Assembly: GCA_964357175.1 (NCBI GenBank)
Contig: CAYHJU010000002.1
Span: 598-64,597, forward strand
Source of the DNA: an uncultured Candidatus Saccharibacteria bacterium
GTDB lineage: Bacteria > Patescibacteriota > Minisyncoccia > GWC2-36-17 > CAYHJU01
DNA: 64,000 nucleotides
Direction of reading: 5' to 3'
In this document: positions 1 to 64,000 of the stretch, one piece after another
Layout of the letters: each line of letters begins with the position of its first letter
Position numbering within the stretch: position 1 is the first letter of the stretch
The notes under the pieces: generated by a model
What the model saw: only the letters and a program-made list of their open reading frames with translations
The model's database searches: none
What the model was told of the DNA's origin: nothing
Translations under genes and position numbers: made by a program

Positions 1-14
1 TTTCAGTTTCGCCC

Positions 15-266
15 ATGGAAAATATCAAGCAGGGATTTTTTTCTAAATTATTTCCGTCAAAAAATCAGCCTCTCGTTGGCGAAAAAGAGTCGAAAAGATT
101 GGAAAATCAACTGGATCAAAGAGTTGATTATATACTTAGCGGCGTTCGCTCTATGGGAATTAGAGCTGTGAGATTAGGTCGTGACGAGCTGGTGGAGCTT
201 TTATATTCGCTATATAACCCCGGCGAAGAAAAAAGAGAAGAATTATTGCAAGCCGCTTCCTTATAA
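15..266 (+). CDS. hypothetical protein; reading frame is open to the window edge, so it may be the 3' part of a longer gene (possibly the N-terminal piece of a split VirB4)
   Basis: ORF in the six-frame track with no stop between the window start and the ATG in this frame. It ends 15 nt before the VirB4-like ORF, in a different frame. Confidence 0.3.
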   Translation: MENIKQGFFSKLFPSKNQPLVGEKESKRLENQLDQRVDYILSGVRSMGIRAVRLGRDELVELLYSLYNPGEEKREELLQAASL

Positions 267-280
267 TTTTATAAAAAACT

Positions 281-2077
281 ATGTCATTTTTCTCACCTAA
301 AAAAAATAAGCAAGACTTAACCATATCGCTACCTGTTTCCTCGGACAAGGTGCCCTTAACAGATGTTGTGGCTCCTCCAGCGCTTAAAATAGAAAGTAGA
401 TATCTGCAATTAGGGAGTCAGTTTATTCGCACGATTTTTGTGTTTAATTATCCGAGATATCTTTCCACCAATTGGCTCTCGCCTATAGTAAATATGCCGA
501 GAGTTTTTGATATAGCGATGTTCATACATCCGGCCGACACCGCTTTAGTTTTGAAACAATTAAGGAAACGCGTAGCTCAAGTGCAGGCGCAAATAAGCGA
601 GGAAGAAGAAAAAGGCAAGGTGCGCGACCCGATGCTGGAAACTGCTTATAATGATATGGAAAATTTGCGCGACTCTCTTATGCAGGCCAGGGAGAAGGTG
701 TTTAGCTTTGGACTCTACATCACTTTGTATGGAAATAGTGTGGATGAGCTGGATAAGGCAGAAAATGAAATTAAGTCTTTGATGGAAAGCCGTCTGGTTT
801 ATATTAAGGATGCTATTTTTACCCAAGACGTAGGATTTAATTCAACCTTGCCCTTTGGAAGAGACTTGCTCCAGGTTTGGACGACTCTGAACAGTTCTCC
901 ACTATCAACAACCTTTCCTTTTATATCTGCTGATTTGAGCTCTAATTCTGGAATTATGTATGGCGTAAACCGCCACAATAACAGCATCGTGCTTTTTGAC
1001 AGATTTAGCATGGAAAATGGCAATATGGTGATTTTTGCCAAGGCGGGAGGCGGAAAAAGTTATACCGCCAAGCTCGAAGTTTTAAGATCGTTAATGATGG
1101 GTACGGATGTGATTATTATTGATCCTGAAAATGAGTATAAATATTTGTCTGAAGCGGTTGGAGGAACTTTCATACCAATATCTATAAACTCTAAATATCA
1201 CCTAAATCCGTTTGATCTGCCGCCCAAACTGCCAGACGAAGAACAGGCGGATGTTTTGAGATCAAATGTTATAAACTTGATCGGTCTTTTAAGAATAATG
1301 CTGGGGGGACTCACGACAGAAGAAGACGCCCTGATAGATAAGGCCATATCGGAAACTTATGCTTCGCGTGATATCACGCCAACTTCCAATTTTGAAAATG
1401 TTCAAGTGCCTTTGATGGGGGACTTGCAACAGATATTAAACAGCACCCAAGGAGCTGAATCTATAGCAAGAAAACTTGAACGCTATACATCTGGAGCTTT
1501 TTCCGGATTTTTGAACCAACCCACTAATGTTGATTTAAAAAATCGCTTAATGGTTTTTAGTATTCGTGATATGGACGCTGAATTGCGCCCAATGGCGATG
1601 TATGTGATAATTAGATTTATTTGGAACACCATAAGAGCTACGACCAAAAAACGGATTCTCTTAGTAGATGAGGCGTGGGTGATGATGCAAAATCCCGACG
1701 GAGCTTCATTTTTATACGGAATAGCCAAGCGTTGCCGTAAATATTATTTAGGACTTACCACCATCACACAAGATGTGGCTGATTTTTTGGGCTCGCCATA
1801 TGGAAAACCTATTTTGACAAACTCCTCTATTCAACTTTTATTGCGTCAATCCCCATCTTCAATTGATATTATATCCAACGCCTTTAACCTAACTGAGGAA
1901 GAAAAATATTTGCTTTTGGAAAGCGATGTGGGTGAAGGAATATTTTTTGCCGGACTTAAACATGTGGCGATAAAAGTAATTGCCTCTTATACAGAAGACC
2001 AGATAATAACGTCTGACCCAGCGCAACTTTTGGCGATAGCAAAAGCGAAGCAAGAACTGAGCACAGGAGGAGCGTAA
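281..2077 (+). CDS. VirB4/TrbE/CagE-family type IV secretion (conjugation-type) ATPase
   Basis: Walker A 'AKAGGGKSY' is present. The hallmark 'LLVDEAWVMM' box of VirB4/TraC ATPases is present. At 598 aa it is shorter than canonical VirB4 (~800 aa), so the N-terminal domain may be encoded upstream. Confidence 0.7.
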   Translation: MSFFSPKKNKQDLTISLPVSSDKVPLTDVVAPPALKIESRYLQLGSQFIRTIFVFNYPRYLSTNWLSPIVNMPRVFDIAMFIHPADTALVLKQLRKRVAQVQAQISEEEEKGKVRDPMLETAYNDMENLRDSLMQAREKVFSFGLYITLYGNSVDELDKAENEIKSLMESRLVYIKDAIFTQDVGFNSTLPFGRDLLQVWTTLNSSPLSTTFPFISADLSSNSGIMYGVNRHNNSIVLFDRFSMENGNMVIFAKAGGGKSYTAKLEVLRSLMMGTDVIIIDPENEYKYLSEAVGGTFIPISINSKYHLNPFDLPPKLPDEEQADVLRSNVINLIGLLRIMLGGLTTEEDALIDKAISETYASRDITPTSNFENVQVPLMGDLQQILNSTQGAESIARKLERYTSGAFSGFLNQPTNVDLKNRLMVFSIRDMDAELRPMAMYVIIRFIWNTIRATTKKRILLVDEAWVMMQNPDGASFLYGIAKRCRKYYLGLTTITQDVADFLGSPYGKPILTNSSIQLLLRQSPSSIDIISNAFNLTEEEKYLLLESDVGEGIFFAGLKHVAIKVIASYTEDQIITSDPAQLLAIAKAKQELSTGGA

Positions 2078-2163
2078 AAATCTCAATTCGCCGGCTGGCG
2101 AATCAAATCTCAAAAATCAAATCTGGTAGAAAATTTATTTAATACATCAAAAGTGGTATAATT

Positions 2164-2835
2164 ATGGTAGAGGCTTCAAAAATAACAAAATTGGCGCCCG
2201 TAGCTCCAAAAACGACAGCGGCCCATGTGATGACAAAAGAGGAGGCTATTCGCGCTAAGGCAAGACTTGCCGCTCTAAGGGCGCGAAATCAAATAAAGCA
2301 GAAAGTTGCAGGAGCGGGTGGGAACAAACTTCGCGAAGAATATAAAAAGTTCGGATTTTTGGGGTATTTTTTTCTCGGAATCGAGGCCTTTATAATAGTG
2401 GGGATTTTCCTGGTCAAAGATATTCTTGATATTATTCTGAAAGCCACTTATGCGGCTGCAGGGGTGGGCGGAGCTGTGGGCGAGGCAATTTCTGTCATAC
2501 TGACCATTTTAACAGGATTTATAGGATTTTGGCTCTGGTTTAGGTTCGGTAGAACAAAAAAGGGCTCGCCGGCCGCGGCGGCAAAAAAGGCGGCTTCTAA
2601 ATTTTTAAAAATAATATGCGGGTTTGTGGGAGTTAATGTGGCTGATATTATACCTTTATTAAATTTAGTGCCGTGGCTAACTGCTTATGGAATGATTCTA
2701 TACGGTCTGGAGTTTTATAAGATGACAACCCAGCCAGAGAGCGCTCCGATAACTCAAGAGGAAGAGGTTAGCGAAAATCCAAAACAATCCTCTTTGCGCG
2801 CCCAACTCCAACAAAAAACTCAAGATGGTGTTTAA
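2164..2835 (+). CDS. polytopic membrane protein, hypothetical (T4SS-module neighbour)
   Basis: Several hydrophobic helices with a Gly/Ala-rich segment. Co-directional and tightly spaced after the VirB4-like gene. Confidence 0.4.
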   Translation: MVEASKITKLAPVAPKTTAAHVMTKEEAIRAKARLAALRARNQIKQKVAGAGGNKLREEYKKFGFLGYFFLGIEAFIIVGIFLVKDILDIILKATYAAAGVGGAVGEAISVILTILTGFIGFWLWFRFGRTKKGSPAAAAKKAASKFLKIICGFVGVNVADIIPLLNLVPWLTAYGMILYGLEFYKMTTQPESAPITQEEEVSENPKQSSLRAQLQQKTQDGV

Positions 2836-2849
2836 ATAATTTAATAAAT

Positions 2850-3620
2850 ATGCCGAAGAAAATAATTATAATTTTAATAATAGGCGTTTTTATCCCGATG
2901 GTTTTTGTATTTGCAGAAACTCCATCTCCAACGCCATCTGCTAGTGTTTCGCCGATTATAACGCCAACGCCTCAAATGTCTTCTCCTCTTCCTGAAATCT
3001 CATTAAACCCAGAAGATGTGATAAAGTTTTTAAGCACGCCCTCACTGCTTATAAGTCCGCGGGAAAACGGCATATTGTATGTAGCCCCCAACAAAACTAT
3101 AAATTTTTCTGCTACCCCTCTAAGTCTTCCGCCGGACACAAGCCTAAGGTGGTATGTGAACGGCTCGTTTGTTTCTTCAGAAAAGATTTTTTCTTTTAAT
3201 TCAGGTAGCAGGTCCCCCGCCAAATATTCATTGAGCGTAAGCGCCGATCTTTCCAGCGACCCCATATATGCCCTGCGTGGAATTTCTCAAGTTTCAGCAA
3301 GTGTGATTATAAAAGCTATAGATACGGATTTATATGTTTATGCGTCAGAAAACGCCCCAGTTTCATTTGGGATAAAAACTTTCCCTAAAACAGGAGGATT
3401 TTTTGCCGTAAACGCCATTTCATTTTTAGGAGATGGACAATTTTACTATAACTGGTCAATAGATGATGAGAAGCAGATCCAGTCTTCGGGCATTGGTAAA
3501 AATTCTATAAAAATACAATCTGGTAGCTATCCCGCCACAAAAATAATTTTGCTGGAAATAAAAGATTCTTCTGGAAAATTTATTTTGAGCAAAAAAATAA
3601 GCGTTCCTGTAATTAAATAA
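2850..3620 (+). CDS. secreted protein with signal peptide and Pro/Thr/Ser-rich linker, hypothetical
   Basis: N-terminal hydrophobic signal 'IIIILIIGVFIPMVFVFA' followed by 'TPSPTPSASVSPIITPTP'. Confidence 0.4.
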   Translation: MPKKIIIILIIGVFIPMVFVFAETPSPTPSASVSPIITPTPQMSSPLPEISLNPEDVIKFLSTPSLLISPRENGILYVAPNKTINFSATPLSLPPDTSLRWYVNGSFVSSEKIFSFNSGSRSPAKYSLSVSADLSSDPIYALRGISQVSASVIIKAIDTDLYVYASENAPVSFGIKTFPKTGGFFAVNAISFLGDGQFYYNWSIDDEKQIQSSGIGKNSIKIQSGSYPATKIILLEIKDSSGKFILSKKISVPVIK

Positions 3621-3627
3621 TGATTTT

Positions 3628-4059
3628 ATGAAAAAAATGTTTTTATTTTTATTTTTAATCGCTGGTTTTCTTGCCCCGCTTTCCGTCGGAGCCCAAGAAG
3701 GATGTGGCGTTCCGCCATATTTTAATTATATTTTTAATTTCGGCTTGGGCGCATCAGGTATTTTGGCCATAACAATGATTGTATTGGGAGCAGTACAAAT
3801 GATGCTCAACGCCGCAAATCCTAGCGCGCAAACTGCTGGCAAAGACAAAATAAAAAGCGCGCTTATGGGCCTTGCGTTAATTTTTGGGTCGTGGTTAATC
3901 TTATATACCATAAATCCAGATTTGGTGAATTTCAGTCAGGCGTTTAACTCTGTTTGTAATGACCCCATTCAATTACCAAGCGGAGGGGGGCCGGTAGGAT
4001 CACCATTTCAGGGTGGAGGAGGTAGAAGTGGCGGTGGAGGAGCCACCGGAAGTTGGTAA
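3628..4059 (+). CDS. putative VirB2/TrbC-like T4SS pilin (signal peptide + two hydrophobic helices + Gly-rich tail)
   Basis: Long signal peptide 'MKKMFLFLFLIAGFLAPLSVGAQ', then two TM segments 'GILAITMIVLGAVQMM' and 'ALMGLALIFGSWLILYTINP'. This is the typical TrbC/VirB2 pilin topology. The C-terminus is 'GGGGRSGGGGATG'. Confidence 0.4.
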   Translation: MKKMFLFLFLIAGFLAPLSVGAQEGCGVPPYFNYIFNFGLGASGILAITMIVLGAVQMMLNAANPSAQTAGKDKIKSALMGLALIFGSWLILYTINPDLVNFSQAFNSVCNDPIQLPSGGGPVGSPFQGGGGRSGGGGATGSW

Positions 4060-5234
4060 ACAAATATAGCAATAATTTAAACGATATGGATAGAAAAAAA
4101 ATAATTATAATATCTTCAATCGGGGCTGGCGTGTTAATTTTAATAGGGATTTTAATCTATTTAATCATTCCTAAAAGTTCTCCGGCAGAACAGCCCGCTT
4201 TAAGCGGAAGCCCTATGGCATCCACGCCCTCTGGTGATAATCTAAGCTCGTCTCAAAATTCGATTTTAAATGAAATATTGCCCGCAAATATAGTTAGTTT
4301 TGTTTGGTCAGATATAAATCAAAAATTTACAGCGATTTCTTCAAGTGGTTTTTTATACTCTATAAATCCCAGTGATTTTGCGGTAAGCACCACCACCAAC
4401 TTTGGCGTTTCCGGCATAATCAAGGTTGTTTGGTCACCCAATAAAAGCAAGGCTGTAGTTTATCGTAATGAAAATGGAGTTTTGAAAAAGTTTTATTTTG
4501 ACGCCATAAGCCAAAATATCACCCCTTTGGGTGATCAGATTGGCAGCGTGACTTTTTCTCCTAAGAGTGATCAGATTTTGTATGTGTTCAATCAATTACA
4601 AAATAGTGTTTTGAAGTCTTTTTTGTCTATATCAAATCCTGACGGTACAAAATGGAAAAATCTATCAGCTTTTTCAATGCCCGATACATTGCTTTATTGG
4701 CCATCGGGCATAAAAGCTTATGCTATAAGTCCAGCTTCCGGCCTACTACCAAATAGCGTTTATTCGATTGATGTAAAGACTGGCGCTTTGCAAAAATTTT
4801 TAGCGGAACAAAATGGTCAGCAGATTAAATTCTCACCCTCAGGAAATGGGCTTTTGTATTCTTTTGTTGATAGTCGCGGAAAAAACTTACAATTATTTTA
4901 TAAAAATCTAAAAACAAATTCTGACACGCTCTTGCCAATAAAAACCTTGCCCGAAAAATGCTCTTTTGACAAAACTGAAGAAAATGTTTTCTGCGCCGCG
5001 CCGAATAAAATTTCGTCAAGTGCTATTATGCCAGATGATTATTATAGCAACAAGCTAAATCTTGATGACAATTTGTGGGTTTACAATATTCAGTCAAATA
5101 GCGCCTCTCAAATCATTTCTTCTGAAAATATCACGCCTATAAACATAAAAATGTTGGAGGTTTCGCCGGATAATTCCTATATTATTTTTATTTCTCAGAA
5201 AGACGATAGGTTGTTTCGATTACAAATTAGATAA
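4053..5234 (+). CDS. membrane-anchored extracytoplasmic protein, hypothetical (possible beta-propeller/TolB-like repeats)
   Basis: N-terminal TM 'IIIISSIGAGVLILIGILIYLII'. Repeated 'F/WSP...' segments follow. Last gene of the plus-strand block. Confidence 0.4.
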   Translation: MVNKYSNNLNDMDRKKIIIISSIGAGVLILIGILIYLIIPKSSPAEQPALSGSPMASTPSGDNLSSSQNSILNEILPANIVSFVWSDINQKFTAISSSGFLYSINPSDFAVSTTTNFGVSGIIKVVWSPNKSKAVVYRNENGVLKKFYFDAISQNITPLGDQIGSVTFSPKSDQILYVFNQLQNSVLKSFLSISNPDGTKWKNLSAFSMPDTLLYWPSGIKAYAISPASGLLPNSVYSIDVKTGALQKFLAEQNGQQIKFSPSGNGLLYSFVDSRGKNLQLFYKNLKTNSDTLLPIKTLPEKCSFDKTEENVFCAAPNKISSSAIMPDDYYSNKLNLDDNLWVYNIQSNSASQIISSENITPINIKMLEVSPDNSYIIFISQKDDRLFRLQIR

Positions 5235-5240
5235 ACCCCC

Positions 5241-5258
5241 GCCTACCGGCAGGCAGGC
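5241..5258. repeat. GC-rich hairpin repeat copy 1 (reverse orientation): GCCTACCGGCAGGCAGGC, embedded in a MITE-TIR-like context taaaccccc[..]cacacc
   Basis: Reverse complement is GCCTGCCTGCCGGTAGGC, the same 18-mer as copies 2 and 3. Confidence 0.5.
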
Positions 5259-5275
5259 CCACACCTATGCAAACA

Positions 5276-5299
5276 AAAACCGCTTTATTGCGGTTTTTT
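5276..5299. terminator. bidirectional rho-independent terminator between convergent genes
   Basis: Stem aaaaccgc / gcggtttt with loop tttatt, followed by a T-run. Confidence 0.6.
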
Positions 5300-5324
5300 G
5301 TTTAATCAATACAAATTTACCAAA

Positions 5325-6593
5325 CTATAAAATTTTAATTAATAAAATAATCATCCAGAAATAATAAGCTAGATCCATTTTAAAATATGGGGTGTCAAAA
5401 AACCCGTGCGCTAAAATTGCTATCAAAGATCCTCCCAATCCTATCGCCAACCATCTTAAGCCTCCTTGATTTTCCAATTTAAGTTTGTGTATTAAATTGT
5501 TAAAGACATTCTTTACGATCCACAAAAATCCCATAAACCCCAAAATTCCACCCTCTAACCAAAAGGCTAAATATATATTGTGCGGTTGGGGAACTACCAA
5601 AAAATCCAAATTTAACCCTAATTTTTTTTGCATCAAATGAAATTCACTTAAAAAAGAATTCGGACCAATACCCAAAACCCAATTATTTTTTAAAATATCA
5701 AACGACGCTTTCCATATTGGCAAACGGGAATTAATGGAAGACTGGGAACTGCCAACCAAAAGACGATCTATTTTCCCTGAATTAAGCACTGTTATAAAAA
5801 ACAGAACTAAACACAAGCCTATAAAAATTGCTGTAAAATAAAAGGTGGCGGGGCGCTTTTTTAGATTTAGAGAAACAAAAAACAGCATCCAAAACCCAGC
5901 CGCAACAATAGCGAGAGCTCCTCCAAAAGATTGCGTCGATATAAAAACCACCACAGAGGCAACAATAATTAAAAAAAACAAAAGTCCCTGCCAAAAAGTA
6001 TTTCTTCTAAAAAATATAAGGGCGACAATAATAGGCAAGAAGATTTCCAAAACCATAACCAAAAAATTCGGGGAATTGTAAAAACTAGAAAGCCGCCCAT
6101 TATCTTTAATGTTTAAGGCGAGATATATCAAAGAGGTGGTTAAAATTAGGGTATAGGATAAAAATAGGAGCCGTAAAAACACCTCTTTGTTTTTTGTCGA
6201 AGATAGGATTTTTATTCCGACCATAAAAATTAAGATGGGTTCAATAAACCACGCAAAAAACGCGTGCAAACTGCTTAAAAAATTATCGGAAAAAGCCACT
6301 GACAAAAAACCTCCCGCGAGCAAAAAAAGTATTGCCCAAAAATATTCTGGGAGTTTATTTTGCATTATCTCTTGGATTTTTTTATTATAAAAATCTTTAA
6401 AACGAAAGAAAAATGTTATCAAAAAAATTATTAGAGCTAATTCCACGGGAGAAATATCCACACCAAAAAAATTAATACGCAAAAAATAAAACGGTATGAA
6501 AATCGGAATTAAAAAAAACACTTTGTCAGAATAAAACCAACAAAGCGTCGTGTACAAAACAATCACTACTGCAAAAATCAAATAAATCAACAT
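5325..6593 (-). CDS. O-antigen ligase/polymerase (WaaL/Wzy_C) family membrane protein
   Basis: More than 10 TM helices. A periplasmic loop carries 'LAHGFFDTPYF', a Wzy_C-like motif. Confidence 0.55.
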   Translation of the reverse strand: MLIYLIFAVVIVLYTTLCWFYSDKVFFLIPIFIPFYFLRINFFGVDISPVELALIIFLITFFFRFKDFYNKKIQEIMQNKLPEYFWAILFLLAGGFLSVAFSDNFLSSLHAFFAWFIEPILIFMVGIKILSSTKNKEVFLRLLFLSYTLILTTSLIYLALNIKDNGRLSSFYNSPNFLVMVLEIFLPIIVALIFFRRNTFWQGLLFFLIIVASVVVFISTQSFGGALAIVAAGFWMLFFVSLNLKKRPATFYFTAIFIGLCLVLFFITVLNSGKIDRLLVGSSQSSINSRLPIWKASFDILKNNWVLGIGPNSFLSEFHLMQKKLGLNLDFLVVPQPHNIYLAFWLEGGILGFMGFLWIVKNVFNNLIHKLKLENQGGLRWLAIGLGGSLIAILAHGFFDTPYFKMDLAYYFWMIILLIKIL

Positions 6594-6632
6594 AATTTCT
6601 TATCAAATAAGCACTCAAAATGAAGCGGGGAA

Positions 6633-7079
6633 CTATGGTCTAGGATAAACAACTATAAAACGATTCGGATCTACGCCCTTACTTTCTGTCACCACATCGG
6701 GACGAATAGAAAGCTCGGAGTGGACAAGGCGCCTGTCTTTTGAAGACATTGGTGGTAGAGGAATCGGTTTATTTGTTACCAAAGATTTTTTAACCGCCTC
6801 CTGCGCAACGCTCCTGAGAAAACGCCAATGCGACTCACAATAATTATTTACATCTATGGAAAAATATATCGGACTCCCGAGTTTTTGTTTTAAAAAAACA
6901 TGTAACACCCTTTCAATGGCCGAAAGGTTGGCGCCATTTTTGCCTATAAGAATCCGCCCTTCTCCTGACATTATATTTATATAAAAACCATCATCTTTAG
7001 TAGAAACATCCACACTGGCGCTTAAAAATCCCATTTTGTCTAAAAATTCTTTAGTTAGCGATTTTATTTTTTCTTTCAT
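6633..7079 (-). CDS. jag: Jag/KhpB-like RNA-binding protein (KH + R3H)
   Basis: R3H-type 'SSKDRRLVHSEL'. Conserved position immediately downstream of yidC. Confidence 0.7.
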   Translation of the reverse strand: MKEKIKSLTKEFLDKMGFLSASVDVSTKDDGFYINIMSGEGRILIGKNGANLSAIERVLHVFLKQKLGSPIYFSIDVNNYCESHWRFLRSVAQEAVKKSLVTNKPIPLPPMSSKDRRLVHSELSIRPDVVTESKGVDPNRFIVVYPRP

Positions 7080-7791
7080 AATAGACTATATATAATTGCT
7101 GTAAAATAGAAATTAAGGTGGTGGTCGCCCAGTAAAGAGCCAATGCCGCCGGCAACTTCCAAGAAATAAAAAATGTCATCACTGGCAATATAAACATCAT
7201 GTTTTTGTTCAAGGAGGCGGCAATGTCACCTGGACCAGATGATTTAAAATTCTGATAACGAACCATCTGATATGACTGAATTAATTGTAGCACGCCGGCC
7301 AAAAAAGCAAGGTATATGTTGGGAATTGCCATATTTATTAAGCCTAAAAGAGAGTATGGTTCTTTAAACAAAACAACAAAATTTGATAAAAAAGGATACA
7401 CATCATTAGCATTCACGATTTTTAAGCTGTTTATCAACACGCTGTATAACGCCCACAAAATAGGTAACTGAATCAAAATCGGAAGGCATCCAGAAAATGG
7501 GCTTATTTTTTCTTTTTGATACAGCTCCATCAACGCTTTTGTTTGGGCCTCTTTATTGTCTTTATGTTTTTCTTTTATGACTTGAATTTTGGGGTTCAGC
7601 GAGCTCATGGCCTTTTGAGCGATGATGCTTTTTTTTGTCAGTGGCAACAAGGCCAAGCGAATTAAAATAGTAAGGACGATCACGGCCAATCCAAAATCTT
7701 GTGCCGTAAATTTATATATTAACAGTAATATATTTATCAACGGTTGAGATAAAATTATGTGGAAAAGATCTGTCATAAAAGTTAGCGACAA
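7051..7791 (-). CDS. yidC: membrane protein insertase YidC/Oxa1 (short form)
   Basis: Five-TM Oxa1 core with 'PLTKKSIIAQKAMSSLNPKIQ'. Conserved rnpA-yidD-yidC-jag gene order. Confidence 0.8.
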   Translation of the reverse strand: MSLTFMTDLFHIILSQPLINILLLIYKFTAQDFGLAVIVLTILIRLALLPLTKKSIIAQKAMSSLNPKIQVIKEKHKDNKEAQTKALMELYQKEKISPFSGCLPILIQLPILWALYSVLINSLKIVNANDVYPFLSNFVVLFKEPYSLLGLINMAIPNIYLAFLAGVLQLIQSYQMVRYQNFKSSGPGDIAASLNKNMMFILPVMTFFISWKLPAALALYWATTTLISILQQLYIVYYERKNKIAN

Positions 7792-7985
7792 GAAATTATT
7801 CTCTTTATTCCCCCTCTCAAACCTTTTAGCAATCCCTCTTGTTCAATTGCCAATTTAGTATATTCAGAACAACTTGGATAATGCAAACACCCCCAAAAAG
7901 GGAAGGCGCGACCAAAAAAACTATGGTCAGGGGAAATGGTGTTTTGATAAATTTTGATTAGTAAAATTGTTATTTTTCTAAACAT
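7782..7985 (-). CDS. yidD: membrane protein insertion efficiency factor YidD
   Basis: Conserved Cys-containing 'GCLHYPSCSEYT'. Lies between rnpA and yidC. Confidence 0.75.
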   Translation of the reverse strand: MFRKITILLIKIYQNTISPDHSFFGRAFPFWGCLHYPSCSEYTKLAIEQEGLLKGLRGGIKRIISCR

Positions 7986-8020
7986 AGGGTATCTGCGCCT
8001 AAACGAATGGTTTTTTATTT

Positions 8021-8347
8021 TTATTTTATCCTGTCCAACAAAAAAAGCATCTCTTTTTCTATCTCTTTAAATTTTTTTTCTAAAGCGATTTTTTGGACAA
8101 ATACCACAAAATCCACCGTCGGAATAAATTTTTGATGCTTACGAATAATTTCCTTAATTTGTCTTCGGATTTTGTTCCTTGTGGTAGCTTTTTTAGAAAC
8201 CTTAGAGCTCACCACTACTGCGTAACGAAAAAATGTTTTTTTACTATCGACATATTTTAAATAAAAGGCGTAGCTTGTATATTTTTTGCCTTTTTTAAAA
8301 ACAAAATCGATGTCTTTTTTTAATCTCAAACTGTGAATTTTTTGCAT
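8021..8347 (-). CDS. rnpA: ribonuclease P protein component
   Basis: Basic ~108-aa protein 'LRLKKDIDFVFKKGKKYTSYAFYL' directly downstream of rpmH. Confidence 0.8.
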   Translation of the reverse strand: MQKIHSLRLKKDIDFVFKKGKKYTSYAFYLKYVDSKKTFFRYAVVVSSKVSKKATTRNKIRRQIKEIIRKHQKFIPTVDFVVFVQKIALEKKFKEIEKEMLFLLDRIK

Positions 8348-8373
8348 TGTTTTGGAAGAAAAATCCTACAAAT

Positions 8374-8505
8374 TTAAACCGCTAATCTTTTGCGGCCAGA
8401 AGCTCTTCTTCTTTTAATAACTCTTCTACCGTGACTGGTTAATGATCTTTTTAAAAATCCGTGTGTGCGCTGTCTTTTTCTATTTTTAGTTTTTGTTAAT
8501 CTCAT
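8374..8505 (-). CDS. rpmH: 50S ribosomal protein L34
   Basis: Hand translation of the minus strand gives [43 protein letters not shown] (43 aa). It sits upstream of rnpA. It is below the 60-aa cutoff of the ORF track. Confidence 0.85.
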
Positions 8506-8674
8506 GCTTTATTTAATTTCTTCTAGCTCCTTCTTGTTGCGCCTAAGGCAATATTTTAGTTTTTAATAAATACAAATTATGATAAATGATTCTACTTTTT
8601 TATTCGAAGGGGCTGGGTAAATACTAACAAGAAAAACGTTTTTGGTCAATTGAAGCTGTACGATTTTAAACAAG

Positions 8675-8683
8675 TTATCAACA
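8675..8683 (+). promoter_or_regulatory. DnaA-box-like 9-mer TTATCAACA upstream of dnaA
   Basis: One mismatch from the TTATCCACA consensus. The same 9-mer recurs twice in the dnaA-dnaN spacer. Confidence 0.35.
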
Positions 8684-8789
8684 ATTTAGTAACAATTAGC
8701 TTGTTTTTTTGTTTGTTTTAATTTTTTTTGTATGTTATATTGGTCTTGCGACGTATTTTTTTGATATAATTTTGCATAATATTTTTTAT

Positions 8790-10169
8790 ATGAGTTGTGA
8801 ACAAATTTGGCAAATGGTATTAAGTGAACTTGAGCTGGTAATGCCCGAATCGAGTTTTCAGACATGGTTTCAAAACACCTCTATAAAATCTCTCTCTGGC
8901 GGAATGGCCACTATAAGCGTGCCCAATATTTTTACGAAGGGCTGGCTTGAAAAGAAATATTCGAAGGAAATTTTAAATATTTTAAAAAATTTAGATTGTG
9001 ACGCACGCGAAATAGAATATATTATAGACTACTCGCCAAAATCTTCCGTTTATAAAAATACTTCCAAAAAAACTAAAGCGCCTTCAAACAAAAACCTCGG
9101 CCATGTGGGAGACGATGATTTAAAACTCCCCGGGCTTAATATAGATGCCAAAACTGGATTGAACCCGAGATATGCTTTTGATAATTTTGTGGTCGGATCT
9201 TTTAACGAATTGGCACATGCGGCAGTTTCTGCTTCTGTGCAAAATTTAGGCGTTAGTTATAATCCGTTATTTATATATGGGGATGTGGGTCTTGGAAAAA
9301 CCCATTTAGTACAGGCCGCAGGAAATGAAATAAAAAGTTTATATCCTAATCTTTCTATCTTATATGTGCAGGCCGAAAAATTTACCACCGACTTGGTCCA
9401 CGCTCTTCAGCACCATAAGATGGACGATTTTAAGGAAAAATATCGTAGCATTGATGTTTTTATAATAGATGACATTCAATTTATAGCCAGAAAAGAGCAG
9501 ACCCAAATAGAGCTATTTTATACTTTTAATACCCTTTATGAAAAAAATAAGCAGATTATTCTAAGTTCCGACAGACCCCCGCGAGCGATTCCTGAATTAG
9601 AAGATCGTCTGCGTTCACGTTTTGAGGGTGGAATGATCGCTGACATCAGCGCGCCAAATTTAGAAACAAGAATCGCAATACTGAAAGAAAAGCTGGTTCA
9701 AAAAAACGCCTCGTTAGATGACGAGATTATAAACCACATAGCCAAAAATTTTGAAAACAATATACGCGAACTCGAAGGAGCTCTTATTAGAGTTTTGGGA
9801 TTGATAAAAATGACAAACACACTCCCGTCAGTCGAAATAATCTCGAGGTGGTTGCTCTCTACGTCTAGCCAATCAAATAAAAACATTTCATCTAAAAATA
9901 TTTTGGAGGTTGTTTCTGGTTTTTATGATATAGACGAAAAACTAATATTATCAAAAAGCCGAAGACAGGAAATAGTGAAGGCGCGTCAAGTTTCTATGTA
10001 TTTATTGAGAGAAATTTTACGTTTATCGCTTCCATCCATAGGCCAAAAATTGGGAAATAAAGATCATTCGACCGTTATTCATTCTATAGGCAAAATTGAA
10101 AACGGATTAAAAAAAGATGAAAATTTAATAGAAGAAATCAAAAAAATTAAACAAAAATTATACAAGTAA
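8790..10169 (+). CDS. dnaA: chromosomal replication initiator protein DnaA
   Basis: AAA+ Walker A 'GDVGLGKTHL'. DnaA-type C-terminal DNA-binding helix 'SRRQEIVKARQVSMYLLRE...LGNKDHSTVIHS'. The start was chosen at the 'MSCEQIWQMVLSELEL' DnaA domain-I-like N-terminus; an in-frame ATG at 8709 is an alternative. Confidence 0.9.
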   Translation: MSCEQIWQMVLSELELVMPESSFQTWFQNTSIKSLSGGMATISVPNIFTKGWLEKKYSKEILNILKNLDCDAREIEYIIDYSPKSSVYKNTSKKTKAPSNKNLGHVGDDDLKLPGLNIDAKTGLNPRYAFDNFVVGSFNELAHAAVSASVQNLGVSYNPLFIYGDVGLGKTHLVQAAGNEIKSLYPNLSILYVQAEKFTTDLVHALQHHKMDDFKEKYRSIDVFIIDDIQFIARKEQTQIELFYTFNTLYEKNKQIILSSDRPPRAIPELEDRLRSRFEGGMIADISAPNLETRIAILKEKLVQKNASLDDEIINHIAKNFENNIRELEGALIRVLGLIKMTNTLPSVEIISRWLLSTSSQSNKNISSKNILEVVSGFYDIDEKLILSKSRRQEIVKARQVSMYLLREILRLSLPSIGQKLGNKDHSTVIHSIGKIENGLKKDENLIEEIKKIKQKLYK

Positions 10170-10170
10170 A

Positions 10171-10266
10171 CCCCCACACCTAATTAATCTTAATGCGATA
10201 AAAAAATTATAAATATAAACAGAAAACATCTTGGACTGATACTAATTAAATTTTTAGGTGTGGGGG
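10171..10266. mobile_element. MITE-like palindromic element copy A (TIR CCCCCACACCTAATTAA / TTAGGTGTGGGGG, flanked by TAAA direct repeats)
   Basis: 10-17 bp terminal inverted repeats with an AT-rich interior. Identical flanking 4-mers at 10167-10170 and 10267-10270. It lies immediately after the dnaA stop codon. Confidence 0.6.
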
Positions 10267-10496
10267 TAAACCCTGTTTATTTCTTGTTATTATCTGTTTA
10301 AAATTAACTAATAAATGTTCCTTAAATAAAATTCAACCTATAAATCAACTGGTTTTATGTTTTAATAAACATTTTATCAACAAAATATTAGTTATTCATA
10401 CCCCATTTTATCAAGTAAATTAACCAAAAAAGAACTTTTTAAACTTATCAACATCCCCAATATACAACTACAACAAATATTTAATTAATTATTATT
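10267..10496. promoter_or_regulatory. candidate oriC (dnaA-dnaN spacer) with DnaA-box-like motifs and an AT-rich unwinding region
   Basis: TTATCAACA at 10374-10382 and 10445-10453. TTATCAAGT at 10408-10416. The interior is extremely AT-rich. Canonical dnaA-dnaN position. Confidence 0.5.
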
Positions 10497-11603
10497 ATGA
10501 TACAAGTCACTTTTACCAAAGATAATTTAATAAAAGGTTTACAAAAAGCCGAAAGATTTACTGGCAAAAACACAACTCTGCCAGTTTTATCTTCGGTATT
10601 ATTAAAAGTTGAAAAAAATAAAGTAAAGCTATATTCCACAGATCTTGAGGTGGGTGCAATATTTGAAGTTTCAGCTAAAACAGAAGAAACAGGTAGCGTG
10701 ATTATTCCAATTAAAAGCGTGATTCAATTTGTACAGAATATAAATAATTCCAATGTAATTTTTAAAATAAAAAAAGATAAATTGATAGTTGAGGGAGATA
10801 ATTACAAAACCTCATTTAATTGTTTAGAGGCGGAAGATTTTCCCGTTATACCGGACAACATAAAAGAAAAATTAATAAGCACAGAATCAGATAAAATGTT
10901 GGAAGGACTAATTAACACGGTTTCCATAATAAATTTTAATTCCAGTCGGCCTGAAATTTCCGGAGTTTTTATTTGTACTCAAAAAAACAGCATAAAGTTT
11001 GTTGGCACTGACAGTTTTAGATTAACAGAGATAGAAACTGCAATTGAACAAAAAAATGAAAAAGAAACATCTTTAATAATACCTTTAAAATTAGGACAGG
11101 AGCTGATAAAAATTTTCCAAGAAGAAAAAAACGAAATTGATATTTATTCAAACCAACATCAAATAATGGTTAAAAGTAAAAACTTTACGATAGTTTCACG
11201 CTTAATTGATGGTTCGTACCCACCCTATGAACAGATAATTCCACGCAATAATAAAACTAAGTTGATTTTAAATAAAAATTCTTTTAAAAAAGGATTAGAG
11301 ATGGCCAGTGTTTTCAGCGGAAAAACGAACGACATGAAATTTTCTTTTGATTTTGAAAAAAACATTTTAAAAATTTATTCTCAAAATAATGAAGTGGGTG
11401 ATTTCTCTTACGAAATAGATTTTGAAGGAGAAGGAGAGAGTCAGGAAATAGTTTTAAACTGGAAATTTTTTCTGGACGGTTTGAATAAAATTGAGGAGGA
11501 AAAATTTATTTTGGAAATTAACAGCGTCATTAGTCCAGTTATTATAAAAGGTCTAAAAAACAGTCACATGCTTTATCTCTTAATGCCCATAAGATCGGTG
11601 TAA
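10497..11603 (+). CDS. dnaN: DNA polymerase III beta sliding clamp
   Basis: N-terminus 'MIQVTFTKDNLIKGLQKAERFTGKNTTLPVLSSVLLKV' is typical of beta clamps. 368 aa. Directly after dnaA. Confidence 0.9.
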   Translation: MIQVTFTKDNLIKGLQKAERFTGKNTTLPVLSSVLLKVEKNKVKLYSTDLEVGAIFEVSAKTEETGSVIIPIKSVIQFVQNINNSNVIFKIKKDKLIVEGDNYKTSFNCLEAEDFPVIPDNIKEKLISTESDKMLEGLINTVSIINFNSSRPEISGVFICTQKNSIKFVGTDSFRLTEIETAIEQKNEKETSLIIPLKLGQELIKIFQEEKNEIDIYSNQHQIMVKSKNFTIVSRLIDGSYPPYEQIIPRNNKTKLILNKNSFKKGLEMASVFSGKTNDMKFSFDFEKNILKIYSQNNEVGDFSYEIDFEGEGESQEIVLNWKFFLDGLNKIEEEKFILEINSVISPVIIKGLKNSHMLYLLMPIRSV

Positions 11604-11631
11604 TTTATAGCCAAAATTTAAACTCTAACAC

Positions 11632-11910
11632 ATGTGGAATTCTTTAAATGATATTTTGCTTAAAAATAAACAACCCCAAATTAATGAAAAGGACATAAAA
11701 TTTTTCATTAATAATTATTTTTCAAGAAACTTTAGGGGCGTTTTGGAGGATTACGACGTGCTTTTAGAAGGTAAAAATATTATTATAAAAATACATGCTC
11801 AAAACCCACTAATATTTAAAGAAATATTAAACCGGAAACAAGAAATAAAAGAAAACATAGAAAGCGAGCTCAAGGTTAAATTTTCCTCCATAGAGATAAA
11901 AATTTTTTAA
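11632..11910 (+). CDS. small hypothetical protein downstream of dnaN (position typical of DUF721/YaaA-like proteins; not verified)
   Basis: 92-aa ORF followed by a terminator. The family call rests on position only. Confidence 0.3.
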   Translation: MWNSLNDILLKNKQPQINEKDIKFFINNYFSRNFRGVLEDYDVLLEGKNIIIKIHAQNPLIFKEILNRKQEIKENIESELKVKFSSIEIKIF

Positions 11911-11920
11911 TAAGATAAAT

Positions 11921-11957
11921 AAAATCTCCGCACTGCTAAGTGGTGCGGGGATTTTAT
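11921..11957. terminator. bidirectional rho-independent terminator
   Basis: aaaatctccgcac / gtgcggggatttt hairpin with a T-rich tail, between convergent genes. Confidence 0.55.
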
Positions 11958-14144
11958 TTATGGGCGTACTCCCAACCATTCATTTAATCCGTTTTCCCAA
12001 TTATCAAACTGGGGGTCAAGGCGTGGATTAAGCGGTGCAGGGCCTTGAGGGTCGTCTTTTTGTACATAATAAAGAGTGTTGTGCATTTCATTAACAACCC
12101 TTTCTTCTATTTGATCGGGTGGAGTATTTTCGTCAGCAATTTTTCCTGTTCTTTTATCTATTAAAATCGTATTTTGTTGCGTAGCGATTCCGTTAAGTAT
12201 AGGTTTTGTGCTTAAAATTTGATCAGGCGTTATGAAGTTTGTGTGTGGAAGATTTTCTAGGGCTGATAACATAATTTTATGGAAAATGGGTCCAGCCGCA
12301 GATATGCCGGCGCCCTCTTTGGTCATGGAGTCGCCGTTATTGTTTCCTACCCAAACCCCAACGACTATCTCCGGGGTATATCCCACAAGCCACGCGTCGC
12401 GATTGTTATCAGTAGTACCAGTTTTGGCGGCTAGTGGAATATCTTGAAAATAGAGATAGCTATTTGTTCCAAACATTGGTGCGCGTGCGATATTGTCTGA
12501 CAAAACATCTGTCACTTCGCGAGCCGTTTGAGGTTCTATGATTTTTTGGGGCGAGGTTTTATATTCAAATATCGTCTGGCCTTTTGAGTCAACTATTTTT
12601 TGAATCATAAAATAAGGCACGCCAACTCCTTCATTTGCAAAAACCCCATAAGCCTGAACCATTTCAATTAACTTAACTTCACATCCTCCCAAAACCAAAG
12701 AAAGCCCACACTGTGAATCGGTGTTGATGGTAGATATTCCAAAAGAATTGGCCAATTTAATAGTGTTATTTACTCCAGCCAGATACAACACTTCCACTGA
12801 AGGAACATTTAATGATTGAGCTAAGGCGTTTCGCATAGTCACTGGTCCGCGAAATCGCAGATCATAATTTTTTGGCATATAAGGAGTCGCTCCTGGTTCA
12901 GCAAAATTTATCGGTACATCAAAAAGTATGGTGCTGGGGGTGTATCCTTTGACAAAGGCCTGGGCATAAGCCAGTGGCTTGAAAGATGATCCTGGTTGTC
13001 TCAGTCCTTGAGTGGCAACATTAAAATTTCCTTCAAACTTGCAACTTTTTCCGGGTACGCAATTGACAGGGAGAGAGGGGGCGAAATAATCTCGCGATCC
13101 TATTAAAGCCAAAACCTCGCCTGTTTTTGGATTTTCTGCCACCATCGCCGCGTTAAAGGCATTATAGGCGCTTTCGTTTTTTTGCGCGCCTTCTAACACA
13201 ATTTTTTCAGCGTTTTTTTGCAGATTGTAGTCTAGCGTTGTGTAAACTTTAAGGCCTAGCTGATCAACTTGGGAGGCACCAAACATTTTTTCAAGCTGGT
13301 TTTTAATTTCCAAAACAAAATGTGGGGCCAATAAACTTTCGGTTTGTTGTGTAAATTCTATTTTTTCAGATAGCGCCTTTGATTTTTGTTTTTCGTTAAC
13401 AAAACCCAACTCTCCCATTCTGCTTAAAACATAATCCTTGCGGCTAAAAAGCTCCTGGGTGTGTGTTCCATAAGGAGAAAAATAGCTCGGTGCTTTTATT
13501 AAAGAGGCCAGTAGCGCCGCCTCATTTAAACTCAAATCTTTAGCATGCTTATTAAAAAAAGCTAAGGAAGCTGACTCTGCTCCATAGCTACTGGAGCCAA
13601 AAGGCACTTGGTTTAAGTACAGGGTTAATATTTCCTCCTTGGAGAAGCGTTTTTCTAGTTGAATTGCCAAAAGAGCCTCCTTGATTTTTCGTATAAGGGT
13701 TTTTTCGGGAGACAAAAAAGCATTTTTTACAAATTGTTGGGTAATAGTAGATCCTCCCTGGTCCATGTTTTTATTGGCGATATCACTAAGGGCGGCTCTT
13801 ATTATGGAGGATATGCTTATGCCGCTGTGACTATAAAAACCACCATCTTCGGCAGCCACTACGGCATCTTTTAGAAATTGGCTGATATTTTCAGAGTTTA
13901 CTACCGTTCTTTTTTCTTCTTTATGCACATCATAAAGAAGAATTTTGCCTGTGCGGTCATATATTTTAGTGGACTGTGTTATAGAGCGGCTACTTATTTG
14001 AGCGGGATCCGGAAGCGTTTTTATTAGGTATACCAAAAATATCAAAACAGAAATTAAACAGATTGTAACCAAAAACAGGGACAGAACAAAAAAAATGTTT
14101 TTATTTCCAAACACGTTATTTTTAAATTTCTTGAGGATATTCAT
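11958..14144 (-). CDS. class A penicillin-binding protein (bifunctional glycosyltransferase/transpeptidase, PBP1A-like)
   Basis: N-terminal TM. GT51 motif 'AAEDGGFYSHSGIS'. Transpeptidase 'SSFKP' active-site serine motif. Confidence 0.85.
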   Translation of the reverse strand: MNILKKFKNNVFGNKNIFFVLSLFLVTICLISVLIFLVYLIKTLPDPAQISSRSITQSTKIYDRTGKILLYDVHKEEKRTVVNSENISQFLKDAVVAAEDGGFYSHSGISISSIIRAALSDIANKNMDQGGSTITQQFVKNAFLSPEKTLIRKIKEALLAIQLEKRFSKEEILTLYLNQVPFGSSSYGAESASLAFFNKHAKDLSLNEAALLASLIKAPSYFSPYGTHTQELFSRKDYVLSRMGELGFVNEKQKSKALSEKIEFTQQTESLLAPHFVLEIKNQLEKMFGASQVDQLGLKVYTTLDYNLQKNAEKIVLEGAQKNESAYNAFNAAMVAENPKTGEVLALIGSRDYFAPSLPVNCVPGKSCKFEGNFNVATQGLRQPGSSFKPLAYAQAFVKGYTPSTILFDVPINFAEPGATPYMPKNYDLRFRGPVTMRNALAQSLNVPSVEVLYLAGVNNTIKLANSFGISTINTDSQCGLSLVLGGCEVKLIEMVQAYGVFANEGVGVPYFMIQKIVDSKGQTIFEYKTSPQKIIEPQTAREVTDVLSDNIARAPMFGTNSYLYFQDIPLAAKTGTTDNNRDAWLVGYTPEIVVGVWVGNNNGDSMTKEGAGISAAGPIFHKIMLSALENLPHTNFITPDQILSTKPILNGIATQQNTILIDKRTGKIADENTPPDQIEERVVNEMHNTLYYVQKDDPQGPAPLNPRLDPQFDNWENGLNEWLGVRP

Positions 14145-14295
14145 AATATATTAATTCTAACCAAAAACAGCTCTTTTTCAAGGCTTGTTCTGGTAAATAA
14201 AGAGACTCTCTTTTTTATTACGTCAAAAAATGTTTGTATATCGTTGCGGAAATATTAAAATTATGATATTCTAAATTCATCTAAACTCAAAAAAT

Positions 14296-15513
14296 ATGAC
14301 AAAGATAGATGTGGCTAAAATTGAAGAAGCGTTGACTAGGTCAATTGATACGGTATATCCAGATAAAAAATCTTTGGAAGGCGTTCTTAAATCCGGCAAA
14401 AAATTGAGAATTTATGTGGGCATAGATCCAACTGCCACCTATGTGCATTTAGGACACTCTACTAATTACATAATTTTAAAAAGATTTCATGAATTAGGGC
14501 ATAAAATTATAGTTTTAATCGGAGATTTTACCGCGATGATTGGAGACCCCAGCGATAAAAGTGCCGCTCGCAAGCATTTAACTAAAAAGGAAGTTTTGCA
14601 AAATCTTAAAACTTTCAAGCAACAGATTGGCAAAATTCTTAATTTTTCCGATAAAAAAAACCCGGTAGAATTAAGATTTAATTCCAAATGGCTGGCAAAA
14701 TTAAATTTTGAAGACGTGGTTGCTTTGGCGTCTAATTTTACGGTTCAACGAATGCTTGAAAGAGATATTTTCGAAAAGCGCATTAAGGAAAACAAACCTT
14801 TATATGTGCATGAATTTTTCTATCCGTTGATGCAGGGCTATGATAGTGTGGCGTTAAATGCCGACATTGAACTTGGCGGAACCGATCAAACGTTCAATAT
14901 GTTGGCTGGTAGGAATTTAGTAAAGATTTATCAAGGCAGAGAAAAGTTTGTCATTGCCTCCACTTTGCTAGAAAATCCTGTAACAGGTGAAAAATTAATG
15001 AGCAAAAGTTTGGGCACGGGCATAGCGTTAAATGATGAACCTAATGAAATGTTTGGTAAAACAATGACTTTGCCAGACGAAGCGATAATTCAATGTTTTA
15101 TTGATTGCACTTATTTATCAATGGACGAAATTCACAAAATGGAAACCGATCTAAAAAATGGCATTAATCCGCGTGACTTAAAACTAAAACTCGCTTATGA
15201 AATTACTAAAATGTATCATTCGGAATCCATCGCTAAAAAAGCGCAAGAATATTTTATAAAAACTTTCAGCAAGAAAGAAATGCCCAGCGAAGATGAAATG
15301 CCAGAAATAAAAGTCAAATCTCAAAATATCGTGGATATTTTAGTTGAGACAGGACTAGCCTCATCAAAATCTGAAGCTAAAAGATTAATTTTACAAAAAG
15401 GGGTGTCGCTCAACCAAAAAGTAATTGACAATTGGCAAGAGATTGCTAAAATAAGCGAAAATGATGTTTTGAGGGTGGGCTCCAGGAGATTTGTGCGTTT
15501 AAAATTAAAATAA
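14296..15513 (+). CDS. tyrS: tyrosine--tRNA ligase
   Basis: Class I 'HLGH' in 'YVHLGHSTNY' and 'KMSKS'-type 'KLMSKSLG'. C-terminal S4-like domain 'KSEAKRLILQKGVSLN'. Confidence 0.85.
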   Translation: MTKIDVAKIEEALTRSIDTVYPDKKSLEGVLKSGKKLRIYVGIDPTATYVHLGHSTNYIILKRFHELGHKIIVLIGDFTAMIGDPSDKSAARKHLTKKEVLQNLKTFKQQIGKILNFSDKKNPVELRFNSKWLAKLNFEDVVALASNFTVQRMLERDIFEKRIKENKPLYVHEFFYPLMQGYDSVALNADIELGGTDQTFNMLAGRNLVKIYQGREKFVIASTLLENPVTGEKLMSKSLGTGIALNDEPNEMFGKTMTLPDEAIIQCFIDCTYLSMDEIHKMETDLKNGINPRDLKLKLAYEITKMYHSESIAKKAQEYFIKTFSKKEMPSEDEMPEIKVKSQNIVDILVETGLASSKSEAKRLILQKGVSLNQKVIDNWQEIAKISENDVLRVGSRRFVRLKLK

Positions 15514-15659
15514 TCCGGCACCTTCTGAATAATTTTATTTACAAAAAGACAGGCGATAAAGAACGGTGTTTCTTGGAGTTTAATATGTAGCAAAACAAGA
15601 AGATGCCGGACCAAAGGTCGACACATTCATTTTTACTTGCTAAAACTTAGAATAATTTA

Positions 15660-15753
15660 CCCCCACACCTAATTAATACAAAACCTTTAATTAAGATTTT
15701 TGGGAAAATGTTACCTAAATTTTAATACTTTGCGTGTTAATTAGGTGTGGGGG
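15660..15753. mobile_element. MITE-like palindromic element copy B (same TIR as copy A, flanked by TTTA direct repeats)
   Basis: CCCCCACACCTAATTAATA ... TGTTAATTAGGTGTGGGGG. Flanking TTTA at 15656-15659 and 15754-15757. Confidence 0.6.
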
Positions 15754-15766
15754 TTTAGCATAAATT

Positions 15767-15967
15767 ATGGCAGAAGACCAACAAGATGACGCTTTAAATG
15801 AAGATGGAATGGCTGGATGGGGTTCTAGTGGCGAAAATAGTGATCTGGATGGTGGTACAAGCGTTAAAAAAACAAAAAAAGTGTCAGATGACGAAGATGA
15901 TGATGGCGAATTTTCAATAGACGATCCTGATACGGACGACGAACTAGAGGACGAAGAAATAGTGTAG
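15767..15967 (+). CDS. small highly acidic (D/E-rich) protein, hypothetical
   Basis: 66-aa ORF, about 40% Asp+Glu. Bracketed by MITE copy B upstream and a GC palindrome downstream. Confidence 0.35.
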   Translation: MAEDQQDDALNEDGMAGWGSSGENSDLDGGTSVKKTKKVSDDEDDDGEFSIDDPDTDDELEDEEIV

Positions 15968-15973
15968 TTTAAA

Positions 15974-16003
15974 CCCCCCCCACCTACACGTAGGTGGGGG
16001 GGG
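15974..16003. repeat. 30-bp near-perfect GC palindrome CCCCCCCCACCTAC-AC-GTAGGTGGGGGGGG (hairpin/terminator; resembles back-to-back MITE TIRs)
   Basis: 14-bp stem including a C8/G8 run. It sits between convergent genes (acidic ORF + and ruvC -). Sequence is related to the MITE TIR CCCCCAC(A)CCTA. Confidence 0.55.
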
Positions 16004-16036
16004 TTGTATAAAATTCAAAGTGGAAAACTTATGCTT

Positions 16037-16519
16037 TTACCTTTTTAGGTTTACATTTGTTTGTGCTAGGCAAATGGCTATAGCTATCGCATCTGCGGCG
16101 TCGTCCGGTTTTGGGATTTCTGACATTTTTAAAATTACCTTAACCATTTGTTGGACTTGTTTTTTTTCTGCCCTGCCATATCCTGTCACAGCTATTTTTA
16201 CCTCAAGGGGCGTGAACATATAAATGGGCAGGCCAAAACTTTCACACTCTGCCAACATCACTCCTTGGGCTTGAGCAACCTCAATTACCGTCTTAGCATT
16301 TTTTTGAAAAAATATTTTTTCCATTGAAACAAGATCAGGTTTATATTTTTTTAATAATTCCTGCAGTTTGTTTTTTATAAAAAAAAGCCGCTCATTTTGT
16401 TTTTTTGTTTTGGGCAAATCCAAACACCCATATGATACTAAAGATAAGATGTTTTTTTGCTTATCCAAAACTCCATATCCTACCAAAGTTGTTCCTGGGT
16501 CAATTCCTAAATATCTCAT
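16037..16519 (-). CDS. ruvC: crossover junction endodeoxyribonuclease RuvC
   Basis: 'MRYLGIDPGTTLVGYGVL' RNase-H-fold N-terminus. Acidic catalytic residues are conserved. Confidence 0.85.
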   Translation of the reverse strand: MRYLGIDPGTTLVGYGVLDKQKNILSLVSYGCLDLPKTKKQNERLFFIKNKLQELLKKYKPDLVSMEKIFFQKNAKTVIEVAQAQGVMLAECESFGLPIYMFTPLEVKIAVTGYGRAEKKQVQQMVKVILKMSEIPKPDDAADAIAIAICLAQTNVNLKR

Positions 16520-16537
16520 AATTATAGTTAAATAAAA

Positions 16538-17263
16538 TCAATCGGTGGCCGACATGTTGGTCGTTACCTCTTGAACGTCGTCCATATCCTCGAGTTTTTC
16601 TATAAGTTCTTCGTTTTTTATTAAATCCTCTTTGTTTATAGTGGCCAAGTTTTTCGGCACAAAACCCAAAGACGAAGATTTTACTTTAATTCCTAAGTCG
16701 TTCACGTTTTTTTTCAACACCTCGGTATTTTGGGGATTTGTGACCAGTAAAATTTCTTCTTCAAAATCAAAAACGTCATCCGCCCCGGCTTCTATGGCCT
16801 CGAGCTCTAAATCTTCATGATTTTTATTTTCAGGATCAACGAGCACTTTTCCTACTTTTTCAAACATCCACAAAACAGAACCTTCGTTGGCCATTTTTCC
16901 TCCGCTAAGCTCCAAAACATGCCTTATCTCAGGAATGGTTCTATTTCTATTATCTGTGATGGCTTCAATTATTAAAGCGGTCCCGCCCGGGCCATATCCT
17001 TCAAGTAAAATTTCTTGAAGTTGGGCGCTTGTTCCTTTGCCAACACCCCTATCAATAGCCCGTTCAATATTTAAGGCGGGCATATTTACCGCGCGAGCCC
17101 TATCTATGGTCAGGCGCAACTTGGCGTTGGACGATGCGTCACCTCCACCTTCACGCGCCGCAAGAGCTATAACTTGGCCCATTTTGGTAAAAACCTTGGC
17201 TCTCTTTACATCCTCAACTCCCTTTTTTCTTTTAATTTGTGACCATTTAGAATGTCCAGACAT
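16538..17263 (-). CDS. yebC: YebC/PmpR-family probable transcriptional regulatory protein
   Basis: 'MSGHSKWSQIKRKKG' signature N-terminus. The start was moved to the internal ATG at 17263, verified by hand. This removes the overlap with the upstream gene. Confidence 0.85.
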   Translation of the reverse strand: MSGHSKWSQIKRKKGVEDVKRAKVFTKMGQVIALAAREGGGDASSNAKLRLTIDRARAVNMPALNIERAIDRGVGKGTSAQLQEILLEGYGPGGTALIIEAITDNRNRTIPEIRHVLELSGGKMANEGSVLWMFEKVGKVLVDPENKNHEDLELEAIEAGADDVFDFEEEILLVTNPQNTEVLKKNVNDLGIKVKSSSLGFVPKNLATINKEDLIKNEELIEKLEDMDDVQEVTTNMSATD

Positions 17264-17331
17264 ATGTAAGTAGTTAGAATCTAGCAAATAGAAGTTTATA
17301 AAAATTTTACAGATCCCGCTTACTATTTTCT

Positions 17332-17964
17332 TTATTGATTTTGTCTTTTTTTGGCTATATAAATCATCGCCAGTCCCGACACAAGAACAATTCCTGAAAT
17401 AACCCAAACCACAATCACAAAACTATTTCCAGAAGATGAAGGAGCTTGCTTGATAGATGGTGTGGGCGACAAAGACACGGCGCCCGGCTTTAGTTCGCAG
17501 TCGCTGGGACAATTAACTTTTGTTTCTCCTAAAGATGCCTCGCAGGTTTTATTATAATTACACAAATTCCAAATTGATAAAGAAATCATTTTTTTTCCAT
17601 TTTCGTTAGAGATTTCCGCACGATCAGTTTTTTCGTCAAAAGGTGTAACAATCGTTACAACGCCATTTTTTATTTCTGAATTACTTCCGCGTTGGTCTAC
17701 TCTTGCTGAAATTAATAGGTTGTTATTCTTGTCATAAAGCGAAGCGGTGTATAGGGCATAAGACCTGGCAGGAGAAACAAAATTGGCAGTGGACGGCTCT
17801 ATTGTGAGCTCTGAAAACTCCTCTCCGTCCAATCTCAAATTTCCATTTTCATAATAAAGATGCAGCAAAAAAGATCCTTGATATTGCTCGGCTGCAAATA
17901 ATTGTGTGGCCGAAGAAAAAAAGAATAAAGTCAAAAGAATTAATGTTATTGTATTTTTTTTCAT
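17332..17964 (-). CDS. secreted/surface protein with signal peptide and C-terminal TM anchor, hypothetical
   Basis: Signal 'MKKNTITLILLTLFFFSSATQLFA'. C-terminal 'FVIVVWVISGIVLVSGLAMIYIAKKRQ'. Confidence 0.4.
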   Translation of the reverse strand: MKKNTITLILLTLFFFSSATQLFAAEQYQGSFLLHLYYENGNLRLDGEEFSELTIEPSTANFVSPARSYALYTASLYDKNNNLLISARVDQRGSNSEIKNGVVTIVTPFDEKTDRAEISNENGKKMISLSIWNLCNYNKTCEASLGETKVNCPSDCELKPGAVSLSPTPSIKQAPSSSGNSFVIVVWVISGIVLVSGLAMIYIAKKRQNQ

Positions 17965-17969
17965 AGAAA

Positions 17970-18845
17970 TTAAGGTCGAACACTACAGGTGGTTATGTGA
18001 ACATGTCCTCCTGTTGATTGCGAGGATGCGCTGGCTGGATATCCTGGACAATCAAATGAATACTCATTTTTTATACGAGAAGGACCAACAATATTTCCTG
18101 CTTGTTGCATAAAGCTACAGGCGTTTGACTGAGAAAAACCGGAAAAATCTAGCGCGCAGCCAGTTTGGTGAAATGATCTTGAGCTATGGTATCCCAAGGC
18201 GCCGCTTACTATGCCTCCAAGTTGTTTGGCGACCGGGATCATAGAGATGGTTGCCCCGGAGTTCGTATAAGGCTTATCTTGTCGAACTTGAACTGTTATG
18301 CCTGATATTTGGGTGCAGGCAGAGGCATAATTAGGGTTATCGTATCGACAATTGGATGATCCGCTAAGGCTTGGCTTGGGCGATCCATCAGGGCTACCAG
18401 TATTATTTAAACTTCCTGGCGTAGGTGGCGCTTGGCAGGTGAAAGAGAAAAATCCTCCGCCGCCTGTTGGTTTTGCAAAAATAGTTAAAGCGGTATTTAT
18501 CACCAGCCAGCTGGAGTAGATTATTAACAAAGAAAACACTACGCTTTTTAGAATAGTTTTTCCCGTCTCAAGTCTTGTGGTAGAATCACCGGCTGTAAGT
18601 ATAAAAAACCCGGCGACCGCCACCATTACCGAGGCCAAAGCCGGCGTTACCTCAAAAGTCAGAAAATCATATATATTTTTAGTCAGATGAAGAATTTCGC
18701 AAAAAGTGCAAGGCGTATATCCTTGGGCGGATGTCCCACAAGGAACCAAGGGTAACCAACTCACAGCTGAAACTCCGCCAGCTATTAGGAGTCCAAAGGC
18801 CAAGGTTAGAGCGAAGGCTAAAAATTTTTTATTTATACCCATCAT
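17970..18845 (-). CDS. pilin-like (TrbC/VirB2-type topology) protein with Cys-rich C-terminal extension, hypothetical
   Basis: Signal peptide, then TM pair 'VMVAVAGFFILTAG' / 'ILKSVVFSLLIIYSSWLVIN'. Same architecture as the 3628-4059 product. Poly-Gly linker 'PTGGGGFF'. Confidence 0.4.
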   Translation of the reverse strand: MMGINKKFLAFALTLAFGLLIAGGVSAVSWLPLVPCGTSAQGYTPCTFCEILHLTKNIYDFLTFEVTPALASVMVAVAGFFILTAGDSTTRLETGKTILKSVVFSLLIIYSSWLVINTALTIFAKPTGGGGFFSFTCQAPPTPGSLNNTGSPDGSPKPSLSGSSNCRYDNPNYASACTQISGITVQVRQDKPYTNSGATISMIPVAKQLGGIVSGALGYHSSRSFHQTGCALDFSGFSQSNACSFMQQAGNIVGPSRIKNEYSFDCPGYPASASSQSTGGHVHITTCSVRP

Positions 18846-18903
18846 AATTTATATTTTATCATTTTTAGGCTCCAATGTCGATAAATCTCCGCGCCCTCTA
18901 AAA

Positions 18904-20055
18904 TTAAATTTTCAAAAATAGAAAGAAAGCGGCGGCGGCTGATACTCCGGCAACAACAAACCCCCAGAACATGGTTTTTTTAGGTAAGGATGAAAATTTT
19001 TGAAAAAGGTTATTAGACGAAAATAAATTTTCTAATTTATCCGAGAGCTTGTCCTGCGAAGCGCTTAAATTTGTAGATGAAGAACTTCCAGACTTGAGTC
19101 CGTAGACGTTTAAAAGAGATTCGTTATTGTTTGTATTTGGAGATTTGAATGATGGGATTGCGCCTTGAGATGACGAAGGCCCGCCTATTGGCGGAAAAGA
19201 AGGGTAAGTATAATTTGGGTAAGCCAAGGAGGGGGCGGGAGTTATTTGGGGCGCAGGAGACAAGCTGGCCGACGGGGGAGCCGAATAACTTGGACTTGGC
19301 ACAAAGGACGGCGAGGGTGAGTGTATTGCGCTTGGAGAGGGCGTGGGACTGGGTGAGGGCGATAATAATGCCGAGGGAGACACAGGCGGGCTGGGCGATG
19401 GACTGGGGCTAATACTGGGCGACGGACTGGGGTTTGAAAAAGTATTCTCCTGACCAGGAGTTCCGCCTGTTTGCAAACTATCCTGCCAATTAGAAGGTGT
19501 ATTATTGTCTCCAGCAAGATTTATTTTTGATAAAGATTTTCCGTTGCCATTTCCACCCCAGGCATTTTGATAGATGACTTCATCCAGTGTGTTTCCGTTG
19601 CCATCTATTATTTTTAAAGTAGCGGATGTGTTATTTAAATTTATAGCTGATTTAGTTAAATTCCCAGAAAAAGTTGGATAACTTGTTAGAAAAGTAGATG
19701 TGGCTTGGGCAACAACTAAAAATTCTCCCGGATTAATATTTAACGATCCCATTGTTGGATCGTTTAAATAATGATTTGAGCCATCATAAAATCTAAAAGA
19801 CCCGGCACCTGATCCGGACACGATATTAACCGCGCTGTCGCCTATATTTTTTATCTCTACCCACTCTCTGCCTGTGTCGCTTCCCGGAGATGGTGCGTCA
19901 TACATTATTTCCGAAATTACCAAGCTGTAAGCGCGCGCGTTTAAAACTACAAAATTGCTCAAAGCGCATAAAATTAGAGCTCCAAAAAAGACCCTTTTAA
20001 AACTATCTGCACTTTTCTTATCTGCGTGCAATATTAACGCCTTGGTTTGAATCAT
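18904..20055 (-). CDS. surface protein with lamin-tail-domain (LTD), Pro/Ser-rich low-complexity linker and C-terminal TM anchor
   Basis: 'LVISEIMYDAPSPGSDTGREWVEIKNIGDSAVNI' matches the LTD core. 'PSPSPSISPSPSPSPPVSPS...' linker. C-terminal 'FWGFVVAGVSAAAAFFLFLKI'. Confidence 0.55.
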   Translation of the reverse strand: MIQTKALILHADKKSADSFKRVFFGALILCALSNFVVLNARAYSLVISEIMYDAPSPGSDTGREWVEIKNIGDSAVNIVSGSGAGSFRFYDGSNHYLNDPTMGSLNINPGEFLVVAQATSTFLTSYPTFSGNLTKSAINLNNTSATLKIIDGNGNTLDEVIYQNAWGGNGNGKSLSKINLAGDNNTPSNWQDSLQTGGTPGQENTFSNPSPSPSISPSPSPSPPVSPSALLSPSPSPTPSPSAIHSPSPSFVPSPSYSAPPSASLSPAPQITPAPSLAYPNYTYPSFPPIGGPSSSQGAIPSFKSPNTNNNESLLNVYGLKSGSSSSTNLSASQDKLSDKLENLFSSNNLFQKFSSLPKKTMFWGFVVAGVSAAAAFFLFLKI

Positions 20056-20064
20056 AATAAGTAA

Positions 20065-20616
20065 CTATTTCTGCTGTATGATATTTTGATTATTTTTTAA
20101 ATTATCATGCGCATTTATAGCATCAAAGATATTTTTTTGAAACGAAGCGGGGTCGGGAAGTTCATTAAAAAATATTTCGCCCACTTCGGATGCGGTAGTT
20201 ACGCGTATAGTGCCAAAATTGTAAAAATGAGCAATGACGCCCTTTTGTTCAACATGTATATCTTGTACGCGGTCTATATCACTGATAAAAATTGATTTGG
20301 AGAAAATACCCTCCTGTCTAATTTTTATCACTCGCTCATTGGTTAAAATAAAAGATGTTAAAAAATATTCCAACATTATCATGGTGCCCAAGGCGAGCCA
20401 GTCAATTATTAGCCCGACAGCGATCATGAATCTAAAAATGGGAGCCAGCGCCAAAAGCCAATCATTGGACAGGGTGTCTAGATATAAAGTTGAAGATAAT
20501 AAAATTAATAAAATAATCAAAGTCAACAAATGAGGAAGTATTCTCAAAAAAACACCAATAACGTGTCTATGGGCAGATTTTATAATAATCTCATTCGGGT
20601 TTAAGGTTATTTTCAT
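20065..20616 (-). CDS. membrane protein with bacterial PH domain (bPH_2/YdbS-like)
   Basis: Two N-terminal TM helices, then 'VIKIRQEGIFSKSIFISDIDRVQDIHVEQKGVIAHFYNFGTIRV'. Confidence 0.5.
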   Translation of the reverse strand: MKITLNPNEIIIKSAHRHVIGVFLRILPHLLTLIILLILLSSTLYLDTLSNDWLLALAPIFRFMIAVGLIIDWLALGTMIMLEYFLTSFILTNERVIKIRQEGIFSKSIFISDIDRVQDIHVEQKGVIAHFYNFGTIRVTTASEVGEIFFNELPDPASFQKNIFDAINAHDNLKNNQNIIQQK

Positions 20617-20620
20617 AAGA

Positions 20621-20839
20621 TTAAATTGATCGAATAACTATTAGTAATATTATTCCTAAAAATAAAAATACTCCCGCAAAAATAGAAAAAAACACCATTT
20701 TTTTAGTTAGGGATAAAGTATGAAGATCCCAAAGTAATTTGCTGATATATAAAATGTAAATGAAACAAAACATCAAAAATATCCACGCGGCGTACATCAA
20801 GTAATTTTGAAAAATTTTTATTATATTAAATAAATCCAT
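20621..20839 (-). CDS. small two-TM membrane protein, hypothetical
   Basis: 72-aa hydrophobic ORF between ruvB and the PH-domain protein. Confidence 0.3.
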   Translation of the reverse strand: MDLFNIIKIFQNYLMYAAWIFLMFCFIYILYISKLLWDLHTLSLTKKMVFFSIFAGVFLFLGIILLIVIRSI

Positions 20840-20845
20840 AAAAAT

Positions 20846-21880
20846 TTAGACATTAAAAATATCCTGTTGATTGTTTTTATTTGCATTTTCAAGTCCTAGA
20901 TGTTTGTATCCTAAATCTGTCACCACTCTTCCGCGAGATGTGCGCATTAAAAATCCCAACTGCATTAAGTATGGCTCAAAAACATCCTCAATCGTGTTTT
21001 CGTCTTCATTGGTAGCCGCCGCGATTGCTTGCACTCCGGCAGGTCCGCCGGAAAATTTTTCTATCAATGTGCTCAAAATTTTCCTGTCTGTTGCTTCCAG
21101 CCCCCTTTCATCTATTTCTAAAAGATCCAGTGCTTCCTGAGCTAAATTGGCTACGACCAAATCTTTACCTTTTACTTCGGCAAAATCTCTTACCCTTTTT
21201 AATATTCTATTGGCGATGCGTGGTGTTGAGCGGGAAGAGGCCGCAATTATTCTCAACGCCTCGGGCTCAATGTTTATATTTAAAAGTCGCGATGAATTTT
21301 CCAAAATCTTTTGAATTTCCTGTGTGCTGTAAAATTCCAAGTGCGCGTTTAAGCCAAAGCGCGATCTTAAGGGCGCGGATAATTTCCCGGCCTGTGTGGT
21401 GGCGGCTATTAATGTAAAAGGTTGAAGCTCAAGCTGTATTGTCCTAGCCGAAGGTCCTTTGCCTAAAATTATATCCAAAACTCTGTTTTCCATCGCTGGA
21501 TACAAAATCTCTTCTATCATTTTATTCAAGCGGTGGATTTCATCTATAAATAAAATATCGCCCGCTCCCAAATTGGTCAGTATTGCCGCCAGATCCCCCA
21601 CTTTTTCAATCGCCGCGCCAGATGTTGAATGGAACTGAGAGCCCAGCTCGCGCGCGATAATGTTTGCCAAAGTAGTTTTGCCAAGGCCAGAGGAACCATA
21701 AAGCAATACATGTTCTAGGGCCTCCGATCTTTTTTTGGCGGCATCAATGGCGATTTTTAAATGGGCCTTTACTTTTTCCTGCCCGACATAATGTTCCCAT
21801 TTTTTGGGTCTTAAAATAGTATCAATAGATTGATCTAGGCTGCTATTTTGCGGAGAATTTGGTAATTGTTCTTCCTCCAT
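20846..21880 (-). CDS. ruvB: Holliday junction branch migration ATPase RuvB
   Basis: Walker A 'GSSGLGKTTLANIIA'. Walker B 'ILFIDEIHRL'. RuvB C-terminal winged helix. Confidence 0.9.
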   Translation of the reverse strand: MEEEQLPNSPQNSSLDQSIDTILRPKKWEHYVGQEKVKAHLKIAIDAAKKRSEALEHVLLYGSSGLGKTTLANIIARELGSQFHSTSGAAIEKVGDLAAILTNLGAGDILFIDEIHRLNKMIEEILYPAMENRVLDIILGKGPSARTIQLELQPFTLIAATTQAGKLSAPLRSRFGLNAHLEFYSTQEIQKILENSSRLLNINIEPEALRIIAASSRSTPRIANRILKRVRDFAEVKGKDLVVANLAQEALDLLEIDERGLEATDRKILSTLIEKFSGGPAGVQAIAAATNEDENTIEDVFEPYLMQLGFLMRTSRGRVVTDLGYKHLGLENANKNNQQDIFNV

Positions 21881-22130
21881 GGTTGATTTGGTTTTTAATA
21901 TAATATATAATCTCTCTCACGTATTTTATAAGGCAATTTTGCCACAGGGTGGGCTTAGTCGGAAAATGCTCTTGGGGTTTTAACCCCTCACCAATTTTAC
22001 CAATAATTTAAAGTGTGGCGCGAGGGCGGATAGCCCCGCCCTATTCGGGCAAGCGCCACAAGCTGAAATTTAAGAAAAAATTTAAATTACATCTGGCCAG
22101 CGATAAATAATTGTAAAATTAGTGATGGGG

Positions 22131-22159
22131 TTGACAAGCGTTATTTTCTATGATATACT
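22131..22159 (+). promoter_or_regulatory. near-consensus sigma70-type promoter with extended -10 (TTGACA-17-TGaTATACT)
   Basis: TTGACA at 22131-22136, 17-nt spacer, TATACT at 22154-22159 preceded by TG. No protein gene lies downstream on this strand. Confidence 0.5.
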
Positions 22160-22165
22160 GTTAGC

Positions 22166-22414
22166 AAGATAAAAACCAGCGCTTTTAAACCCCCAGTCGC
22201 CTATCTAAATTCTAAGATTTTTATTCATACAGGTCAATCAGCATACAAAAAATCTGCTTGGTGATCTGCAGATGAGGAAGACGCTCAAAGCGTTTTCATG
22301 GGAAAGTTTTTAGGCCGGATACGCTGGTTCCGACTGGGGTACTCCTCGAAACTTTCCTAAGTCCCGTTATCATTGGCGGGTATTCGTCTGCAGTTTACCG
22401 GGCAGATTTTTTAT
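22166..22414 (+). ncRNA. candidate ~250-nt small non-coding RNA of unknown family
   Basis: Bracketed by the promoter above and a hairpin (tctgc..gcaga) plus T6 terminator at about 22386-22414. The longest plus-strand ORF inside is 13 codons. Contains the long stem ggaaagttt/aaactttcc. Confidence 0.3.
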
Positions 22415-22419
22415 GATTT

Positions 22420-25400
22420 TTATTCTTCTCCCAACGCTCTTTCTACTTCTTCCCAGGTCGTGAGGCCTTTGAGGATTTTAATGATTCCATCCTGCCTTAA
22501 AGTTATCATTCCTATTTCTTCAGCCTTTTTTTCAAGCTCCTGCGACGGGGCTTCTTTTAATATCAATGAACGGAATTCGTCATTGGGAATTAAGATTTCA
22601 AAAAGTCCGATCTGTCCAAAGTATCCCGTGAAATTACAATATTCACATCCTTTAGCTATAGGCGCTTCGTGGGGCTTTTTAATATCTTTAGAAATTTTTG
22701 ACCTAAAGTCCTTAGGTAGATTTTCTAGTTCTTTTTCGGCCACACCCTCTTGCTTGGTTGTTAATTTTTGTGAAACGGAGCATTTTGGACAAACTTTTCT
22801 TACTAGACGTTGAGCGATCGCCGCGTTTATGCTTGAAGCGATGTCAGAAGTAGAAATTTTCATATTGCGTAAACGGGCGATTGTGCCTACGGCATCGTTT
22901 GTGTGTAGCGTCGAAAGCACCAAGTGCCCCGTCAAGGATGCTTGTACGGCGGCTTGCGCCGTTTCCTCGTCTCTGGTTTCTCCGATCAATATAATATTTG
23001 GATTTTGTCTAAGTAGAGACTTTAAAGCAGAGGCAAAAGTATATCCTTTGGACTCATCTACCTGTGTCTGAGTGATTCCTTCAAGCGTATATTCTATCGG
23101 GTCTTCAATGGTTATTATTTTTACATTTGGACTATTTAAGATATTCAAAACAGAATACATCGTGGTCGTTTTTCCTGAACCAGTAGGACCTGTCGAAAGA
23201 AGTATGCCGTTTGGTTTTTTGATTTCTTCTTGAAGCAATGAAAGATTTTCTTCATCAATGCCCAGATCTTTCAAGGTCAAACTGGCGATGCCGCCTGAAA
23301 GTATTCTCAACACAGACGTTTCACCGTAGCCGCCTGGAATTATAGAAACGCGCACATCTTGCGCCTTGTCTTTAAATTTTACATTAAATCTACCCTCCTG
23401 AATCTGATTTTTAATTTCAGTTTTAAGTCCTGAAAGTATTTTTATCTCACCGATTAATGAAGGAAAAACATTCATTGGAATATCGGCTACGTCTTGTAGC
23501 ATGCCATCGACGCGATATCTTATCTTGCCAGTATTTTTTTCTGCCTCCACATGAACGTCAGTGGCGCGTGATTTTATGCCCCCAGCCATAACCAAGGCCA
23601 ATTTTCTTTCGTTTGAAGAATCTTCTATCAATTTTTTCAGGCCATCTTTTTCTTTTAGTGCGTCTTTGATATTTTTCTCTTCATCCTCGGTAATTTTTAC
23701 GCCACGAGTTAAAGTTTGAGAAATTAATTCAGCAAATAAAATTTCGACGTATTCCAATCCACCTACCACTCTATATACTTCATCCAAATCTGTAATACCA
23801 TCAATTACTTTAAAAAGTCCGTCCTGAAGCATTGTCACCATGCCTTGATCTATTGCTGCCATTCTTATGTCAGACGTAGTTGCTCCCCGAAGTGCCAGAT
23901 CCTCCATTTTTTTATCCATCGAAAATATTTCATATATTCCTATCTGTCCCGAATATCCCAAACCAAAACATTTCTCGCAACCTCTGGCTTTCCATGCCCT
24001 GCTAATGCTTTTTGGTATTTCAACTTTAGCGCGGGGGGAGATTATAGAAAAAGTCTTCGTCATTCCTTCCTGAGTTTTTTCGTCGATCTCATATTTTTCT
24101 TTGCAATCAGGGCAAAGCCGTCTTACTAATCTTTGCGCCATAATCACACTTAAAGAAGATGGTAGGGTTTTTTTATCTACACCTAAATCTACGAGTCTGG
24201 GTATTGTGCCAGCCGCTTCATTTGTATGAAGCGTGGAAAGTACCAAGTGTCCGGTCAAGGATGCTTGTACAGCGATAGAGGCGGTTTCATTGTCGCGAAT
24301 TTCTCCTACAAGTACGATGTCGGGATCTTGGCGAACTACAGCGCGCAGTCCGTTGGAAAAAGTATATCCACCCTTTTCGTCTACTTGTGTTTGTACGACG
24401 CCTTTTATTTTATATTCTACTGGATTTTCTACTGTTATTATTTTTATGCCAGGCTTATTTACCTCCTGAATGGCTGTGTATAGAGTCGTGGTTTTTCCGG
24501 CGCCTGTTGGTCCGGTGGTTAAAATCATTCCGTTTGTTTTTTCAAGTCCAAGCCTTAATATTTTTAATGCCTCAGGGCGTAATCCTAAGCTTTCCAATTT
24601 CAATTTAGAAACATCCATCGTCAATAGTCTCATTACGATAGACTCTCCAAAATGTTCAGGTATTATAGAGACCCTGACATTGACGGTATTTATAGTGGTG
24701 CCTTTTTCTTGTATAAAAATCGCAAAGCGTCCATCTTGGGCGATGTTGTGCACATTGATAATCAATTTGGCAAAAAGTTTTACGCGGGAAAGTATTTGGT
24801 TGTAGTTGTCTTTAGAAAACTCCGCTATATCTTGCAAGACGCCATCTATTCTGTAGCGTAATCTCAGAACGTCGTGTTCTGGCTCAAAATGAACATCTGA
24901 CGCCTTGGAGTGAAGCGCTCCAGCCAGTATCGCATTTAATACGTCTGTGATAGATGCCGTGGTTATATGTTTTTTTAAATCCTCTAAGGTCTTTATATTT
25001 TTTTGAAACTCATCTAATTCTGAGCTATCCAAAAACCACTCTTCCTGCAAAGGCGCCGAGGGAGTCACTACGGATTCATATCTTTTCAACCCTATTTTTA
25101 TGGAAGAAGGGGAGGCCAAGAAAGGGCTTATATCAAATCCCTGATCTTTTTTAAGACCCTCTAAGGTTTTTTGAGTGGCGGGGCGCGCAGGATCTTCTAC
25201 CGCTACCCAGATTTTTTTAACTTGCCTTTTTAGGATAATTAAAGCGCTTTCTTCCGCCTCCTCTTTTTTTATCAAAGCCAATGCCTCCAGGTCTATGGGC
25301 GTGTGCAACAAATCAACATAGGGCAAGCCTGCGCTTTGGGCGCGTTCCTGTGTCCTCTCTTCTTCTTCTCGCCTACGAAGCTCCTCAAGTTTTGTTTGTT

Positions 25401-25431
25401 GTTTGGTTTTGCTGAATTTATTTAAAGTCAT
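22420..25431 (-). CDS. pilB: tandem double-ATPase PilB/GspE-family type IV pilus/secretion ATPase (two complete ATPase cores in one 1003-aa polypeptide)
   Basis: Two Walker A boxes (GPTGAGKTTT, GPTGSGKTTT). Two Asp/Walker B boxes (DPDIVLVGEIRD, NPNIILIGETRD). Two His boxes (LSTLHTN twice). Two tetracysteine motifs (CPDC..CEKC, CPKC..CEYC). A single N-terminal GSPII_E_N-like region. Confidence 0.8.
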   Translation of the reverse strand: MTLNKFSKTKQQTKLEELRRREEEERTQERAQSAGLPYVDLLHTPIDLEALALIKKEEAEESALIILKRQVKKIWVAVEDPARPATQKTLEGLKKDQGFDISPFLASPSSIKIGLKRYESVVTPSAPLQEEWFLDSSELDEFQKNIKTLEDLKKHITTASITDVLNAILAGALHSKASDVHFEPEHDVLRLRYRIDGVLQDIAEFSKDNYNQILSRVKLFAKLIINVHNIAQDGRFAIFIQEKGTTINTVNVRVSIIPEHFGESIVMRLLTMDVSKLKLESLGLRPEALKILRLGLEKTNGMILTTGPTGAGKTTTLYTAIQEVNKPGIKIITVENPVEYKIKGVVQTQVDEKGGYTFSNGLRAVVRQDPDIVLVGEIRDNETASIAVQASLTGHLVLSTLHTNEAAGTIPRLVDLGVDKKTLPSSLSVIMAQRLVRRLCPDCKEKYEIDEKTQEGMTKTFSIISPRAKVEIPKSISRAWKARGCEKCFGLGYSGQIGIYEIFSMDKKMEDLALRGATTSDIRMAAIDQGMVTMLQDGLFKVIDGITDLDEVYRVVGGLEYVEILFAELISQTLTRGVKITEDEEKNIKDALKEKDGLKKLIEDSSNERKLALVMAGGIKSRATDVHVEAEKNTGKIRYRVDGMLQDVADIPMNVFPSLIGEIKILSGLKTEIKNQIQEGRFNVKFKDKAQDVRVSIIPGGYGETSVLRILSGGIASLTLKDLGIDEENLSLLQEEIKKPNGILLSTGPTGSGKTTTMYSVLNILNSPNVKIITIEDPIEYTLEGITQTQVDESKGYTFASALKSLLRQNPNIILIGETRDEETAQAAVQASLTGHLVLSTLHTNDAVGTIARLRNMKISTSDIASSINAAIAQRLVRKVCPKCSVSQKLTTKQEGVAEKELENLPKDFRSKISKDIKKPHEAPIAKGCEYCNFTGYFGQIGLFEILIPNDEFRSLILKEAPSQELEKKAEEIGMITLRQDGIIKILKGLTTWEEVERALGEE

Positions 25432-25700
25432 ATGTTAAAATCTAAAAAATTAAATCTCAAATCTTAAACTTAGAATCTTAGCTTAACTGGTTTTTTCTTT
25501 TCAGTAACTTAATAATAACCCAAATGACAGTGGTTTTCAATTTTTCTCGCCGAAGCTATGGTGAAGCGGGCCGGCGGACAGGCTCAGGTCCCGCCCTACC
25601 TTTTAATATTGACTAATTTAGATGATTATGGTAACTTTTTATCAAGTCCTCGGAGCGGTTCCGAGGCGACGGAGTTGTTCCTTAAAAAAGGAGGAAGGGC

Positions 25701-26204
25701 ATGCTAAGTTTCTTGGCGATACACGCACTTGCATTTTCTCTTCTAGCGATTTGGTCCGCATTGGTTATGACGGTTGTTGTGGGTTGTTTTAAATCGGAAA
25801 GTAAAACGCGTAAGCTTGAGATGATTATAGGTTCGTTTACGATGTCTATTCTGGTTTACGTTTTTATAAACGTGTCAGATGTGAAGGGTGGTTTTCGTGA
25901 CTTTTTCGCCTTTAGTCTTGCTCTTTTTCTTTGTAGTTGTGGCGCGCTCATTGGCGATATTCTTCTTCAAAAAAGCGCATCAAGTATCTCAAGTGAACAA
26001 GCGAATTTGCAAGAAGGCTGTTGTGGCGTAAAAGATTGCCGTTGTGGTGACGCTTGTCCAAAAAAAATCGGCGCTCGTCCAGTTTTTCCACCCAATATGC
26101 TCGTTTCCGAGACTGGGCTGAGGCTCGGCGCATATTTTCCGACAAAGGACAAGCCTAAAGACGGCGATCCTCCAAAGAGTGGAAGCGGCGTTGAAAATTC
26201 ATAA
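25701..26204 (+). CDS. membrane protein with C-terminal Cys-rich motif (CCGVKDCRCGDACP), hypothetical
   Basis: GGAGG RBS 8 nt upstream. Three or four TM helices. G+C is visibly higher than in neighbouring genes. Confidence 0.4.
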   Translation: MLSFLAIHALAFSLLAIWSALVMTVVVGCFKSESKTRKLEMIIGSFTMSILVYVFINVSDVKGGFRDFFAFSLALFLCSCGALIGDILLQKSASSISSEQANLQEGCCGVKDCRCGDACPKKIGARPVFPPNMLVSETGLRLGAYFPTKDKPKDGDPPKSGSGVENS

Positions 26205-26212
26205 AAAATAAT

Positions 26213-26256
26213 CCCCCAGTCCTTTTGGTGATAAACCAAAAGGACTGGGGGATTTT
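26213..26256 (+). terminator. rho-independent terminator (14-bp stem)
   Basis: cccccagtcctttt / aaaaggactggggg followed by attttg. Confidence 0.65.
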
Positions 26257-26285
26257 GTTATTTAAAAAAATTTTAACTCATCAAC

Positions 26286-27347
26286 CTACACGCAAGAAAG
26301 TTTTTGTAAAATATCTCTTACTATAAATCTCATATCCTCTTTATTTTTCATCTGTCCGGCGCTGAAAGTAACTGTCTGATTTTGTTCTCGTTCCGAGCGG
26401 TCTTGCCCTGAGTGCGCCGAACCCGTCGAAGGGCCCAAAATGCCCAAAACCTGATTTTTTACTGAGGAAGGGGTTTCTAAAATTCCCAAAACCTGTTGGC
26501 CGGACGGTTCTTGAATTAAAATACACACAAATTTTGATTTAGCGCTTAAATTTTTATATAGATCAAGTATTTCTACCACATCGTCAAAGCTTGTCTGGGT
26601 TTTTTCTAAATCTGATCGAGTAATTACTCCCAAAGTAGTGGAAGACGAAGCATCAAAAATTGTGCGCGCCAGCAGTCGTCCCAAAATCTGTCTCTGATTT
26701 TGTTTGGGAGAAGTCGGAGAAGCCAGAGATGTGGTCTCAGGTTTTAATCTCCAGGAAAAAATATCAGAGACGACCTGTGTGCAATTTTTAGCATCTGAAT
26801 CATTTATAAAAAATCCTGACTTTGTTTGTTTTATATAAGAAGAGTGGCTGATGGTGATAATCGGTTTTTGGGGATAGTCGTCCGGTAGTGATTGCTCTAA
26901 AAAATCGAGACCATCATCGCACAGTACTATGAAAAGATCTGGCGCTTGCTGTTGTAGCGCATTAATTAAAGAATTATTGCTCAGCAGAATGTCGGTTTTT
27001 TTCAGAGGAGATAAAAGTCCCTCAAAAAATATCGTCAGGTCATTGCCATTTTTTTCGTACCTCAATCCTTTAAGATTTTTCTGATTTAAATTTACAGTTA
27101 AGGCCACCTCAGCATTCGCTTGGTGCGGCAGAAGCGTTGAAGAGTGCGAGATTTTTTTGAAAGTTTCTATGTGGCTGTCAGGCAGACAGACAAAAGATTT
27201 TTTATTTTCTTTATGAAGAAGATTAGAGAGAAATCCTGACGCGTAAATACTCTCTTCCTGTGTTGGCGAAGGGATGATAAAAACCTGTTGGCTTTTATCC
27301 AAAATGTCGTTCAATTTATATTTTTGTTCATCTGTTATATAGGGCAT
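26286..27347 (-). CDS. hypothetical protein (degenerate DHH/NrnA-like architecture, not verified)
   Basis: 353-aa ORF. No catalytic DHH or GGGH motifs were seen. Confidence 0.35.
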   Translation of the reverse strand: MPYITDEQKYKLNDILDKSQQVFIIPSPTQEESIYASGFLSNLLHKENKKSFVCLPDSHIETFKKISHSSTLLPHQANAEVALTVNLNQKNLKGLRYEKNGNDLTIFFEGLLSPLKKTDILLSNNSLINALQQQAPDLFIVLCDDGLDFLEQSLPDDYPQKPIITISHSSYIKQTKSGFFINDSDAKNCTQVVSDIFSWRLKPETTSLASPTSPKQNQRQILGRLLARTIFDASSSTTLGVITRSDLEKTQTSFDDVVEILDLYKNLSAKSKFVCILIQEPSGQQVLGILETPSSVKNQVLGILGPSTGSAHSGQDRSEREQNQTVTFSAGQMKNKEDMRFIVRDILQKLSCV

Positions 27348-27503
27348 ATAATTTGATTTTTGCGCAATATGCTCTTTGGGTCTTTATACTTAAGAGGGTA
27401 GTTTAGTATCGGCGCCTTCAGAAGTCAATATTTTATGTGTTCAATTGACATATTTGAGTATCACATTTATTATGCAGTTAAGTTCTTTAAAAAGGAGAAC
27501 AAA

Positions 27504-27968
27504 GTGAGCTCAAAAAAGAAAGATCCATATCCGGAAATAACCAAGGCCTTGCGTCGTGGGCGTGTGCTGGCAAAAAAACTTCTTAAAATGGAAGGTGGAG
27601 TAATGCCCGCCGAAGAAGTGGCAACACTATTAGATGTTTCTTCTGATGAAGTTTTTCGGCTTCGCACGAAAGGACTTTTGCTTGCGGTTAAGGTGAGGGT
27701 GTTCCCAAGAAATCCGAATTTTTTTAAAAATGTTTATCCTCGTTGGCAATTTGACGAAAAAGAAGGCAAGCAGATTGAAGGATTTAAGGATGTCCTAGAA
27801 GCACTAAGGGAGAATGTTAATGTTGATGATGATAATTGGAGAAAATTTATGTTTTTCTTTTGCAAGGCTAAGAGTTTAAAAAAGACTCCGCTTGAAGAAT
27901 TACGTGAAGGCAATATTGAGGGCGTCGTTTTAGCGGCTCAAGGATACGGAGAACAAGGAGGATGGTAA
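27504..27968 (+). CDS. hypothetical protein (possible HTH)
   Basis: GTG start with AAAGGAG 6 nt upstream. The in-frame ATG at 27435 lacks an SD. A hairpin terminator follows. Confidence 0.35.
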   Translation: MSSKKKDPYPEITKALRRGRVLAKKLLKMEGGVMPAEEVATLLDVSSDEVFRLRTKGLLLAVKVRVFPRNPNFFKNVYPRWQFDEKEGKQIEGFKDVLEALRENVNVDDDNWRKFMFFFCKAKSLKKTPLEELREGNIEGVVLAAQGYGEQGGW

Positions 27969-27981
27969 TTAATAAGCATGT

Positions 27982-28008
27982 ACCCGACTCAATGAGTCGG
28001 GTTTTTTA
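27982..28008 (+). terminator. rho-independent terminator
   Basis: acccgactc aatg agtcgggt followed by tttttt. Confidence 0.65.
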
Positions 28009-28048
28009 TTTAGAAAGCGTCTCGTCTATGATATAATTCAATTAGTTT

Positions 28049-28498
28049 ATGGAGAAAATTTTTCATACAAAAAATTTAAAAGAAACTCAAAATCTCTCTG
28101 AAAAAGCCATTGAAATCGCTAAAAAACAAAGCAGGAAAAATGCGGCGGTTTTGGGGCTTGTTGGAGATTTGGGCGGAGGCAAAACATCTTTTACGCAGGG
28201 TTTGGCAAAAAATTTGGGCATTAAAAAAGAGATTTTAAGCCCTACATTTATTTTGATGCAAAGCTATCCGCTTTCAGGCAAAAAATTTCCATGGAAAGAC
28301 TTTTACCATCTAGACGCTTACCGCGTAAAATCATCAAAAGAAATTTTGAGGTTGGGATTTGAAGAAATTATAAAAGACAGCCAAAATATAGTCGTGGTGG
28401 AGTGGGCCGATATCATAAAAGACATTATGCCTAAAAATACGCTCTGGATAGAATTTGAGTGGCTGGATGAAAATGAGAGAAAGATAACCCTGAACTAA
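28049..28498 (+). CDS. tsaE: tRNA threonylcarbamoyladenosine biosynthesis protein TsaE (YjeE ATPase)
   Basis: P-loop 'LVGDLGGGKTSFTQGLAK'. About 150 aa, typical TsaE size. Confidence 0.75.
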   Translation: MEKIFHTKNLKETQNLSEKAIEIAKKQSRKNAAVLGLVGDLGGGKTSFTQGLAKNLGIKKEILSPTFILMQSYPLSGKKFPWKDFYHLDAYRVKSSKEILRLGFEEIIKDSQNIVVVEWADIIKDIMPKNTLWIEFEWLDENERKITLN

Positions 28499-28549
28499 CA
28501 TTCCAATATTCTTGAGAATGTAAGAATGTTGTTGTGTTTGTGAGAAATT

Positions 28550-31237
28550 ATGGAGAAAGAAACAAAAAATAAAAAAACACTTCTACTTTTAGATTCAAAC
28601 GGGCTTATTCATCGCGCTTATCATGCCTTGCCTCCTATGTCTAACCCCAAGGGCGAGATGGTGAACGCTGTTTATGGATTTATTAGTATTTTGCTTAGGG
28701 TTTTAAAAGAAATAAAACCGGATTTTGTGGCAGCGACTTTTGATTTAGCTGGCCCGACATTTCGCCATGAAGCATTTGCCGAGTATAAAATTCATCGTCC
28801 AAAAATGGATGATGATCTGGTAAAACAATTGCCATTGATTAGAGAGGTGGTGGGCGCTTTAAATATTCCAGCCTATGAAAAACAAGGATTTGAAGCGGAT
28901 GACGTGATAGGCACGATCTCATCATTGGTTTCTAAAAAACACAAAGATGTTGAGGTGATTATTTTAAGCGGCGACATGGACACTTTGCAACTGGTAGAGA
29001 AAAATGTGCGAGTTTATACATTTAAAAAAGGCGTGAGCGATGCAATGATTTATGGAGAAAAAGAGGTTTTAGAGAGATACGGGCTAACTCCCTCGCAGGT
29101 GGCTGATTTTAAAGGTTTAAAAGGCGACCCATCAGACAATATCCCGGGAGTGCCGGGCATAGGCGACAAGTCGGCATCTGCGCTTTTGCAACACTTCGGA
29201 AACATAGAAAAAATCTACAAATATCTTACAGGTAAGAAAAAAGATGCCAAGGCGGAAAAAATCATTAAGCCTAAGATGCGCCAGTCGTTGGAAGAAAATA
29301 AAGATCAGGCATTTTTCAGCCGAGAGCTTGCCACAATAAATTCAAAAGTTCCCGTAAAATTCAAACTGGAGGATTCTAAATTTAGCGAGAAAGATTTGCA
29401 AAACGACAAGCTTTATAAATTCATACAATCGATGGGATTTTTCAGTTTGATTTCACGCTTAAACTCCCAAGAGAAATTATTTGAAAGTCCGCAAATATCT
29501 CCTGTCTCTTCTGTAAAACAAGAAAACATTTTTGAAAAATCGTCTAAAAACTTTAAAAGCGATTCTGATTTTGAAAAAAAGCTTGAAAAATGTGAAAAGG
29601 TAGGGATTTTTTGCCATGACGATAAAATTTTCACCTTGCTTGATTTAGGAGATAAAAAAGAATCCTTTGAAATTCCCCAGGAAAATTTCCCCTTTGATAA
29701 ATTTTGGCAAAAATTAAACAGCGGCGAGTTGAAGCTGAAAGTTTTTGATTTTAAAGAGTTGCTCCACGTCGGAAATTGCGATTTGGAAAAACATCCAAAA
29801 ATTCGCCATGCTGATTTTTTTGACATTAAAATTGCCGCTTGGATTTTGCGCCCAGGAGAGCGCGATTATAGTTTAGAGAAAATATTTTTTTCACACACCA
29901 AAGAAAAACTGGAAAGTATTCACGACACAACAGCCCATCTTTTTAGGTTAAGCGACATTTTGGAAGAAAAAATTTCTCAAATAAATCTGCAAGATGTCTT
30001 ACAAAAAATTGAACAGCCTCTGAGCATCGTTCTTTATCAAATGGAAAAGCGCGGCATAGCTTTAGATAAATCTATTTTGGCAGATCTTAATAAAAAAATA
30101 GACAAAGAGATTGAAAAATCCGAAAAGGAAATCTATAAATTGGCGGGCACGGAGTTTAATATCAGCTCACCCAAGCAACTTTCTGAAATTTTATTTAAAA
30201 AATTAAAAATTGAAACCCAAGATTTGCGCAAAACGCCGGGCGGCGTGTTGTCCACGCAGGCGTCGGAATTGGAAAAATTAAAGGATAAGCACAAAATAAT
30301 TGATTGGATACTTCAATATCGCGAAATGACAAAATTAAAAACCACCTATGTCGTGCCCCTGCCTCTTTTGGTGGACACGTCTTCAAGAATTCACACAAAT
30401 TTCAATCAGGAGGGCACGGCCACTGGGCGGCTTTCTTCAGACAATCCTAATTTGCAAAATATTCCTACTCGCTCTAGTTGGGGTACAGCCGTCAGGCGGG
30501 CTTTTGTGGCGCAAAAAGGCTACAAGCTTGTGTCTTTTGATTATTCACAAATAGAGCTTAGGGTTGCGGCATCTTTGGCGCACGATAAAAAAATGCTCCA
30601 GATATTTAAGGAGGGAAAAGATATTCATGCGATGACCGCAGCGGAAATTGAGGGTGTTTCCGAAAAAGAAGTGACGTCAGCTTTGCGCAGAGAGGCAAAA
30701 ATTTTAAATTTCGGAGTACTTTATGGCATGAGCGCGCAAGGATTTTCAGAGGCGGCGGGTGTTTCGCGCGAAAGAGCGGGCGAATTTATAAAACAGTATT
30801 TTAAAACATTTGAGGGGGTCGCTCAGCTTGTGGAGAATTTAAAAAATCAAGTTAAGGCCAAAGGATATGTGGAGACGCTCACGGGTCGTCGCAGATATCT
30901 GCCGGAGATTTATGCTTCAAATTGGCATATTCGCCAGGCGGCAGAGCGCGCGGCGATAAATATGCCGCTTCAAGGGCTGGCGGCGGATATTTTAAAGATG
31001 GCGATGATTAAAATTTATGATGATATTTTGGAAAAACAAAGTCCCGAAGACATTCGTATGATTTTACAGGTGCACGACGAACTTGTTTTTGAAATAAAAG
31101 AAGACAAGGTGAAAGATTTTGTTTCCAGCATTAAAAATATAATGGAGCAAAGTTATAAGTTGGAAGCGCCAGTGGTCGTTGACGCAAAAGAAGGAGATAA
31201 TTGGGGAGAGTTAGAAGAAATTCACCCTGTTAAATAA
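28550..31237 (+). CDS. polA: DNA polymerase I (5'-3' exonuclease + polymerase; 3'-5' exo region apparently inactive)
   Basis: N-terminal 53EXO/FEN motifs. Pol A motifs 'RRAAKILNFGVLYGMSAQG' and 'QVHDELVFE'. The central region lacks the DxE exonuclease triad. Confidence 0.9.
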   Translation: MEKETKNKKTLLLLDSNGLIHRAYHALPPMSNPKGEMVNAVYGFISILLRVLKEIKPDFVAATFDLAGPTFRHEAFAEYKIHRPKMDDDLVKQLPLIREVVGALNIPAYEKQGFEADDVIGTISSLVSKKHKDVEVIILSGDMDTLQLVEKNVRVYTFKKGVSDAMIYGEKEVLERYGLTPSQVADFKGLKGDPSDNIPGVPGIGDKSASALLQHFGNIEKIYKYLTGKKKDAKAEKIIKPKMRQSLEENKDQAFFSRELATINSKVPVKFKLEDSKFSEKDLQNDKLYKFIQSMGFFSLISRLNSQEKLFESPQISPVSSVKQENIFEKSSKNFKSDSDFEKKLEKCEKVGIFCHDDKIFTLLDLGDKKESFEIPQENFPFDKFWQKLNSGELKLKVFDFKELLHVGNCDLEKHPKIRHADFFDIKIAAWILRPGERDYSLEKIFFSHTKEKLESIHDTTAHLFRLSDILEEKISQINLQDVLQKIEQPLSIVLYQMEKRGIALDKSILADLNKKIDKEIEKSEKEIYKLAGTEFNISSPKQLSEILFKKLKIETQDLRKTPGGVLSTQASELEKLKDKHKIIDWILQYREMTKLKTTYVVPLPLLVDTSSRIHTNFNQEGTATGRLSSDNPNLQNIPTRSSWGTAVRRAFVAQKGYKLVSFDYSQIELRVAASLAHDKKMLQIFKEGKDIHAMTAAEIEGVSEKEVTSALRREAKILNFGVLYGMSAQGFSEAAGVSRERAGEFIKQYFKTFEGVAQLVENLKNQVKAKGYVETLTGRRRYLPEIYASNWHIRQAAERAAINMPLQGLAADILKMAMIKIYDDILEKQSPEDIRMILQVHDELVFEIKEDKVKDFVSSIKNIMEQSYKLEAPVVVDAKEGDNWGELEEIHPVK

Positions 31238-31322
31238 TTTTAAATTTTATATAAAATTTAAAATTAAAATTTTCTGCTCAAGTTCACTTGCTTAAAATTT
31301 AATAAAACAAATAATAATACAA

Positions 31323-32201
31323 ATGATTTTTTATTTAAAACAAAAGAAAATTTTATTTAACGGGGTAAAATTTGGAGCACACATATCAATAGCCGGAGGT
31401 GTGCAAAACGCCCCGAAAAATGCCAAAGATATCGGTTGTGAAGCGTTTCAGATGTTTACTCATCCTCCGCAGATGGGGAAAGTTCCGTCTCTTTCTGAAA
31501 AATCGGTGAGCGAATTTAAAAAAGAATTGAAAAAATATAAATTTACAAATTTTTATATACACGCGCCATATATAGTAAATTTCGCTTCCCAAAACCCTGC
31601 CATTCGCCATGCCACAATTAGCATTGTGAGAAACAATCTAGAAAGAGCCGATCTTTTAGGCGCCTCGGCTATGATGACCCATTTGGGAAGCTCTCGCGAG
31701 GCGGGGAAAGAGGAGGGGCTAAAATATGTCGTAAAAGGCCTCAACGAAACTCTTGAAGGATATAAGGGTAAAACTAAATTTTTAATTGAAATTTCTGCTG
31801 GCGCGGGCAGTGTCGTCGGGGGCACACTTGAAGAAATCGCGTGGATTTTGAAAAATATTAAAAATAAAAATGTTGGAGTATGTTTTGACACCCAGCATGC
31901 TTTTGCTTCCGGATATGATTTGCGAAGTGCGGAAAAAGTTGATGAAGTTTTTAAAAAATTTGATAAATTGATCGGCCTGGAAAAATTGGCGGTGATTCAT
32001 ACAAATGATTCAAAAACCGAGTTTGATTCTCATAAAGACAGACATGAACATATCGGCAAGGGGTTTTTGGGGCTTTCTGCGTTTGAGGCGCTCCTTTCGC
32101 GTCCATATTTGAAAGATAAAGATTTTATTTTGGAAACAGAGTCGGATTTGGTGGAAGAAGATTTGAAAGTTTTAAAAGATATTCGAAAAAATTTAATATA
32201 A
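31323..32201 (+). CDS. nfo: endonuclease IV (AP endonuclease family 2)
   Basis: 'GAHISIAGG' N-terminus. His/Asp/Glu metal ligands of the Nfo TIM barrel, e.g. 'VIHTNDSK'. Confidence 0.8.
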   Translation: MIFYLKQKKILFNGVKFGAHISIAGGVQNAPKNAKDIGCEAFQMFTHPPQMGKVPSLSEKSVSEFKKELKKYKFTNFYIHAPYIVNFASQNPAIRHATISIVRNNLERADLLGASAMMTHLGSSREAGKEEGLKYVVKGLNETLEGYKGKTKFLIEISAGAGSVVGGTLEEIAWILKNIKNKNVGVCFDTQHAFASGYDLRSAEKVDEVFKKFDKLIGLEKLAVIHTNDSKTEFDSHKDRHEHIGKGFLGLSAFEALLSRPYLKDKDFILETESDLVEEDLKVLKDIRKNLI

Positions 32202-32206
32202 AAAAT

Positions 32207-32233
32207 AAGCCCCTAAATGGGGCTTATTTTTTT
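32207..32233. terminator. bidirectional rho-independent terminator
   Basis: aagcccc taaat ggggctt followed by a T-run, between convergent genes. Confidence 0.6.
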
Positions 32234-32241
32234 AATTGCTT

Positions 32242-32637
32242 TTAACTAAGTTTTTTAAGTTTTTCTTCCAATCCTTTAATTTGATTCCTAAAAATTCTAA
32301 ATCTTCTATTTAAACTTTCCACATGTTCAACTACTTCAGGTTTATTGAGATCATTGATATGCACTTCCAAATACTTAAATCGGTCAGCCTCATTTTCTTG
32401 ATGTTCTTGATTTAATTTCTCCAATTGAGTTGTCAGCTCTCCTTTAAGGGCTTCTATTTCTTTACGAGCCTCTATCTCTTCGGGGCTCATTACTTTGCTC
32501 GTTACTTTTTCTTTGGTTAGGGTGCCTGCTCTGGCCTGATTTTCAAGATCTTTGACCATTGATTCCAATGATGGTTTTTTAGAGACCCCTCCTTTTTTAG
32601 GGTCTAAGTCCGCTAACATTTTTTCTATATTATTCAT
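32242..32637 (-). CDS. coiled-coil hypothetical protein
   Basis: 131-aa charged heptad-rich ORF. Confidence 0.4.
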   Translation of the reverse strand: MNNIEKMLADLDPKKGGVSKKPSLESMVKDLENQARAGTLTKEKVTSKVMSPEEIEARKEIEALKGELTTQLEKLNQEHQENEADRFKYLEVHINDLNKPEVVEHVESLNRRFRIFRNQIKGLEEKLKKLS

Positions 32638-32847
32638 ATTTATTATTTTATTTATTTTAATTCAAAAGAGATTAGCACTCAATCTCTTCCTCGTCATTGT
32701 ACACCATATGCGCATATATTGCAAGAGATAGGGACGACACAAACAGTTGTCTATTATTTGTAGTTAATCGCCAATTGAATTATCATAAAAACATACTAAA
32801 TAAATAATGTTCTAGATTCTAACTCCTAGATTCTAGATTCTGTATGC

Positions 32848-33729
32848 ATGCCCGAACTTCCAGAGGTGCAGACTACTATAAATGGTTTGCGCAGAAAAAT
32901 TTTAAACAAAAAAATATTATCGGTTTGGAGCGATTGGCAAAAAGTTGCCAAAAGTCCTCTGCCGTTTTCTGCGTTTCAAAAATTGGTAGTTGGTAAAAAA
33001 ATAGAGGAAATTGAGCGCCACGGTAAAAACATCGTTTTTTACCTGTCGGGTGGCATTGTGATGGTGGCGCATCAAAAAATGACAGGGCATTTTATGGTGG
33101 GGAAATTTGTTTTGCAGGATGGTAAAATGTTAGCGCAGGATAAAAAAATCTCCAAAGACCCCTACAATAAATATATTCATCTTCTATTTAAATTGAGCGG
33201 GGGTGGCGATTTGGCTTTGTCCGATGTGCGCAAATTTGCCCATGTTTTTGCGGGTCGTGACGCGCAAGATATATTTAAAAAAAGCGGCGTGGATAAATTG
33301 GGCCCTGACGCCTTGAAAGTTTCAGCGAATGATTTTGATAAATCAATCCAAAAACAAAAACGTCCGATTAAAGCAGTTTTAATGGATCAAGAATTGATTT
33401 CTGGCATCGGCAATATATATGGAGATGAAATTTTATGGGAAGCAAAAATAAATCCATTTTCTCGTTCAAACAATTTAAGCGCTACGCAGATAAAAAATAT
33501 ATTTAAAGCAACCCACAAAATTTTACCTTATGCGACAAAACTGGGTGGCACAAGCACGAGCGATTATCGCGATACTGCCGGACAAAAAGGAAAATACGGA
33601 TTGCATCTTAAAGCGTATCGGCAAACAGACAAAAAATGTTCAAGGAAAGACGGGGGTGTTATTCAAAGGAAGGTTTTAAATCAGCGTTCGGCGCATTTTT
33701 GCTCTAGATGCCAAAAATTAATCAAATAA
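32848..33729 (+). CDS. mutM: formamidopyrimidine-DNA glycosylase (Fpg/MutM)
   Basis: 'MPELPEVQTT' catalytic N-terminus. H2TH region. C-terminal zinc finger 'CSRCQ'. Confidence 0.85.
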   Translation: MPELPEVQTTINGLRRKILNKKILSVWSDWQKVAKSPLPFSAFQKLVVGKKIEEIERHGKNIVFYLSGGIVMVAHQKMTGHFMVGKFVLQDGKMLAQDKKISKDPYNKYIHLLFKLSGGGDLALSDVRKFAHVFAGRDAQDIFKKSGVDKLGPDALKVSANDFDKSIQKQKRPIKAVLMDQELISGIGNIYGDEILWEAKINPFSRSNNLSATQIKNIFKATHKILPYATKLGGTSTSDYRDTAGQKGKYGLHLKAYRQTDKKCSRKDGGVIQRKVLNQRSAHFCSRCQKLIK

Positions 33730-33736
33730 AGATGGC

Positions 33737-34750
33737 ATGATCTACTATTTTTACGGAAAAGAAAGGTTTTTAAACCAAAAAAAGGCGCAAGAATACACGG
33801 AAAAATATAAAAACAAATATCCGGCATCTTTGGGTTTTTATGCTTTTGGCGTGGAAAATTTCTTACCGGATGAAATGGAAAGTGCCGTAAAAACCCTTTC
33901 AATGTTTGGCGAAAACAAGCTCATCGTTTTACAAAGCGTCCAGGATTTTCCAGGTGAAAACCTAGACAAAATTCATAATTTGATGAAAGAAAATGATTTA
34001 ATTAACCACAAAAACATCTTTTTGATTTTTACAGCGGAAAATCAGACGGGGGAAGATTTATCAAAAAAACACGACCTTTTCAAAACTTTGGAGGCCTTAA
34101 CTCAAAGCGCAAATCTTTCTCAAAGCTCAAAACAATCCACCGACTTAAGTCCGGTAAAGCTACGCGCATTTATTGAAGACGAGGCAAATAGGTTGGGATT
34201 AAAATTAAACTCAAAATTAATTTCCTTACTGTTGCAGACAGGCGCGGATATTTCAACTATCGCCAATAATTTACAGATGCTTTCTGATTTTCAAGCACAA
34301 ACAAATCGGCCTATTGAGGAGAAAGATTTTGCAGACTTGATAGAAAACCATATCGTTTTAGATGAAAATGCCATTTTCAGATCTATTGACGCTATTGCGT
34401 CGGGTCACGCCAGTCAGGCCTTGGATATTTTTTATGCTCTTTTGCAAAAAGATAATGAGGCGATTTATAGTATTTGGGGAATGTTAGGATATTTTTTACG
34501 CAATCTTATTATCGTGCGAAGTTTGCTGGATGAAGGGGGTGAAAAAGAAGAGATTATAAAAAAATCAGAGCTGAAACCATTTGTAGTGCAAAAATACATG
34601 GAATTTTCCAAAAATTTAAAAATGGATCAAATTTTAAAACTGCACACGCTTTTAACGGATTTAGACGTTAAAATAAAAACCGGCCAAATAGATGGCCAGA
34701 CAGCGCTTGAACTTTTTGTCTCGAAAGTTTCTTCGATGTTAAAAAAATAA
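33737..34750 (+). CDS. holA: DNA polymerase III delta subunit (HolA-like)
   Basis: 'MIYYFYGKERFL' N-terminus. About 340-aa helical C-terminal domains. Confidence 0.55.
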   Translation: MIYYFYGKERFLNQKKAQEYTEKYKNKYPASLGFYAFGVENFLPDEMESAVKTLSMFGENKLIVLQSVQDFPGENLDKIHNLMKENDLINHKNIFLIFTAENQTGEDLSKKHDLFKTLEALTQSANLSQSSKQSTDLSPVKLRAFIEDEANRLGLKLNSKLISLLLQTGADISTIANNLQMLSDFQAQTNRPIEEKDFADLIENHIVLDENAIFRSIDAIASGHASQALDIFYALLQKDNEAIYSIWGMLGYFLRNLIIVRSLLDEGGEKEEIIKKSELKPFVVQKYMEFSKNLKMDQILKLHTLLTDLDVKIKTGQIDGQTALELFVSKVSSMLKK

Positions 34751-34780
34751 AATCGCCCTTTGTGGGGCGATTTTATTTTT
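34749..34780. terminator. bidirectional rho-independent terminator
   Basis: aaaatcgccc tttgt ggggcgatttt followed by ttttt. Confidence 0.6.
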
Positions 34781-35049
34781 TATTTCTTATTTAAGCTATT
34801 TGCCAATTTGGTTAAGCGGGATTTTTTGCGGGCGGCAGTGTTTTTCTTTATGGTGCCGTGTTTGGCGGCCTTGTCTAAGAATTTATAAAGCTTGGGAATT
34901 ATCACTTTAGCATCTTTCGTTTTTTTCTCTGTGATAAGTTTTTTCAGATCGCGTGTTAAATTTCTTACATTAGTAAGATAATATAAGTTCATCTCTTTGC
35001 GTCTGGCATTTTGTCTCAAAGCTTTTTTTGCTGATTGTATATTTGGCAT
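34780..35049 (-). CDS. rpsT: 30S ribosomal protein S20
   Basis: 'MPNIQSAKKALRQNARRKEMN' signature. 89 aa, basic. Confidence 0.85.
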   Translation of the reverse strand: MPNIQSAKKALRQNARRKEMNLYYLTNVRNLTRDLKKLITEKKTKDAKVIIPKLYKFLDKAAKHGTIKKNTAARKKSRLTKLANSLNKK

Positions 35050-35202
35050 AAAAAATTATTTTCCGGAGGTTATTTGCAATTATTTCTGAGTATACTATAT
35101 AAATAAATTTTTGCAAGAGCCCCGTGTTTGTTCAAATTGTGGATTTTATAAGCTGTTTGCTTTTTTAAAAAAGTTAAATATAATGAAAGTACAATTGAAT
35201 AT

Positions 35203-35277
35203 TCCGCGGTAGCTCAGTGGTAGAGCAGGCGACTGTTAATCGCTTGGTCGCTGGTTCGAATCCAGCCCGCGGAGCCA
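35203..35277 (+). tRNA. tRNA-Asn (anticodon GTT), CCA encoded
   Basis: Cloverleaf folded by hand. Acceptor TCCGCGG/CCGCGGA. D-arm GCTC-AGTGGTA-GAGC. Anticodon loop CTGTTAA. T-arm GCTGG-TTCGAAT-CCAGC. Discriminator G plus CCA. Confidence 0.9.
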
Positions 35278-36879
35278 TGTGGGATGAGCAGAGCCAAAAG
35301 CTCTGCTTTTCTCTTTATCTACGGGCTTTTTTAGCGGTTCGAATGTTGTATTTTTGTCTGTATTTTCTCCCAACATCTGTGATACTCGTTCAAATACCAT
35401 TTTGAAGGCTTTCTGGTATGAAATCTCAACTTTTTTGCCATTTATAATGGGGTTCGAAAATAAAAGGGACAAAAGTTGTTTCTTGTCGTCGACCATTTCG
35501 ATTGTGCTTCGATTCAAATAAATTCTCCTTGCCTCTTTAGCCATTTGTAAAAAGGTTGACCCCATATCGTAATACTTGAGGTTGGCATTTTTGTGCTTAT
35601 TCAAACCGTCCAGCACTTCCTCCTGTTCAATTTTGTATTGCTGGTACTTTTTCTGGTAGAAGTCCTCACTAATCTTGCCATCGATCTTATCATCGTAGAT
35701 CTTGTCCAGTCTCTGCGTGGCTACTTGGTAGCGTCGCTCGAGTTCGCCGGTGGCCTTTTGTCTGAATTCTATCTCCTCGCCGTGGCTTTCTTTGAGAGCC
35801 TCTTGGACCCAAGTCAGCATATTCTCTATGGCCTCATCGTGTTTTGAGCTTAAGTGTTCGATATTTTCCATTACTTGCAGGTCAATGTTCTCTTGTTTGA
35901 CCCATTCCTTTTGCTGGCAGTTTTTATAATGATTGCAGTGGCCATACCAGTGGCCTTTTTGTATCTCCCAAGTTATCCGGCCTTTACATTCCTCGCAGTG
36001 GAAGACATTTTTAAATAATGGATTGTGCTTGTTGTACTTCGGCGTGCCATTACTATGCATGATGTCTTGGCATCGCATGAATAATTCTTTGGTTATAAGT
36101 GGTTCGTGTCCGCCTTGAGCAACTTTTCCATTCCAGCGATTCATTCCGTAATAAAACGGATCACCAAGTAATTGGTGGACTCGTGAGTGACTGACTTTAT
36201 TTCCTCCCCGAGACCGCATGCCGAGTTTATGCATTTCATCGGCCAGTTTTTTGGTTGAGTAGCGATTGGAGGCATAAAGGTCAAACATCTTTTTGACCAG
36301 CGGAGATTTGTCCGGATCAATGATGTGGATTTTGTGCCCCTTCTCGCCAGTGGTTTGATATCCGAGTGGCGGTTTGCTTGGTAGCCAGCCTTGAGCCAGC
36401 TTTTCTTTTTGTCCCTTTTTCACATTCTCGGAAAGCAGACGGATATAATATTCGGCCGTGGCCACTTTGACTCGCCACATAAACCATTCGTGCGACTTGG
36501 AGTCTTTGTGGAGTGTACAGCCTTCTTTGACGAGGTGGATTGTGTGTCTTTCGTCCGCCAGTATCCATTCGTCAATTATCGGCACATCGGCGAAGTTACG
36601 GGTTAGGCGGTCGGTGGTTTCCACGAAGACCGTATTGATCTTGGCTTTGGTCACATAGTCCAGCATCTCGTGGAATATCTTGCGTTGGATTTTTCCGGCC
36701 GCCGATTCTTGAATGGCAAAAACTTTTACCAGATCAAAACCGTTTCTATCGGCATAATCGTGTAAAAGTTTTTCTTGAGCTGGTAGTGAGTAGCCAGTGT
36801 CTTCTTGGTCTTTGGAAGAGACACGGGCATATCCTACGGCTCGCATCGATTCATTTTCGTTTTGCATTGTCATAGTCAT
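35236..36879 (-). CDS. large serine recombinase (phage-type integrase)
   Basis: Resolvase catalytic domain 'AVGYARVSSKDQ'. Recombinase domain. Zinc ribbon 'CEECKG...HCNHYKNC'. Coiled-coil. The 3' end reads antisense through the tRNA-Asn 3' half. Likely real start at 'MRAVGY' (about 36846). Confidence 0.8.
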   Translation of the reverse strand: MTMTMQNENESMRAVGYARVSSKDQEDTGYSLPAQEKLLHDYADRNGFDLVKVFAIQESAAGKIQRKIFHEMLDYVTKAKINTVFVETTDRLTRNFADVPIIDEWILADERHTIHLVKEGCTLHKDSKSHEWFMWRVKVATAEYYIRLLSENVKKGQKEKLAQGWLPSKPPLGYQTTGEKGHKIHIIDPDKSPLVKKMFDLYASNRYSTKKLADEMHKLGMRSRGGNKVSHSRVHQLLGDPFYYGMNRWNGKVAQGGHEPLITKELFMRCQDIMHSNGTPKYNKHNPLFKNVFHCEECKGRITWEIQKGHWYGHCNHYKNCQQKEWVKQENIDLQVMENIEHLSSKHDEAIENMLTWVQEALKESHGEEIEFRQKATGELERRYQVATQRLDKIYDDKIDGKISEDFYQKKYQQYKIEQEEVLDGLNKHKNANLKYYDMGSTFLQMAKEARRIYLNRSTIEMVDDKKQLLSLLFSNPIINGKKVEISYQKAFKMVFERVSQMLGENTDKNTTFEPLKKPVDKEKSRAFGSAHPTWLRGLDSNQRPSD

Positions 36880-36977
36880 AATTTTGTTAATTTTACTAAG
36901 GTTCGAATTCGACTTTTGGTCTCAAGACACAACATACGCTATTTTTTCGGACAAGCTAAGCTCGAGTTGCCCACAGC

Positions 36978-37412
36978 TCATTTTTGTTGTTTTTTCTTGA
37001 CGCTTTCTAGTATTTCCGTGATGCGATAATAGTCTCGCTCATAGTCTTCGTCTGTATGGCCACCTCTTATACCGTTCTCGGATGGCGGACCGCTGACAAT
37101 GTCTAAAATTGCTTTAGCGGCTCGGAATTTCATTGCATCACTTTTGGCTCCCATAAGTGAGACCAAGATGTTGGCCGCAGTTACAGAATATTTCGCCAGT
37201 ATGGTATCCATTTCTTTATCACGAGTACTGTTTCTTTCTTTTTCGTATCGGTCGTATTCGTCTTTCAGTAAGCCATCTGACCGAAACCATCTCTTTACAC
37301 TGACATGAGAGACTTTAAGCATCCGGGCAATCTCTAAATAAGTAAAATCGCCATATTTTAAGCGGATCGCATTCTGATATTTTTCATTTTTTATGTCTAC
37401 AGATTTAGCCAT
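36978..37412 (-). CDS. HTH DNA-binding protein (terminase-small-subunit/excisionase-like), hypothetical
   Basis: 'YLEIARMLKVSHVSVKRWF' helix-turn-helix near the N-terminus. Confidence 0.4.
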   Translation of the reverse strand: MAKSVDIKNEKYQNAIRLKYGDFTYLEIARMLKVSHVSVKRWFRSDGLLKDEYDRYEKERNSTRDKEMDTILAKYSVTAANILVSLMGAKSDAMKFRAAKAILDIVSGPPSENGIRGGHTDEDYERDYYRITEILESVKKKQQK

Positions 37413-37500
37413 TTGGGTATCACTTAGTATCGTTTAACGATTGTTTATTATCGGCTTTTTGCTCATTTCGTTGCCCAATGTTGCCGTTTATAACCAAAAA

Positions 37501-38073
37501 TCATTTGTTTTGTAGGGTCATCTTGGCTACGAGTTTAGCTCTGGCCTCGGCCAAGAGTTTTAAATTCTTTGACCGGCCGTTAATTTCTTTATTATTTTCT
37601 TTAATTTCTTTTAATCCCTTATCTTCTATATCTTCTGCACCGGAGGCAGTCTGCGTGCTATGCCGTCCGGCTTTTGATGCTGATTGGTTTCCACCCTGCG
37701 TCAGATGTAGGACGGAAAGCAAAGTGATACCTCGGGGCTTGAACTTGGCGTCCTCGCCCCGAGTTTTCGTGATTGCGATAAAAGCCCACTCCTCGAGTTT
37801 GGACAAACAATTCTTAATCGTTCGCCAGTCTTTGAGTCCGGAATAAATCAAAAGCGTTTTGTTGGACGCCTCTATGGTTTGACTGGCTTTGTTGGAGGCA
37901 ATCTCGGTCAAAGCCAGATACATGTTCCGGAGATTCCGGTAGGCATCAATGCTTATATGCTTATCGAGCCATTGTTGTCGCATGTACCGCAAAGCTGGCT
38001 TATCTTGGTAAGCAAACGGCAATTCGCGATAATCCCTGATCTTATGTGGTTTGTCGCTCGGGTACTGTGTCAT
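37501..38073 (-). CDS. hypothetical island protein
   Basis: 190-aa ORF co-directional with the recombinase. Confidence 0.3.
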   Translation of the reverse strand: MTQYPSDKPHKIRDYRELPFAYQDKPALRYMRQQWLDKHISIDAYRNLRNMYLALTEIASNKASQTIEASNKTLLIYSGLKDWRTIKNCLSKLEEWAFIAITKTRGEDAKFKPRGITLLSVLHLTQGGNQSASKAGRHSTQTASGAEDIEDKGLKEIKENNKEINGRSKNLKLLAEARAKLVAKMTLQNK

Positions 38074-38251
38074 ATGGTTCTATAAGCTTTCGACCGCTCG
38101 TGATATCCTCCCAGTAGAATCGCGACAGAGCATCGTAATAACTCACAAGGTTGAATGCAATGTCGTGGAGGTCTTGATCATTCACTTCTTGGCCAAAGTC
38201 TTTCTTGAGAATCGCTCGGAGTTTTTCCAGCGTTTCCGGTTTTAACTTCAT
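38042..38251 (-). CDS. small hypothetical island protein
   Basis: 69-aa ORF. Confidence 0.25.
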   Translation of the reverse strand: MKLKPETLEKLRAILKKDFGQEVNDQDLHDIAFNLVSYYDALSRFYWEDITSGRKLIEPYDTVPERQTT

Positions 38252-38253
38252 AT

Positions 38254-38505
38254 TTATTCGTGGACATAGATCCTGGCTTTGGCGATTTTGATTTGGTTAA
38301 AGAACGCTTGAGGTTCGACCACAAGCTCTCGTTTCCAAAAACTGTCCATAAGCTTTTCGAGCTTGCGGTCAGTTTTAAATCCAAAGAGGACCTTATGCGG
38401 ATTTGTCCGATCCACGACCTCAAGAGATTCGGGCATTAATAATAAAAGCACCGCGATCAATGCCAGATCGGCGGTCTTGAAACTCTCACTTTGTTTGATT
38501 GGCAT
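38254..38505 (-). CDS. small hypothetical island protein
   Basis: 83-aa ORF. Confidence 0.25.
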   Translation of the reverse strand: MPIKQSESFKTADLALIAVLLLLMPESLEVVDRTNPHKVLFGFKTDRKLEKLMDSFWKRELVVEPQAFFNQIKIAKARIYVHE

Positions 38506-38651
38506 ATCATTTCATTTTTTTACTCTCACACATTTACATTTTGCCAATCCATACCTATCTCTTGGAATAATGTCCGGGTGTAGTTTGCCAACAAAAAAGA
38601 GCCCTATTTCAGGCTCTCCCATTGAAGTTATTAACTACACCGACTATTACG

Positions 38652-39344
38652 CTACAGTATTTTTATTTTATATTCTGGATTTAGGCGATAACCATTGCCG
38701 TCACGACCAACAATAAGATCAGATACGCCGATCCGACTTTCTGCTTTTCCGTTTATTTCCAGTTTGGAATTCCTGATCGCTTGGGTAGTAGTGCCAACCA
38801 TTTCGGCCAATTCAGCCGTCTTAACGAAACCCTTGGCCGAGCATAAAACTTTTATTAGTTTCTCTCGCATTTTCTCTTTGCTCATTGGGTAGCATTTTTG
38901 TTTATTGGATTCCAAATATAAATCACCGTCCGGTGAGAGGCAAAGCAGAATTCGCTTGTCTTTAGATGTTTTTTGTTTGGACCGTATCTTTTGGCTCTGG
39001 TCGTAGAAACCTTTAGCCATTTCTCGGCCAATCTGAGCTAGGCTTTGCTTGCTCAATTCTTTTAATTCATTTTTTAAATCGGCGATAGTCTTATTGGTTT
39101 CTTTTTTGTAATTATCAAACGAGGCTTCGGTTTTATTTAATCTATCTTTTAATTCGGCAAATTCAGTATCATGTTTGTTTACGATCTCGTCCGGATTCTG
39201 AATGCCATTGTTTTTTAAAGCAGTTACAACAATATTTTTAACTACACCCAACGAGAAATGATAGGTAGTGTTTACTCCCACAGACTGCTTGATATTGAAT
39301 TTATGTTTGGTGGTCAAAGTGACCTTTTTCATTTTCATAGTCAT
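38652..39344 (-). CDS. hypothetical island protein with C-terminal HTH-like segment
   Basis: 230 aa. 'VKTAELAEMVGTTTQAIRNS'. Confidence 0.35.
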   Translation of the reverse strand: MTMKMKKVTLTTKHKFNIKQSVGVNTTYHFSLGVVKNIVVTALKNNGIQNPDEIVNKHDTEFAELKDRLNKTEASFDNYKKETNKTIADLKNELKELSKQSLAQIGREMAKGFYDQSQKIRSKQKTSKDKRILLCLSPDGDLYLESNKQKCYPMSKEKMREKLIKVLCSAKGFVKTAELAEMVGTTTQAIRNSKLEINGKAESRIGVSDLIVGRDGNGYRLNPEYKIKIL

Positions 39345-39563
39345 ATTTTTACTGGATGTAAGCTTAATCCTTACTCCCAGTGCATTTTTTAGTGAATGGG
39401 ACCCATTTTATGCCATCCATTCACTAATCTTTGGATGTTTGCGGACATAATCGCATATAGATTGGCTATATCTGATTATTAAGGCTTGCATCAAAATACA
39501 TTATAGCATATAATATAAACTATACATAACATTTTTTGTAATGTTCTAAATTTAAGGAAAACT

Positions 39564-40160
39564 ATGGCCAAAATAGATATCATGAATTCAATACTTCGGT
39601 CAAAGCAAACGGTTTTTACTTTTAAAGAGGTAAACCTGCTTACTGATGGCCAAACTAGTCCTGCTTTGATGTATCGCCGAATAAGTTACTACATTAAAAA
39701 GGGTGCTCTCATCTCTCTCCGCCGTGGTGTTTACGCTAAAGATAAAAATTACGATAAGTTTGAGCTCGGAAATAAAATCTTTATCCCATCTTATATCAGT
39801 TTTGAAACCGTGCTTGCCAAAGCCGGAGTCGTTTTCCAGTTTTACGGACAAATTTTTGTCGCTACATATTTAACACGGGAGGTTAAAATTGGTGATCAGC
39901 TTTATTCTTATAAAAAAATTAAGAATCAAGTACTGGAACGAACAGACCACCCCACCGGAATTGAACATCGTGGTACATATTCCATCGCTACTCCGGAGCG
40001 TGCCTTTTTAGATGTTGTTTACCTTTCCAAAGATTATCACTTTGATAATTTATCGGCTTTGAATTGGGAAAAGGTTTTTGAAATTTTACCGATTTACGAA
40101 AACAAACAGATGGAAGAACGGGTTAAAAAGTATTACGAGTATTATCGGGAAAACCGGTAG
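39564..40160 (+). CDS. AbiEi-family (type IV TA antitoxin-like) winged-HTH transcriptional regulator, no AbiEii partner
   Basis: N-terminus 'FTFKEVNLL...SPALMYRRISYYIKKGALISLRRGVYA' matches the AbiEi_4 pattern. Confidence 0.5.
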   Translation: MAKIDIMNSILRSKQTVFTFKEVNLLTDGQTSPALMYRRISYYIKKGALISLRRGVYAKDKNYDKFELGNKIFIPSYISFETVLAKAGVVFQFYGQIFVATYLTREVKIGDQLYSYKKIKNQVLERTDHPTGIEHRGTYSIATPERAFLDVVYLSKDYHFDNLSALNWEKVFEILPIYENKQMEERVKKYYEYYRENR

Positions 40161-40188
40161 CCACCAAAAACATAATTATGACTATGAT

Positions 40189-43137
40189 ATGAAAATTACA
40201 GACCACCAAGCAAAATATTTCGCCTATGAATTGACCAAGCGTTGTGCTTCGGATAGTTTAGAGAAATTATCATCTACACTTTCTAACGCTCAAGTTGATC
40301 TTAATCCTCATCAGATTGAGGCGGCACTTTTTGCTTTTCGCTCGCCCCTTTCTAAGGGTGCGATATTGGCTGACGAGGTTGGTCTTGGAAAAACCATTGA
40401 GGCCGGACTGGTGCTCTCGCAAAAATGGGCGGAAAGGAAAAGAAAGATTTTATTGATCGTGCCATCGAGCCTACGCAAACAGTGGAATTCTGAACTTCAA
40501 GAAAAATTCTTTTTGCCGTCCATTATTTTAGAAACAAAATCTTTTAATCAATATATCAACGCCGGTAATTTAAACCCGTTTGAACAAGAAAATACTATAA
40601 TCATTTGCTCTTACCATTTTGCTCGAGCAAAAGCCCCATACATAAAAAAGGTTAAATGGGATTTGACGGTAATCGATGAAGCCCATCGCCTCCGCAATAT
40701 TTATAAAACCAGCAATAAAATTGCTAGGGATATCAAAGAGGCGTTATCCGAATCTCCCAAGATTCTCTTAACCGCTACGCCACTGCAAAATTCGCTACTT
40801 GAGCTTTACGGTCTTGTTAGTATTATTGACGACCATGTTTTTGGCGATCTAACCAGTTTTAAAGTTAACTACGCTCGGCTTTCTCGCGAGCAGGATGTCT
40901 ACGAAGGCGAGCTTGGCATGGTTGAACCTCGCCAAGAAATGTTTACTGATCTGAGAAATAGATTAAAACCAGTTTGTATTCGCACACTTCGAAGACAGGT
41001 TTTGGAATATATAAAATACACCAAGCGTATTCCGCTCACGCAGAACTATATTCCGACTGAACAGGAAATTGAGCTTTATGAGGGCATGTCCGGCTATTTA
41101 CAAAGACCGAAGCTTTTTGCTTTGCCTAATAGCCAAAGACAACTTATAACTTTAATACTCCGCAAGCTACTCGCTTCATCGTCTTTTGCAATTGCCAGCA
41201 CGCTTGATGGTTTGGTTTTTAAACTTGGCAAGCTTACGGAAAAAGCGGAGAAACAAAAAATCGTGGAAGAAATTGGTGTAGAAGGTCTTGATCAAAACTT
41301 TGAAGGCTTTGAGGAAATATCTGATGAATGGATTGATGACGAAGAGGACGACAGTGACGATAAGGATACTAAAGATAAGAAAGTAAAATATACCGACGAA
41401 GATATTGAGCTGATGAAGCAGGAAAAAATTGACCTGGAACACTTTCGTGATTTGGCAAAAAGTATTTGGAAAAATTCCAAAGGAGATGCTTTACTAACGG
41501 CCATTAAGCAAGGTTTTAAAATGACGGAAGAATTGGGGGCTAAGAAAAAAGCTATCATCTTTACCGAATCCACGATTACTCAAAATTATCTCTTGAAGTT
41601 ACTTTCCGATGACGGATATCAGGATAAGATTGTTTTATTTAACGGCTCAAACAACGACGAGAAATCAAAACAGGTCTATTCCGCTTGGGTAAAGGCCAAT
41701 AAAGATACGGATAAAATTACCGGCTCAAAGACAGCCGATATGCGTGCGGCCTTGGTGGAATATTTCCGAGACGAGGCTGAAATTATGATCGCTACCGAAG
41801 CGGCGGCCGAAGGTGTAAACCTGCAATTTTGTTCTCTTTTGATTAACTACGATCTCCCCTGGAATCCACAACGCATCGAACAGCGTATTGGTCGCTGTCA
41901 TCGTTATGGTCAAAAACATGATGTGGTGGTGATTAACTTTGTAAACTTAAAAAACGCAGCTGACCAGCGTGTCTATGAATTGCTGGATCAAAAGTTTAAT
42001 TTATTTAAAGGTGTTTTTGGTGCGAGCGACGAAGTGCTTGGCAACATAGAGTCTGGTGTTGATTTTGAAAAGCGAATTGCCGGTATTTATCAAACTTGCC
42101 GAACCGAGGATGAAATCAACGGGGCTTTTGATTCCTTGCAAAAAGAGATGGACACTACCATTCAAAGCAATCTCAAAGATACTCGCCAAAAATTGCTGGA
42201 AAACTTTGATGCCGAAGTCCACGAAAAGTTAAAGATGAATCTCAAGGAGAGCGAAACTTATTTAAATACCTATAATCAATGGCTTTGGGATGTTACCAGA
42301 TTTTATCTTGGTGACAATGCTGATTTTTCCGAACATGAGTATTCTTTTGTGCTCAAGAATAATCCCTTTTCCAATGAGCAAATAGACCCGGGACCGTACA
42401 AGATTGGCAAAAGCGTTGATGATGCCCATATCTATCGCCCCGCTCATTCTTTAGCACAAAGAATTTTAAACGAGGTAAAAACAAAGAACACCGAAGAAGT
42501 GGAGATTGTTTTTGATTATTCCAACACACCCGGAATTGTTTCCGTGCTTGAACCGCTGGTTGGTAAAAGTGGAATACTTAAGGTTTCTAATTATAAAGTG
42601 GAATCTTTTGAAGAAGAGGATATCGTGATAGCAACGGCAGTTGACGACGCCGGTGAAGTGGTAGATTCGGAAGTAGCTAAAAAACTATTTTCTATTTCCG
42701 CTCAAAAGACAGATAAAGCCGTGATCACCAAAGAACAAAAAGAAAAACTGGAAGAGCTGGAAAGCGGATCGGTTGGTCTAACCTCCCAGAGAATTGCCGA
42801 ACGCAATAGCGACTTTTTTGATAATGAAGTAGACAAGCTTGATAAATGGGCCGAGGATATGAAAAAGGCTCTTGAGCTTGATCTGAAAAAACTCGATGTT
42901 GATATTAAAATTTCTAAGACCAATGCCAAGAAAATTCTCAATCTTGATGAAAAACTGAAAGCTCAACGCGGTATCAAAGATATGGAAAAGAAACGCAATG
43001 AGATGCGTAAAAAATTATACGAAGCACAGGATACCGTAGAAGGCCGAAAGGAAAAGCTTATTGAGCAAGTCGAATCTCAATTGAAACAGAAATCAAAACT
43101 TGAGTCGTTGTTTACGATTCGGTGGAGGGTGGTTTAA
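40189..43137 (+). CDS. SNF2-family (DEAH-box) helicase with C-terminal coiled-coil
   Basis: Motif I 'DEVGLGKT'. Motif II 'VIDEAHRLRN'. SNF2 motif 'LLTATPLQNSLLELYGL'. Helicase-C 'LINYDLPWNPQRIEQRIGRCHR'. Start set at the internal ATG at 40189, after the AbiEi-like stop. Confidence 0.8.
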   Translation: MKITDHQAKYFAYELTKRCASDSLEKLSSTLSNAQVDLNPHQIEAALFAFRSPLSKGAILADEVGLGKTIEAGLVLSQKWAERKRKILLIVPSSLRKQWNSELQEKFFLPSIILETKSFNQYINAGNLNPFEQENTIIICSYHFARAKAPYIKKVKWDLTVIDEAHRLRNIYKTSNKIARDIKEALSESPKILLTATPLQNSLLELYGLVSIIDDHVFGDLTSFKVNYARLSREQDVYEGELGMVEPRQEMFTDLRNRLKPVCIRTLRRQVLEYIKYTKRIPLTQNYIPTEQEIELYEGMSGYLQRPKLFALPNSQRQLITLILRKLLASSSFAIASTLDGLVFKLGKLTEKAEKQKIVEEIGVEGLDQNFEGFEEISDEWIDDEEDDSDDKDTKDKKVKYTDEDIELMKQEKIDLEHFRDLAKSIWKNSKGDALLTAIKQGFKMTEELGAKKKAIIFTESTITQNYLLKLLSDDGYQDKIVLFNGSNNDEKSKQVYSAWVKANKDTDKITGSKTADMRAALVEYFRDEAEIMIATEAAAEGVNLQFCSLLINYDLPWNPQRIEQRIGRCHRYGQKHDVVVINFVNLKNAADQRVYELLDQKFNLFKGVFGASDEVLGNIESGVDFEKRIAGIYQTCRTEDEINGAFDSLQKEMDTTIQSNLKDTRQKLLENFDAEVHEKLKMNLKESETYLNTYNQWLWDVTRFYLGDNADFSEHEYSFVLKNNPFSNEQIDPGPYKIGKSVDDAHIYRPAHSLAQRILNEVKTKNTEEVEIVFDYSNTPGIVSVLEPLVGKSGILKVSNYKVESFEEEDIVIATAVDDAGEVVDSEVAKKLFSISAQKTDKAVITKEQKEKLEELESGSVGLTSQRIAERNSDFFDNEVDKLDKWAEDMKKALELDLKKLDVDIKISKTNAKKILNLDEKLKAQRGIKDMEKKRNEMRKKLYEAQDTVEGRKEKLIEQVESQLKQKSKLESLFTIRWRVV

Positions 43138-43229
43138 GGTTTTCAGTTATTTCCAAAATGGAAATAACTGAGTTGTCCGGAAATTCCGGAATACTGATAA
43201 AATAATTAACATTAATTAACTTAAAAAAT

Positions 43230-44069
43230 ATGTCATCAGAAAACAATAAACTTATAGCAATTTTTGAAGAACATCCCGTCCGCCGTACTTGGGATGAAAA
43301 GCAAGAAAAATGGTATTTTAGTGTGATTGATATTATTGCTATTTTAACTGGCAGCTCAATCCCCAAAAGATACTGGGCAGATTTAAAAAAGAAGCTAAAA
43401 ACAGAAGGTAGTCAGGTGTACGAAAATATCGTACAACTGAAATTATTAGCTAAAGATGGCAAAAAGTACCTTGCCGATGTGGCCGATGTTGAAGCTATTT
43501 TTCGTCTTGTCCAATCCGTACCCTCTCCCAAGGCCGAACCTCTCAAATTATGGCTGGCTAAAGTCGGTTATGAAAGAATGCAGGAAACTGTTGATCCAGA
43601 GTTATCAATTAGTCGTGGTCGCAAGAATTGGCAATTGATGGGAAGAAGTCAAAAATGGGTTGAGCAAAGAATGTTAAGCGTGGAAACAAGAAATAAATTG
43701 ACTGATTACTGGTCTGATCACGGGATAGAAAAAGGTGAAGAATTTGCCAAGCTTACAAATGTTATTCATCAAGAATGGAGCGGTCTTTCAGTAAAGAGCC
43801 ATAAAAATATTAAGAAACTGAAGTCTCAGAATTTGCGTGATCATATGAGTGAGGCTGAATTAATCTTTACCGCTTTGGCGGAACTTTCTACGAGACAGAT
43901 TTCCGAAACAGAAAAAGCGGAAGGATATGGGCAGAACGAGGTGGCCGCTCGAAAGGGTGGAAAAATTTCCGGTAATGCGCGTGAAGCGTTGGAACAGCAA
44001 ACCGGTAAAAAGGTCGTTAACTCTGATAATTATTTACCGAATAAAAAAGAGCCAAAGAAATTAAAATAA
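43230..44069 (+). CDS. DinD-like (DNA-damage-inducible protein D family) protein
   Basis: Recalled similarity to E. coli DinD across the length, e.g. 'LRDHMSEAELIFTALAELSTRQISETEKAEGYG' against DinD 'ILDHMGSTELAANLFRATQTEEKLKRDG'. Confidence 0.55.
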   Translation: MSSENNKLIAIFEEHPVRRTWDEKQEKWYFSVIDIIAILTGSSIPKRYWADLKKKLKTEGSQVYENIVQLKLLAKDGKKYLADVADVEAIFRLVQSVPSPKAEPLKLWLAKVGYERMQETVDPELSISRGRKNWQLMGRSQKWVEQRMLSVETRNKLTDYWSDHGIEKGEEFAKLTNVIHQEWSGLSVKSHKNIKKLKSQNLRDHMSEAELIFTALAELSTRQISETEKAEGYGQNEVAARKGGKISGNAREALEQQTGKKVVNSDNYLPNKKEPKKLK

Positions 44070-44070
44070 T

Positions 44071-45699
44071 ATGACTAATAAAAAGCAAAAACTAGAGTTA
44101 ACTTGGATCGGCAAGGACGAGGAATTAAAACTCGAGCCAAGGATTTTGATTGAGGACCCAAGCAAGTCCTATGGTGATAAGTCTTCCGAGAATATGCTTA
44201 TTCACGGCGACAACCTCCTTGCGCTCAAAGCTCTTGAGCAAGACTTTGCCGGCCGAATAAAATGTATCTACATCGATCCGCCGTATAATACCGGGAATGC
44301 ATTTGAACACTATGATGACGGAATTGAACATTCCACTTGGCTCAATTTAATAAAACCAAGATTAGAGATTTTAAAAAACCTATTAACAAAAGATGGAGTA
44401 ATATTTATATCTATTGACGAAGAAGAACAGGCGTATTTAAAGGTTCTTTGTGATGAAGTCTTTGAGAGAAAAAACTTTTGTGGAACGTTTATTTGGGAAA
44501 AAAAGAAAAAGCCATCGTTTCTCTCAAATATGGGTTCGATCACAGAGTTTATCTTATCGTATGCAAAAAATAAAACGTTAGCACCAAATTTCATTTATGG
44601 TGAGACGACGAAGAATAAAAAGTATCCTATCAACAATGCCGGGAATGGTGTAAGAATTTTAAAGTTTAAAGCCGGATCAGTTAACTTTAATATTAAAGAT
44701 GGTTTTATCGAGCCACAGGATATGTCGTCAGGAAATATTTTGACCAAATTATTGGATAGAGTTGAAATACGAAATGCTAAAAACGTTAGTGATTTTAGTC
44801 TTGAGGGTGAATGGCGATATTCTCAAACCAAACTTGATGAACTTATTGAAAGTAACGAGAAAATTTTAATTAGCCAAATTCCTTTTAGACCAAACCACAT
44901 AAAAACTGGCGGAGAGCCTAAGAAAATGAAGAATCTTTTAAGCATCGCTCATTATGATATGGCGACATATGAAGATTCAACGGCGGAGAGTATTAAAATT
45001 TTTGGTGACAATCCATTTGATTACCCTAAGCCTGAAAAATTATTGTATACACTTATTTCATCTGTTACTTCTGAAAATGATTTTGTTCTAGATAGTTTTC
45101 TCGGTTCAGGAACTACCGTCGCCGTAGCTCAGAAAATGGGAAGAAAATATATAGGAGTTGAACTCGGCAACCATGCTTATACGCACTGCGTTCCGAGACT
45201 CAAAAAAGTTATTGACGGCACTGATGGCCTTAAACTTTCGGAAGAGCTTGGATGGACAGGTGGAGGTGGATTCAAGTTTTATAATCTTGCCTCAAGCCTG
45301 CTTCGCAAAGATTCTTTCGGCAACTTCGTGATTGATGAAAACTATAATGCCAATATGTTGGCGGCCGCTATGTGTAAGCACGAGGGCTTTAAGTTTTATC
45401 CGGACGAGACGCTTTACTGGAAACACGGCAAATCCACCGAGACGGATTTCATTTTCGTCACTACCGGCTTTATCACTGCCGAGCAATTGGATAAAGTTCA
45501 CAGTGAGATGAAAGCTGGCGAGAGCTTGCTTATTTGCGCTAAAGCCTATGCCCCAGAATGCGAAAACCATTTTGCCAATATAACTATCAAGAAAATTCCG
45601 CAAATGATCCTCGGTCGATGCGAGTTTGGCAAAGATAATTATGATCTCAATATTATTAAAGCCACCGAAGCGGAAGCCGAGGAATCTAACGAAGAATAA
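44071..45699 (+). CDS. mod: Type III restriction-modification DNA methyltransferase (Mod, N6-adenine, beta-class)
   Basis: Motif IV 'IYIDPPYNT' precedes motif I 'DSFLGSGTT'. About 540 aa. Confidence 0.85.
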   Translation: MTNKKQKLELTWIGKDEELKLEPRILIEDPSKSYGDKSSENMLIHGDNLLALKALEQDFAGRIKCIYIDPPYNTGNAFEHYDDGIEHSTWLNLIKPRLEILKNLLTKDGVIFISIDEEEQAYLKVLCDEVFERKNFCGTFIWEKKKKPSFLSNMGSITEFILSYAKNKTLAPNFIYGETTKNKKYPINNAGNGVRILKFKAGSVNFNIKDGFIEPQDMSSGNILTKLLDRVEIRNAKNVSDFSLEGEWRYSQTKLDELIESNEKILISQIPFRPNHIKTGGEPKKMKNLLSIAHYDMATYEDSTAESIKIFGDNPFDYPKPEKLLYTLISSVTSENDFVLDSFLGSGTTVAVAQKMGRKYIGVELGNHAYTHCVPRLKKVIDGTDGLKLSEELGWTGGGGFKFYNLASSLLRKDSFGNFVIDENYNANMLAAAMCKHEGFKFYPDETLYWKHGKSTETDFIFVTTGFITAEQLDKVHSEMKAGESLLICAKAYAPECENHFANITIKKIPQMILGRCEFGKDNYDLNIIKATEAEAEESNEE

Positions 45700-45700
45700 T

Positions 45701-48352
45701 ATGAACACCAAAGCACAAGCAATTAAAAATCGTTTAAGCCTCCGCAAACCGCAAGCGGATAGTTTGGAAATTATAGAAAAACTGGCTGATGTCTTGGAAT
45801 TGAAAAAGAATGTTGATCCAGCTGGCGAGTTAGCTAAAATTCGAGCCTTATATCCGACTTGTTCTGATTTTGAACGAGACTTTCCCTCGGTTTGTTTTTC
45901 TCTGGCCACCGGCGTGGGTAAAACTCGCCTGATGGGTGCGTTTATTTCTTATCTTTATGTTGCCAAAGGTATAAAGAATTATTTTGTTCTAGCTCCCAAC
46001 CTCACGATTTATAATAAGCTCATTGACGATCTTTCCAATCTGCAAAGTCCGAAGTATGTGTTTCGTGGTATCAGTGAGTTTGCCGTTACCCCACCGCGTA
46101 TCATCACGGGCGATAATTATGCCGAAGCACGACAAAGCACGCTGTTTAAAGAAACGGTAAAGATAAATATTTTCAATATTTCCAAAATCAATTCCGAAGT
46201 CCGAGGAGGCCGTGAACCGAGAATCAAACGGCTTTCCGAATATCTTGGTGAGTCTTATTTCAACTATCTTTCCGAATTACCAGACTTGGTTTTGCTTATG
46301 GACGAATCGCATCATTATCGGGCAGACTCCGGACTAAAAGCGATTAATGAATTAAAGCCGATTTTAGGTTTAGAGCTTACTGCTACCCCGATTGATACGC
46401 ACAACAATAAATTTAAAAATGTTGTTTTTGATTATCCTTTGGCCAAAGCTTTGCAAGATGGTTTTGTAAAAGAACCGGCTATTGCGACTAGACGAGATTT
46501 TAACCCCGATCAATATCGCAATGATCCGAAAGAATTGGATTTGATAAAACTTGAGGATGGCGTGCGAATCCATGAAGACACCAAAGTAGCTTTGGATATT
46601 TATTCTCGCGATACCAATAATCGTTTGGTTCGCCCGTTTGTCTTGGTAGTGGCGAGAGATACAGATCATGCCAAAGAAATTCGGGAAATGATAGAGTCCG
46701 AAAGATTTTTTGAAGGACGCTACAAAGGCAAGGTCATGGAAATCCATTCTAATCAGCGAGGCGAAGAGAAAGAGGAAAATGTCCAGAGATTGTTGGATTT
46801 GGAAAAACCAGAAAATCCGATTGAAATTGTTGTGCATGTAAATATGCTCAAGGAAGGCTGGGATGTTACCAATCTTTACACCATTATTCCTTTGCGTGCG
46901 GCGAACTCCCAGATTCTTACTGAACAAACTATCGGCCGTGGCTTGCGCTTGCCTTATGGCGTGCGAACCGGTGTTGAAAAGGTGGACAAGCTCACTATCA
47001 TCGCCCACGATCGTTTCCAGTCCATCATTGACGCGGCCAATGATCCTAACTCTATAATCCGACAGGAAAATATTATTGAAATTGACCCGAACGCTTTGCC
47101 TGAAGCACAGGAAGTTATTACCGCTTCTTCGGTAACGGACGAAGCCTTTGCTCTTAAGCGTCAGGAAGTGGCGACTATCACAAACGAAGTGGACCGACAA
47201 AAGGCTGGCTTGGTTTTGGAAGCCGAGCAGTTGATCACTGAAGCTGTGAATGCCCTTGGTGCGAGCGTGAAAAATATCAATGACTTGAATAGCGACGAGA
47301 TTCGCAAACTGGCTTTTGAAAAAATAGTCACAAGTATTGAAAGCAACCCGCAACAAAATTTGTTTAAGTCGGCCATTGTTGAAGCGGCCAAACAAGAATA
47401 CGAGTCAGTCGTTTCTGAATTGATTGATAAGACAATCCCGATTCCGCGTGTGCTTATCCAACAAAAACACGATGTTAAATCCGGCTTTAAAGATTTTGAT
47501 CTTGATGTTGCCGGTCTTAATTACCAGCCAGTATCGGAAGAGATTATCCGCCGTACCTTGCGTACCAACGAAAGCGAAATCTTGCAAAGCGAAAGTTCCG
47601 GAGTAGAGCGTGATACTCCTGAGAACATTTTAGTGAACGAATTGATTAACTATCCGGAGGTGGATTATGATCGTGAGTCCGAGTTGTTGTACAAGCTGGC
47701 CAAACAAGCTATCGCTAAGCTTGGCAATGCCCGAAGCGAGGAAGATTTGGAAAATATTGTGCTTTATCATAAGCGAGAAATCGGCAAGTATATTTATGCT
47801 CAACTGCAACAGCATTTTTATTTGGAAAGTTCCGGCTTTGAAGAACCGTTGGTTTATCCTTTTGATCGGATAAAACCCCATAACTTTTCCAAGTACACAG
47901 CCGATAGCGTTCACCACTATACCGAGACGATCACGCCGACAAACACTATTCCCTCAAAAGTATTCAGCGGATTCAAAAAAGCCTGTCACAATCTGTACAA
48001 GTTTGATTCTAAATCTGAAAAAGATTTTGCCGCTATTTTGGAAAAGGATACGGATGTATTGAAGTGGCTCCGCCCGGCCGATTCGCAGTTCGAGCTTTAT
48101 TGGAAGTACAATTCAAAACGCTATCACCCCGACTTTGTGGTAGAGACCGCCGACACGATCTTTATGGTCGAGATTAAGGCAGAGAAAGATATTGATGATA
48201 CGGAAGTTCAAGAGAAAGCCGAGGCTGGTAAGAAATATTGCGAATCCGCTACGGTATTTAATCTAGCCAACGGAGGCAAGCAGTGGGTCTATGTTCTTAT
48301 TCCGCATACGGCTGTCGCACCGAACATGAGCTTAAAGGGGTTGTGTAAATAA
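45701..48352 (+). CDS. res: Type III restriction enzyme Res subunit (SF2 helicase + PD-(D/E)XK nuclease)
   Basis: Motif I 'ATGVGKT'. DEAH-like 'LLMDESHHY'. 'ELTATP'. C-terminal 'PDFVVE...MVEIKAEKD' nuclease motif. ATG 1 nt after the Mod stop. Confidence 0.85.
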   Translation: MNTKAQAIKNRLSLRKPQADSLEIIEKLADVLELKKNVDPAGELAKIRALYPTCSDFERDFPSVCFSLATGVGKTRLMGAFISYLYVAKGIKNYFVLAPNLTIYNKLIDDLSNLQSPKYVFRGISEFAVTPPRIITGDNYAEARQSTLFKETVKINIFNISKINSEVRGGREPRIKRLSEYLGESYFNYLSELPDLVLLMDESHHYRADSGLKAINELKPILGLELTATPIDTHNNKFKNVVFDYPLAKALQDGFVKEPAIATRRDFNPDQYRNDPKELDLIKLEDGVRIHEDTKVALDIYSRDTNNRLVRPFVLVVARDTDHAKEIREMIESERFFEGRYKGKVMEIHSNQRGEEKEENVQRLLDLEKPENPIEIVVHVNMLKEGWDVTNLYTIIPLRAANSQILTEQTIGRGLRLPYGVRTGVEKVDKLTIIAHDRFQSIIDAANDPNSIIRQENIIEIDPNALPEAQEVITASSVTDEAFALKRQEVATITNEVDRQKAGLVLEAEQLITEAVNALGASVKNINDLNSDEIRKLAFEKIVTSIESNPQQNLFKSAIVEAAKQEYESVVSELIDKTIPIPRVLIQQKHDVKSGFKDFDLDVAGLNYQPVSEEIIRRTLRTNESEILQSESSGVERDTPENILVNELINYPEVDYDRESELLYKLAKQAIAKLGNARSEEDLENIVLYHKREIGKYIYAQLQQHFYLESSGFEEPLVYPFDRIKPHNFSKYTADSVHHYTETITPTNTIPSKVFSGFKKACHNLYKFDSKSEKDFAAILEKDTDVLKWLRPADSQFELYWKYNSKRYHPDFVVETADTIFMVEIKAEKDIDDTEVQEKAEAGKKYCESATVFNLANGGKQWVYVLIPHTAVAPNMSLKGLCK

Positions 48353-48354
48353 AT

Positions 48355-49851
48355 ATGATAAAAAATGTACTGAGTTTAAATTCCATATATGCTAAAAAAT
48401 TCTTCCTAAGTCAGGAGGCATATTCAAACATGGAATTACCTCCGTACTTTGTGTTTAATAAGGTGCTTTTAGATATTGAAAAGTCTTTTGCTGGCAAGCT
48501 TACCCCGAAAGATTTAAATGAGGCAAAGAAAAATGAGACAGTTAACCATATTCTTTATGGAAATAAAGACGGAAAGTATGCGTGGAGAAAATATGAGCTG
48601 ATTAATCCATTACTATACATATCATTGGTGAATATCATCACAGAAAAAAGTAACTGGAAAGTTTTACAAGATCGTTTTAAGGAATTTGAAAAAGACAAAA
48701 ATATTGAGTGCGAGAGTGTTCCAGTATTGCCTACAAGCAGGTCTACGCAAAAAGCGATACAGATTTCGCAATGGGTAAACAATATTGAGAAAAAGTCTAT
48801 AGCTCTTTCACTGGAGTATAATTTTTTATACCAGACAGATATCACTGATTGCTATGGGTCGGTATATACACACTCTTTATCGTGGGCAATCCACACTAAA
48901 GCAGTATCAAAAAATAAGAGAAACTACGGTGATCTTTTTGGGAATAAAATTGATCACCATATTCAAGCAATGTCCTTTGGACAAACAAACGGAATTCCTC
49001 AGGGCAGTATATTAATGGATTTTATAGCAGAGATTGTTCTTGGATATGCAGACCATGAATTATCCGAAAAACTTGCTTCAGCTTTGAAAGGTAGAAAATT
49101 TCATATTTTAAGGTACCGGGATGATTATAGAATTTTTGTAAATGATGTAAGCGATGGTGATACAATCTTGAAATGCCTTGGTGAGGTTTTATTAAATTTA
49201 GGGTTTCGATTAAATACCAATAAAACCTATTTTGACGAAGATGTCGTCTCCGGCTCAATTAAAAAAGATAAGATCGAAGCCTTGAAGTTTGAGTATGTGC
49301 CTAAAAAATTATCAAGAAAAGAATTACTCAGGCAGTTACTTATAGTCCAGCAAATCGGCAAACAATTTCCAAATTCCGGGACGCTTAAAAACAGGCTTTC
49401 AAAGATACTGGATGTAGTTAAGCCAAAAGATTTTTATGCTCAGGAAAGAATCATCTCCAGTCTGCTTACTGATATTGCATACAACAACCCGAACTCTTTT
49501 CCGGTTATTGCCGGTTTAATTTCAAACTGCATCGCCAAATTGCCAAACAAAAGACAAAAGGAGATGGTGTCGCTGATCCAGTCAAAAATATGCATGCTGG
49601 CCAATATCGGCCTTTTAGAGATATGGACGCAAAGAATGTCTATAGGCTTGAAGTTTAAACTCAATTTAAACGAAAAATTGTGCAAGAGTGTTTATGGTGA
49701 CACACAACAGATATTTGAAACTGGTTGGATTAAAGATACGAAGATTAAAAATATCATTGATAGCAATGTTTGTATTGATAAAAAAATAATTGCTAAAACC
49801 AAAGCCAAAATTGAAAACAAAGAAGTGCAGATATTTAATCCTTATAATTAA
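48355..49851 (+). CDS. defence-associated reverse transcriptase (Abi-P2/AbiK/DRT-like; not a retron RT)
   Basis: RT motif A 'LYQTDITDCYGSV'. Motif B' 'NGIPQGSILMD'. Motif C 'LRYRDDYRIF' (Y-x-DD). About 180-aa alpha-helical C-terminal extension. Starts 2 nt after the Res stop. Confidence 0.7.
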   Translation: MIKNVLSLNSIYAKKFFLSQEAYSNMELPPYFVFNKVLLDIEKSFAGKLTPKDLNEAKKNETVNHILYGNKDGKYAWRKYELINPLLYISLVNIITEKSNWKVLQDRFKEFEKDKNIECESVPVLPTSRSTQKAIQISQWVNNIEKKSIALSLEYNFLYQTDITDCYGSVYTHSLSWAIHTKAVSKNKRNYGDLFGNKIDHHIQAMSFGQTNGIPQGSILMDFIAEIVLGYADHELSEKLASALKGRKFHILRYRDDYRIFVNDVSDGDTILKCLGEVLLNLGFRLNTNKTYFDEDVVSGSIKKDKIEALKFEYVPKKLSRKELLRQLLIVQQIGKQFPNSGTLKNRLSKILDVVKPKDFYAQERIISSLLTDIAYNNPNSFPVIAGLISNCIAKLPNKRQKEMVSLIQSKICMLANIGLLEIWTQRMSIGLKFKLNLNEKLCKSVYGDTQQIFETGWIKDTKIKNIIDSNVCIDKKIIAKTKAKIENKEVQIFNPYN

Positions 49852-49860
49852 AATAAAATT

Positions 49861-50610
49861 ATGTCTGAATATTACAACCCACAACGAACAAGAAGTTTAT
49901 ATGATCCGGCATCGGCTGAGTCCTTTAAGTTATCCCGATCAAAGATTGACCTATTTTTAAATTGCCCAAGATGTTTTTATTACGATCGCAAGCTTGGTGT
50001 CGGCCGTCCACCGGGCTTTCCATTCGCTTTAAACTCGGCCGTTGATCATCTCTTAAAGCTCGAGTTTGATATTCATCGTGTTGCCGGCACAAAACATCCC
50101 CTGATTGAAAAATACGGCGTTGACGCTCGCCCTATTGCTCACGAAGACTTGGATAAGTGGCGACATAACTTTACCGGTATTCAATATTTGCATCAGCCAA
50201 CGAATTTTCTTGTGTTCGGTGCAATCGACGATCTCTGGCAAAATTCCAAAGGCGAATACATTGTCGTGGATTATAAGTCCACTTCAAAAGATGAAGACAT
50301 TACCGAGCTTAATAAAGATTGGCAAATTGGTTATAAACGGCAGATGGAAATCTACCAGTGGCTACTTCGCCAAAACGGGTACAAAGTTTCGAGTACCGGC
50401 TATTTTGTCTATTGCAACGGCCAGACGGACCGAAAGGCTTTTGACGCCAAGCTTGAATTCGATATCACCTTAATCGCTTATAAGGGCGATGATTCTTGGG
50501 TTGAAAAAACTATCACGGAAGCCCACAAGTGTTTGAATGGTAATAAAATTCCCAACGCTGATCCTAATTGCGATTACTGCAATTATGTTCAGGCGATAAA
50601 TAGTAAATAA
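49861..50610 (+). CDS. Cas4-like/RecB-family PD-(D/E)XK nuclease with 4-Cys Fe-S cluster (DUF83-like)
   Basis: N-terminal 'SRSKIDLFLNCPRCFYY'. 'GAIDDL'. 'VVDYKST' (D-x-K). 'QMEIYQWL' (QhXXY). C-terminal 'CLNGNKIPNADPNCDYC'. Confidence 0.7.
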   Translation: MSEYYNPQRTRSLYDPASAESFKLSRSKIDLFLNCPRCFYYDRKLGVGRPPGFPFALNSAVDHLLKLEFDIHRVAGTKHPLIEKYGVDARPIAHEDLDKWRHNFTGIQYLHQPTNFLVFGAIDDLWQNSKGEYIVVDYKSTSKDEDITELNKDWQIGYKRQMEIYQWLLRQNGYKVSSTGYFVYCNGQTDRKAFDAKLEFDITLIAYKGDDSWVEKTITEAHKCLNGNKIPNADPNCDYCNYVQAINSK

Positions 50611-50615
50611 TTATT

Positions 50616-51914
50616 ATGCACAACAGAGATCCACATCAAGCCTTAAAAAGTGAAGTTATTGGGAAAGTCCGATCAGGGACAACTGATTTGGTCTTGGCAA
50701 AATTACAATGGAGTAAAGACGATATCGGTTATAGCCTACATGTGTCGCCAAACACCTTCAGCATCTCAGGTGGTTATCAGGTAACAGATTTTTTAAGCCA
50801 TTTGGGATTTCAGAGGAGTGGATGCTCTTTTATTGATAGTCGGCAATGTTATGTTCGCTGGGTAGATGCGAGTTTTGATCTTAATACTTTTGCTGGCTTT
50901 TTTGATCAAGCATATAGCAATCTAACCGACGCACAAAAGGACTTAGAAAAATGTGGTTTCTTTTTTGATAAACCAGAAGGTTTGGGATATTTTCTTGGTG
51001 GCCAATCTCGTAGCAGACAGCGTGATTTCCAAATGTCTGGAGATGGGCATGCTGCGATGTCAGTAAAGGTAATGAAGCAAAGCGAAGATGACGCTTTTCA
51101 ATACAAATTCACTTGGCTTGAATCCAGCCAAGATAAAGGATGGGTAATACATTACCGCCCAAAGCATCTGCCATTGTCATCTGAGCTTCAAAGCGTTTTT
51201 CAATTTTTAGGAATACATAATTTTGAGCAATGTCCGGAATACGAATTTGAACCATGTTATTGGTATTCAATCGCTTTTGAAGAAAGAGGAGATAGAATGT
51301 TTGATAGCAACGCGAACACTGCTCACAGTTGGTTTGATTCTCATGCACAACATTTCTCAATTGGCATTCAAAAGTTGCTTTCAGCCAATGCCGAAATTGA
51401 AAAATCTGGCCTTACTTTTTTGCCGTTTCAAAAACCGGCAGAACGGTTAAATATTGATATTGAGAAAAGGGTTACCAGACCAAAATCTTCTACCAAACCA
51501 GCGGATATTACTAAATTTGATGTGGCAATATCATTTGCTGGAACTGAACGAGAGCACGCAGAAAAATTAGCTACCATTTTGAAAGAGTCAGGATTTTCAG
51601 TCTTCTATGACGAATTTTATCCAGAATATCTTTGGGGTAAAAATCTAGTTGACACCTTTGATGAGATTTTTAGAAAGCGTTCTCGCTATTGTGTAATTTT
51701 TATTTCAAAGGACTATAAGGAGAGGGTTTGGACTAATCACGAAAGGCAAAGTGCCCAAGCAAGAGCTATCAACGAAAAAGGTAACGAATATATATTGCCG
51801 ATTAAAGTTGATGAGACAGAGCTTGACGGTATGCCACCTACGGTTGGTTATGTGCCTCTCAAAAAAGGAATTGAAAAAATTGGCGAGCTTCTGATTAAGA
51901 AATTAAAGACATAA
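50616..51914 (+). CDS. TIR-domain protein with ~280-aa uncharacterised N-terminal domain
   Basis: C-terminal 'KFDVAISFAGTEREHAEKLATILKESGFSVFYDE...CVIFISKDYKERVWTNHE' matches the bacterial TIR betaA-alphaA/betaD pattern. Confidence 0.65.
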   Translation: MHNRDPHQALKSEVIGKVRSGTTDLVLAKLQWSKDDIGYSLHVSPNTFSISGGYQVTDFLSHLGFQRSGCSFIDSRQCYVRWVDASFDLNTFAGFFDQAYSNLTDAQKDLEKCGFFFDKPEGLGYFLGGQSRSRQRDFQMSGDGHAAMSVKVMKQSEDDAFQYKFTWLESSQDKGWVIHYRPKHLPLSSELQSVFQFLGIHNFEQCPEYEFEPCYWYSIAFEERGDRMFDSNANTAHSWFDSHAQHFSIGIQKLLSANAEIEKSGLTFLPFQKPAERLNIDIEKRVTRPKSSTKPADITKFDVAISFAGTEREHAEKLATILKESGFSVFYDEFYPEYLWGKNLVDTFDEIFRKRSRYCVIFISKDYKERVWTNHERQSAQARAINEKGNEYILPIKVDETELDGMPPTVGYVPLKKGIEKIGELLIKKLKT

Positions 51915-51924
51915 TTCGAATACA

Positions 51925-52233
51925 ATGGAAATAGAATCAAAACAACAAATTTTAGAACGGCGGAAAGAGCTTGAACGAGAACTCGAGGAAATGCTCAAAG
52001 AAACCGAGAGCGATTTTACTTTAGATCATGTCCTGGACGCTATTTATAACGAGGAAGATAACGACGACATGATGAAAGTTGTGGCTATGTTTGATCGTGG
52101 CGGAGAAACTTCGGAATTAAGTAATATTCTTGAAATAACAAATGACGCCTGGAATTATTTTCCGCACAAGGTGCTCGGTGGCATCTCGCCAGCTGAAAAG
52201 TTGTTTGAGTACAATCAAAATAAAAAGCAATAA
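51925..52233 (+). CDS. small hypothetical protein (operon partner of the TIR gene)
   Basis: 102-aa ORF starting 10 nt after the TIR stop. Confidence 0.4.
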   Translation: MEIESKQQILERRKELERELEEMLKETESDFTLDHVLDAIYNEEDNDDMMKVVAMFDRGGETSELSNILEITNDAWNYFPHKVLGGISPAEKLFEYNQNKKQ

Positions 52234-52236
52234 TTT

Positions 52237-52416
52237 ATGTCAGACGACAATGAGCCAATTAAAAACGAACCAGCCGAAGAAGCTCCGGACGAGGAAGTCG
52301 CCGAGCTTATGGAAAGTCACGATCTTGATAAAGACACGGCTGAGCGTGTTCAAGAGATTATGGAAGATTTGGGTGTGGACGAGGATGATGCTGTAGAACT
52401 CGAGGAACTTTTGTAA
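52237..52416 (+). CDS. small acidic protein (59 aa), hypothetical
   Basis: ATG 3 nt after the previous stop, hand-translated MSDDNEPIKNEPAEEAPDEEVAELMESHDLDKDTAERVQEIMEDLGVDEDDAVELEELL. A 9-bp-stem hairpin follows (gcttaactt/aagttaagc). Confidence 0.3.
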   Translation: MSDDNEPIKNEPAEEAPDEEVAELMESHDLDKDTAERVQEIMEDLGVDEDDAVELEELL

Positions 52417-52849
52417 GAGTCATATTTGCTTAACTTTTCCGAAGTTAAGCAAATTGGTTTAAAGTCTCAAAACTCGTTCACAATCGTTTTTGGTTTCCAG
52501 ATTGGTGCAAATCTCTTACTCCGGTCGAACCGCTCGCCCCAAGGGCAAACACGGGGCAAGAACGGGTTATACATTCGCGTACTTAGCCAGCATTTCTTTC
52601 ATTTGGTCTAAAACTACAGTCGGATATTTGTATTCGCTTGCCCAGTCAAAAGTTCGGAAATCGTTGAGCAGGGCGAGCCAAATTACAAAAATCGACTAAT
52701 CGGCGATTTTTTATTGGAAGCGGATTAATGCTCGACCTCGGAGACCGAGGGGGCTTGCCAAAAATTGTTTAATGATGTTATGATGGGGCGGTACTGCTAA
52801 AGTACGGAAATAAGTCGAGTTTCCCTGAACTAATCTTAAAAACAATCAC

Positions 52850-53047
52850 ATGAACGGAACTATTAAAAAGCTTACAGAAAAAGGCTTTGGGTTCATTGCT
52901 CGCGAAGGCGAGGCAAAGGATCTATTTTTTCATTCCAAGGAATTGAAGGGCGTGATGTTTGACGAATTAAAAGAAGGCGACGCCGTCACTTTTGATCTCG
53001 TTGAAACTGAAAAAGGCCCAGCCGCTGTAAATGTATCTCGTGCATAG
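52850..53047 (+). CDS. cspA: cold-shock protein (CspA family)
   Basis: 'GTIKKLTEKGFGFIAREGEAKDLFFH' RNP1/RNP2 motifs. 65 aa. Confidence 0.9.
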   Translation: MNGTIKKLTEKGFGFIAREGEAKDLFFHSKELKGVMFDELKEGDAVTFDLVETEKGPAAVNVSRA

Positions 53048-53055
53048 ATATTAAA

Positions 53056-53106
53056 AAAACCATCCCGCCCTTTTGGCTTAGACCAAAAGGGCGGGATGGT
53101 TTTTGA
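53056..53106 (+). terminator. rho-independent terminator (18-bp stem)
   Basis: aaaccatcccgcccttttgg / ccaaaagggcgggatggttt followed by tttg. Confidence 0.7.
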
Positions 53107-53186
53107 TTTGGGTGTTTTCCTATAAACGTAAATGCGGTATGCTATAGGAGGTCGTATTTATTATAATAAATAATAGTTTATAAAAT

Positions 53187-54323
53187 ATGAAAGCTGTAAA
53201 ATACATCATCATTTCGTTGCTTTTCGTTCCATTTCTGGTTTTTGCTCAAAACCAAGCTGTCTCACCAAGCGCGAGTGCGCCCATCGTAAATTCACCAAAG
53301 GCGAGCGCATCTGCGGACTTGCCCGCCGAAGCTTTAGCGAAGGCGGGACTTACTCCCGAAAATCCGTTCTATTTTCTGGATAGATTGGGTGAAACTCTTC
53401 AGAGATTTTTTACCTTTAATCCATCAAGTAGGGCGAGGCTGGAAATTTCTTTTGCCAAAGAACGAATAGCAGAAATAAAACTTGTCCTTGAAGAAAAGGG
53501 CGTTGATGCAAAAGGTCTTAGTGTTGCCGAAACAAGGCTTAACGATAATCTTTCGAGGGCAGCCGCAATTATCGCAGACCAAAAACAATCCGGAAAAGAT
53601 GTGAGTGGTCTTGCTCAAGAGATTTCTAACGATTTTAGTTCCGCGCAAAAAATGCTCAAAAATACCTTCGAGTCAGAGGCTGATGTATTGGAGGCCAAAA
53701 TTGAAGCGCTAAAAGCTAAGCTCAAAGAAGTTCGCCTGGCTGGCGACGCCACTCAAGTTGAGGCGTTGTCAAAAGAGCTCGCTAATCTTAAGGCCCAAAA
53801 AGAACTTTTGGAACAGCACGAAGATAAAAATAATAATGATATCGAAGAGGAAAATGAACATGTTGACGAAGCTTTAGGGATTCAAAAAGAGGCCGCGGAG
53901 AAGATAAAAGATGTTGAAGAAAAAAGGGCGGAGATTTTGGAAGAAGCGCAAGATGATAATTTCACCATACCAGACGGAACGTTTAAGGAGTTTGACGCCA
54001 TTCTTTCACAGGCCAAAGCCGCATTTGGTGCAGGAAAATATCAAGATGCCAAAAATTTGGCAAAAGAAGCCAAGAAAAGCATAAAGGAAATAAAGAAGCG
54101 TTTAGAAAATCTTAAAGACGCTAAAGATGAAAAAGAGATTCAGAAACATGAATTTGAGGATAAATTAAAAGAAGCGGATAAAAAATCAGCAGAGCAAATT
54201 CGAGAAGAAATGAAACAAAGTAGCGAAGATTTGCAGAAAAAACAAGAACAACTAAGAGAAGAACAGAAAAAAATTGAAGAACAATTAAGGGAAGCGAGTG
54301 GCGCACAAGAAGAGAACGACTAA
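53187..54323 (+). CDS. secreted K/E-rich coiled-coil protein, hypothetical
   Basis: Signal 'MKAVKYIIISLLFVPFLVFAQ'. Long charged heptad region. Confidence 0.45.
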   Translation: MKAVKYIIISLLFVPFLVFAQNQAVSPSASAPIVNSPKASASADLPAEALAKAGLTPENPFYFLDRLGETLQRFFTFNPSSRARLEISFAKERIAEIKLVLEEKGVDAKGLSVAETRLNDNLSRAAAIIADQKQSGKDVSGLAQEISNDFSSAQKMLKNTFESEADVLEAKIEALKAKLKEVRLAGDATQVEALSKELANLKAQKELLEQHEDKNNNDIEEENEHVDEALGIQKEAAEKIKDVEEKRAEILEEAQDDNFTIPDGTFKEFDAILSQAKAAFGAGKYQDAKNLAKEAKKSIKEIKKRLENLKDAKDEKEIQKHEFEDKLKEADKKSAEQIREEMKQSSEDLQKKQEQLREEQKKIEEQLREASGAQEEND

Positions 54324-54324
54324 T

Positions 54325-54368
54325 CAGTATAAGTAAAAACAGCCCCAGGGCTGTTTTTACTTATACTG
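54325..54368. terminator. bidirectional terminator (about 20-bp perfect palindrome)
   Basis: cagtataagtaaaaacagccc / gggctgtttttacttatactg between convergent genes. Confidence 0.65.
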
Positions 54369-54409
54369 AAATTATTGGAATGATAGAATGAAAAATTAAT
54401 AACCCATAC

Positions 54410-55609
54410 TTAATCAACGGGCCCCTTCTTAATTTTTGAAACAATAATAAAAACAACAAGGCCCAAAAAAGAAAATATTGCCGCATAATACAGGGCCGAC
54501 GATGAACCAAATTTGGTCCATAAAATTCCCCCTAAAACTCCGGCCACCAAAGAAGAAAATCCCAGCGCCATATTCAGAAAACCTTGACCGGTGGCCAGCA
54601 GGTCCTTGCTCAACATTTGAGCGGCCAACATTCTTTGTATTCCATCTGTGGCGGCAGAATAAATTCCTAAAGTTATAAAAAATATTGTCATGGACATAAT
54701 ATGCGACGCTTGGGCTAGCCCCAAGTAAGATATTATGGCGAACAAAAAACCAAAAATTATCACAATTCTACCACCTATTTTATCCGCCAATCGTCCAAGC
54801 GGCACAGAGGCGAGGACGAATATTAGACTATAAACAAAATACATAAGAGGAATTTGTCCAATTGAGCCAATTTCTCTAGTTTTAAGAAGTATGAGTCCAG
54901 TAGGTAACGCACCTAGGCCAAAAATAAAAATGGTCAAGACGATAAAAATAAATTTTTTATTCTCCTTAAAAATATCCCATTTAAGTTTTGTGGGGGCGAC
55001 CTGGGGCCTATCCTTTTCATCATCTCGGCCTTTTTCTTTTACAAGGACAAAACTTCCTATGGCGCCAAGTCCTAAAAAGAAAGAAATGAGAAATAAAACT
55101 CTGTAACTTCCCCCTAAAAATGGCAAAAGAAAGAATGCCAGCAAGGGTCCCAGCGTTGCGCCCAAGGCGTCCATGGCGCGGTGGAGGCCATATGACCTAC
55201 CAAGCTCTTCACGAGGGACGGATTCGGCTATCATGGCGTCGCGTGGGGCGTCTCGCATGCCTTTGCCTATTCGGTCGCCCATACGGAGTCCAAATACTTG
55301 CCAGAAGTTTTGCGCCAGAGTTAAAAATAATCGTATACCAACTGAAATGCTATAACCTAAAACAGCCATGCCTTTGCGTTTGCCAATTTTATCCGAAAAC
55401 CATCCGGAGATAGGTTTGAGCGTGCTTGCCAGAGCATCCGCGGCGCCTTCTATAAAACCGACAAAAAACGCCGGCGCTCCCAAGGTTACCGTTAAAAAAG
55501 CGGGCATTACCGACTGTACTATTTCGGCCGAAAAATCATTAAAAAAACTCACCAACCCTAAAAAGAAGATATTTTTTCTTACGCCAAATATTTTTTTATC
55601 ATTTTCCAT
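54410..55609 (-). CDS. MFS transporter
   Basis: 12 TM helices. MFS motif A-like 'GWFSDKIGKRKGM'. Confidence 0.75.
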   Translation of the reverse strand: MENDKKIFGVRKNIFFLGLVSFFNDFSAEIVQSVMPAFLTVTLGAPAFFVGFIEGAADALASTLKPISGWFSDKIGKRKGMAVLGYSISVGIRLFLTLAQNFWQVFGLRMGDRIGKGMRDAPRDAMIAESVPREELGRSYGLHRAMDALGATLGPLLAFFLLPFLGGSYRVLFLISFFLGLGAIGSFVLVKEKGRDDEKDRPQVAPTKLKWDIFKENKKFIFIVLTIFIFGLGALPTGLILLKTREIGSIGQIPLMYFVYSLIFVLASVPLGRLADKIGGRIVIIFGFLFAIISYLGLAQASHIMSMTIFFITLGIYSAATDGIQRMLAAQMLSKDLLATGQGFLNMALGFSSLVAGVLGGILWTKFGSSSALYYAAIFSFLGLVVFIIVSKIKKGPVD

Positions 55610-55747
55610 AGCGATTGTTATATTATAGTAACAAAATCATTTTTTAACAATTCATTTTTTATGATATTTAATCTCAGAATGAGGCGTCTGTTTTTGTTAG
55701 TAAAATTTTGTTAAAATTAAAACAATGGTGAATTTCAAAAATAAGTT

Positions 55748-56800
55748 ATGTCAACTGAAAAATTTAAACCGATAAAATTTCCTCAAGACGAGCAAGCGCA
55801 CAGCAGTACAATAGAATGGTGGTACTTTAACGGCCATCTTTTAGGTGAGGACGGTAAAAAATACGCCTTTATGGACTGTTTCTTTAAGGCAGATTCCAAA
55901 AAGGTAAGAATACCCTTTTTAAAATCACTGCCTATAAAAGACGTTTACTTTGCTCATCACATTCTTTCGGATATTGGAAACCAAAAAAGCTATAAAAAAA
56001 TTGATCCTTTATGCTTAATTTCCAAAGATAGTTTTAAAAAAAAATTGCTTTTTGTTAATTACACTACGCCAGTTTTGGTGGGGGAGTATTTTAATTCAGA
56101 AATGGCAGAAAGCGCGCCTTTTAAATATAAAATAAAAACAGAAAATTTTAGCTTAGAGCTTACTTCAAAAAAACCGCCGCTACTGGAGGGTGGTAACGGC
56201 TTCATTAAAGTTTTGGACAAAAAAACACATTACTATTCTTTGACCAGTTTGGACACTAAGGGCGAAATTAAAATAGGCGATAAGATAATAAAAGTTAAGG
56301 GCAAGTCTTGGTTTGACCATCAATGGGCAGACACGTTTTATTCCCAGGACAAATGGACATGGTTTTCTTTACAATTAGACAATAATGCGGAGATGGTTTG
56401 TTTTCAGTATGGCGATGACAAAACCCACGCGCGCCTTGCCAGTATAATATTTTCCGAAGGAGATGTTTTTCACACCAGCAATGTAGATTTCATAAATTTA
56501 AAAGATTTTTGGATAAGTCCTGATACTAAAACAAAATATCCTCTTTCCTGGCAAATCAAGATTCCCGAACTCGATGCTGATTTTAGAGTTGAACCATTAA
56601 TTAAAAATCAGGAAATGACCTTTGGGTTTATAAATTATTGGGAGGGTCCGCTTAAAGTCTCCGGAATTTTGCAGGGAAGAAAAGTTTCAGGCCAGGGATT
56701 CTTGGAGCTTGTGGGATATCTGCCGGGTGTTGGGAAAGTTAAAATAATTGAAAGCGAGATTTTAGAAAAAATAAAAAGATTAGATGAATTTTTTAAATAA
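55748..56800 (+). CDS. CrtC/AttH-like lipocalin-domain protein (hydroxyneurosporene synthase family fold)
   Basis: 'PQDEQAHSSTIEWWYFNGHL' N-terminal signature of the CrtC/AttH family. Confidence 0.5.
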   Translation: MSTEKFKPIKFPQDEQAHSSTIEWWYFNGHLLGEDGKKYAFMDCFFKADSKKVRIPFLKSLPIKDVYFAHHILSDIGNQKSYKKIDPLCLISKDSFKKKLLFVNYTTPVLVGEYFNSEMAESAPFKYKIKTENFSLELTSKKPPLLEGGNGFIKVLDKKTHYYSLTSLDTKGEIKIGDKIIKVKGKSWFDHQWADTFYSQDKWTWFSLQLDNNAEMVCFQYGDDKTHARLASIIFSEGDVFHTSNVDFINLKDFWISPDTKTKYPLSWQIKIPELDADFRVEPLIKNQEMTFGFINYWEGPLKVSGILQGRKVSGQGFLELVGYLPGVGKVKIIESEILEKIKRLDEFFK

Positions 56801-56801
56801 A

Positions 56802-56836
56802 ACACCCGCGCAAAATGCGCGGGTGTTTTATTTTTT
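56802..56836. terminator. bidirectional rho-independent terminator
   Basis: aacacccgcgc aaaat gcgcgggtgtt followed by ttatttttt. Confidence 0.65.
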
Positions 56837-56845
56837 AAAGAAAGA

Positions 56846-57205
56846 TTAGTAAGATCTTCTTTGTCTGTGACAATCTCTGCACAAAAGTTGTCCTTCTCTA
56901 GATGGATCTGGTTGGAAAGGAAGTTCTGTGATAGATGCGCCGCAGCTTGAGCATTTCCAGTTTCCCTGGTACATCTGCTTTTGGAAGCTACCGCCTCTAT
57001 CGCCTCTGTCTCCACCTCTAAATCCTCCTCTACTACCACTGAAGGAAGATCTTTTCTGTCTGTGACAATCTTTACAAAGAAGTTCTCCTGTTCGTGATGG
57101 ATCTGGTTGGAAAGGAAGTTCTGTGATAGATGCACCACAATTTGAACACTTCCAGTCTCCCTGATACATTTGTCTTGGAGAGCTGTCGTTATTATCGTAA
57201 GCCAT
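56846..57205 (-). CDS. duplicated zinc-ribbon (CxxC-x17-CxxC) protein with RGG-box linker, putative nucleic-acid binding
   Basis: Two ~40-aa repeats 'QMYQG[DN]WKCS[NS]CGASITELPFQPDPSR.G.LLC[KR]DCHRQ'. They are separated by 'GSRGGFRGGDRGDRGG'. The two repeats differ at the DNA level more than at the protein level. Confidence 0.5.
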   Translation of the reverse strand: MAYDNNDSSPRQMYQGDWKCSNCGASITELPFQPDPSRTGELLCKDCHRQKRSSFSGSRGGFRGGDRGDRGGSFQKQMYQGNWKCSSCGASITELPFQPDPSREGQLLCRDCHRQRRSY

Positions 57206-57405
57206 TTTGATTTTTGCTTATTGTTGTTAAATCTCGCGACCTTTTGCGATCCGATCAAAACGGCGCTTCTATAAAACTATTCGTTATATAAAATTAAACC
57301 TATTTTGCGTCGAACCTAATTACAGTAACCCAGTGTATGCTCTTATTAGCCATTTGTCAATAGCGCGCGGCAATGTTTCGTGATGCCATTCGTTATTCGC
57401 CTATT

Positions 57406-57429
57406 CGCCTGCCTGCCGGTAGGTAGGCG
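57406..57429. repeat. GC-rich hairpin repeat copy 2: CGCCTGCCTGCCGGTAGGTAGGCG (12-bp-arm palindrome centred on CCGG)
   Basis: Near-perfect palindrome with 2 G-T pairs, in the AT-rich intergenic region upstream of the 57515 gene. Confidence 0.5.
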
Positions 57430-57514
57430 CGAATTAGAGACATAATAAAATTTAAAAAAATAAAATATTGCCTGTATTCAAAATTTTGTTTATGCTAAAG
57501 TAAATTCAGCAAAT

Positions 57515-58141
57515 ATGCAAAACATTAAAAAGATAGTTTTAACAGGTGGTCCATGCGGGGGCAAAACAACGGCGCTGAGCTATATTTCAGAAGAGCTTAA
57601 AAAAATGGGTGTTAAAGTTTTTCAGGTGCCAGAGATAGCCACAATGTTTATTTCCGGTGGAGTGGCAGATATTGTTAATATTTCTCAAACGGACTATGGA
57701 AAATATCTTGAAATAGAGAAAGGCATGATTTCGGCGCAAATTGCCCTGGAAAAGGAATTTTATAATCTATCCAATATTTTTAAAGACGAAAGAAGAGTCA
57801 TTATTTTTGACAGAGGGATCATGGATATGGCCGCTTATATGCCCAAAGAGCATTTTGAAAAAATAATCAGCGAGATTGGATTGGATGCTGAGGGCATTTT
57901 TGGCAATTATGATGGCGTAATTCATCTTGTAACGGCGGCAGATGGCGCAGAAAGTTTTTACACTACAAAAAATAATAAAGCGCGGGCAGAGAGCTCTGTT
58001 GAGGAGGCGCGACTGGCCGATAAAAGAACTTTGGAGGTCTGGGCGGGGCATCCCCATTTAAAAATCATAGACAACTCCACGGATTTTGAAAACAAAATGC
58101 AACGTTTAATGAATGAAATAATCGAATTAATTCGCCTATAA
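57515..58141 (+). CDS. AAA_28-type P-loop NTPase (NadR C-terminal-domain-like)
   Basis: 'IVLTGGPCGGKTTAL' Walker A at the extreme N-terminus. About 200 aa. Confidence 0.5.
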   Translation: MQNIKKIVLTGGPCGGKTTALSYISEELKKMGVKVFQVPEIATMFISGGVADIVNISQTDYGKYLEIEKGMISAQIALEKEFYNLSNIFKDERRVIIFDRGIMDMAAYMPKEHFEKIISEIGLDAEGIFGNYDGVIHLVTAADGAESFYTTKNNKARAESSVEEARLADKRTLEVWAGHPHLKIIDNSTDFENKMQRLMNEIIELIRL

Positions 58142-58209
58142 TCTTTGAAACAGTGGCGATGATAAAACCGTTGCTTTTAAATGTAGTTTAAATGTTCTAA
58201 AATTAACTA

Positions 58210-59232
58210 ATGGAATTAGCAATTATATTAGCTATTATTGTTGTCTCGTTGGCCCTATTTTTTGATTTTACTAATGGTTTTCACGACTCGGCAAATCAAG
58301 TGGCCACGGTAATTGCTTCGCGCGCCTTGCCTCCGGCGGCCGCTTTGGTTATTGCCGCGATGGCAGATTTTGTGGGGGCTTATTTTTTTGGTACGGCGGT
58401 AGCGGAAACTCTTGGCAAGGGCATAGTTGACCCCAGGGCTTTGAATGCTGGCGCTTCCGGAGTTTTAGTAATCATAGGGGCTATCTGCGGAGCTATTTTG
58501 TGGAACATCATAACGTGGTATTTTGGCATGCCGTCATCTTCATCGCATGCTTTAATCGGGGGTCTTGTGGGATCATTTGTGGTGGGGTGGGGATTTGCGC
58601 CCATTCATTGGTTGAAGGTTTTTGAAATTATTTTAATAATGATTGTTTCTCCCTTGGTTGGATTTAGTGTTTCTTATTTTTTTACCCGATTAGCCTGGAG
58701 ATTTTCTCAACGGCTTACTCCGAAGGTTAATGAGGTTTTTAAAAAAATGCAGATTTTTTCTTTGGTGGCGCAAGGAATTTCTCACGGTACAAACGATGCC
58801 CAAAAAACTATGGGTGTCATAACCTTCTCTTTGGTTATTTTAGGTCTCTATAATCCAGGAGGTAGTTCTTCTATGCCCATTCCTTCGTGGGTTATTGTAG
58901 TTTGCTCTTTGGCGCTGTCTTTGGGGACCATAATAGGCGGCTGGAGAATCATCAAAACACTTGGGGCCGGGCTTTATAAAATTAGGCCTATTCACGGATT
59001 TGTTTCACAAGTTGCATCATCTGCTATAATGTATCTGACCGCCGCGTTTGGCTTTCCCATCTCTACGACCCAGGTGATTTCTTCTTCTGTTATGGGCGCC
59101 GGTGCCGCCACGCGCATTAAGATGGTTAGGTGGCAAGTGGCCAAAGAGATGGCGGTGGCATGGCTTATCACCATACCAGTGAGCGCTATTTTGGCTGGTA
59201 CAATTTTTTATATTTTAAATAAAATTTTTTAA
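58210..59232 (+). CDS. pit: inorganic phosphate transporter, PiT family
   Basis: PHO4 signature 'NGFHDSANQVATV' and the second-half repeat 'HGTNDAQKTMGVI'. Confidence 0.8.
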   Translation: MELAIILAIIVVSLALFFDFTNGFHDSANQVATVIASRALPPAAALVIAAMADFVGAYFFGTAVAETLGKGIVDPRALNAGASGVLVIIGAICGAILWNIITWYFGMPSSSSHALIGGLVGSFVVGWGFAPIHWLKVFEIILIMIVSPLVGFSVSYFFTRLAWRFSQRLTPKVNEVFKKMQIFSLVAQGISHGTNDAQKTMGVITFSLVILGLYNPGGSSSMPIPSWVIVVCSLALSLGTIIGGWRIIKTLGAGLYKIRPIHGFVSQVASSAIMYLTAAFGFPISTTQVISSSVMGAGAATRIKMVRWQVAKEMAVAWLITIPVSAILAGTIFYILNKIF

Positions 59233-59250
59233 TAATTAACTAAAAACGTT

Positions 59251-59853
59251 ATGTGGCCATTTCCAGAACAAAAAGATTTTTTAAAAATGCTTTCCGATCA
59301 AACAGAAAAAGTAGAAGAGGGACTGAAGGCGCTTGTTGAATTTTTAAATGATCCCACTTCCGCTAAAGCCACCAAGGTCAATTTTATTGAACAGGAGGCG
59401 GACGACCTCAGAAAAAATTTGGTAGAAGAACTAAATCGCGCTTTTGTGACGCCCATCGACAGAGAAGATATTTTTGCTCTTTCACGAGCGGTGGATGATG
59501 TGATGGACTATGCCGATTCTACTGTTGAGGAAATGAACCTCTTTGGCATTGAGCCAGATGAACATATAAAAAAGATGGTTAATATTTTGTATAAAGCGGC
59601 CCAAGATATTAATTGCGCTGTTTCGAATTTAAAAAAACATCCTGGCATATGCGCCGAGCATCTTATGAGTATCAGAAGGGCAGAGAATTTAGTAGAGTCT
59701 TGCTATAGAGAGGGATTGGTGGAACTTTTTAAATCGAATGACGTCATAAAAATTTTAAAAACACGCGAAGTTTATAGGCATCTCTCCAATGCCGCCGACA
59801 GAGCCGCCGAATCAGCGGATATTACGGGGAATATTTTGGTGAAGATAACGTAA
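59251..59853 (+). CDS. PhoU-like DUF47 family protein (PiT-associated regulator)
   Basis: About 200-aa helical protein immediately downstream of pit, which is the conserved pairing. Confidence 0.7.
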   Translation: MWPFPEQKDFLKMLSDQTEKVEEGLKALVEFLNDPTSAKATKVNFIEQEADDLRKNLVEELNRAFVTPIDREDIFALSRAVDDVMDYADSTVEEMNLFGIEPDEHIKKMVNILYKAAQDINCAVSNLKKHPGICAEHLMSIRRAENLVESCYREGLVELFKSNDVIKILKTREVYRHLSNAADRAAESADITGNILVKIT

Positions 59854-59858
59854 TTTTT

Positions 59859-59893
59859 TAGTAAATAGAAAGTAGTAAATAGAAAATAGAAAT
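59859..59893 (+). repeat. iteron-like tandem direct repeats TAGTAAATAGAAA(G/A) x2.5
   Basis: TAGTAAATAGAAAG TAGTAAATAGAAAA TAGAAAT, immediately upstream of the small basic ORF. Confidence 0.5.
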
Positions 59894-59902
59894 TAATAAA
59901 TT

Positions 59903-60097
59903 ATGAAAAAAGATTCAAAGAAAGAATTTAAAACAAAAGTTTCCAGAAATCGCAAAAAAATAACCAAAGGATTGCCGACAACAAGCAGGAAGTTTGGATA
60001 TGATGCATGGACCGAGTCCCGTCAAACGGACACTAAAAATCCTAATGGCGCTAAAATTTCTAGACCGAAAAATACGAAAGGAAAATTGTTGAACTAG
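59903..60097 (+). CDS. small basic (K/R-rich) protein, hypothetical; possible DNA/RNA-binding
   Basis: 64-aa ORF flanked on both sides by the 14-bp tandem repeats. Confidence 0.35.
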   Translation: MKKDSKKEFKTKVSRNRKKITKGLPTTSRKFGYDAWTESRQTDTKNPNGAKISRPKNTKGKLLN

Positions 60098-60107
60098 ACC
60101 TGCCTGT

Positions 60108-60129
60108 CGCCTGCCTGCCGGTAGGCAGG
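60108..60129. repeat. GC-rich hairpin repeat copy 3: CGCCTGCCTGCCGGTAGGCAGG (preceded by CCTGCCTGT)
   Basis: Same 18-mer core as copies 1 and 2. Stem CCTGCC/GGCAGG around GGTA. Confidence 0.5.
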
Positions 60130-60138
60130 GTGAGCAGG

Positions 60139-60186
60139 AAATAGTAAATAGTAAGTAGTAAATAGTAAGTAGAAAATAGAATAAGG
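60139..60186 (+). repeat. iteron-like tandem direct repeats TAGTAAATAGTAAG x2 plus a partial
   Basis: TAGTAAATAGTAAG at 60143-60156 and 60157-60170, then TAGAAAATAGAATAAGG. Direct-repeat partner of 59859-59893. Confidence 0.5.
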
Positions 60187-60210
60187 AGCTTCTTGGCTCC
60201 TTATTTTTTT
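60182..60210 (+). terminator. rho-independent terminator
   Basis: taaggagc ttcttg gctcctta followed by ttttttt. Confidence 0.6.
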
Positions 60211-60464
60211 AAAATGCACCTCTTATTATCATATATAGTCGGAGCGTTTAAATCTCCGTTTTCCAACATAGAAAAAACGAGGCACTGTTCATTATCAAAT
60301 TCAACGCATATTCGAAGAAAGATCTTAGATGTAGGCTTTGTTCTGAGATTGCTGATTTTCTTAATGGTTTTGTCCCGTAGTTTCAGCCTTAAATCTTTAA
60401 TGAACAATTGGAAAAGCGCTTTTTTAAATTCTCTGCGGATAACCCTTTTTTGTGCTTCTGTCAC
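60201..60464 (-). CDS. small K-rich hypothetical protein (uncertain; a plus-strand ORF 60193-60498 overlaps it)
   Basis: 87-aa ORF with composition typical of this genome. The competing plus ORF is hydrophobic and serine-rich. Confidence 0.25.
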   Translation of the reverse strand: MTEAQKRVIRREFKKALFQLFIKDLRLKLRDKTIKKISNLRTKPTSKIFLRICVEFDNEQCLVFSMLENGDLNAPTIYDNKRCILKK

Positions 60465-60571
60465 AACCCATCTCCTTTTTCAAAGAACTAAAACTTAAAT
60501 GAAGTTTAAATTATTTTTTCTGTTTAATCAAGCGAAACAGCAATTTTTTTCTGAAATATAGATAGAAAAAG

Positions 60572-60600
60572 GGCCGATGTGCGTGTTGCACATCGGCCCT
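60572..60600 (-). terminator. rho-independent terminator for the high-GC gene (12-bp GC stem)
   Basis: gggccgatgtgc gtgtt gcacatcggccc. On the minus strand it is followed by a T-run, tttttctatc. Confidence 0.65.
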
Positions 60601-60625
60601 AGACCACTTTCGCCGCTTTTCTGGA

Positions 60626-61255
60626 CTACGCCGTCACGAGTTGGACGGCGCCATCCACGATGCGGAGGCAGTAGTCGGCCTTGAGAGGGAGCGGAGCGTC
60701 GCCCATGCGATTGCCGCTTGCGTCCTTCTGCCACACCGTTACGATCTGGCCATCGGGACGAAAGAGCGGCTGGCGCACTTCGAGGTTGATGCTCAGGGCG
60801 CTCTGGTCGAGAACCTCCTCACCGTTCTTGTAGAACGGATTGGAGAACGACCTTACGCGCCACATCGCGCTCTCGCAGATGTTCTGGAGGTCGATGCGGA
60901 TGGTGCCTCTCGCCGCCTTGAACTCATCAGAGCAGTTCACGAACTCACGGCGGGCGAAGAGGAAGCGTACCATGTGGTATGTCCTCTTTCTTCGGGGATC
61001 CTTGGCATCGATGCGCTCCTTGTAGAACGCGTCGACCATTTCGTACCCAGCCGCCTCGAGTTCTCCGAGAAACTCTGCGAGTGAGCACTTCTCGGTCGGT
61101 TCGATGACCATGATGCCGTTCGAGTAGCTCTTTCGCTCCACGCGCTCTTCCTGAGTCTCTGGGCTCCGGCGTTTCACCGACGTCGGTATCGCGTCGGGAT
61201 TTGTGAAGCTGAACTGCAATGCAACTAAACGGATGGTGCCATTCAGTGCGATCAC
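60626..61255 (-). CDS. hypothetical protein encoded in a ~0.7 kb high-G+C segment (probable recent horizontal acquisition)
   Basis: GTG start with GAAAGGGGG 7 nt upstream. Codon usage and G+C differ sharply from all neighbours. It has its own consensus promoter and terminator. Confidence 0.5.
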   Translation of the reverse strand: MIALNGTIRLVALQFSFTNPDAIPTSVKRRSPETQEERVERKSYSNGIMVIEPTEKCSLAEFLGELEAAGYEMVDAFYKERIDAKDPRRKRTYHMVRFLFARREFVNCSDEFKAARGTIRIDLQNICESAMWRVRSFSNPFYKNGEEVLDQSALSINLEVRQPLFRPDGQIVTVWQKDASGNRMGDAPLPLKADYCLRIVDGAVQLVTA

Positions 61256-61296
61256 GGTGGGCCCCCTTTCAGCTCAGGTTCAGTTAGATTATTGGA

Positions 61297-61355
61297 CTAT
61301 TTCACACAGTCTTGCTAGCAAGGCCGAGGGTTACAAGCAAAACTATGTGAAATAG
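61297..61355 (-). promoter_or_regulatory. palindromic leader/operator: outer inverted repeat CTATTTCACACA...TATGTGAAATAG enclosing perfect 12-bp palindrome CTTGCTAGCAAG
   Basis: Located between the promoter and the RBS of the high-GC gene. Confidence 0.45.
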
Positions 61356-61387
61356 CGCATGGAAAAGAACTATACTTCTATGTCCAC

Positions 61388-61416
61388 AGCATAGCAGATT
61401 TTATTGTGTTTGTCAA
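61388..61416 (-). promoter_or_regulatory. near-consensus sigma70 promoter on the minus strand (TTGACA-17-TATGCT) driving the high-GC gene
   Basis: Reverse complement of 61411-61416 is TTGACA. Reverse complement of 61388-61393 is TATGCT. The spacer is 17 nt. Confidence 0.5.
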
Positions 61417-61435
61417 GTATTTTGGGCAAGTGAAT

Positions 61436-63700
61436 TTAATCAAGAGAGACGGAAACGCCATCCATCTTTTCTCTAAAATGTGGATAGTTTTTTAGCTCCG
61501 GATCTTGCGCCAGCATTTCCCCTGCGGTTTTTTTAGCGGCATTTACCATCTTTAAATTGGCCAAAGACGACATCGCAAAGTCGGGCAGACCTGATTGTTT
61601 TTCTCCGACAAATTGTCCCGGGCCACGCAATTTCAAATCATATTCGGCAAGTTCAAATCCGCTGTGGGATTTTACTAATGCCTCAAGACGGTCAAATGCT
61701 TCTGGGTCGGTGGAATTTGTAAAAACAAAACAAAACGATTGCGTGTTTGATCTCCCCACGCGTCCTCTTATCTGATGAAGTTGCGCCAGACCAAATCTTT
61801 CGGCGCTTTCGATAATCATCAAAGTGGCGTTGGGCACATCCACCCCCACCTCCACAATGGAAGTAGATATTAAAATCTGAATTTTATTTGATTTAAAATC
61901 CTGCATTATTTTGTTTTTTTCGTCAGCCTTCATTTTTCCGTGGAGCATGGCGCATCTAAATTCTGGAAAGATGTTTTTGGATAAATTTTCAAATTCTTCT
62001 TTTACCGCCTTTATTTCTGATTTTAAATTTAATTTTTGTTGCGCTAAAACTTGGCGCGAGCTTGGCTGTTCTGAAAAATTATCCGCACCCTTTTGATTTT
62101 CTTGGCCGCTTATTTCTATTCGTGGACAGACTACAAATGCCTGCTGATTTTCTTTTAATTTTCCTCTTAAAAATTCATATGCCCGTGAGCGGTCTTTTGG
62201 CGAAACGATTTTGGTGCCGATCTTTTTTCTGCCCAAAGGCATTTCACGAAGCTGTGAAATGTCCAAATCTCCATAAAAAGCGATAGCCAAAGTGCGCGGT
62301 ATAGGGGTGGCGCTTAATGACAAAAGATGAGGGATTTTTCTAAGTCCCGATTTTGCTCGTAGAGCCTTTCTTTGTTTTATGCCAAAGCGGTGCTGTTCAT
62401 CTATTATGGCGAGCGCCAAATCTTGAAATTCTAAACTTTCCTGGATGAGGGCGTGCGTGCCTATGACAATATCAATTTTTCCCTCTTTTATTATTTTATA
62501 AACCCCCACACCTTTTTTATAAACATAATCCTGTTTATCTGTTGATTGATGCGATTTTTTTAACCCCCCATCTTTTATGTTTATTGCTTTTAAGGTGTGG
62601 GGGTAAATTTCTGGATTTTTATTTCTTAAATCAACCATCAATTTTTCACTCGATGTTAGGAGGGCTAGATTTATATTTTCACCAGAAAATAATTTTATAA
62701 AAGATTCAAAATGTTGCCGAGCTAAAATTTCAGTCGGCGCCATCAAAGCGACCTGTTTTTTTTCAAGAGCGACGTTAAAAGCGGCGATAGCGGCCACAAT
62801 GGTCTTGCCTGAGCCGACATCCCCCTCAATGAGGCGATTCATGGGCGTTGGTTTAGAAATATTTTGCAGAATTTCCCAAACGATCCTTTTTTGGTCATGG
62901 GTCAAAACGAAAGGGAGTTTCTGAATAAATTTTTTGATTTCTTCCAAATGTATTTTTAGCGCTTTGGATTTTTCTTTCTCTAAATTCCGGCGGTCTTTTA
63001 GGATACGCAGTTGTATTTCAAGCATTTTTTCAAACGCAAATCTTTTTTGGGCGTCTTTGCACAGTTTTAGGTTTGCAGGGAAATGAATATTTTGTAGGGC
63101 AACGTCTATTTTTGGCAGATGGTATTCTTTAATTGTTTTTGAGGGCAGGGTTTCTGGAATTTCTTTTACCAAATAAAACAAAGAATCAATTTTTTTTCTT
63201 AGCCACTTGGACGAGACGCCTTTCGTTTCAGGATATACCGGCACGATTTTTCCTGTCTGGGTAAGCCCAGATTGTCCAGAGACAATCTCAAAAGATGGGT
63301 GATACATTAAAATTCCGTTTTTGTCGCCAGACACCTTTCCGGAAGCGTTAATTTTTTCTCCAATTTTTAATGCTTTTATTAAGTATGGTTGTCCAAACCA
63401 TACCAGGCGCAAAGAGAATCCGTCCTGTTCAATAACGGCTTGGGTTAACATCCGATAACGAAAAGTCCTTACATTATGAACATTTTTTATGGTGCCAGAT
63501 ATTGTGGCGACTTCTCCAAATTTAAGATCTTTAATATTTTTGATATTGGAAAAATCTTCATATCGCGAAGGAAAATAAAAAAACAAATCGTGCACCTTTT
63601 GCAGGCCCATATTTTTTAGACGCAACGCATAAGAAGCGTTTGCCCGCGGAAGATCGGCCAAATTGGTTTCCATGCTTATTTTTATTTCTTTTTTTGTCAT
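61436..63700 (-). CDS. recG: ATP-dependent DNA helicase RecG (carrying an in-frame 35-aa insertion encoded by a MITE-like element)
   Basis: Wedge domain. Helicase motifs 'GDVGSGKT' and 'IIDEQHRFG'. TRG motif region. The insertion lies between motif I and the 'IVIGTHA' segment. Confidence 0.85.
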   Translation of the reverse strand: MTKKEIKISMETNLADLPRANASYALRLKNMGLQKVHDLFFYFPSRYEDFSNIKNIKDLKFGEVATISGTIKNVHNVRTFRYRMLTQAVIEQDGFSLRLVWFGQPYLIKALKIGEKINASGKVSGDKNGILMYHPSFEIVSGQSGLTQTGKIVPVYPETKGVSSKWLRKKIDSLFYLVKEIPETLPSKTIKEYHLPKIDVALQNIHFPANLKLCKDAQKRFAFEKMLEIQLRILKDRRNLEKEKSKALKIHLEEIKKFIQKLPFVLTHDQKRIVWEILQNISKPTPMNRLIEGDVGSGKTIVAAIAAFNVALEKKQVALMAPTEILARQHFESFIKLFSGENINLALLTSSEKLMVDLRNKNPEIYPHTLKAINIKDGGLKKSHQSTDKQDYVYKKGVGVYKIIKEGKIDIVIGTHALIQESLEFQDLALAIIDEQHRFGIKQRKALRAKSGLRKIPHLLSLSATPIPRTLAIAFYGDLDISQLREMPLGRKKIGTKIVSPKDRSRAYEFLRGKLKENQQAFVVCPRIEISGQENQKGADNFSEQPSSRQVLAQQKLNLKSEIKAVKEEFENLSKNIFPEFRCAMLHGKMKADEKNKIMQDFKSNKIQILISTSIVEVGVDVPNATLMIIESAERFGLAQLHQIRGRVGRSNTQSFCFVFTNSTDPEAFDRLEALVKSHSGFELAEYDLKLRGPGQFVGEKQSGLPDFAMSSLANLKMVNAAKKTAGEMLAQDPELKNYPHFREKMDGVSVSLD
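62503..62603. mobile_element. MITE-like palindromic element copy C, inserted in-frame inside recG (TIR CCCCCACACC / GGTGTGGGGG, flanked by TAAA direct repeats)
   Basis: Element is 101 bp plus a 4-bp duplication, 105 nt in total (35 codons). On the minus strand the TIRs are translated as 'PHTL' and 'GVGV'. No stop codon falls in the recG frame. Confidence 0.6.
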
Positions 63701-64000
63701 TTGATTTTATCTTATCAGAATTTTTTATTTTTATCTATTGCATAGTCTTGGTGAGCCTCGCTTTTGTTTGACTAAAGCACAAGCCTCGCCTACTATAAAA
63801 AATAAGGTCTTTTGACCAGTTCTTTGAAAAGGAGAAATGAAGTGGAGCCAAATAGCGCAGAAGTGAGTAATTCTAAACTAAACTTGTTTAAATTTACTCC
63901 CAAACAATTAATGGTTACTCTGTTGAGCATGGCTCTTTCGATTCTTGTTTACGCGTGGATTTTTGGATTCTGGTTTTCTTTTTTATTTGTGGTGATGATG

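Follow-up and report, generated by a model that had tools for sequence, protein, structure and literature searches.

A tandem PilB/GspE-class ATPase encoded next to ruvB in Patescibacteria

Introduction

PilB-type motors are thought to be homohexamers in which diametrically opposite subunits fire as pairs. The hexamers of the PilT family consist of six N2D(n)+CTD(n+1) packing units, which are flexibly linked (PMC6858323, PMC5424180). All solved PilB structures display the C2 pattern CCOCCO, and C3 OCOCOC states occur in relatives (PMC6858323). The PilB/GspE clade is marked by a tetracysteine motif, which is absent from FlaI/GspE2 and PilT/PilU and common to BfpD/TcpT (PMC5424180). The platform protein PulF has been reported to be trimeric (PMC10790770). 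Acinetobacter baylyi has two diverged extension ATPases, PilB and TfpB, both of which are needed for one pilus, and the gene for TfpB is an orphan situated away from pilC (Ellison et al., 2021, PMC8213720). Testing the firing models needs sites that can be altered individually, and a homohexamer is unsuited to such tests because its sites cannot be altered separately.

Patescibacteria (CPR) are tiny-celled bacteria. Type IV pili are central to their episymbiosis and DNA uptake (PMC6744442, PMC11623550). Here we analyse a gene from a 64-kb stretch of DNA (the window) whose product carries two PilB/GspE-class ATPase modules in one chain. A full-text literature search and a term look-up, which included a 2024 PilB review, returned no description of a tandem PilB/GspE protein. 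These tandem ATPases form a conserved but apparently undescribed family of Patescibacteria.

Results

Gene and domain layout

The sequence-only reading of the window had noted one open reading frame with two full sets of GspE motifs and a single N-terminal GSPII_E_N-like region. Both statements hold: the frame, which opens with an ATG start codon, occupies exactly 22420..25431 on the (-) strand (1003 aa plus stop; ORF list, Pfam and NCBIfam), the two motif sets are recovered by Pfam and motif matches, and Pfam reports MshEN only once. T2SSE (PF00437), i.e. the PilT/VirB11-like secretion ATPase superfamily, is found twice within the single chain, as two stretches that total 743 bits (cut-off 24.9). 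The NCBIfam models for GspE and PilB score 885 and 865 bits with the whole protein, each split over two stretches. A promoter scan gave counts not above the shuffled expectation; a -35/-10 match some 80 nt before the ATG carries no evidential weight.

The single N1 domain (MshEN/GSPII_E_N-like, PF05157, 37.5 bits) covers residues 35-120 (25072..25329, (-) strand) and is predicted by AF2 as an alpha/beta domain with block-mean pLDDT values of 85-92. It precedes module A; no N1 stands before module B. Regulation by c-di-GMP via MshEN was considered and ruled out, as the pattern RLGxx(L/V/I)(L/V/I)xxG(L/V/I)(L/V/I)xxxxLxxxLxxQ, which reportedly goes back to Wang et al. in 2016, was found in the N1 of 0 of the 118 family members with strict and loose versions alike.

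Module A comprises pre-N2D helices, N2D and CTD at residues 130-557 (23761..25044, (-) strand), supported by HMM scores, Foldseek and AF2. It is followed by an inter-module linker at residues 558-576 (23704..23760, (-) strand), which places the junction at about 23.70-23.76 kb and not at 23.9-24.1 kb as had been proposed. AF2 predicts a linker helix at residues 560-573 with a pLDDT of about 65, which falls below 50 at 573-575, and two linker residues, Y566 and R576, are nearly invariant across the family. Module B, again with pre-N2D helices, N2D and CTD, occupies residues 577-1003 (22423..23703, (-) strand), where the secondary-structure pattern predicted for module A recurs. The two modules align over 423 residues with 42% identity (E=1e-118), and at the DNA level only patches of the two halves are similar, with approximately 68% identity there. 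The low protein identity and the patchy DNA similarity therefore speak against a recent or artefactual duplication, and together with the family-wide conservation they exclude a duplication by the assembly. Single-chain AF2 models of the full protein gave confident domains in no fixed inter-module arrangement (pTM 0.51), and the inter-module geometry was likewise not fixed in a model of CTD_A-linker-N2D_B, built to look for an intrachain packing unit of N2D_B with CTD_A, which reached a pTM of 0.63 on a 15-sequence alignment.

Both modules are of the PilB/GspE class

The comparison of each half with HMMs, which the first reading had proposed as a check, places both modules in the PilB/GspE class, not with PilT. 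Half A alone scores 477 bits with GspE, 464 with PilB and 170 with PilT, and half B alone 420, 412 and 174 bits, respectively. The top Foldseek matches of each half are PilB, PilF and GspE with target TM-scores of about 0.9. A tetracysteine motif in both CTDs, scores higher for PilB/GspE than for PilT and the presence of N1, albeit once, are the marks of the extension-type PilB/GspE ATPases. A fusion of PilB with PilT, which would combine extension and retraction in one chain, was rejected, since both halves score far higher with PilB/GspE than with PilT and both bear the tetracysteine. At the level of equivalogs, the halves stay below the PilB cut-off (TIGR02538, 675.65 bits; 464 and 412 bits), which the value of 865 bits surpasses only by summing two stretches, and also below the GspE cut-off (TIGR02533, 630.25 bits; 477 and 420 bits). 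T2SS genes (GspF, GspL, secretin) were not found in the 64-kb window.

Catalytic and zinc motifs

Conservation was assessed in an alignment of 118 proteins, i.e. the query and 117 relatives; all motifs lie on the (-) strand. The Walker A of module A (GPTGAGKT, residues 307-314, 24490..24513) is invariant at G307, P308, T309, G310, G312, K313 and T314 in 118/118 proteins. In its counterpart in module B (GPTGSGKT, 748-755, 23167..23190), K754 is present in all 118, and G751 is replaced by Ser in eight of them. The Asp box of module A (TVENPVEY, 333-340, 24412..24435) has invariant E335, P337, E339 and Y340, and position 336 is Asp in 108, Asn in eight and Lys in two of the 118 proteins. The query carries N336, a correction to the earlier description of this half, in which the glutamates E335 and E339 are intact. 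The Asp box of module B (TIEDPIEY, 774-781, 23089..23112) retains E776, D777, P778, E780 and Y781 in 118/118. The Walker B with the catalytic Glu is IVLVGEIRD in module A (372-380, 24292..24318; G376, E377 and R379 in 118/118) and IILIGETRD in module B (813-821, 22969..22995; G817, E818, R820 and D821 in 118/118). The His boxes, TGHLVLSTLHTN in module A (393-404, 24220..24255) and TGHLVLSTLHTN in module B (834-845, 22897..22932), are invariant throughout the alignment at T393, G394, H395, H402 and N404, and at G835, H836 and H843, respectively. Each half also holds two CxxC pairs, which form the tetracysteine (zinc) motif (C440, C443, C485 and C488 in module A, 23968..24114; C881, C884, C929 and C932 in module B, 22636..22791), and the four Cys of each half are kept in 118/118. 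The conserved N2D arginines are invariant in either half (R253 and R268 in A, R694 and R709 in B).

Thus, the claim that the catalytic residues are intact in both halves is borne out across the whole alignment, where none is lost from either half. The catalytic and zinc-binding residues are under purifying selection in both modules, which argues that each of the two probably binds and hydrolyses ATP. The cores evolve at similar rates, core A having a mean pairwise identity of 64% and core B one of 61%; the pre-N2D regions differ, with 25% in module B versus 51% in module A. Furthermore, R216, N226, Q232 and P258 are invariant in the N2D of module A and lost from that of module B. As R216 and Q232 are residues that are also conserved in GspE, module B, which has shed them, may work differently from module A.

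A family of tandem ATPases

Among the matches listed in the homologue search, 118 of 120 were 968-1034 aa long and 42-88% identical to the query, with sources in NCBI, JGI, ENA and Logan. The proposed survey of relatives thus recovered the fusion in more than 100 protein clusters, which derive from a variety of assemblies and sources, approximately 14 clusters at 50% identity being full-length tandems, and the synteny is conserved in the fetched loci. One of the tandems is the Parcubacteria protein KKU82539.1 from NCBI.

These data also bear on the suspicion that a frameshift or sequencing error merged two adjacent PilB genes, or that a repeat was collapsed or duplicated. The observation in its favour is a related contig pair (L028/L029) in which the modules are encoded by separate genes of 536 and 407 aa that overlap by ATGA within the linker. 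The two contigs count as a single observation because their DNA is 100% identical, and the break adjoins homopolymers (A-runs), so that it is the likelier error; as this one case may reflect a frameshift error, we rejected split A and B genes as an evolutionary intermediate. Against the suspicion stand the continuous frame in more than 100 distinct clusters from independent assemblies at 42-88% identity, the nearly invariant linker residues Y566 and R576, and an identity of only 42% between the halves. Neither a frameshift or assembly error that joined separate genes nor a loss of Walker residues in one half is borne out, and we regard the artefact reading as effectively refuted and hardly credible.

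One, two and three modules in the ruvB-linked slot

The gene lies not in a pilus operon but in a slot with the order TsaE | DHH-like > ATPase > RuvB > YebC > RuvC, which is found Patescibacteria-wide in approximately 25 loci. RuvB (20846..21880, (-) strand; RuvB P-loop in the translation) is the conserved downstream neighbour, which comes after the ATPase in almost every related locus and is 51-90% identical there. On the other side, TsaE (28049..28498, (+) strand) is the conserved divergent neighbour, with PolA (28550-31237) beyond it; both were assigned by Pfam and keep their position in related loci. The conserved upstream neighbour is a diverged DHH-like protein of 353 aa (26286..27347, (-) strand), which was recognised by its similarity to the neighbours in other loci: it is 82% identical to that of locus L025 and weakly similar to the DHH proteins at the same position in L003 (E 2e-5) and L026 (E 2e-4). 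The window copy itself has no match in Pfam or NCBIfam; its relatives in the slot match Pfam DHH, and NrnA only distantly. An identification as RecJ, which would have provided a link to DNA uptake, was dismissed, as only a distant NrnA-like signal and no RecJ signal was obtained. No genes for pilin, PilC, PilM or PilT were found in the 64-kb window and no pilus genes within 20 kb around the approximately 25 related loci. Hence, the specialised pilus that the sequence-only reading had suggested is unsupported, and the slot is a conserved housekeeping position next to ruvB.

The ATPase in this slot occurs as a single module without N1 (approximately 432 aa, with a range of 431-441), as a single module with N1 (565 aa), as the double-module form of approximately 1000 aa and, in one case (P0004), as a triple-module form of 1460 aa. 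The contig scan used peptide patterns from the query and returned mainly short forms, which makes it something other than an unbiased census. The halves of P0133 share 67% identity and group as sisters with a bootstrap of 100%, and those of P0132 share 51% (bootstrap 92%); in the triple, module 3 is 57% identical to module 2 as protein and 68% as DNA. At least two further tandem cases in the slot could reflect independent duplications or gene conversion that homogenised the halves. In the main family, the B modules form one clade in a neighbour-joining (NJ) tree with 62% bootstrap; the A clade has 3.5%, and the sister relation of A and B 2%. An internal duplication of the approximately 430-aa N2D+CTD unit is the most likely source of the second module. 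A fusion of two older paralogues is a possible alternative origin of the main family, because the deciding NJ nodes have bootstraps of 2-3.5%. A derivation of module B from the short CPR ATPase of approximately 432 aa has no support, as the short forms cluster apart from the B modules.

Discussion

The explanation that we favour, and hold to be reasonably probable as a whole, is a tandem PilB/GspE motor that acts as a three-chain alternating ring and drives a pilus or competence-like filament. CPR lineages would have elaborated a conserved 'orphan' PilB-like gene, sited between the DHH-like gene and ruvB, into an extension-type motor made as one chain in the order N1, [N2D-CTD] A, linker helix, [N2D-CTD] B. 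Three chains would then close into a single ring with six ATPase modules, arranged A-B-A-B-A-B, with only three N1 anchoring domains and with each diametrically opposite pair consisting of one A and one B. This three-chain, six-module assembly appears the most likely one, and the previously proposed trimer of dimers is reasonable; six, the number of packing units in PilT-family hexamers, is divisible by two as well as by three modules per chain, the three-module form being the single triple. Such a ring would drive the assembly of a type IV pilus or a competence-like filament, with the genes for the platform and the pilins lying in another part of the genome, in parallel to TfpB, the second and orphan extension motor of A. 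baylyi. Since no pilus gene is found in the window or in the 20-kb neighbourhoods, the link to pili is drawn solely from family membership.

A different geometry, namely six chains that form a stacked double ring with the A-module hexamer over the B-module hexamer, A engaging the platform and B acting as a second or regulatory tier, deserves consideration. Tandem P-loop ATPases often stack, as is the case for KaiC, ClpB and p97, and stacking would suit an N1 anchoring domain on module A only, the inter-module geometry left unfixed by AF2 and the correlated changes in module B (R216 to N, E, Q or S and D369 to N810), which fit same-type contacts. However, rings of the PilT/VirB11 family are built from N2D(n)+CTD(n+1) units with the pore towards the platform protein, which would leave the distal ring without an obvious substrate, and none of the PilB, PilT, PilF, GspE, BfpD, DotB and PilU structures from the PDB fold search is stacked. 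Given also that both modules have full catalytic sets and equal evolutionary rates, and that six can be made up of two or, in one triple, three modules per chain, we consider the double ring unlikely but conceivable. Some of the same residues could be read as signs of degeneration in one module, which would be a regulatory pseudo-ATPase comparable to the alpha subunit of F1-ATPase, and leave three turnover sites per ring: the N2D of module B has lost four module A-invariant residues, two of them GspE-conserved, the pre-N2D region of this module varies much more, and module A of the query has Asn for the Asp-box Asp. Yet the Walker A Lys, Walker B Glu, His box, N2D arginines and zinc cysteines are kept by both modules without exception (118/118), the two cores are conserved to a near-equal extent, and a site that merely binds ATP would be expected to drop the catalytic Glu at such a depth of divergence. 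A pseudo-ATPase is thus quite improbable.

The genomic neighbourhood raises the further thought of an ATPase unrelated to pili, with a DNA-transaction or cytoplasmic role tied to RuvB, RuvC, YebC, PolA and the DHH-like phosphoesterase. Throughout Patescibacteria the gene keeps an operon-like arrangement with ruvB, yebC and ruvC, and pilus genes are absent near the ATPase in every locus examined. Nevertheless, N1, the zinc motif and scores at the PilB/GspE level are hallmarks of filament-assembly motors, and adjacency may be historical in the small, highly syntenic CPR genomes. Moreover, the DHH-like neighbour is at most distantly NrnA-like and without RecJ signal, and TfpB is an example of an extension motor encoded away from pilC. 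We therefore judge such a role to be very doubtful.

If the favoured alternating ring is correct, it would be a natural single-chain system in which opposite pairs (C2) and alternating triplets (C3) can be told apart. In a ring A-B-A-B-A-B, opposite pairs would consist of A and B, and alternating triplets would be all-A or all-B; with the A-B order fixed, Walker mutants of a single module would therefore give distinguishable predictions for C2 and C3 firing. The halving of the N1 anchoring domains to three per proposed ring may bear on the trimeric PulF platform. More speculatively, and as a proposal that we regard as possible but rather unlikely, the ruvB-linked homohexamer motor was repeatedly turned into a covalent pseudo-hexamer (2x3 or 3x2) with alternating non-equivalent modules, e.g. 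for engagement or initiation versus processive extension. Such a pseudo-hexamer would hard-wire the division of labour between PilB and TfpB, and it might match a trimeric platform of the PilC/GspF type, because the A-B alternation has three-fold and not two-fold symmetry. A phylum-wide orphan motor beside ruvB, in 1x, 2x and 3x forms, would represent an unrecognised piece of the Patescibacteria pilus machinery.

Comparison with known systems

The closest described proteins are PilB of Geobacter metallireducens (5TSG/5TSH/6OLJ) and G. sulfurreducens (5ZFR) and PilF of Thermus (5IT5/5OIU), which share the N2D+CTD fold (TM-score about 0.9, 37-42% identity), Walker A and B, the Asp and His boxes, the tetracysteine and the N-terminal N1, and, of the structures solved so far, match best in sequence (E about 1e-100). 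However, PilB has one ATPase module per chain and forms a homohexamer, whereas the tandem protein has two diverged modules and one N1 per two; its gene does not adjoin pilC or pilD, and no half reaches the PilB equivalog cut-off. GspE/EpsE of Vibrio (1P9R, 4KSR/4KSS, 4PHT) gives HMM scores slightly above those of PilB for both halves and shares the motifs and the zinc site, but the two-module architecture again differs, and neither half attains the equivalog cut-off of GspE. Patescibacteria are without the outer-membrane secretin PilQ (PMC6744442), which makes a classical T2SS improbable. TfpB and PilB are alike conceptually, as two non-identical extension modules that cooperate; they are separate proteins, with proposed roles in initiation versus processive extension and possibly in separate hexamers, whereas the tandem couples its modules covalently 1:1.

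Within the slot, the short (approximately 432 aa) and single (565 aa) ATPases share the syntenic position and 43-49% identity with the modules, and the short form has the N2D+CTD-only layout of module B; both differ in having one module per chain, the short form lacks N1, and the tree places them apart from module B. Some other systems have more than one ATPase domain per chain: in KaiC, ClpB/Hsp104, p97/NSF and EccC of the T7SS, two or three P-loop ATPase domains are stacked in separate tiers, but these belong to other ATPase families. Sliding clamps make rings of six equivalent folds from three domains in two chains (beta-clamp) or two domains in three chains (PCNA), as the three- and two-module forms would do, and F1 alpha3beta3 is a hexamer of alternating paralogues and thus resembles the proposed ring in its alternating non-identical sites; the folds are unrelated or distant, and the analogy covers the assembly logic only.

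A tandem secretion ATPase in a single reading frame

The tandem ATPase is encoded on the minus strand at 22420..25431, with an ATG start and 1003 aa, exactly the position and length given by an earlier sequence-only reading. That reading had also proposed two ATPase cores behind one N-terminal domain, and three approaches agree on this layout: Pfam reports a single MshEN/N1 domain at residues 35-120 and T2SSE in two stretches that together score 743 bits, the NCBIfam models for GspE and PilB each match in two stretches, and a motif scan finds each hallmark twice. The scan placed Walker A at 307 in module A (GPTGAGKT) and at 748 in module B (GPTGSGKT), the Asp box at 333 (TVENPVEY) and 774 (TIEDPIEY), Walker B at 372 (IVLVGEIRD) and 813 (IILIGETRD), the His box TGHLVLSTLHTN at 393 and 834, and two CxxC pairs per half at 440/485 in A and 881/929 in B. 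The claim of intact catalytic residues in both halves thus holds with one correction, namely that the Asp of the Asp box is replaced by Asn in half A of the query protein. The two halves share 42% identity over 423 aligned residues (E = 1e-118) and approximately 68% identity as DNA, the latter in patches only. Hence, the duplicated fusion stands, but its junction had to be moved to residues 558-576 (approximately 23.70-23.76 kb).

When scored separately, both halves fall into the PilB/GspE class, since half A reaches 477 bits with GspE, 464 with PilB and 170 with PilT, and half B 420, 412 and 174 bits, respectively. Because these scores lie well above those for PilT and a tetracysteine motif occurs in each half, the protein reads as a combination of two extension-type modules. 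A PilB-PilT chimera is ruled out on the same grounds. However, taken singly, both halves stay below the curated equivalog cut-offs of 630 bits (GspE) and 676 bits (PilB), so the protein is not filed as a strict equivalog of either. The c-di-GMP-binding motif of MshEN occurs in none of the 118 tandem proteins.

An AlphaFold2 model of the full protein, built on an 85-sequence family alignment (mean pLDDT 87.6, pTM 0.51), shows a pattern of one strand, three helices, N2D and CTD at approximately 130-557 that recurs at approximately 577-1003. Therefore, the predicted duplication unit is a module of approximately 430 aa, equal in size to short stand-alone ATPases. The modelled linker consists of an extra helix (560-573) followed by a low-confidence break (573-575), and a separate model of CTD_A-linker-N2D_B gave a pTM of 0.63, with the CTD alone making up most of that construct. 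In the PDB, Foldseek matched the protein to Geobacter PilB, Thermus PilF and Vibrio GspE/EpsE, at 36-43% identity and with target TM-scores of around 0.9. Every match spans one module only (best query TM-score 0.36), and none of these PDB matches has the tandem layout in a solved chain.

Family distribution and conservation of the modules

The tandem architecture recurs in related genomes. In a search of 5.8 billion proteins, 118 of the 120 matches listed are 968-1034 aa long, with 96-100% query coverage and 42-88% identity, and one 968-aa match is 100% identical to the query. They were drawn from NCBI, JGI, ENA and Logan assemblies; those carrying names belong to Patescibacteria, Parcubacteria or Moranbacteria and are annotated as 'GspE/PulE family protein' or PilB. 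When 1.84 billion cluster representatives were scanned exhaustively with HMMER, approximately 14 of the clusters at 50% identity proved to be full-length tandems, followed by ordinary PilBs of 550-600 aa with approximately 40% identity. Since full-length tandems recur across independent assemblies, separate genes joined by error do not explain them: the tandem ATPase is a real gene family and an assembly artefact is ruled out. Its sequences were already public under generic annotation, for example KKU82539.1 from Parcubacteria GW2011_GWA2_47_8 as 'General secretory pathway protein E'. Searches of open-access full text turned up no account of a tandem PilB/GspE, although subscription journals could hold one, and the words tandem, fused and heterohexamer and any word beginning with 'duplicat' are absent from a 2024 PilB review. 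Some source labels are odd: one tandem protein (P0104) is tagged 'Candidatus Bathyarchaeia archaeon', one related contig (L020) 'Planctomycetales', and a 'Saccharibacteria' chromosome (L021) carries genes at this locus that are approximately 70% identical to those of 'Paceibacterota' MAGs. These labels point to mis-binning or mislabelling, and taxon names need caution.

In a MAFFT alignment of the query and 117 relatives, the Walker A Lys, the Asp-box Glu-x-Pro-x-Glu, the Walker B Gly-Glu-x-Arg, the His-box Gly-His with its second His and the four Cys are invariant in both halves of all 118 proteins, so loss of Walker residues from one half does not apply. The N2D arginines of the VRVS and GE..V.R motifs (R253/R268 and R694/R709) are likewise invariant in both halves and are probably the two arginine fingers of the superfamily, a match which we take from an EpsE alignment and the EpsE literature. 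Two such fingers are reported to be universally conserved in the superfamily (McCallum et al. 2017, PMC5424180). In pairwise comparisons, orthologues are on average 64% identical in core A and 61% in core B, which argues for comparable selection on both. Half-specific differences are few. Four N2D residues (R216, N226, Q232 and P258) never change in A but vary in B, with R216 and Q232 conserved in Vibrio GspE too; where A has RQ-D-P (116/118), B has RQ-N-P (118/118); and the helices before the N2D have a mean identity of 25% in B versus 51% in A. Together with the invariant motifs, these few changes indicate that the modules are non-identical, chiefly in the N2D, yet that neither appears decayed, and both look active.

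The ruvB-linked locus

The gene is flanked by a diverged DHH-like gene (26286-27347) on one side and ruvB (20846-21880) on the other. Beyond these lie TsaE and PolA on the one side, and a bPH_2 protein, an LTD protein, YebC and RuvC on the other. When the neighbours were searched by tblastn in every locus fetched, the order PolA/5'-3' exonuclease < TsaE; DHH-like > PilB-like ATPase > RuvB > YebC > RuvC was found in approximately 25 Patescibacterial loci (comparing 20846-28498 of the window with L001-L027 and L031). Within this conserved order only the ATPase differs in module number. It occurs as a form of 431-441 aa comprising just N2D and CTD, from MAGs with the labels Paceibacterota, Saccharibacteria, Parcubacteria or Minisyncoccales; as a 565-aa form with N1 and one module (P0146), downstream of which a remnant of a second module was sought and is absent; as the form of approximately 1000 aa in the window, P0002 (88% identity), P0084, P0132 and P0133; and as a 1460-aa form with three modules (P0004). 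As one-, two- and three-module forms share one slot, the tandem represents a lineage-specific elaboration of an orphan PilB-like gene found across the phylum.

The DHH-like neighbour resembles NrnA only distantly, has no RecJ signal and gives no firm functional clue. Between it and a conserved 167-aa Cys-rich membrane ORF (25701-26204, plus strand; 29% identity to a counterpart in L025) lies a hairpin (26210-26254) with a perfect 20-bp stem including 10 G-C pairs, which is bidirectional terminator-like because of T-runs on both strands. The LTD (lamin-tail-domain) surface protein (18904-20055) contains a long Ser/Pro-rich low-complexity tract, and LTD proteins downstream of RuvB and the bPH_2 gene also occur in L001, L003 and L025.

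Evolution of the modules

A neighbour-joining tree of 400-aa module cores from 26 tandems, one triple and 124 single-module proteins clustered the B modules of the main family with 62% bootstrap, whereas the A modules versus single PilBs received 3.5% and the sister relation of A and B in the point tree 2%. The occupation of the same slot by tandem and single-module forms favours an origin of the main family by internal duplication over a fusion of older paralogues. In P0133 the halves are 67% identical and mutual sisters (bootstrap 100%), and in P0132 they are 51% identical (92%). The triple P0004 (L003, 10001-14383; 1460 aa) has three Walker A and three Walker B motifs, with one CxxC each in modules 1 and 3 under a simple pattern, and its third module is nearest to its own second (bootstrap 73%); as these two differ (57% identity as protein, 68% as DNA), an assembly repeat is excluded. 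These three proteins would indicate repeated duplication at one locus or gene conversion between halves. On one contig (L028, 140-2970), a 536-aa A-type and a 407-aa B-type gene overlap by ATGA inside the linker, followed by ruvB. Since L028 and L029 are identical in sequence and the break is flanked by A-homopolymers, a frameshift error is as likely as true fission or a pre-fusion state.

Other regions of the window

Type IV secretion-like genes occupy 281-5234, among them a VirB4/TraG-type P-loop ATPase (281-2077) and a small T4SS_pilin-family protein (3628-4059); T4SS_pilin-family proteins are also found in the related loci L025 and L026, where they lie downstream of the tandem ATPase at a distance of a few genes. 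The region 6633-11603 is a chromosomal origin neighbourhood with a jag/KhpB-like R3H protein, yidC and rnpA, then dnaA (8709-10169) and dnaN (10497-11603), and GC drops to 27.8% at 10-12 kb. At one end of a probable integrated defence island (35203-51914), the ORF of a serine recombinase (35236-36879, minus strand) overlaps tRNA-Asn (35203-35277, plus strand). Next come an SNF2 helicase (40078-43137), then a BRO-N protein, an N6/N4 DNA methylase and a ResIII helicase that bears a TnsA-like nuclease domain, a reverse transcriptase (48355-49851) followed by a PD-(D/E)XK nuclease, and finally a TIR-domain protein (50616-51914).

Proposed assembly and role

Motors of the PilT/VirB11 family are hexamers of six rigid packing units on flexible linkers, each unit formed by the N2D of chain n and the CTD of chain n+1; all solved PilB structures are C2 ('CCOCCO'), and C3 states ('OCOCOC') are found in PilT, FlaI, DotB and archaeal GspE2 (PMC6858323; PMC5424180). 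A two-module chain whose linker is flexible at one point could supply two adjacent ring positions, and three chains would close one ring in the order A-B-A-B-A-B. We consider such a single ring somewhat more probable than any other arrangement taken together; stacked rings seem rather unlikely, and the remaining probability falls to other assemblies. For the single alternating ring, a dimer of the three-module form would likewise provide six modules. By geometry, positions i and i+3 would always pair one A with one B. Under C2 pair-firing, each coupled pair would thus consist of an A site and a B site; C3 states would split all A from all B, and only three N1 domains would be present per ring.

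By analogy with its family, the tandem ATPase may power a pilus-type filament, driving a PilC-type platform that polymerises pilins from genes located elsewhere into a type IV or competence-like filament. Within the 64 kb window, no PilC, PilM, PilT or PilD was found, and no ORF N-terminus carries a pilin-type signal motif. Such a role is supported by the prominence of type IV pili in CPR, as described in two reports (PMC6744442; PMC11623550), and by the precedent of A. baylyi TfpB, an orphan extension motor cooperating with PilB (PMC8213720). There is nothing unusual in fold or chemistry; the conserved covalent two- and threefold architecture at a phylum-wide ruvB-linked locus would surprise a specialist of pilus motors, and it offers a direct handle on the question of C2 versus C3 firing. 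Sliding clamps are rings built from 2x3 or 3x2 domains, and the two- and three-module ATPases are predicted to parallel them.

Follow-up and report, generated by a model that had tools for sequence, protein, structure and literature searches.

A large serine integrase and a defence-gene island at the 3′ terminus of a tRNA-Asn gene in an uncultured Saccharibacteria bacterium

We analysed a window of 64,000 nt, the whole stretch of DNA under study, from contig CAYHJU010000002.1 of an uncultured Candidatus Saccharibacteria bacterium. ARAGORN found a single tRNA gene in the window, an intact tRNA-Asn(GTT) with an encoded CCA at 35203–35277 (+), identical to the copy in the empty-site contig L018 (see below). 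On the opposite strand, at 35236–36879 (−), lies a gene (int) for a large serine recombinase of 547 aa in its integrated form. Next to it is a backbone module of five small genes (144, 190, 69, 83 and 230 aa; 36978–39344, −), delimited with Pfam, PHROGs and synteny; eight predicted defence genes (39564–51914, +) and two small ORFs of 102 and 59 aa from the ORF listing (51925–52416, +) complete the region. As the original prediction had it, the 3′ end of int is antisense to the tRNA. The overlap is 42 nt (13 codons and the stop), with the stop codon in the anticodon loop and a Trp codon at 35275–35277 that is the complement of the tRNA CCA.

Judged by sequence and model together, the product of 35236–36879 is a large serine recombinase, with the catalytic, recombinase and zinc-ribbon/coiled-coil features all found. 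Pfam detects Resolvase (PF00239, 1.3e-23, residues 14–164) and Recombinase (PF07508, 2.4e-18). The protein has the motif VGYARVSSKDQ, in which R19, S21 and S22 are invariant in 38–50 homologues, and of the zinc-ribbon cysteines Cys295, Cys298 and Cys321 are invariant in homologues and Cys315 nearly so. The AlphaFold (AF2) model consists of a catalytic domain, a recombinase domain and a zinc ribbon interrupted by a coiled coil, whose helices 329–473 are inserted between beta hairpins. The best PDB matches in Foldseek are full-length serine integrases (E 2e-20 to 2e-13), with sequence identity to solved integrases of only 13–17%. Pfam, AlphaFold and Foldseek thus agree with the earlier reading of a recombinase with YARVSSKDQ, zinc ribbon and coiled coil, and the integrated gene keeps all recognised domains.

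Small phage-like HTH genes had been expected on the same strand; the genes are there, while their HTH and phage character is weak. The 144-aa gene beside int has a weak terS-like PHROG match (9e-10) and a weak HTH, a Sigma70_r4_2 match among the small genes is below threshold, the 83-aa protein is DUF5659 and the 230-aa protein is HTH-like at its C-terminus. The gene order is the same in two related loci (L019 and L222). All five are candidates for a role in regulation or directionality; Pfam and PHROGs recognised no recombination directionality factor in this module.

The cargo genes, all on the plus strand and assigned with Pfam and PADLOC, encode AbiEi (39564–40160; PADLOC 2e-60), a DrmD-like SNF2 helicase (40189–43137; DrmD 7e-209), a PDC-S13/Bro-N protein (43230–44069; PDC-S13 9e-119), a type III methyltransferase (44071–45699; 3e-153), a type III restriction enzyme with a TnsA-like nuclease (about 45701–48352; 1e-190), an AbiP2-type reverse transcriptase (48355–49851; AbiP2 RT 5e-173), a Cas4-like PD-(D/E)XK nuclease (49861–50610) and a TIR-domain protein (50616–51914; PDC-S66 5e-19). 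Clustered genes matching known anti-phage systems make the cargo a predicted defence island. That the element is a temperate phage or phage satellite, not a non-viral island, appears quite improbable: the Bro-N/PDC-S13 protein does match phrog_15286 (6.4e-89), a PHROG of unknown function, and the 144-aa gene next to int has its terS-like match, but capsid, portal, tail and lysis genes are absent from the 17.4 kb (Pfam, PHROGs), the large genes are all defence genes, the integrase has 40% identity to its closest relative in IMG/VR and the top GenBank phage match has <32% identity over at most 69% of the protein. As to a temperate phage or prophage in particular, the weak terS-like match was all that Pfam and PHROGs found of virion structural, packaging or lysis functions.

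An 836-bp contig from the same aquifer, L018, provides a natural empty site. In this contig window position 35277 is joined directly to 52681, and 834 of its 836 positions (99.8%) are identical to the joined flanks. An empty tRNA-Asn site is what the original prediction proposed to seek in relatives, and L018 bears out its view that the tRNA 3′ region is the attachment site and the defence block the cargo. Since L018 joins 35277 to 52681, the insert spans 35278–52680 (17,403 bp). Comparison of attL, attR and attB yielded a single direct repeat, GAGCCA (6 bp, tRNA nt 71–76; no strand assigned), with the left copy at 35272–35277 and the right copy, the displaced original tRNA 3′ end, at 52675–52680. 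A search of the window for a long repeat of a tRNA fragment found none, only GAGCCA being duplicated. The earlier observation of no attR repeat was thus correct for a long repeat and missed the true one, which escaped notice because few shared bases, in this case GAGCCA, suffice for a serine integrase. The alignments show a precise insertion bounded by the 6-bp repeat, with the unoccupied site present in the same population.

Base composition gave no independent support for the insertion when the insert (39.9% G+C) was compared with both its left (37.5%) and right (40.1%) flanks. The reported rise in G+C from about 35.3 kb is marginal; an elevated value, ∼1.5 sd over the mean of the window, is confined to the int/backbone module (42.1%). 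A uniform profile had been put forward as evidence against an insertion, and the profile is indeed nearly uniform; the insertion stands nevertheless, because the empty site is direct evidence.

It is very unlikely that the element is a fixed, decaying relic which is no longer mobile. Such a reading would suit two observations, namely that this exact element gave no excised (attP) junction and that all other contigs with the flanking csp gene contain the element. Against it, the ORFs are complete, attL and attR are precise with the detached integrase tail in frame, the near-identical empty site comes from the same aquifer, and integrases 97–99% identical are found at other tRNAs in other genomes. 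The suggestion that the element is degraded, or that its right end lies beyond recognition, is not upheld either: the element is not degraded and attR is inside the window. We consider 35278–52680 very probably to be an intact 17.4-kb integrative element with defence-gene cargo, which was inserted in the final bases of the tRNA-Asn gene of the chromosome by the large serine integrase that it encodes.

The position of the crossover has consequences for int itself. An attachment site in the tRNA 3′ region was correctly foreseen; it is to be narrowed from the 3′ half to the last bases, as the sequences put the crossover at the extreme 3′ terminus (∼tRNA nt 71–76). With the crossover there, the last 11 codons of the ORF are host tRNA and not element sequence: residues 1–536 come from the element, while the host tRNA, read in antisense, supplies the final 11 (RGLDSNQRPSD) and the stop. 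At the other end, next to the attR core, tblastn, translation and a tail HMM identified a detached integrase tail of 35 codons and a stop at 52567–52674 (−; ALLNDFRTFDWASEYKYPTVVLDQMKEMLAKYANV). This tail (ALLNDFRTFDW...PTVV...ML) shares the reading frame of the WL codons in the core, lacks its own start codon, appears as no ORF in the ORF listing and scores 56 bits (E 1e-14) against the family tail HMM. Joining int to it in silico gives an ORF of 571 aa, a sequence absent from a collection of 15 billion proteins. In this reconstructed ORF of 571 codons the crossover falls between codons 536 and 537. As the tail is in frame and lacks a start codon, precise excision would rebuild a 571-aa integrase bearing the C-terminal motif of the family.

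The arms of the att sites have features expected for a serine integrase. Their symmetry suggests GA at 35272–35273 as the central dinucleotide; GGA is found at +9–11 on the B, P and P′ arms. In the family, GAAC is at +15–18 in 71 B arms and at +20–23 in 24 P arms, with GGA at +9–11 in both. For LI integrase, the outer zinc-ribbon DNA motif of attB is shifted 5 bp towards the centre relative to that of attP (PMC3783163), and the arms fit this 5-bp shift in a test made at the level of sequence. The T-arm of the tRNA would be the B half-site, and the P half-site would be the first ∼25 bp of the tail-coding DNA, a T-arm mimic with GAAC 5 bp further out. The att sites are short with minimal attP/attB identity: the shared core is 6 bp in the window and shrinks to 4 bp, GAGC (GCTC), in L196 and L183.

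Integration also separates the tRNA from the sequence that followed it. A terminator scan detected an intrinsic-terminator-like hairpin (GAGCAGAGC-CAAAA-GCTCTGCTT) with a T-run at 35286–35317 (+; −19.8 kcal/mol), which starts 9 nt past the tRNA end, within the int codons KEKSRAFGSA. The host sequence that follows the tRNA in L018 is now at 52681–52715 (+) and has a weak hairpin with a U6 run (−8.2 kcal/mol, z −1.95), for which the strict scan made no call. Presumably 52681–52715 is the terminator that originally served the tRNA, from which it is now separated by 17.4 kb, and the hairpin at 35286–35317 terminates the tRNA transcript in its place. A strict hairpin with a T-run in the tRNA sense was observed at 56 of 110 distinct family junctions, with 23 different stem sequences, compared with 4.3% of control windows and two of the 110 junctions in the int sense. 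The element would swap the terminal bases of the tRNA and bring a new terminator folded from integrase codons.

The overlap is not a one-off. The same junction geometry is present in ∼100 of 137 related loci in Patescibacteria, mostly at tRNA-Asn and in some at tRNA-Gln, and in 81 of the 137 (71 Asn, 9 Gln and 1 Leu) the same W/L codon falls exactly on the tRNA 3′ end. The junction residues are ‘WL’ where CCA is encoded and ‘LL’ where it is not. Twenty further loci have tRNA-like tails, and among nine long-tail loci scanned against Rfam five are tRNAs interrupted by group I introns. Twelve independent attR-type tails were found, all upstream of int and on the same strand.

The detached tail has the conserved motif of the family, W-D-D-F-R-T-x-x-W...P-E...L-L, and is modelled by AlphaFold as two short helices on a flexible linker of ∼35 residues (low confidence). 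Selection on the tail shows in the entropy at the three codon positions (1.23/0.83/1.49) and in a pN/pS of 0.55 in its own frame versus 0.81 and 1.19 in the other two. The tail has no evident degradation tag. A bolder reading, less likely than not, is that the integrase has a built-in sensor of its own integration state, with the tail tuning directionality, stability or partner binding. The 35-residue C-terminal module would be present only when the element ends are joined, in a free circle or beside another element, and the product of one gene would be an ‘integrating’ enzyme while the element is off the chromosome and, once integrated, a distinct enzyme that lacks the tail. We hypothesize that tail loss upon integration alters integrase activity, stability or partners. 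P-type tails are also found on int genes in chromosomal context (L038, L075, L019 and L203), so such a tail alone is no mark of a free circle.

A reading somewhat short of an even chance is that the insertion is real and the overlap of ORF and att site has no regulatory meaning: int runs across attP, the proximal tail is kept as the P-arm site and the rest is dispensable, the integrated enzyme being active or inactive irrespective of it. WDDFRT, where conservation of the tail is highest, overlies the P arm, which mimics a T-arm, and this conservation may be at the DNA rather than the protein level. The tail is attached through the low-confidence linker, and the integrases of L022 and L222, 98% identical to that of the window, have tails very unlike its own. 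Host-encoded tails range from 2 to ∼60 residues with no pattern, and such variability implies no specific function of their own. This reading does not readily account for codons 10–30, which lie 28–90 bp from the crossover, beyond the 25-bp half-site, yet have a coding-type pN/pS of 0.57 and conserve W, (Y)PE and LL. Nor does it explain the tightly constrained length: stops fall at codons 31–43 across the family, at 31–36 in 11 of 11 attR-type tails scored, and, among six tails fused directly to int, at 31–36 in three and at 40–43 in the other three.

Phage-type large serine integrases (LI/A118, PhiC31, Bxb1 and SPbeta-type) share with this enzyme the domain order (catalytic, alpha-E, recombinase, zinc ribbon with inserted coiled coil), a very short attP/attB identity and a common inner half-site motif and an outer motif that in attP is displaced outwards by 5 bp relative to attB. 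Unlike in those systems, the target is a tRNA 3′ terminus instead of a protein-coding gene or intergenic site, a terminator is encoded in int codons, the hosts are Patescibacteria with defence-gene cargo, and attP lies within the ORF of the integrase, so that the C-terminal 35 residues are detached on integration. Islander/P4-type islands made by tyrosine integrases likewise abut an intact tRNA, with the integrase gene beside it and accessory cargo; they duplicate a tRNA fragment of tens of bases, whereas the duplication by this serine family is 4–6 bp. An assignment to the Islander type was rejected, the integrase being of the serine family and GAGCCA the only repeat.

SSV1-type archaeal integration has a tRNA target and an attP inside the tyrosine integrase gene, which differs between the free and integrated states. 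The element partitions its integrase ORF by an internal attP in the same way; SSV-type integration splits the integrase in two, while the serine integrase loses only a 35-residue tail and retains every catalytic and DNA-binding domain. Placement in the SSV archaeal tyrosine family, where both fragments are incomplete, was rejected for a serine recombinase with all recognised domains retained. In BPs-type mycobacteriophages with integration-dependent immunity, attP is within a gene and the C-terminus of the product is replaced or removed. Similarly, attP is inside ORF13 of phiRSS0, and integration alters the C-terminus of the product to give state-specific forms (PMC3816273). The gene concerned in these systems codes for a repressor or regulator, and recombination is by a tyrosine integrase or XerCD; in the present element the protein altered is the serine integrase itself. 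The phiRSM filamentous phages of Ralstonia have a small serine recombinase, and their attP/attB is the 13-nt 3′ end of tRNA-Ser, the tRNA being reverse to the recombinase gene (PMC3816273). The phiRSM enzyme is resolvase/invertase-like, without the recombinase and zinc-ribbon domains, and its attP lies between ORFs of an inovirus with a 13-nt core, in contrast to an attP inside int in a defence island.

Serine integrases are the main tools for insertion of large DNA, and in nature they have been assumed to insert at protein-coding or intergenic sites. According to a standard paper on island finding, no serine-family integrase is known to use a tRNA gene as its target. The loci described here point to a widespread Patescibacteria family that recognises tRNA-Asn or tRNA-Gln by the conserved T-arm and 3′ end, with no more than 4–6 bases shared; with so little duplicated, these islands would escape tools that search for repeats. 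For a phylum poor in genetic tools, the family offers an integration system that is natural and precisely mapped, and the element illustrates the movement of defence genes between reduced Patescibacteria genomes. The terminator within integrase codons illustrates compactly how coding and RNA-structure constraints can overlap, and the tail makes this integrase a case, open to testing, of a protein sequence that changes with the integration state. If the integrase does sense that state, a serine integrase would have a form of directionality control that does not depend solely on a separate directionality factor.

The single tRNA gene of the window, tRNA-Asn(GTT), was placed by ARAGORN at 35203-35277 on the plus strand, with CCA encoded. 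The integrase ORF (547 aa; Pfam Resolvase and Recombinase) runs from 36879 to 35236 on the minus strand and overlaps the tRNA gene by 42 nt; the ORF stops inside the anticodon loop, and the CCA of the tRNA is complementary to the ORF's Trp codon at 35275-35277. The original prediction was thus correct in pairing tRNA-Asn with an antisense-overlapping large serine recombinase (LSR). An AlphaFold model of the integrase made with 50 homologues as input (mean pLDDT 79) has a catalytic domain, a long alpha-E helix, a recombinase domain and a zinc ribbon bearing a long helical insertion. The structures that match it best are those of full-length serine integrases, PhiC31, Bxb1 and the Listeria integrase among them (E 2e-20 to 2e-11); when sequence only was compared with solved structures, the integrase matched in the catalytic domain only. 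By every testable feature the enzyme is a large serine recombinase.

Insertion at this tRNA is proven by an empty site. We searched for contigs encoding exactly the flanking ribosomal protein S20 and cold-shock protein (52850-53047) and found an 836-bp contig (L018), from another well of the same aquifer, in which window positions 35128-35277 are joined straight to 52681 onward, with 2 mismatches to the joined window flanks in 836 bases. The insert is therefore 17,403 bp long (35278-52680), and the locus had rightly been read as an integration junction. The sole sequence common to both junctions is GAGCCA (35272-35277 and 52675-52680), which in the tRNA comprises the final base-pair positions of the acceptor stem, the discriminator base and CCA. 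The right junction, attR, had been reported as lacking by eye, and our search of the window for a direct repeat of the tRNA (low-stringency blastn plus a repeat search) also gave chance-level matches only, such as 51114-51129 and 11188-11225; attR exists, and it was missed because GAGCCA is too short for such searches. The noted rise of G+C from about 35.3 kb is only weakly true (39.9% in the insert, 37.5% in the left flank and 40.1% in the right flank), and neither G+C nor skew gave a usable boundary signal in the window. The right-hand host DNA opens with a weak hairpin and a U-run, both of which stand directly 3′ of the tRNA in the empty site. The host site attB reads ...CCCGCGGAGCCAAATTACAAAAATCG... 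and the attP predicted from joining the element ends reads ...GTTGAGCAGGGCGAGCCATGTGGGATGAGC....

The crossover falls within the integrase gene. The 120 nearest protein clusters have ...FEP...(H/R)P(I/T)WL in common near their C-terminal ends; what comes after it is of two types, an xxDSNxxP ending, which is the antisense of a tRNA T-arm, or a distinct conserved tail. Searching the window with the conserved tails gave a match at 52683-52570 on the minus strand, ...V-I-W-L-ALLNDFRTFDWASEYKYPTVVLDQMKEMLAKYANV-stop, which sits precisely at attR and shares its reading frame with the core WL codons. This detached segment scores 56 bits (E 1e-14) against a profile of 36 conserved tails; it lacks a separate start codon and is absent from the ORF listing. 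Joining the element ends as by precise excision produces an ORF of 571 aa, so that residues 1-536 are common to both states: in the integrated gene they are followed by 11 tRNA-dictated residues, and in the free element they would be followed by a tail of 35 residues. Two short helices (537-544 and 554-570, pLDDT about 70) make up the modelled tail, which comes after a low-confidence linker of ~35 residues. An exact look-up of the reconstructed 571-aa integrase in a collection of 15 billion proteins found no match, so the attP form of this element is not known from any assembly.

Arm consensus sequences were derived from 71 attL (left), 12 attR and 12 P-type junctions, the last being those in which the conserved tail directly follows the integrase. 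GGA is found at +9-11 from the junction in the consensus arms of all three classes, while GAAC stands at +15-18 in the tRNA arm, where it comes from the T-loop, and at +20-23 in the tail arm. The same 5-bp outward shift has been described for the Listeria integrase, whose zinc-ribbon motif lies 5 bp further out in attP than in attB (PMC3783163). In two related loci (L196 and L183) the core shared by the junctions is only GCTC, which places the crossover within tRNA positions 71-74. From the symmetry of GGA on the P and P′ arms (the element sides), we infer that the central dinucleotide is GA (35272-35273), within this minimal shared core.

Selection on the tail was assessed in 17 tails (11 of attR type and six fused directly to an integrase) that align without gaps over 30 codons. 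Entropy at the three codon positions is 1.23/0.83/1.49, pN/pS is 0.55 in frame vs 0.81 and 1.19 in the other two frames, and the stop comes at one of codons 31-43. The P-arm binding site is also the coding sequence of the most conserved tail residues, W-D-D-F-R-T, so their conservation may be at the level of DNA. For codons 10-30, which are 28-90 bp from the crossover and outside the 25-bp half-site, pN/pS is 0.57. The substitution pattern, the entropy and the stop positions together favour selection on the translated tail, whose role they do not address.

The integrase gene also appears to carry a terminator for the tRNA. Nine bases past the tRNA end, on the tRNA strand, a 9-bp GC-rich hairpin (−19.8 kcal/mol) is followed by TTTTCTCTTT (35286-35317), all within the integrase codons for KEKSRAFGSA. 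RNAalifold predicted no structure from an ungapped alignment of this region because the hairpins are out of register; each sequence was therefore scored separately by a hairpin test with controls. A strict hairpin plus T-run within 60 nt was found in 56 of 110 distinct junction sequences, with 23 different stem sequences, against 4.3% of windows elsewhere in the integrase gene, 2% of shuffles and 2/110 in the integrase sense. Stems vary with pairing kept, and the encoded peptide varies too (SRAFGSA, TPAFADV, NGRFASV and others). The hairpin likely terminates the transcript of a tRNA whose own terminator is now 17 kb off, and would keep tRNA read-through from running antisense to the integrase. 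Independent assemblies of the same strain (L003-L005, L007 and L008) end at 35309-35334, 32-57 nt beyond the tRNA end and just past the conserved P′ arm and terminator, which suggests that this stretch is shared among co-occurring variants.

A scan of GTDB genomes and JGI metagenomes yielded 160 related loci (43-99% identity), nearly all from Patescibacteria of many classes. Among the 137 loci with a placed C-terminus, 81 have a convergent tRNA whose 3′ end coincides exactly with the W (or L) codon (tRNA-Asn in 71, tRNA-Gln in 9 and tRNA-Leu in 1); the protein reads WL at tRNAs with encoded CCA and LL or ML at those without it. The variants of the DSNxxP tail were considered as different tRNAs, a reading dropped when the tRNA scan showed mostly variants of tRNA-Asn. 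At twenty further loci the tail resembles tRNA antisense sequence and no tRNA was called. We rejected their interpretation as pseudo-sites since Rfam finds a group I intron directly past the integrase 3′ end in five of nine long-tail loci scanned (RF00028, 55-102 bits; L143 11652-12044, L155 1609-1848, L148 3555-3835, L032 4642-4926 and L054 4624-4820). These five are tRNAs interrupted by a group I intron, through which the integrase ORF continues in antisense, gaining 30-60 residues. Twelve loci with enough flank have a tail-coding segment upstream of the integrase, on the same strand and right after ...GCTC, an attR built like that of the window. Elements are about 7-11 kb long where both junctions were placed (three loci besides the window). 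Integrases 97-99% identical to that of the window occur at tRNA-Asn, at tRNA-Gln(TTG) and at an intron-containing tRNA, thus target choice is looser than protein divergence would suggest. Contigs assigned by binning to Nanoarchaeia, Methanodesulfokora and Bathyarchaeia (L071, L075 and L081) carry homologues with 46-48% identity, with the integrase/tRNA-Asn overlap present in L071; these may reflect either mis-binning or real archaeal hosts.

A P-type tail is not always the mark of an excised circle: L038, L075 and L203 have such tails in a chromosomal context. The full P-type-tail integrase adjoins host rpoD-dnaG in L038 (4593-7552) and a tyrosine integrase and EF-1alpha on L075, a contig binned as archaeal (4560-7514), so this tail is not limited to free circles. 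Locus L203 (3900-17160) is a tandem array ordered as attR-type tail, element A, intA, element B P arm/tail, element B, intB and tRNA-Asn; intA is 48% identical to the window integrase and intB is a second LSR, only 22% identical. With element B between the element A integrase and the tRNA, intA is fused to the element B P arm. It seems that an incoming element inserts at the tRNA-proximal junction (attL) of the element already present, whose integrase is thereby fused to a tail that is not its own. Tails of P type were also seen in L022 and L222 (contigs JBAZFW010000017.1, 21,078 bp, and ERZ27237538 k141_1880942, 22,568 bp), from the same 90% cluster as the window integrase; in the parts examined (5.2 and 13.5 kb) there is no tRNA, and all genes are either unannotated or of transposase or defence type. 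Locus L019 (10001-13086) has an integrase 96% identical to that of the window but not at a tRNA; the tail is degenerate (GVWDTIGTDLGN...) and overlaps a convergent ORF of 361 aa at that ORF's 3′ end. A tRNA-Gln that is unoccupied and has its own terminator follows after another 1.4 kb. A second conserved tail family after the WL codons, R(T/V)VN(R/N)VRT(I/F)FERQNEYIYIPDL, was seen in L033, L034, L153, L160 and L198; it keeps the V-R-T (CGAAC) position and is otherwise unrelated to the main tail motif.

The cargo genes of the element, between 39.5 and 51.9 kb, encode an AbiEi-like protein, a DrmD-like SNF2 helicase, Bro-N/PDC-S13, a type III methyltransferase and restriction enzyme, an AbiP2-type reverse transcriptase, a Cas4-like nuclease and a TIR protein. 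The AbiEi-like antitoxin gene (39564-40189 region; PADLOC 2e-60) is without an AbiEii toxin partner; at its 3′ end it overlaps the helicase ORF when the latter is taken from its most upstream possible start. Five small genes adjoin the integrase in an order that is the same in relatives; Pfam and PHROGs at relaxed thresholds assigned no function to two of them (190 aa and 69 aa) or to the two small ORFs at the right end of the element (102 aa and 59 aa). No virion genes were detected in the element (Pfam, PHROGs), and IMG/VR and GenBank phages are essentially without relatives of its integrase (best identity 40% and below 32%, respectively). Two repeats were observed further right: a 23-nt GC-rich palindrome, TCGCCTGCCTGCCGGTAGG(T/C)AGG, in near-identical copies at 57405-57427 and 60107-60129 that flank AAA_28, PHO4 and PhoU genes, and a 155-nt direct repeat (79% identity, spacing 195 nt, 56848-57197) within a 119-aa minus-strand ORF.

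The element is not of the Islander type because its integrase is a serine and not a tyrosine enzyme and no tRNA-fragment repeat is present. Among tycheposons LSRs are carried by a minority (27/937), and the large LSR surveys returned by our literature search make no mention of tRNA. State-specific products arising from an attP inside the gene are a feature of SSV-type tyrosine integrases. The same holds for the phiRSS0 regulator (PMC3816273). In phiRSM inoviruses a small serine recombinase targets 13 nt at the 3′ end of tRNA-Ser, and their attP is located between ORFs (PMC3816273). A literature search of incomplete coverage returned no report of a large serine integrase with attP in its own ORF. 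The locus is more than an ordinary island junction: it is a clearly bounded member of what is apparently a large, undescribed group of serine-integrase elements targeting tRNA 3′ ends in Patescibacteria, with an ORF-embedded att site, a predicted state-dependent integrase C-terminus and a putative embedded terminator as group traits.

Follow-up and report, generated by a model that had tools for sequence, protein, structure and literature searches.

The window analysed here, a stretch of 64,000 nucleotides from a Hainich groundwater contig (H41/H43/H51), carries downstream of recG a gene for a 209-aa protein that is framed by its own predicted promoter, leader and terminator (Table 1). The gene has a GC content of 0.589 compared with 0.384 for the remaining window. 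The 600-nt bin at 60601-61200 reaches 0.597, against 0.25 to 0.46 in the other 105 of the 106 bins, and in 200-nt windows the value rises from 0.345 to 0.625 at about 60.55 kb and is back at 0.385 by about 61.3 kb. Windowed GC thus bears out the sharp jump that the first-pass annotation had placed at about 60.59-61.27 kb. The codon-position GC of the CDS is 0.58/0.41/0.78 (GC3 0.78).

Table 1. Features at the recG locus of the window (coordinates of the window; all on the reverse strand).
Feature	Position	Strand	Basis
recG CDS	61436..63700	-	ORF, neighbour annotation
Functional recG 3' end (R), left-hand copy of the duplicated target	61436..61487	-	alignment
Spacer from recG stop to -35, 19 nt	61417..61435	-	inter-locus similarity starts about 2-4 nt before -35
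Predicted promoter: -35 TTGACA 61416-61411, 17-nt spacer, -10 TATGCT 61393-61388	61388..61416	-	consensus scan
Predicted 5' UTR, about 125 nt, with a putative start about 7 nt past -10	61256..61381	-	promoter/start-codon geometry, leader alignment A2
Box AGTTCTTT, early leader	61364..61371	-	conserved as AGYTCTTT in long- and short-leader members
Long leader hairpin: 5' arm 61355-61331, 3' arm 61321-61297, 9-nt apical loop	61297..61355	-	inverted repeat I1
Shine-Dalgarno GAAAGGGGG, 6 nt upstream of GTG	61262..61270	-	sequence
CDS, 209 aa (stop included), GTG start	60626..61255	-	ORF
3' UTR with intrinsic terminator; stem-loop 60600-60570, T-run 60569-60566	60565..60625	-	inverted repeat I4, fold
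Decayed duplicate R' of the recG 3' end (about 42 nt), pseudo-stop included	60524..60565	-	direct repeat D2, four-way alignment A4
Original recG-downstream intergenic leader (I), displaced; cassette context only	60470..60523	-	homologous to the L069/L048 leader

Patescibacteria have tiny genomes, are mostly uncultured and encode many proteins of unknown function. Judged by its substitutions (dN/dS of 0.10-0.24, with a third-position excess), the ORF is a real, selectively maintained protein gene. For its product 192 homologues were found, the 120 listed of which are 54-100% identical, and the family comprises at least 668 clusters at 50% identity, almost only in Patescibacteria. The statement of the first-pass annotation that no family could be recognised therefore holds for curated libraries but not in general, as the protein belongs to a large uncharacterised family. 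With thresholds relaxed to E <= 10 or <= 1, the 39 members searched still had no match in Pfam and NCBIfam, and PHROG gave none for the protein; PADLOC defence models matched at chance level only (E of about 0.008 in one or two of the 39 members). A PDB sequence profile search yielded one match with E = 0.73 that was lost with a broader profile, and the best Foldseek hits against PDB and BFVD (E 0.02-0.07, TM <= 0.29) were meaningless. A literature search on the protein family found nothing. A domain fusion was considered for the longer members; however, no Pfam domain was found in P0149 (312 aa), which resembles a deletion or fusion artefact. The protein has a confident AlphaFold (AF2) model (pLDDT 91.8) and is predicted to be cytoplasmic and beta-rich, with a neutral pI and no known fold. 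Only W132 and R161 are invariant. Conserved Arg, Asn, Gln and aromatic residues fall in predicted beta-strands and might, as a weak guess, be compatible with a ligand- or nucleic-acid-binding surface.

The predicted TTGACA-17-TATGCT promoter, already noticed in the first-pass annotation, matches the consensus at 10 of 12 positions and additionally possesses an extended -10 TG (61396-61395) that had been missed. It is one of four sites in the 64 kb that deviate by at most two mismatches from TTGACA-N14-TGnTATAAT (0.88 expected), and TTGACA-N17-TGCTATAMT is kept at equal distance from the start in homologous cassettes at other loci. The strong Shine-Dalgarno sequence (SD) in front of the GTG start was found as described before; in homologues GAAAGGAGG or GAAAGGGGG is conserved at this place. 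It would be an 8-9-nt complement of the usual 16S rRNA tail. A GC hairpin followed by a T-run is also present downstream of the gene, with a stem of 13 bp instead of the 12 bp given earlier, nine G-C pairs, a 5-nt loop and a T5 run (-33.4 kcal/mol, z = -5.6). The terminator sequence is conserved in homologues, with compensatory changes in the stem. Because of the near-consensus extended -10 promoter, the SD and the efficient terminator, we infer that the cassette is strongly and largely constitutively transcribed.

The leader is partly conserved and contains an AGYTCTTT box and a CA-rich box. For the 8-mer AGTTCTTT as such, the window has 8 matches where 4.9 are expected, which is no enrichment. 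A function of the AGYTCTTT box as anti-SD was considered, but only 5-6 bp could form with GAAAG(G) and RNAalifold did not predict this pairing. Attenuation by a leader peptide was dismissed as well, since the 5-codon leader ORF of the window lacks conservation and its ATG is missing in L001. The architecture of a type III toxin-antitoxin system was also rejected, as tandem repeats are missing and no terminator separates the hairpin from the gene.

Within the leader, two arms of 25 nt each are 84% complementary, and the leader RNA folds with -42 kcal/mol (z = -3.3). The RNAalifold consensus is a single uninterrupted 24-bp helix with 19 covarying pairs. Compensatory double changes affect 19 of the 24 pairs, compared with 8.3 +/- 1.8 in shuffles, and 88.6% of the cells are paired, compared with 76.2% in shuffles and 34-49% when slid; neither value was reached by any of 500 shuffles. 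Stem sequences are unrelated between subfamilies although the pairing is kept, the protein meanwhile being 55-70% identical, and the loop is conserved neither in sequence nor in length. In the hairpin pairs G:T outnumbers A:C by 28:9, corresponding to a G·U bias on the sense strand. This bias fits folding of RNA and of single-stranded DNA alike. Hairpins scoring at least 13 were detected in 19 of 62 distinct leaders and in none of 310 shuffles. About two thirds of the family do not have the hairpin. Many members, the close relative L048 among them, have a truncated hairpin or none, so that it is not essential. By the covariation of its arms, the 24-bp hairpin is maintained by compensatory evolution on the sense strand, and it probably acts as a double-stranded RNA element in the mRNA.

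The nested palindromes reported for this leader were confirmed only in part. The outer one exists and is longer than described, while the inner 12-mer CTTGCTAGCAAG (61311-61322) is simply part of the 3' arm of the hairpin and specific to the window; its counterparts in homologues read TTGCTGGCAA or TTATTGGCAA and are palindromic in none. A large palindrome between promoter and SD, in a partly conserved leader of about 125 nt, had suggested the operator of a dimeric repressor or a ligand-sensing riboswitch. We give this reading only a small chance, since the pairing and not the sequence is kept and the arms turn over wholly between subfamilies. Moreover, operator half-sites are much shorter than arms of 24-25 nt, a strand-asymmetric excess of G:T speaks against a site in duplex DNA, and no regulator gene travels with the cassette. 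The consensus helix has no conserved internal loop, bulge or junction that could serve as a ligand pocket. A permissive Rfam search of the leader returned only microRNA-hairpin look-alikes far below threshold (26.5 bits, gathering threshold 50), and no Rfam family was found in the leaders of relatives. Thus, the hairpin is presumably neither a repressor operator nor a ligand-sensing switch. Most likely it would serve as a processing site for RNase III, or it would determine mRNA stability and thereby adjust the half-life or the translation of the message. In length, a duplex of 24 bp would suit RNase III, which cleaves duplexes of about 20 bp or more. 5' UTR hairpins that are processed by RNase III or stabilise the message occur in the lambda N leader, the E. 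coli rnc leader and T7 early mRNAs. Like these, the leader contains a duplex of about 24 bp that is perfect or nearly so and in which conservation concerns the pairing alone. In contrast to them, a hairpin of the window type is optional within the family; it lies about 25 nt from the predicted 5' end and excludes the SD.

The block from promoter to terminator is shared at 72-92% DNA identity by loci with non-homologous flanks. Similarity of the window to at least 12 loci begins at 61418, 2 nt before the -35, and stops at 60542-60568. In pairwise comparisons the left edge always lies at -156 to -163 relative to the start codon, and the right edge is ragged (+58 to +226 across loci). L001 and L002 are 89% identical within the block, and L002 and L021 92%, with no similarity outside of it in either pair. 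The cassette lies next to recG in the window, at C39 peptidase/PilB in L016, tRNA-Arg in L004, UDG/ClpB in L095 and DnaJ/tRNA-Lys in L096. No protein neighbour recurred across loci when the neighbours at 52 loci were clustered, and synteny is clade-local only. Across the family, cassettes with a GC content of 0.55-0.62 reside in host flanks of 0.33-0.57. In 63 of 68 loci the GC content of the gene exceeds that of its flanks, with a mean excess of 9.4 points; in an Uhrbacteria host with flanks of 0.574 it appears native (0.584), and L055 represents the reverse case (gene 0.41, host 0.52). Host GC classes are intermixed in the NJ tree of the family. Near-identical copies at unrelated sites in other Patescibacteria indicate that the unit spreads horizontally. 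By these alignments, promoter, leader, ORF and terminator travel between genomes as one block. Substitutions from GC to AT outnumber those from AT to GC by 29:10 (about 3:1) on the branch of the window and by 24:9 on that of its sister. The excess on the window branch shows that amelioration is under way and that the gene is off compositional equilibrium: the cassette is losing GC and approaching the composition of its host.

In the window, the recG 3' end is duplicated, with one copy on either side of the cassette. R' is a copy of the last approximately 52 nt of recG and begins directly after the T-run of the terminator; it reads as the right-hand scar of an insertion. Positions 60544-60477 of the window match the recG end and the downstream intergenic region of L069 (84% over 68 nt, E = 3e-16). 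The displaced leader I runs into the orphan ORF87 (60201-60464), and its counterpart in L069 and L048 precedes an unrelated ORF172. The gene order is recG, module, ORF87 in the window and recG, ORF172, module in the sister. At this recG hot spot, a copy of the recG end stands in front of both the module and the orphan-ORF unit next to it, and sister lineages have the two units in opposite order. Three sister lineages (L020, L069 and L048), in which recG is about 86% identical, carry the unit downstream of recG, and the cassette has diverged there to a similar extent as recG itself (84% versus 86% identity; dS 0.45). The transfer can therefore not have been very recent. A look-up of the exact protein of the neighbouring PhoU-like gene recovered only module-containing contigs and no relative with an empty site, so that the insertion is deduced from the scar only. 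Of the earlier proposal of a recent horizontal acquisition of a self-contained expression unit, the acquisition is supported by the shared block in non-homologous flanks, the insertion scar and the GC>AT excess; its recency is contradicted by the sister lineages and the decay of the duplicated recG end. The presence of the same gene at the same position, which had been named as an argument against recent transfer if seen in distant relatives, applies only to close relatives; in distant relatives the gene is located elsewhere.

The unit was found directly downstream of tRNA genes at 11 loci, where 0.52 were expected, involving at least seven tRNA species. The protein carries no transposase, integrase or defence signature according to Pfam, NCBIfam, PHROG and PADLOC, and there are no mobility or defence genes within about 6 kb on the one annotated side in the window. 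In two relatives large serine recombinases lie 3-5 kb from the cassette. No cassette homologue was detected in IMG/VR, 50,697 GenBank phage records and 72,556 PLSDB plasmids. Two copies on one contig or locus were never seen among those examined, and flanking direct repeats in 19 other loci did not exceed shuffled controls. The sequence TTTAATCAAG/CTTGATTAAA was considered as a general target motif and rejected, since its 8-mer core turns up roughly every 13 kb but not at other cassette borders.

We therefore favor, with a probability of roughly 0.65, that the locus harbors an autonomous monocistronic cassette of about 0.87 kb (approximately 60566-61418) that stems from a GC-richer Patescibacteria lineage and was inserted at the 3' end of recG. 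Most likely it would have been moved passively by DNA uptake and recombination, with no recognisable mobility gene. Conserved sequence such as tRNA genes or the recG end might have served as the anchor for recombination, the opposite side being joined illegitimately; this would explain why the recG end is duplicated, why the right edge is ragged and why tRNA genes lie directly upstream in excess. Homology-facilitated illegitimate recombination during natural transformation was reportedly described by de Vries and Wackernagel and by Prudhomme et al. The cassette resembles it in that foreign DNA is joined at a conserved anchor, the junction carries a duplication, the distal edge is ragged and a dedicated recombinase is missing. 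Unlike in that process, the left edge is unusually precise, and competence of the host has to be assumed. The left edge, exactly at the -35, is sharper than random illegitimate recombination predicts, which speaks against our favored explanation.

An assembly chimera or a contaminating GC-rich fragment might be suspected from the abrupt compositional switch. Its chance is practically nil, as it is already refuted by identical junctions on contigs from several independent samples, assemblies and assemblers; the neighbourhood is also the same in sister lineages, and duplicated host-derived sequence lies on both sides of the cassette. It is unlikely, yet conceivable, that the gene is native and vertically inherited and that GC-richness is intrinsic to the family and not a mark of transfer, arising from C/G-ending codons at very high expression, mRNA-level selection or GC-biased gene conversion. 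The GC excess over the flanks indeed extends to deep, locally syntenic subfamilies, the sister lineages share the recG locus with a divergence equal to that of recG, and the expression signals seem built for high output. Against this, blocks that are 89-92% identical occur in non-homologous flanks of hosts up to 24 GC points apart, the window copy shows a duplicated-target scar, the 3:1 substitution ratio is incompatible with compositional equilibrium, the gene of L055 is poorer in GC than its host, and all other 600-nt bins of the window stay at or below 0.46. The GC excess over the hosts even on deep, seemingly vertical branches does count against an import from a GC-richer lineage as the whole explanation, since a single GC-rich donor is insufficient for it. 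Intrinsic pressure, by expression-linked codon choice, GC-biased gene conversion or mRNA-level selection, may add to the GC excess in the window.

It is tempting to speculate that the unit moves by a mechanism of its own, although we regard a new minimal mobile cassette of ultra-small (CPR) bacteria, either self-inserting or captured at an integron-like recG 3' end, as improbable. If self-inserting, the novel-fold protein would promote insertion next to tRNA genes or gene 3' ends via strand-specific hairpins; if integron-like, the recG 3' end would be an attachment site that captures and reshuffles promoter-bearing single-gene cassettes. The latter version is suggested by the swapped order of the two units between the window and its sister and by the copy of the recG end in front of either unit. 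Integron gene cassettes and the pdif modules of Acinetobacter are small single-gene modules whose recombinase is supplied in trans. The cassette is similar in size (about 1 kb, one gene per module) and in the short sequence shared in front of the reordered units at recG. It differs in that the repeats were seen at the recG locus only, no imperfect palindrome of the attC or dif type was apparent at the boundary, neither IntI nor Xer is encoded in the annotated 6 kb, a promoter is part of the cassette itself, and the 3' hairpin is a canonical terminator. For the self-mobilising element proper, the 209-aa protein would be a new recombinase or transposase targeting tRNA 3' flanks and gene 3' ends, with the leader and terminator hairpins as single-strand recognition sites. 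In common with IS200/IS605 elements, the unit measures about 0.7-0.9 kb, encodes a single small ORF and has a stem-loop in the 5' UTR as well as stable hairpins close to both ends. Its discrete left edge recurs in many independent contexts, the G:T bias fits folding of one strand (possibly ssDNA), the preference for sites downstream of tRNA genes is strong, a target duplication flanks the window copy, and no other mobility gene lies within the unit. Still, we consider this a slim prospect, because the protein resembles neither Y1/HUH transposases nor DDE, serine or tyrosine recombinases and has no invariant His, Tyr-plus-acidic or Ser constellation. Unlike IS200/IS605, the cassette has no conserved ends, its right edge is ragged, and no multi-copy locus or contig was observed among those examined. 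The other loci tested have no significant flanking repeats, hairpin sequences differ wholly between subfamilies, and many members have no hairpin at all.

Very unlikely is a phage moron or a remnant of a prophage, plasmid or genomic island. Morons, reportedly described by Hendrix and colleagues, are autonomous promoter-gene-terminator units of deviant composition between genes. The cassette likewise consists of one gene between a promoter and an intrinsic terminator of its own, in sharp compositional contrast to two unrelated neighbours that vary between genomes; its adjacency to tRNA genes and the nearby serine recombinases in two relatives also fit. In contrast to morons, it is chromosomal and outside of any prophage, has no homologue in the phage, viral and plasmid collections and no PHROG match, and the same cassette is DNA-conserved across many host lineages. 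Phage or island genes do not flank the window copy, and the inserted DNA amounts to only about 0.87 kb. Mobile DNA is usually AT-richer than its host, whereas the cassette is GC-richer.

An uncharacterised Patescibacteria family thus appears to travel between lineages as a complete, ready-to-express module, and such transfer would imply a portable benefit or a selfish property. The cassette may serve as a clean natural marker of DNA movement between Patescibacteria, as its insertion seems anchored at tRNA genes and gene ends, its amelioration provides a measurable clock and its family is GC-richer than nearly all hosts. Should the self-mobilising or the integron-like reading hold, it would represent a new mobility mechanism. 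Genetic tools for Patescibacteria might draw on the conserved set of promoter, leader hairpin, SD and terminator as a candidate expression module, and the hairpin adds a structured 5' UTR element absent from Rfam. One cassette copy carries a deletion of about 130 nt, which indicates that the gene is dispensable.

The cassette next to recG, consisting of promoter, leader, a 209-aa ORF and terminator, is a compositionally foreign gene cassette. GC content averages 38% over the whole window versus 59.7% in the 600-nt bin 60601-61200, and every other bin stays at or below 46%. In 200-nt windows, GC rises at about 60.55 kb and drops at about 61.3 kb. The GC excursion claimed in the first-pass annotation is thus present, and the promoter, SD, GTG-initiated ORF, outer palindrome and GC-stem terminator that it described were all found at the locus. 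The terminator is a GC hairpin with T-run as claimed, with a stem of 13 bp instead of 12 bp. Near-consensus promoter sites like that of the cassette occur four times in 64 kb (0.9 expected), and GC at the three codon positions of the ORF is 0.58/0.41/0.78. An assembly chimera was ruled out, since contigs that come from several independent samples and assemblies show identical cassette junctions. The next-highest GC near the cassette lies in a PHO4-family phosphate transporter gene (58210-59232), with peaks of 0.50-0.545 at 58300-58600 and 58900-59200 where AT skew is strongly negative. This gene is also conserved in the sister lineage, and its peaks probably reflect membrane-protein composition rather than transfer.

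Table. Parts of the cassette in the window.
Feature	Position	Strand	Details
Promoter	61416..61388	minus	TTGACA-17-TATGCT with TG extension
Leader		minus	~125 nt
Inverted repeat	61355-61331 and 61321-61297	minus	25-nt arms, within leader
SD		minus	GAAAGGGGG, 6 nt upstream of GTG
ORF	60626..61255	minus	209 aa, GTG start
Stem-loop	60600..60566	minus	13 bp, 9 G-C, then T-run; z = -5.6

A word-indexed search with the 209-aa protein returned 192 homologues. The best 120 of these 192 are nearly all 198-231 aa long and 54-100% identical to the window protein, and all organisms named among them are Patescibacteria (Uhrbacteria, Liptonbacteria, Parcubacteria). An exhaustive profile search gave 668 clusters at 50% identity, almost all single-domain proteins of 190-235 aa, and genome and metagenome scans yielded 81 loci with a family member. 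Outliers are one 4.9-kb contig binned as Gammaproteobacteria (L001, CAZVIU010000068.1) and one protein labelled Pacearchaeota, namely P0271 (locus L011, OZ246399.1); it comes from a 655-kb 'Saccharibacteria' chromosome, is also filed as 'Pacearchaeota archaeon', and has its nearest relative (61%) in Minisyncoccales. Both labels are probably due to misbinning or mislabelling. Pairwise dN/dS is 0.10-0.24 and third positions hold most differences; the ORF is a genuine gene, and the family it belongs to is large and uncharacterised. The novelty of this family is notable: no match was found for 39 members in Pfam, PHROGs, NCBIfam and PADLOC, for the family in PDB sequence profiles, or, at a meaningful level, for the AlphaFold2 model in Foldseek searches of PDB and BFVD. 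The model (pLDDT 91.8, pTM 0.87) is beta-rich and two-part, and the protein has a pI of ~7.6. W132 and R161 are the sole invariant residues in the broad family; near-invariant are Q14, F15, P24, E33, R81, R97, F100, N139, N157, P163, G169, G181, P190 and L197.

When the window region was compared with all loci by BLAST, similarity began at 61418, 2 nt before the -35 element; it ended at 60542-60568 in at least 12 loci, at the terminator or just past it, with 72-84% identity. In an all-against-all comparison, pair after pair placed the left edge of the shared block at -156 to -163 from the start codon, and the right edge was variable (+58, +84, +112, +133, +147, +226). Identity within the block reached 89-92% (locus pairs L001/L002, L002/L021, L021/L023), and outside DNA was not alignable. 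The cassette adjoins recG in the window. In one genome each of Uhrbacteria, Parcubacteria and Liptonbacteria, its neighbours are C39 peptidase and PilB genes, tRNA-Arg, and UDG and ClpB, respectively; at another locus they are DnaJ and tRNA-Lys. No recurrent protein neighbour was found beyond clade-local synteny, and IMG/VR, GenBank phages and PLSDB plasmids held no homologues. Such a block, 72-92% identical between non-homologous flanks in differing contexts, supports the earlier proposal of a self-contained, horizontally acquired expression unit: the whole transcription unit travels as a block, and its entire expression apparatus is, strikingly, conserved at the DNA level across Patescibacteria. 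In some relatives (L021 4490-4667; L002 940-1116; partly L001, L004, L023, L027), the block runs on for 85-170 nt beyond the terminator. This extension, absent from the window, has an extended -10-like TTTGTATAAT and, after it, a stretch rich in GC and hairpins that ends ...GTTCGAAC...TGCACCA, resembling a tRNA 3' end. The extension had no Rfam match and ARAGORN called no tRNA in it; it may represent the remnant of a tRNA or a small RNA that is not yet listed.

Directly past the terminator T-run, the last ~52 nt of recG recur in decayed form at 60565-60524, with a pseudo-stop. This copy is followed by the intergenic leader found immediately after recG in the sister lineage L069 (window 60544-60477 versus L069 3183-3250: 84% over 68 nt, E = 3e-16; also recovered as alignment A4 and direct repeat D2). 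The intact recG end (61436-61487) lies on the opposite side of the cassette. Copies on both sides point to an insertion of ~0.87 kb with target duplication, as inferred from this scar. In the sister lineages L020/L069 and L048, whose recG is 86% and 81% identical to that of the window over ~420 nt, the cassette also lies downstream of recG and is preceded by a recG-end-like copy. There, an unrelated Cys-rich ORF172 separates recG from the cassette; in the window, the cassette is instead followed by an unrelated ORF87. The two ORFs have a common ~45-nt leader (AATAATTTAAACTTYATTTAAGTTTT...AAAAAGGRG); ORF87 had no Pfam or PHROG match and ORF172 no Pfam match. The region after recG is a variable hot spot (window 60201-60523, minus strand; L069 3204-3778; L048 3291-3822), where the orphan-ORF unit and the cassette stand in swapped order between lineages and a recG 3' end copy lies ahead of each. 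Cassette divergence between the window and its sisters (84%, dS 0.45) is about that of recG (86%), so the acquisition is older than these lineages and there was time for the scar to decay. The earlier claim of a 'recent' transfer is thus not supported. Relative to the otherwise near-identical L020 copy, the L069 copy (4001-4585) has a ~130-nt internal deletion and a frameshift, and loss of the gene thus seems to be tolerated. This L069 copy is either a pseudogene or a variant of the assembly, and its product is a database cluster representative (P0269).

GC-richness persists notably throughout the family. Gene GC exceeds flank GC in 63 of 68 loci (mean excess 9.4 points), and in the clade at least 70% identical to the window protein, cassette GC is 0.55-0.62 in host flanks of 0.33-0.57. 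In an Uhrbacteria host with flanks of 0.574, the gene (0.584) looks native, and hosts of very different GC are interleaved in the NJ tree. When substitutions were polarised with seven outgroups, GC>AT exceeded AT>GC on both the window branch (29 versus 10; third positions 18:6) and the sister branch (24:9; third positions 15:0). Therefore, the window gene is out of compositional equilibrium and ameliorating, which is consistent with a source in a GC-richer Patescibacteria lineage. Deep family branches are also GC-rich in AT-rich hosts. The contrast is reversed at L055 (162-794; member GC 0.41, flanks 0.52), and therefore transfer also seems to have occurred from AT-rich to GC-rich hosts. The family-wide pattern may reflect contributions from GC-biased gene conversion, selection on the mRNA and recurrent transfer out of a GC-rich reservoir.

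The cassette is, notably, associated with tRNA genes. At 11 distinct loci, a same-strand tRNA gene (Arg-gcg at four, Lys-ttt at two, and Arg-tcg, Leu-tag, Leu-taa, Glu-ctc and Ala-tgc) ends 130-336 nt upstream of the start codon, versus 0.52 loci expected from the tRNA density of the same loci (Poisson P ~1e-11, which ignores shared ancestry). Co-transcription was rejected as the cause, since at L024 the tRNA gene is closed by a separate terminator ahead of the cassette promoter. Like the recG end, tRNA genes are conserved sequences of the type able to anchor recombination between diverged genomes. We favour passive movement, in which DNA uptake would be followed by homology-anchored illegitimate recombination at these sites; this reading draws on the conserved anchors, the ragged right edge, the absence of a second copy from every contig and locus seen, and the lack of a recombinase signature. 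Site-specific or self-encoded mobility would account for the sharpness of the left edge and for the cassette-like change of order at recG, but it is improbable. Large serine recombinases (Resolvase, Recombinase and Zn_ribbon_recom) lie 3-5 kb from the cassette at two unrelated loci (L018 9770-11095, adjoining a type I restriction-modification methylase; L089 113-1813). In several samples, contigs carrying the L089-type cassette end ~300 nt upstream of it, which suggests that this upstream DNA is strain-variable. At L021, 4688-4705, ~25 nt past the end of the extended cassette, matches the D-stem and anticodon-arm segment of the tRNA-Arg(tcg) lying upstream (3403-3478) at 17 of 18 nt; this copy may be a second case of target duplication flanking the cassette. 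Four loci have an extra ~175-nt segment upstream of the -35 element (L001 1230-1405, L021 3479-3655, L016 ~955-1125, L023 1-100) with its own terminator-like hairpin. In L001 and L021 it begins right past the CCA end of the Leu-tag and Arg-tcg tRNAs, respectively, which have a common 3' end (GGGGGCACCA).

RNAalifold on 18 aligned leaders (alignment A2) predicted one 24-bp helix with 19 pairs showing double compensatory changes (8.3 +/- 1.8 covarying pairs in shuffles). Helix cells were paired in 88.6% versus 76.2 +/- 1.1% in shuffles (0/500 reached it), and pairing fell to 34-49% with partner columns slid. At the same site, 25-55 nt before the start, other subfamilies carry hairpins of equal length whose sequence is wholly different; a hairpin score of at least 13 was reached by 19/62 distinct leaders versus 0/310 shuffles. 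Non-Watson-Crick positions are G:T (28) rather than A:C (9), and selection therefore acts on the fold of the sense strand, as RNA or possibly ssDNA, and not on a duplex protein-binding site. The covariation, the unlike subfamily sequences and this G:T excess speak against the repressor operator suggested earlier; the alternative of an RNA switch is not supported either, as the leader matches no Rfam family. A structured leader that is unlisted there is in itself notable. Of the nested palindromes, the outer corresponds to the conserved hairpin, and the inner reflects a G-to-A change in the 3' arm private to the window. The element is optional, since short-leader members exist and the hairpin of the close relative L048 is truncated. 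Long and short leaders alike retain an AGYTCTTT box near their beginning and a CA-rich tract ahead of the SD. The hairpin is best read as a dsRNA element of the mRNA that would act as an RNase III site or as a tuner of stability or translation. At L036 (105-242), the 5' arm of the ancestral hairpin is gone, the 3' arm (GCAAAATTGCATGAAGTAG) is kept, and a new, unrelated 24-bp hairpin lies just upstream of it, which suggests repeated selection for a long hairpin at this leader position.
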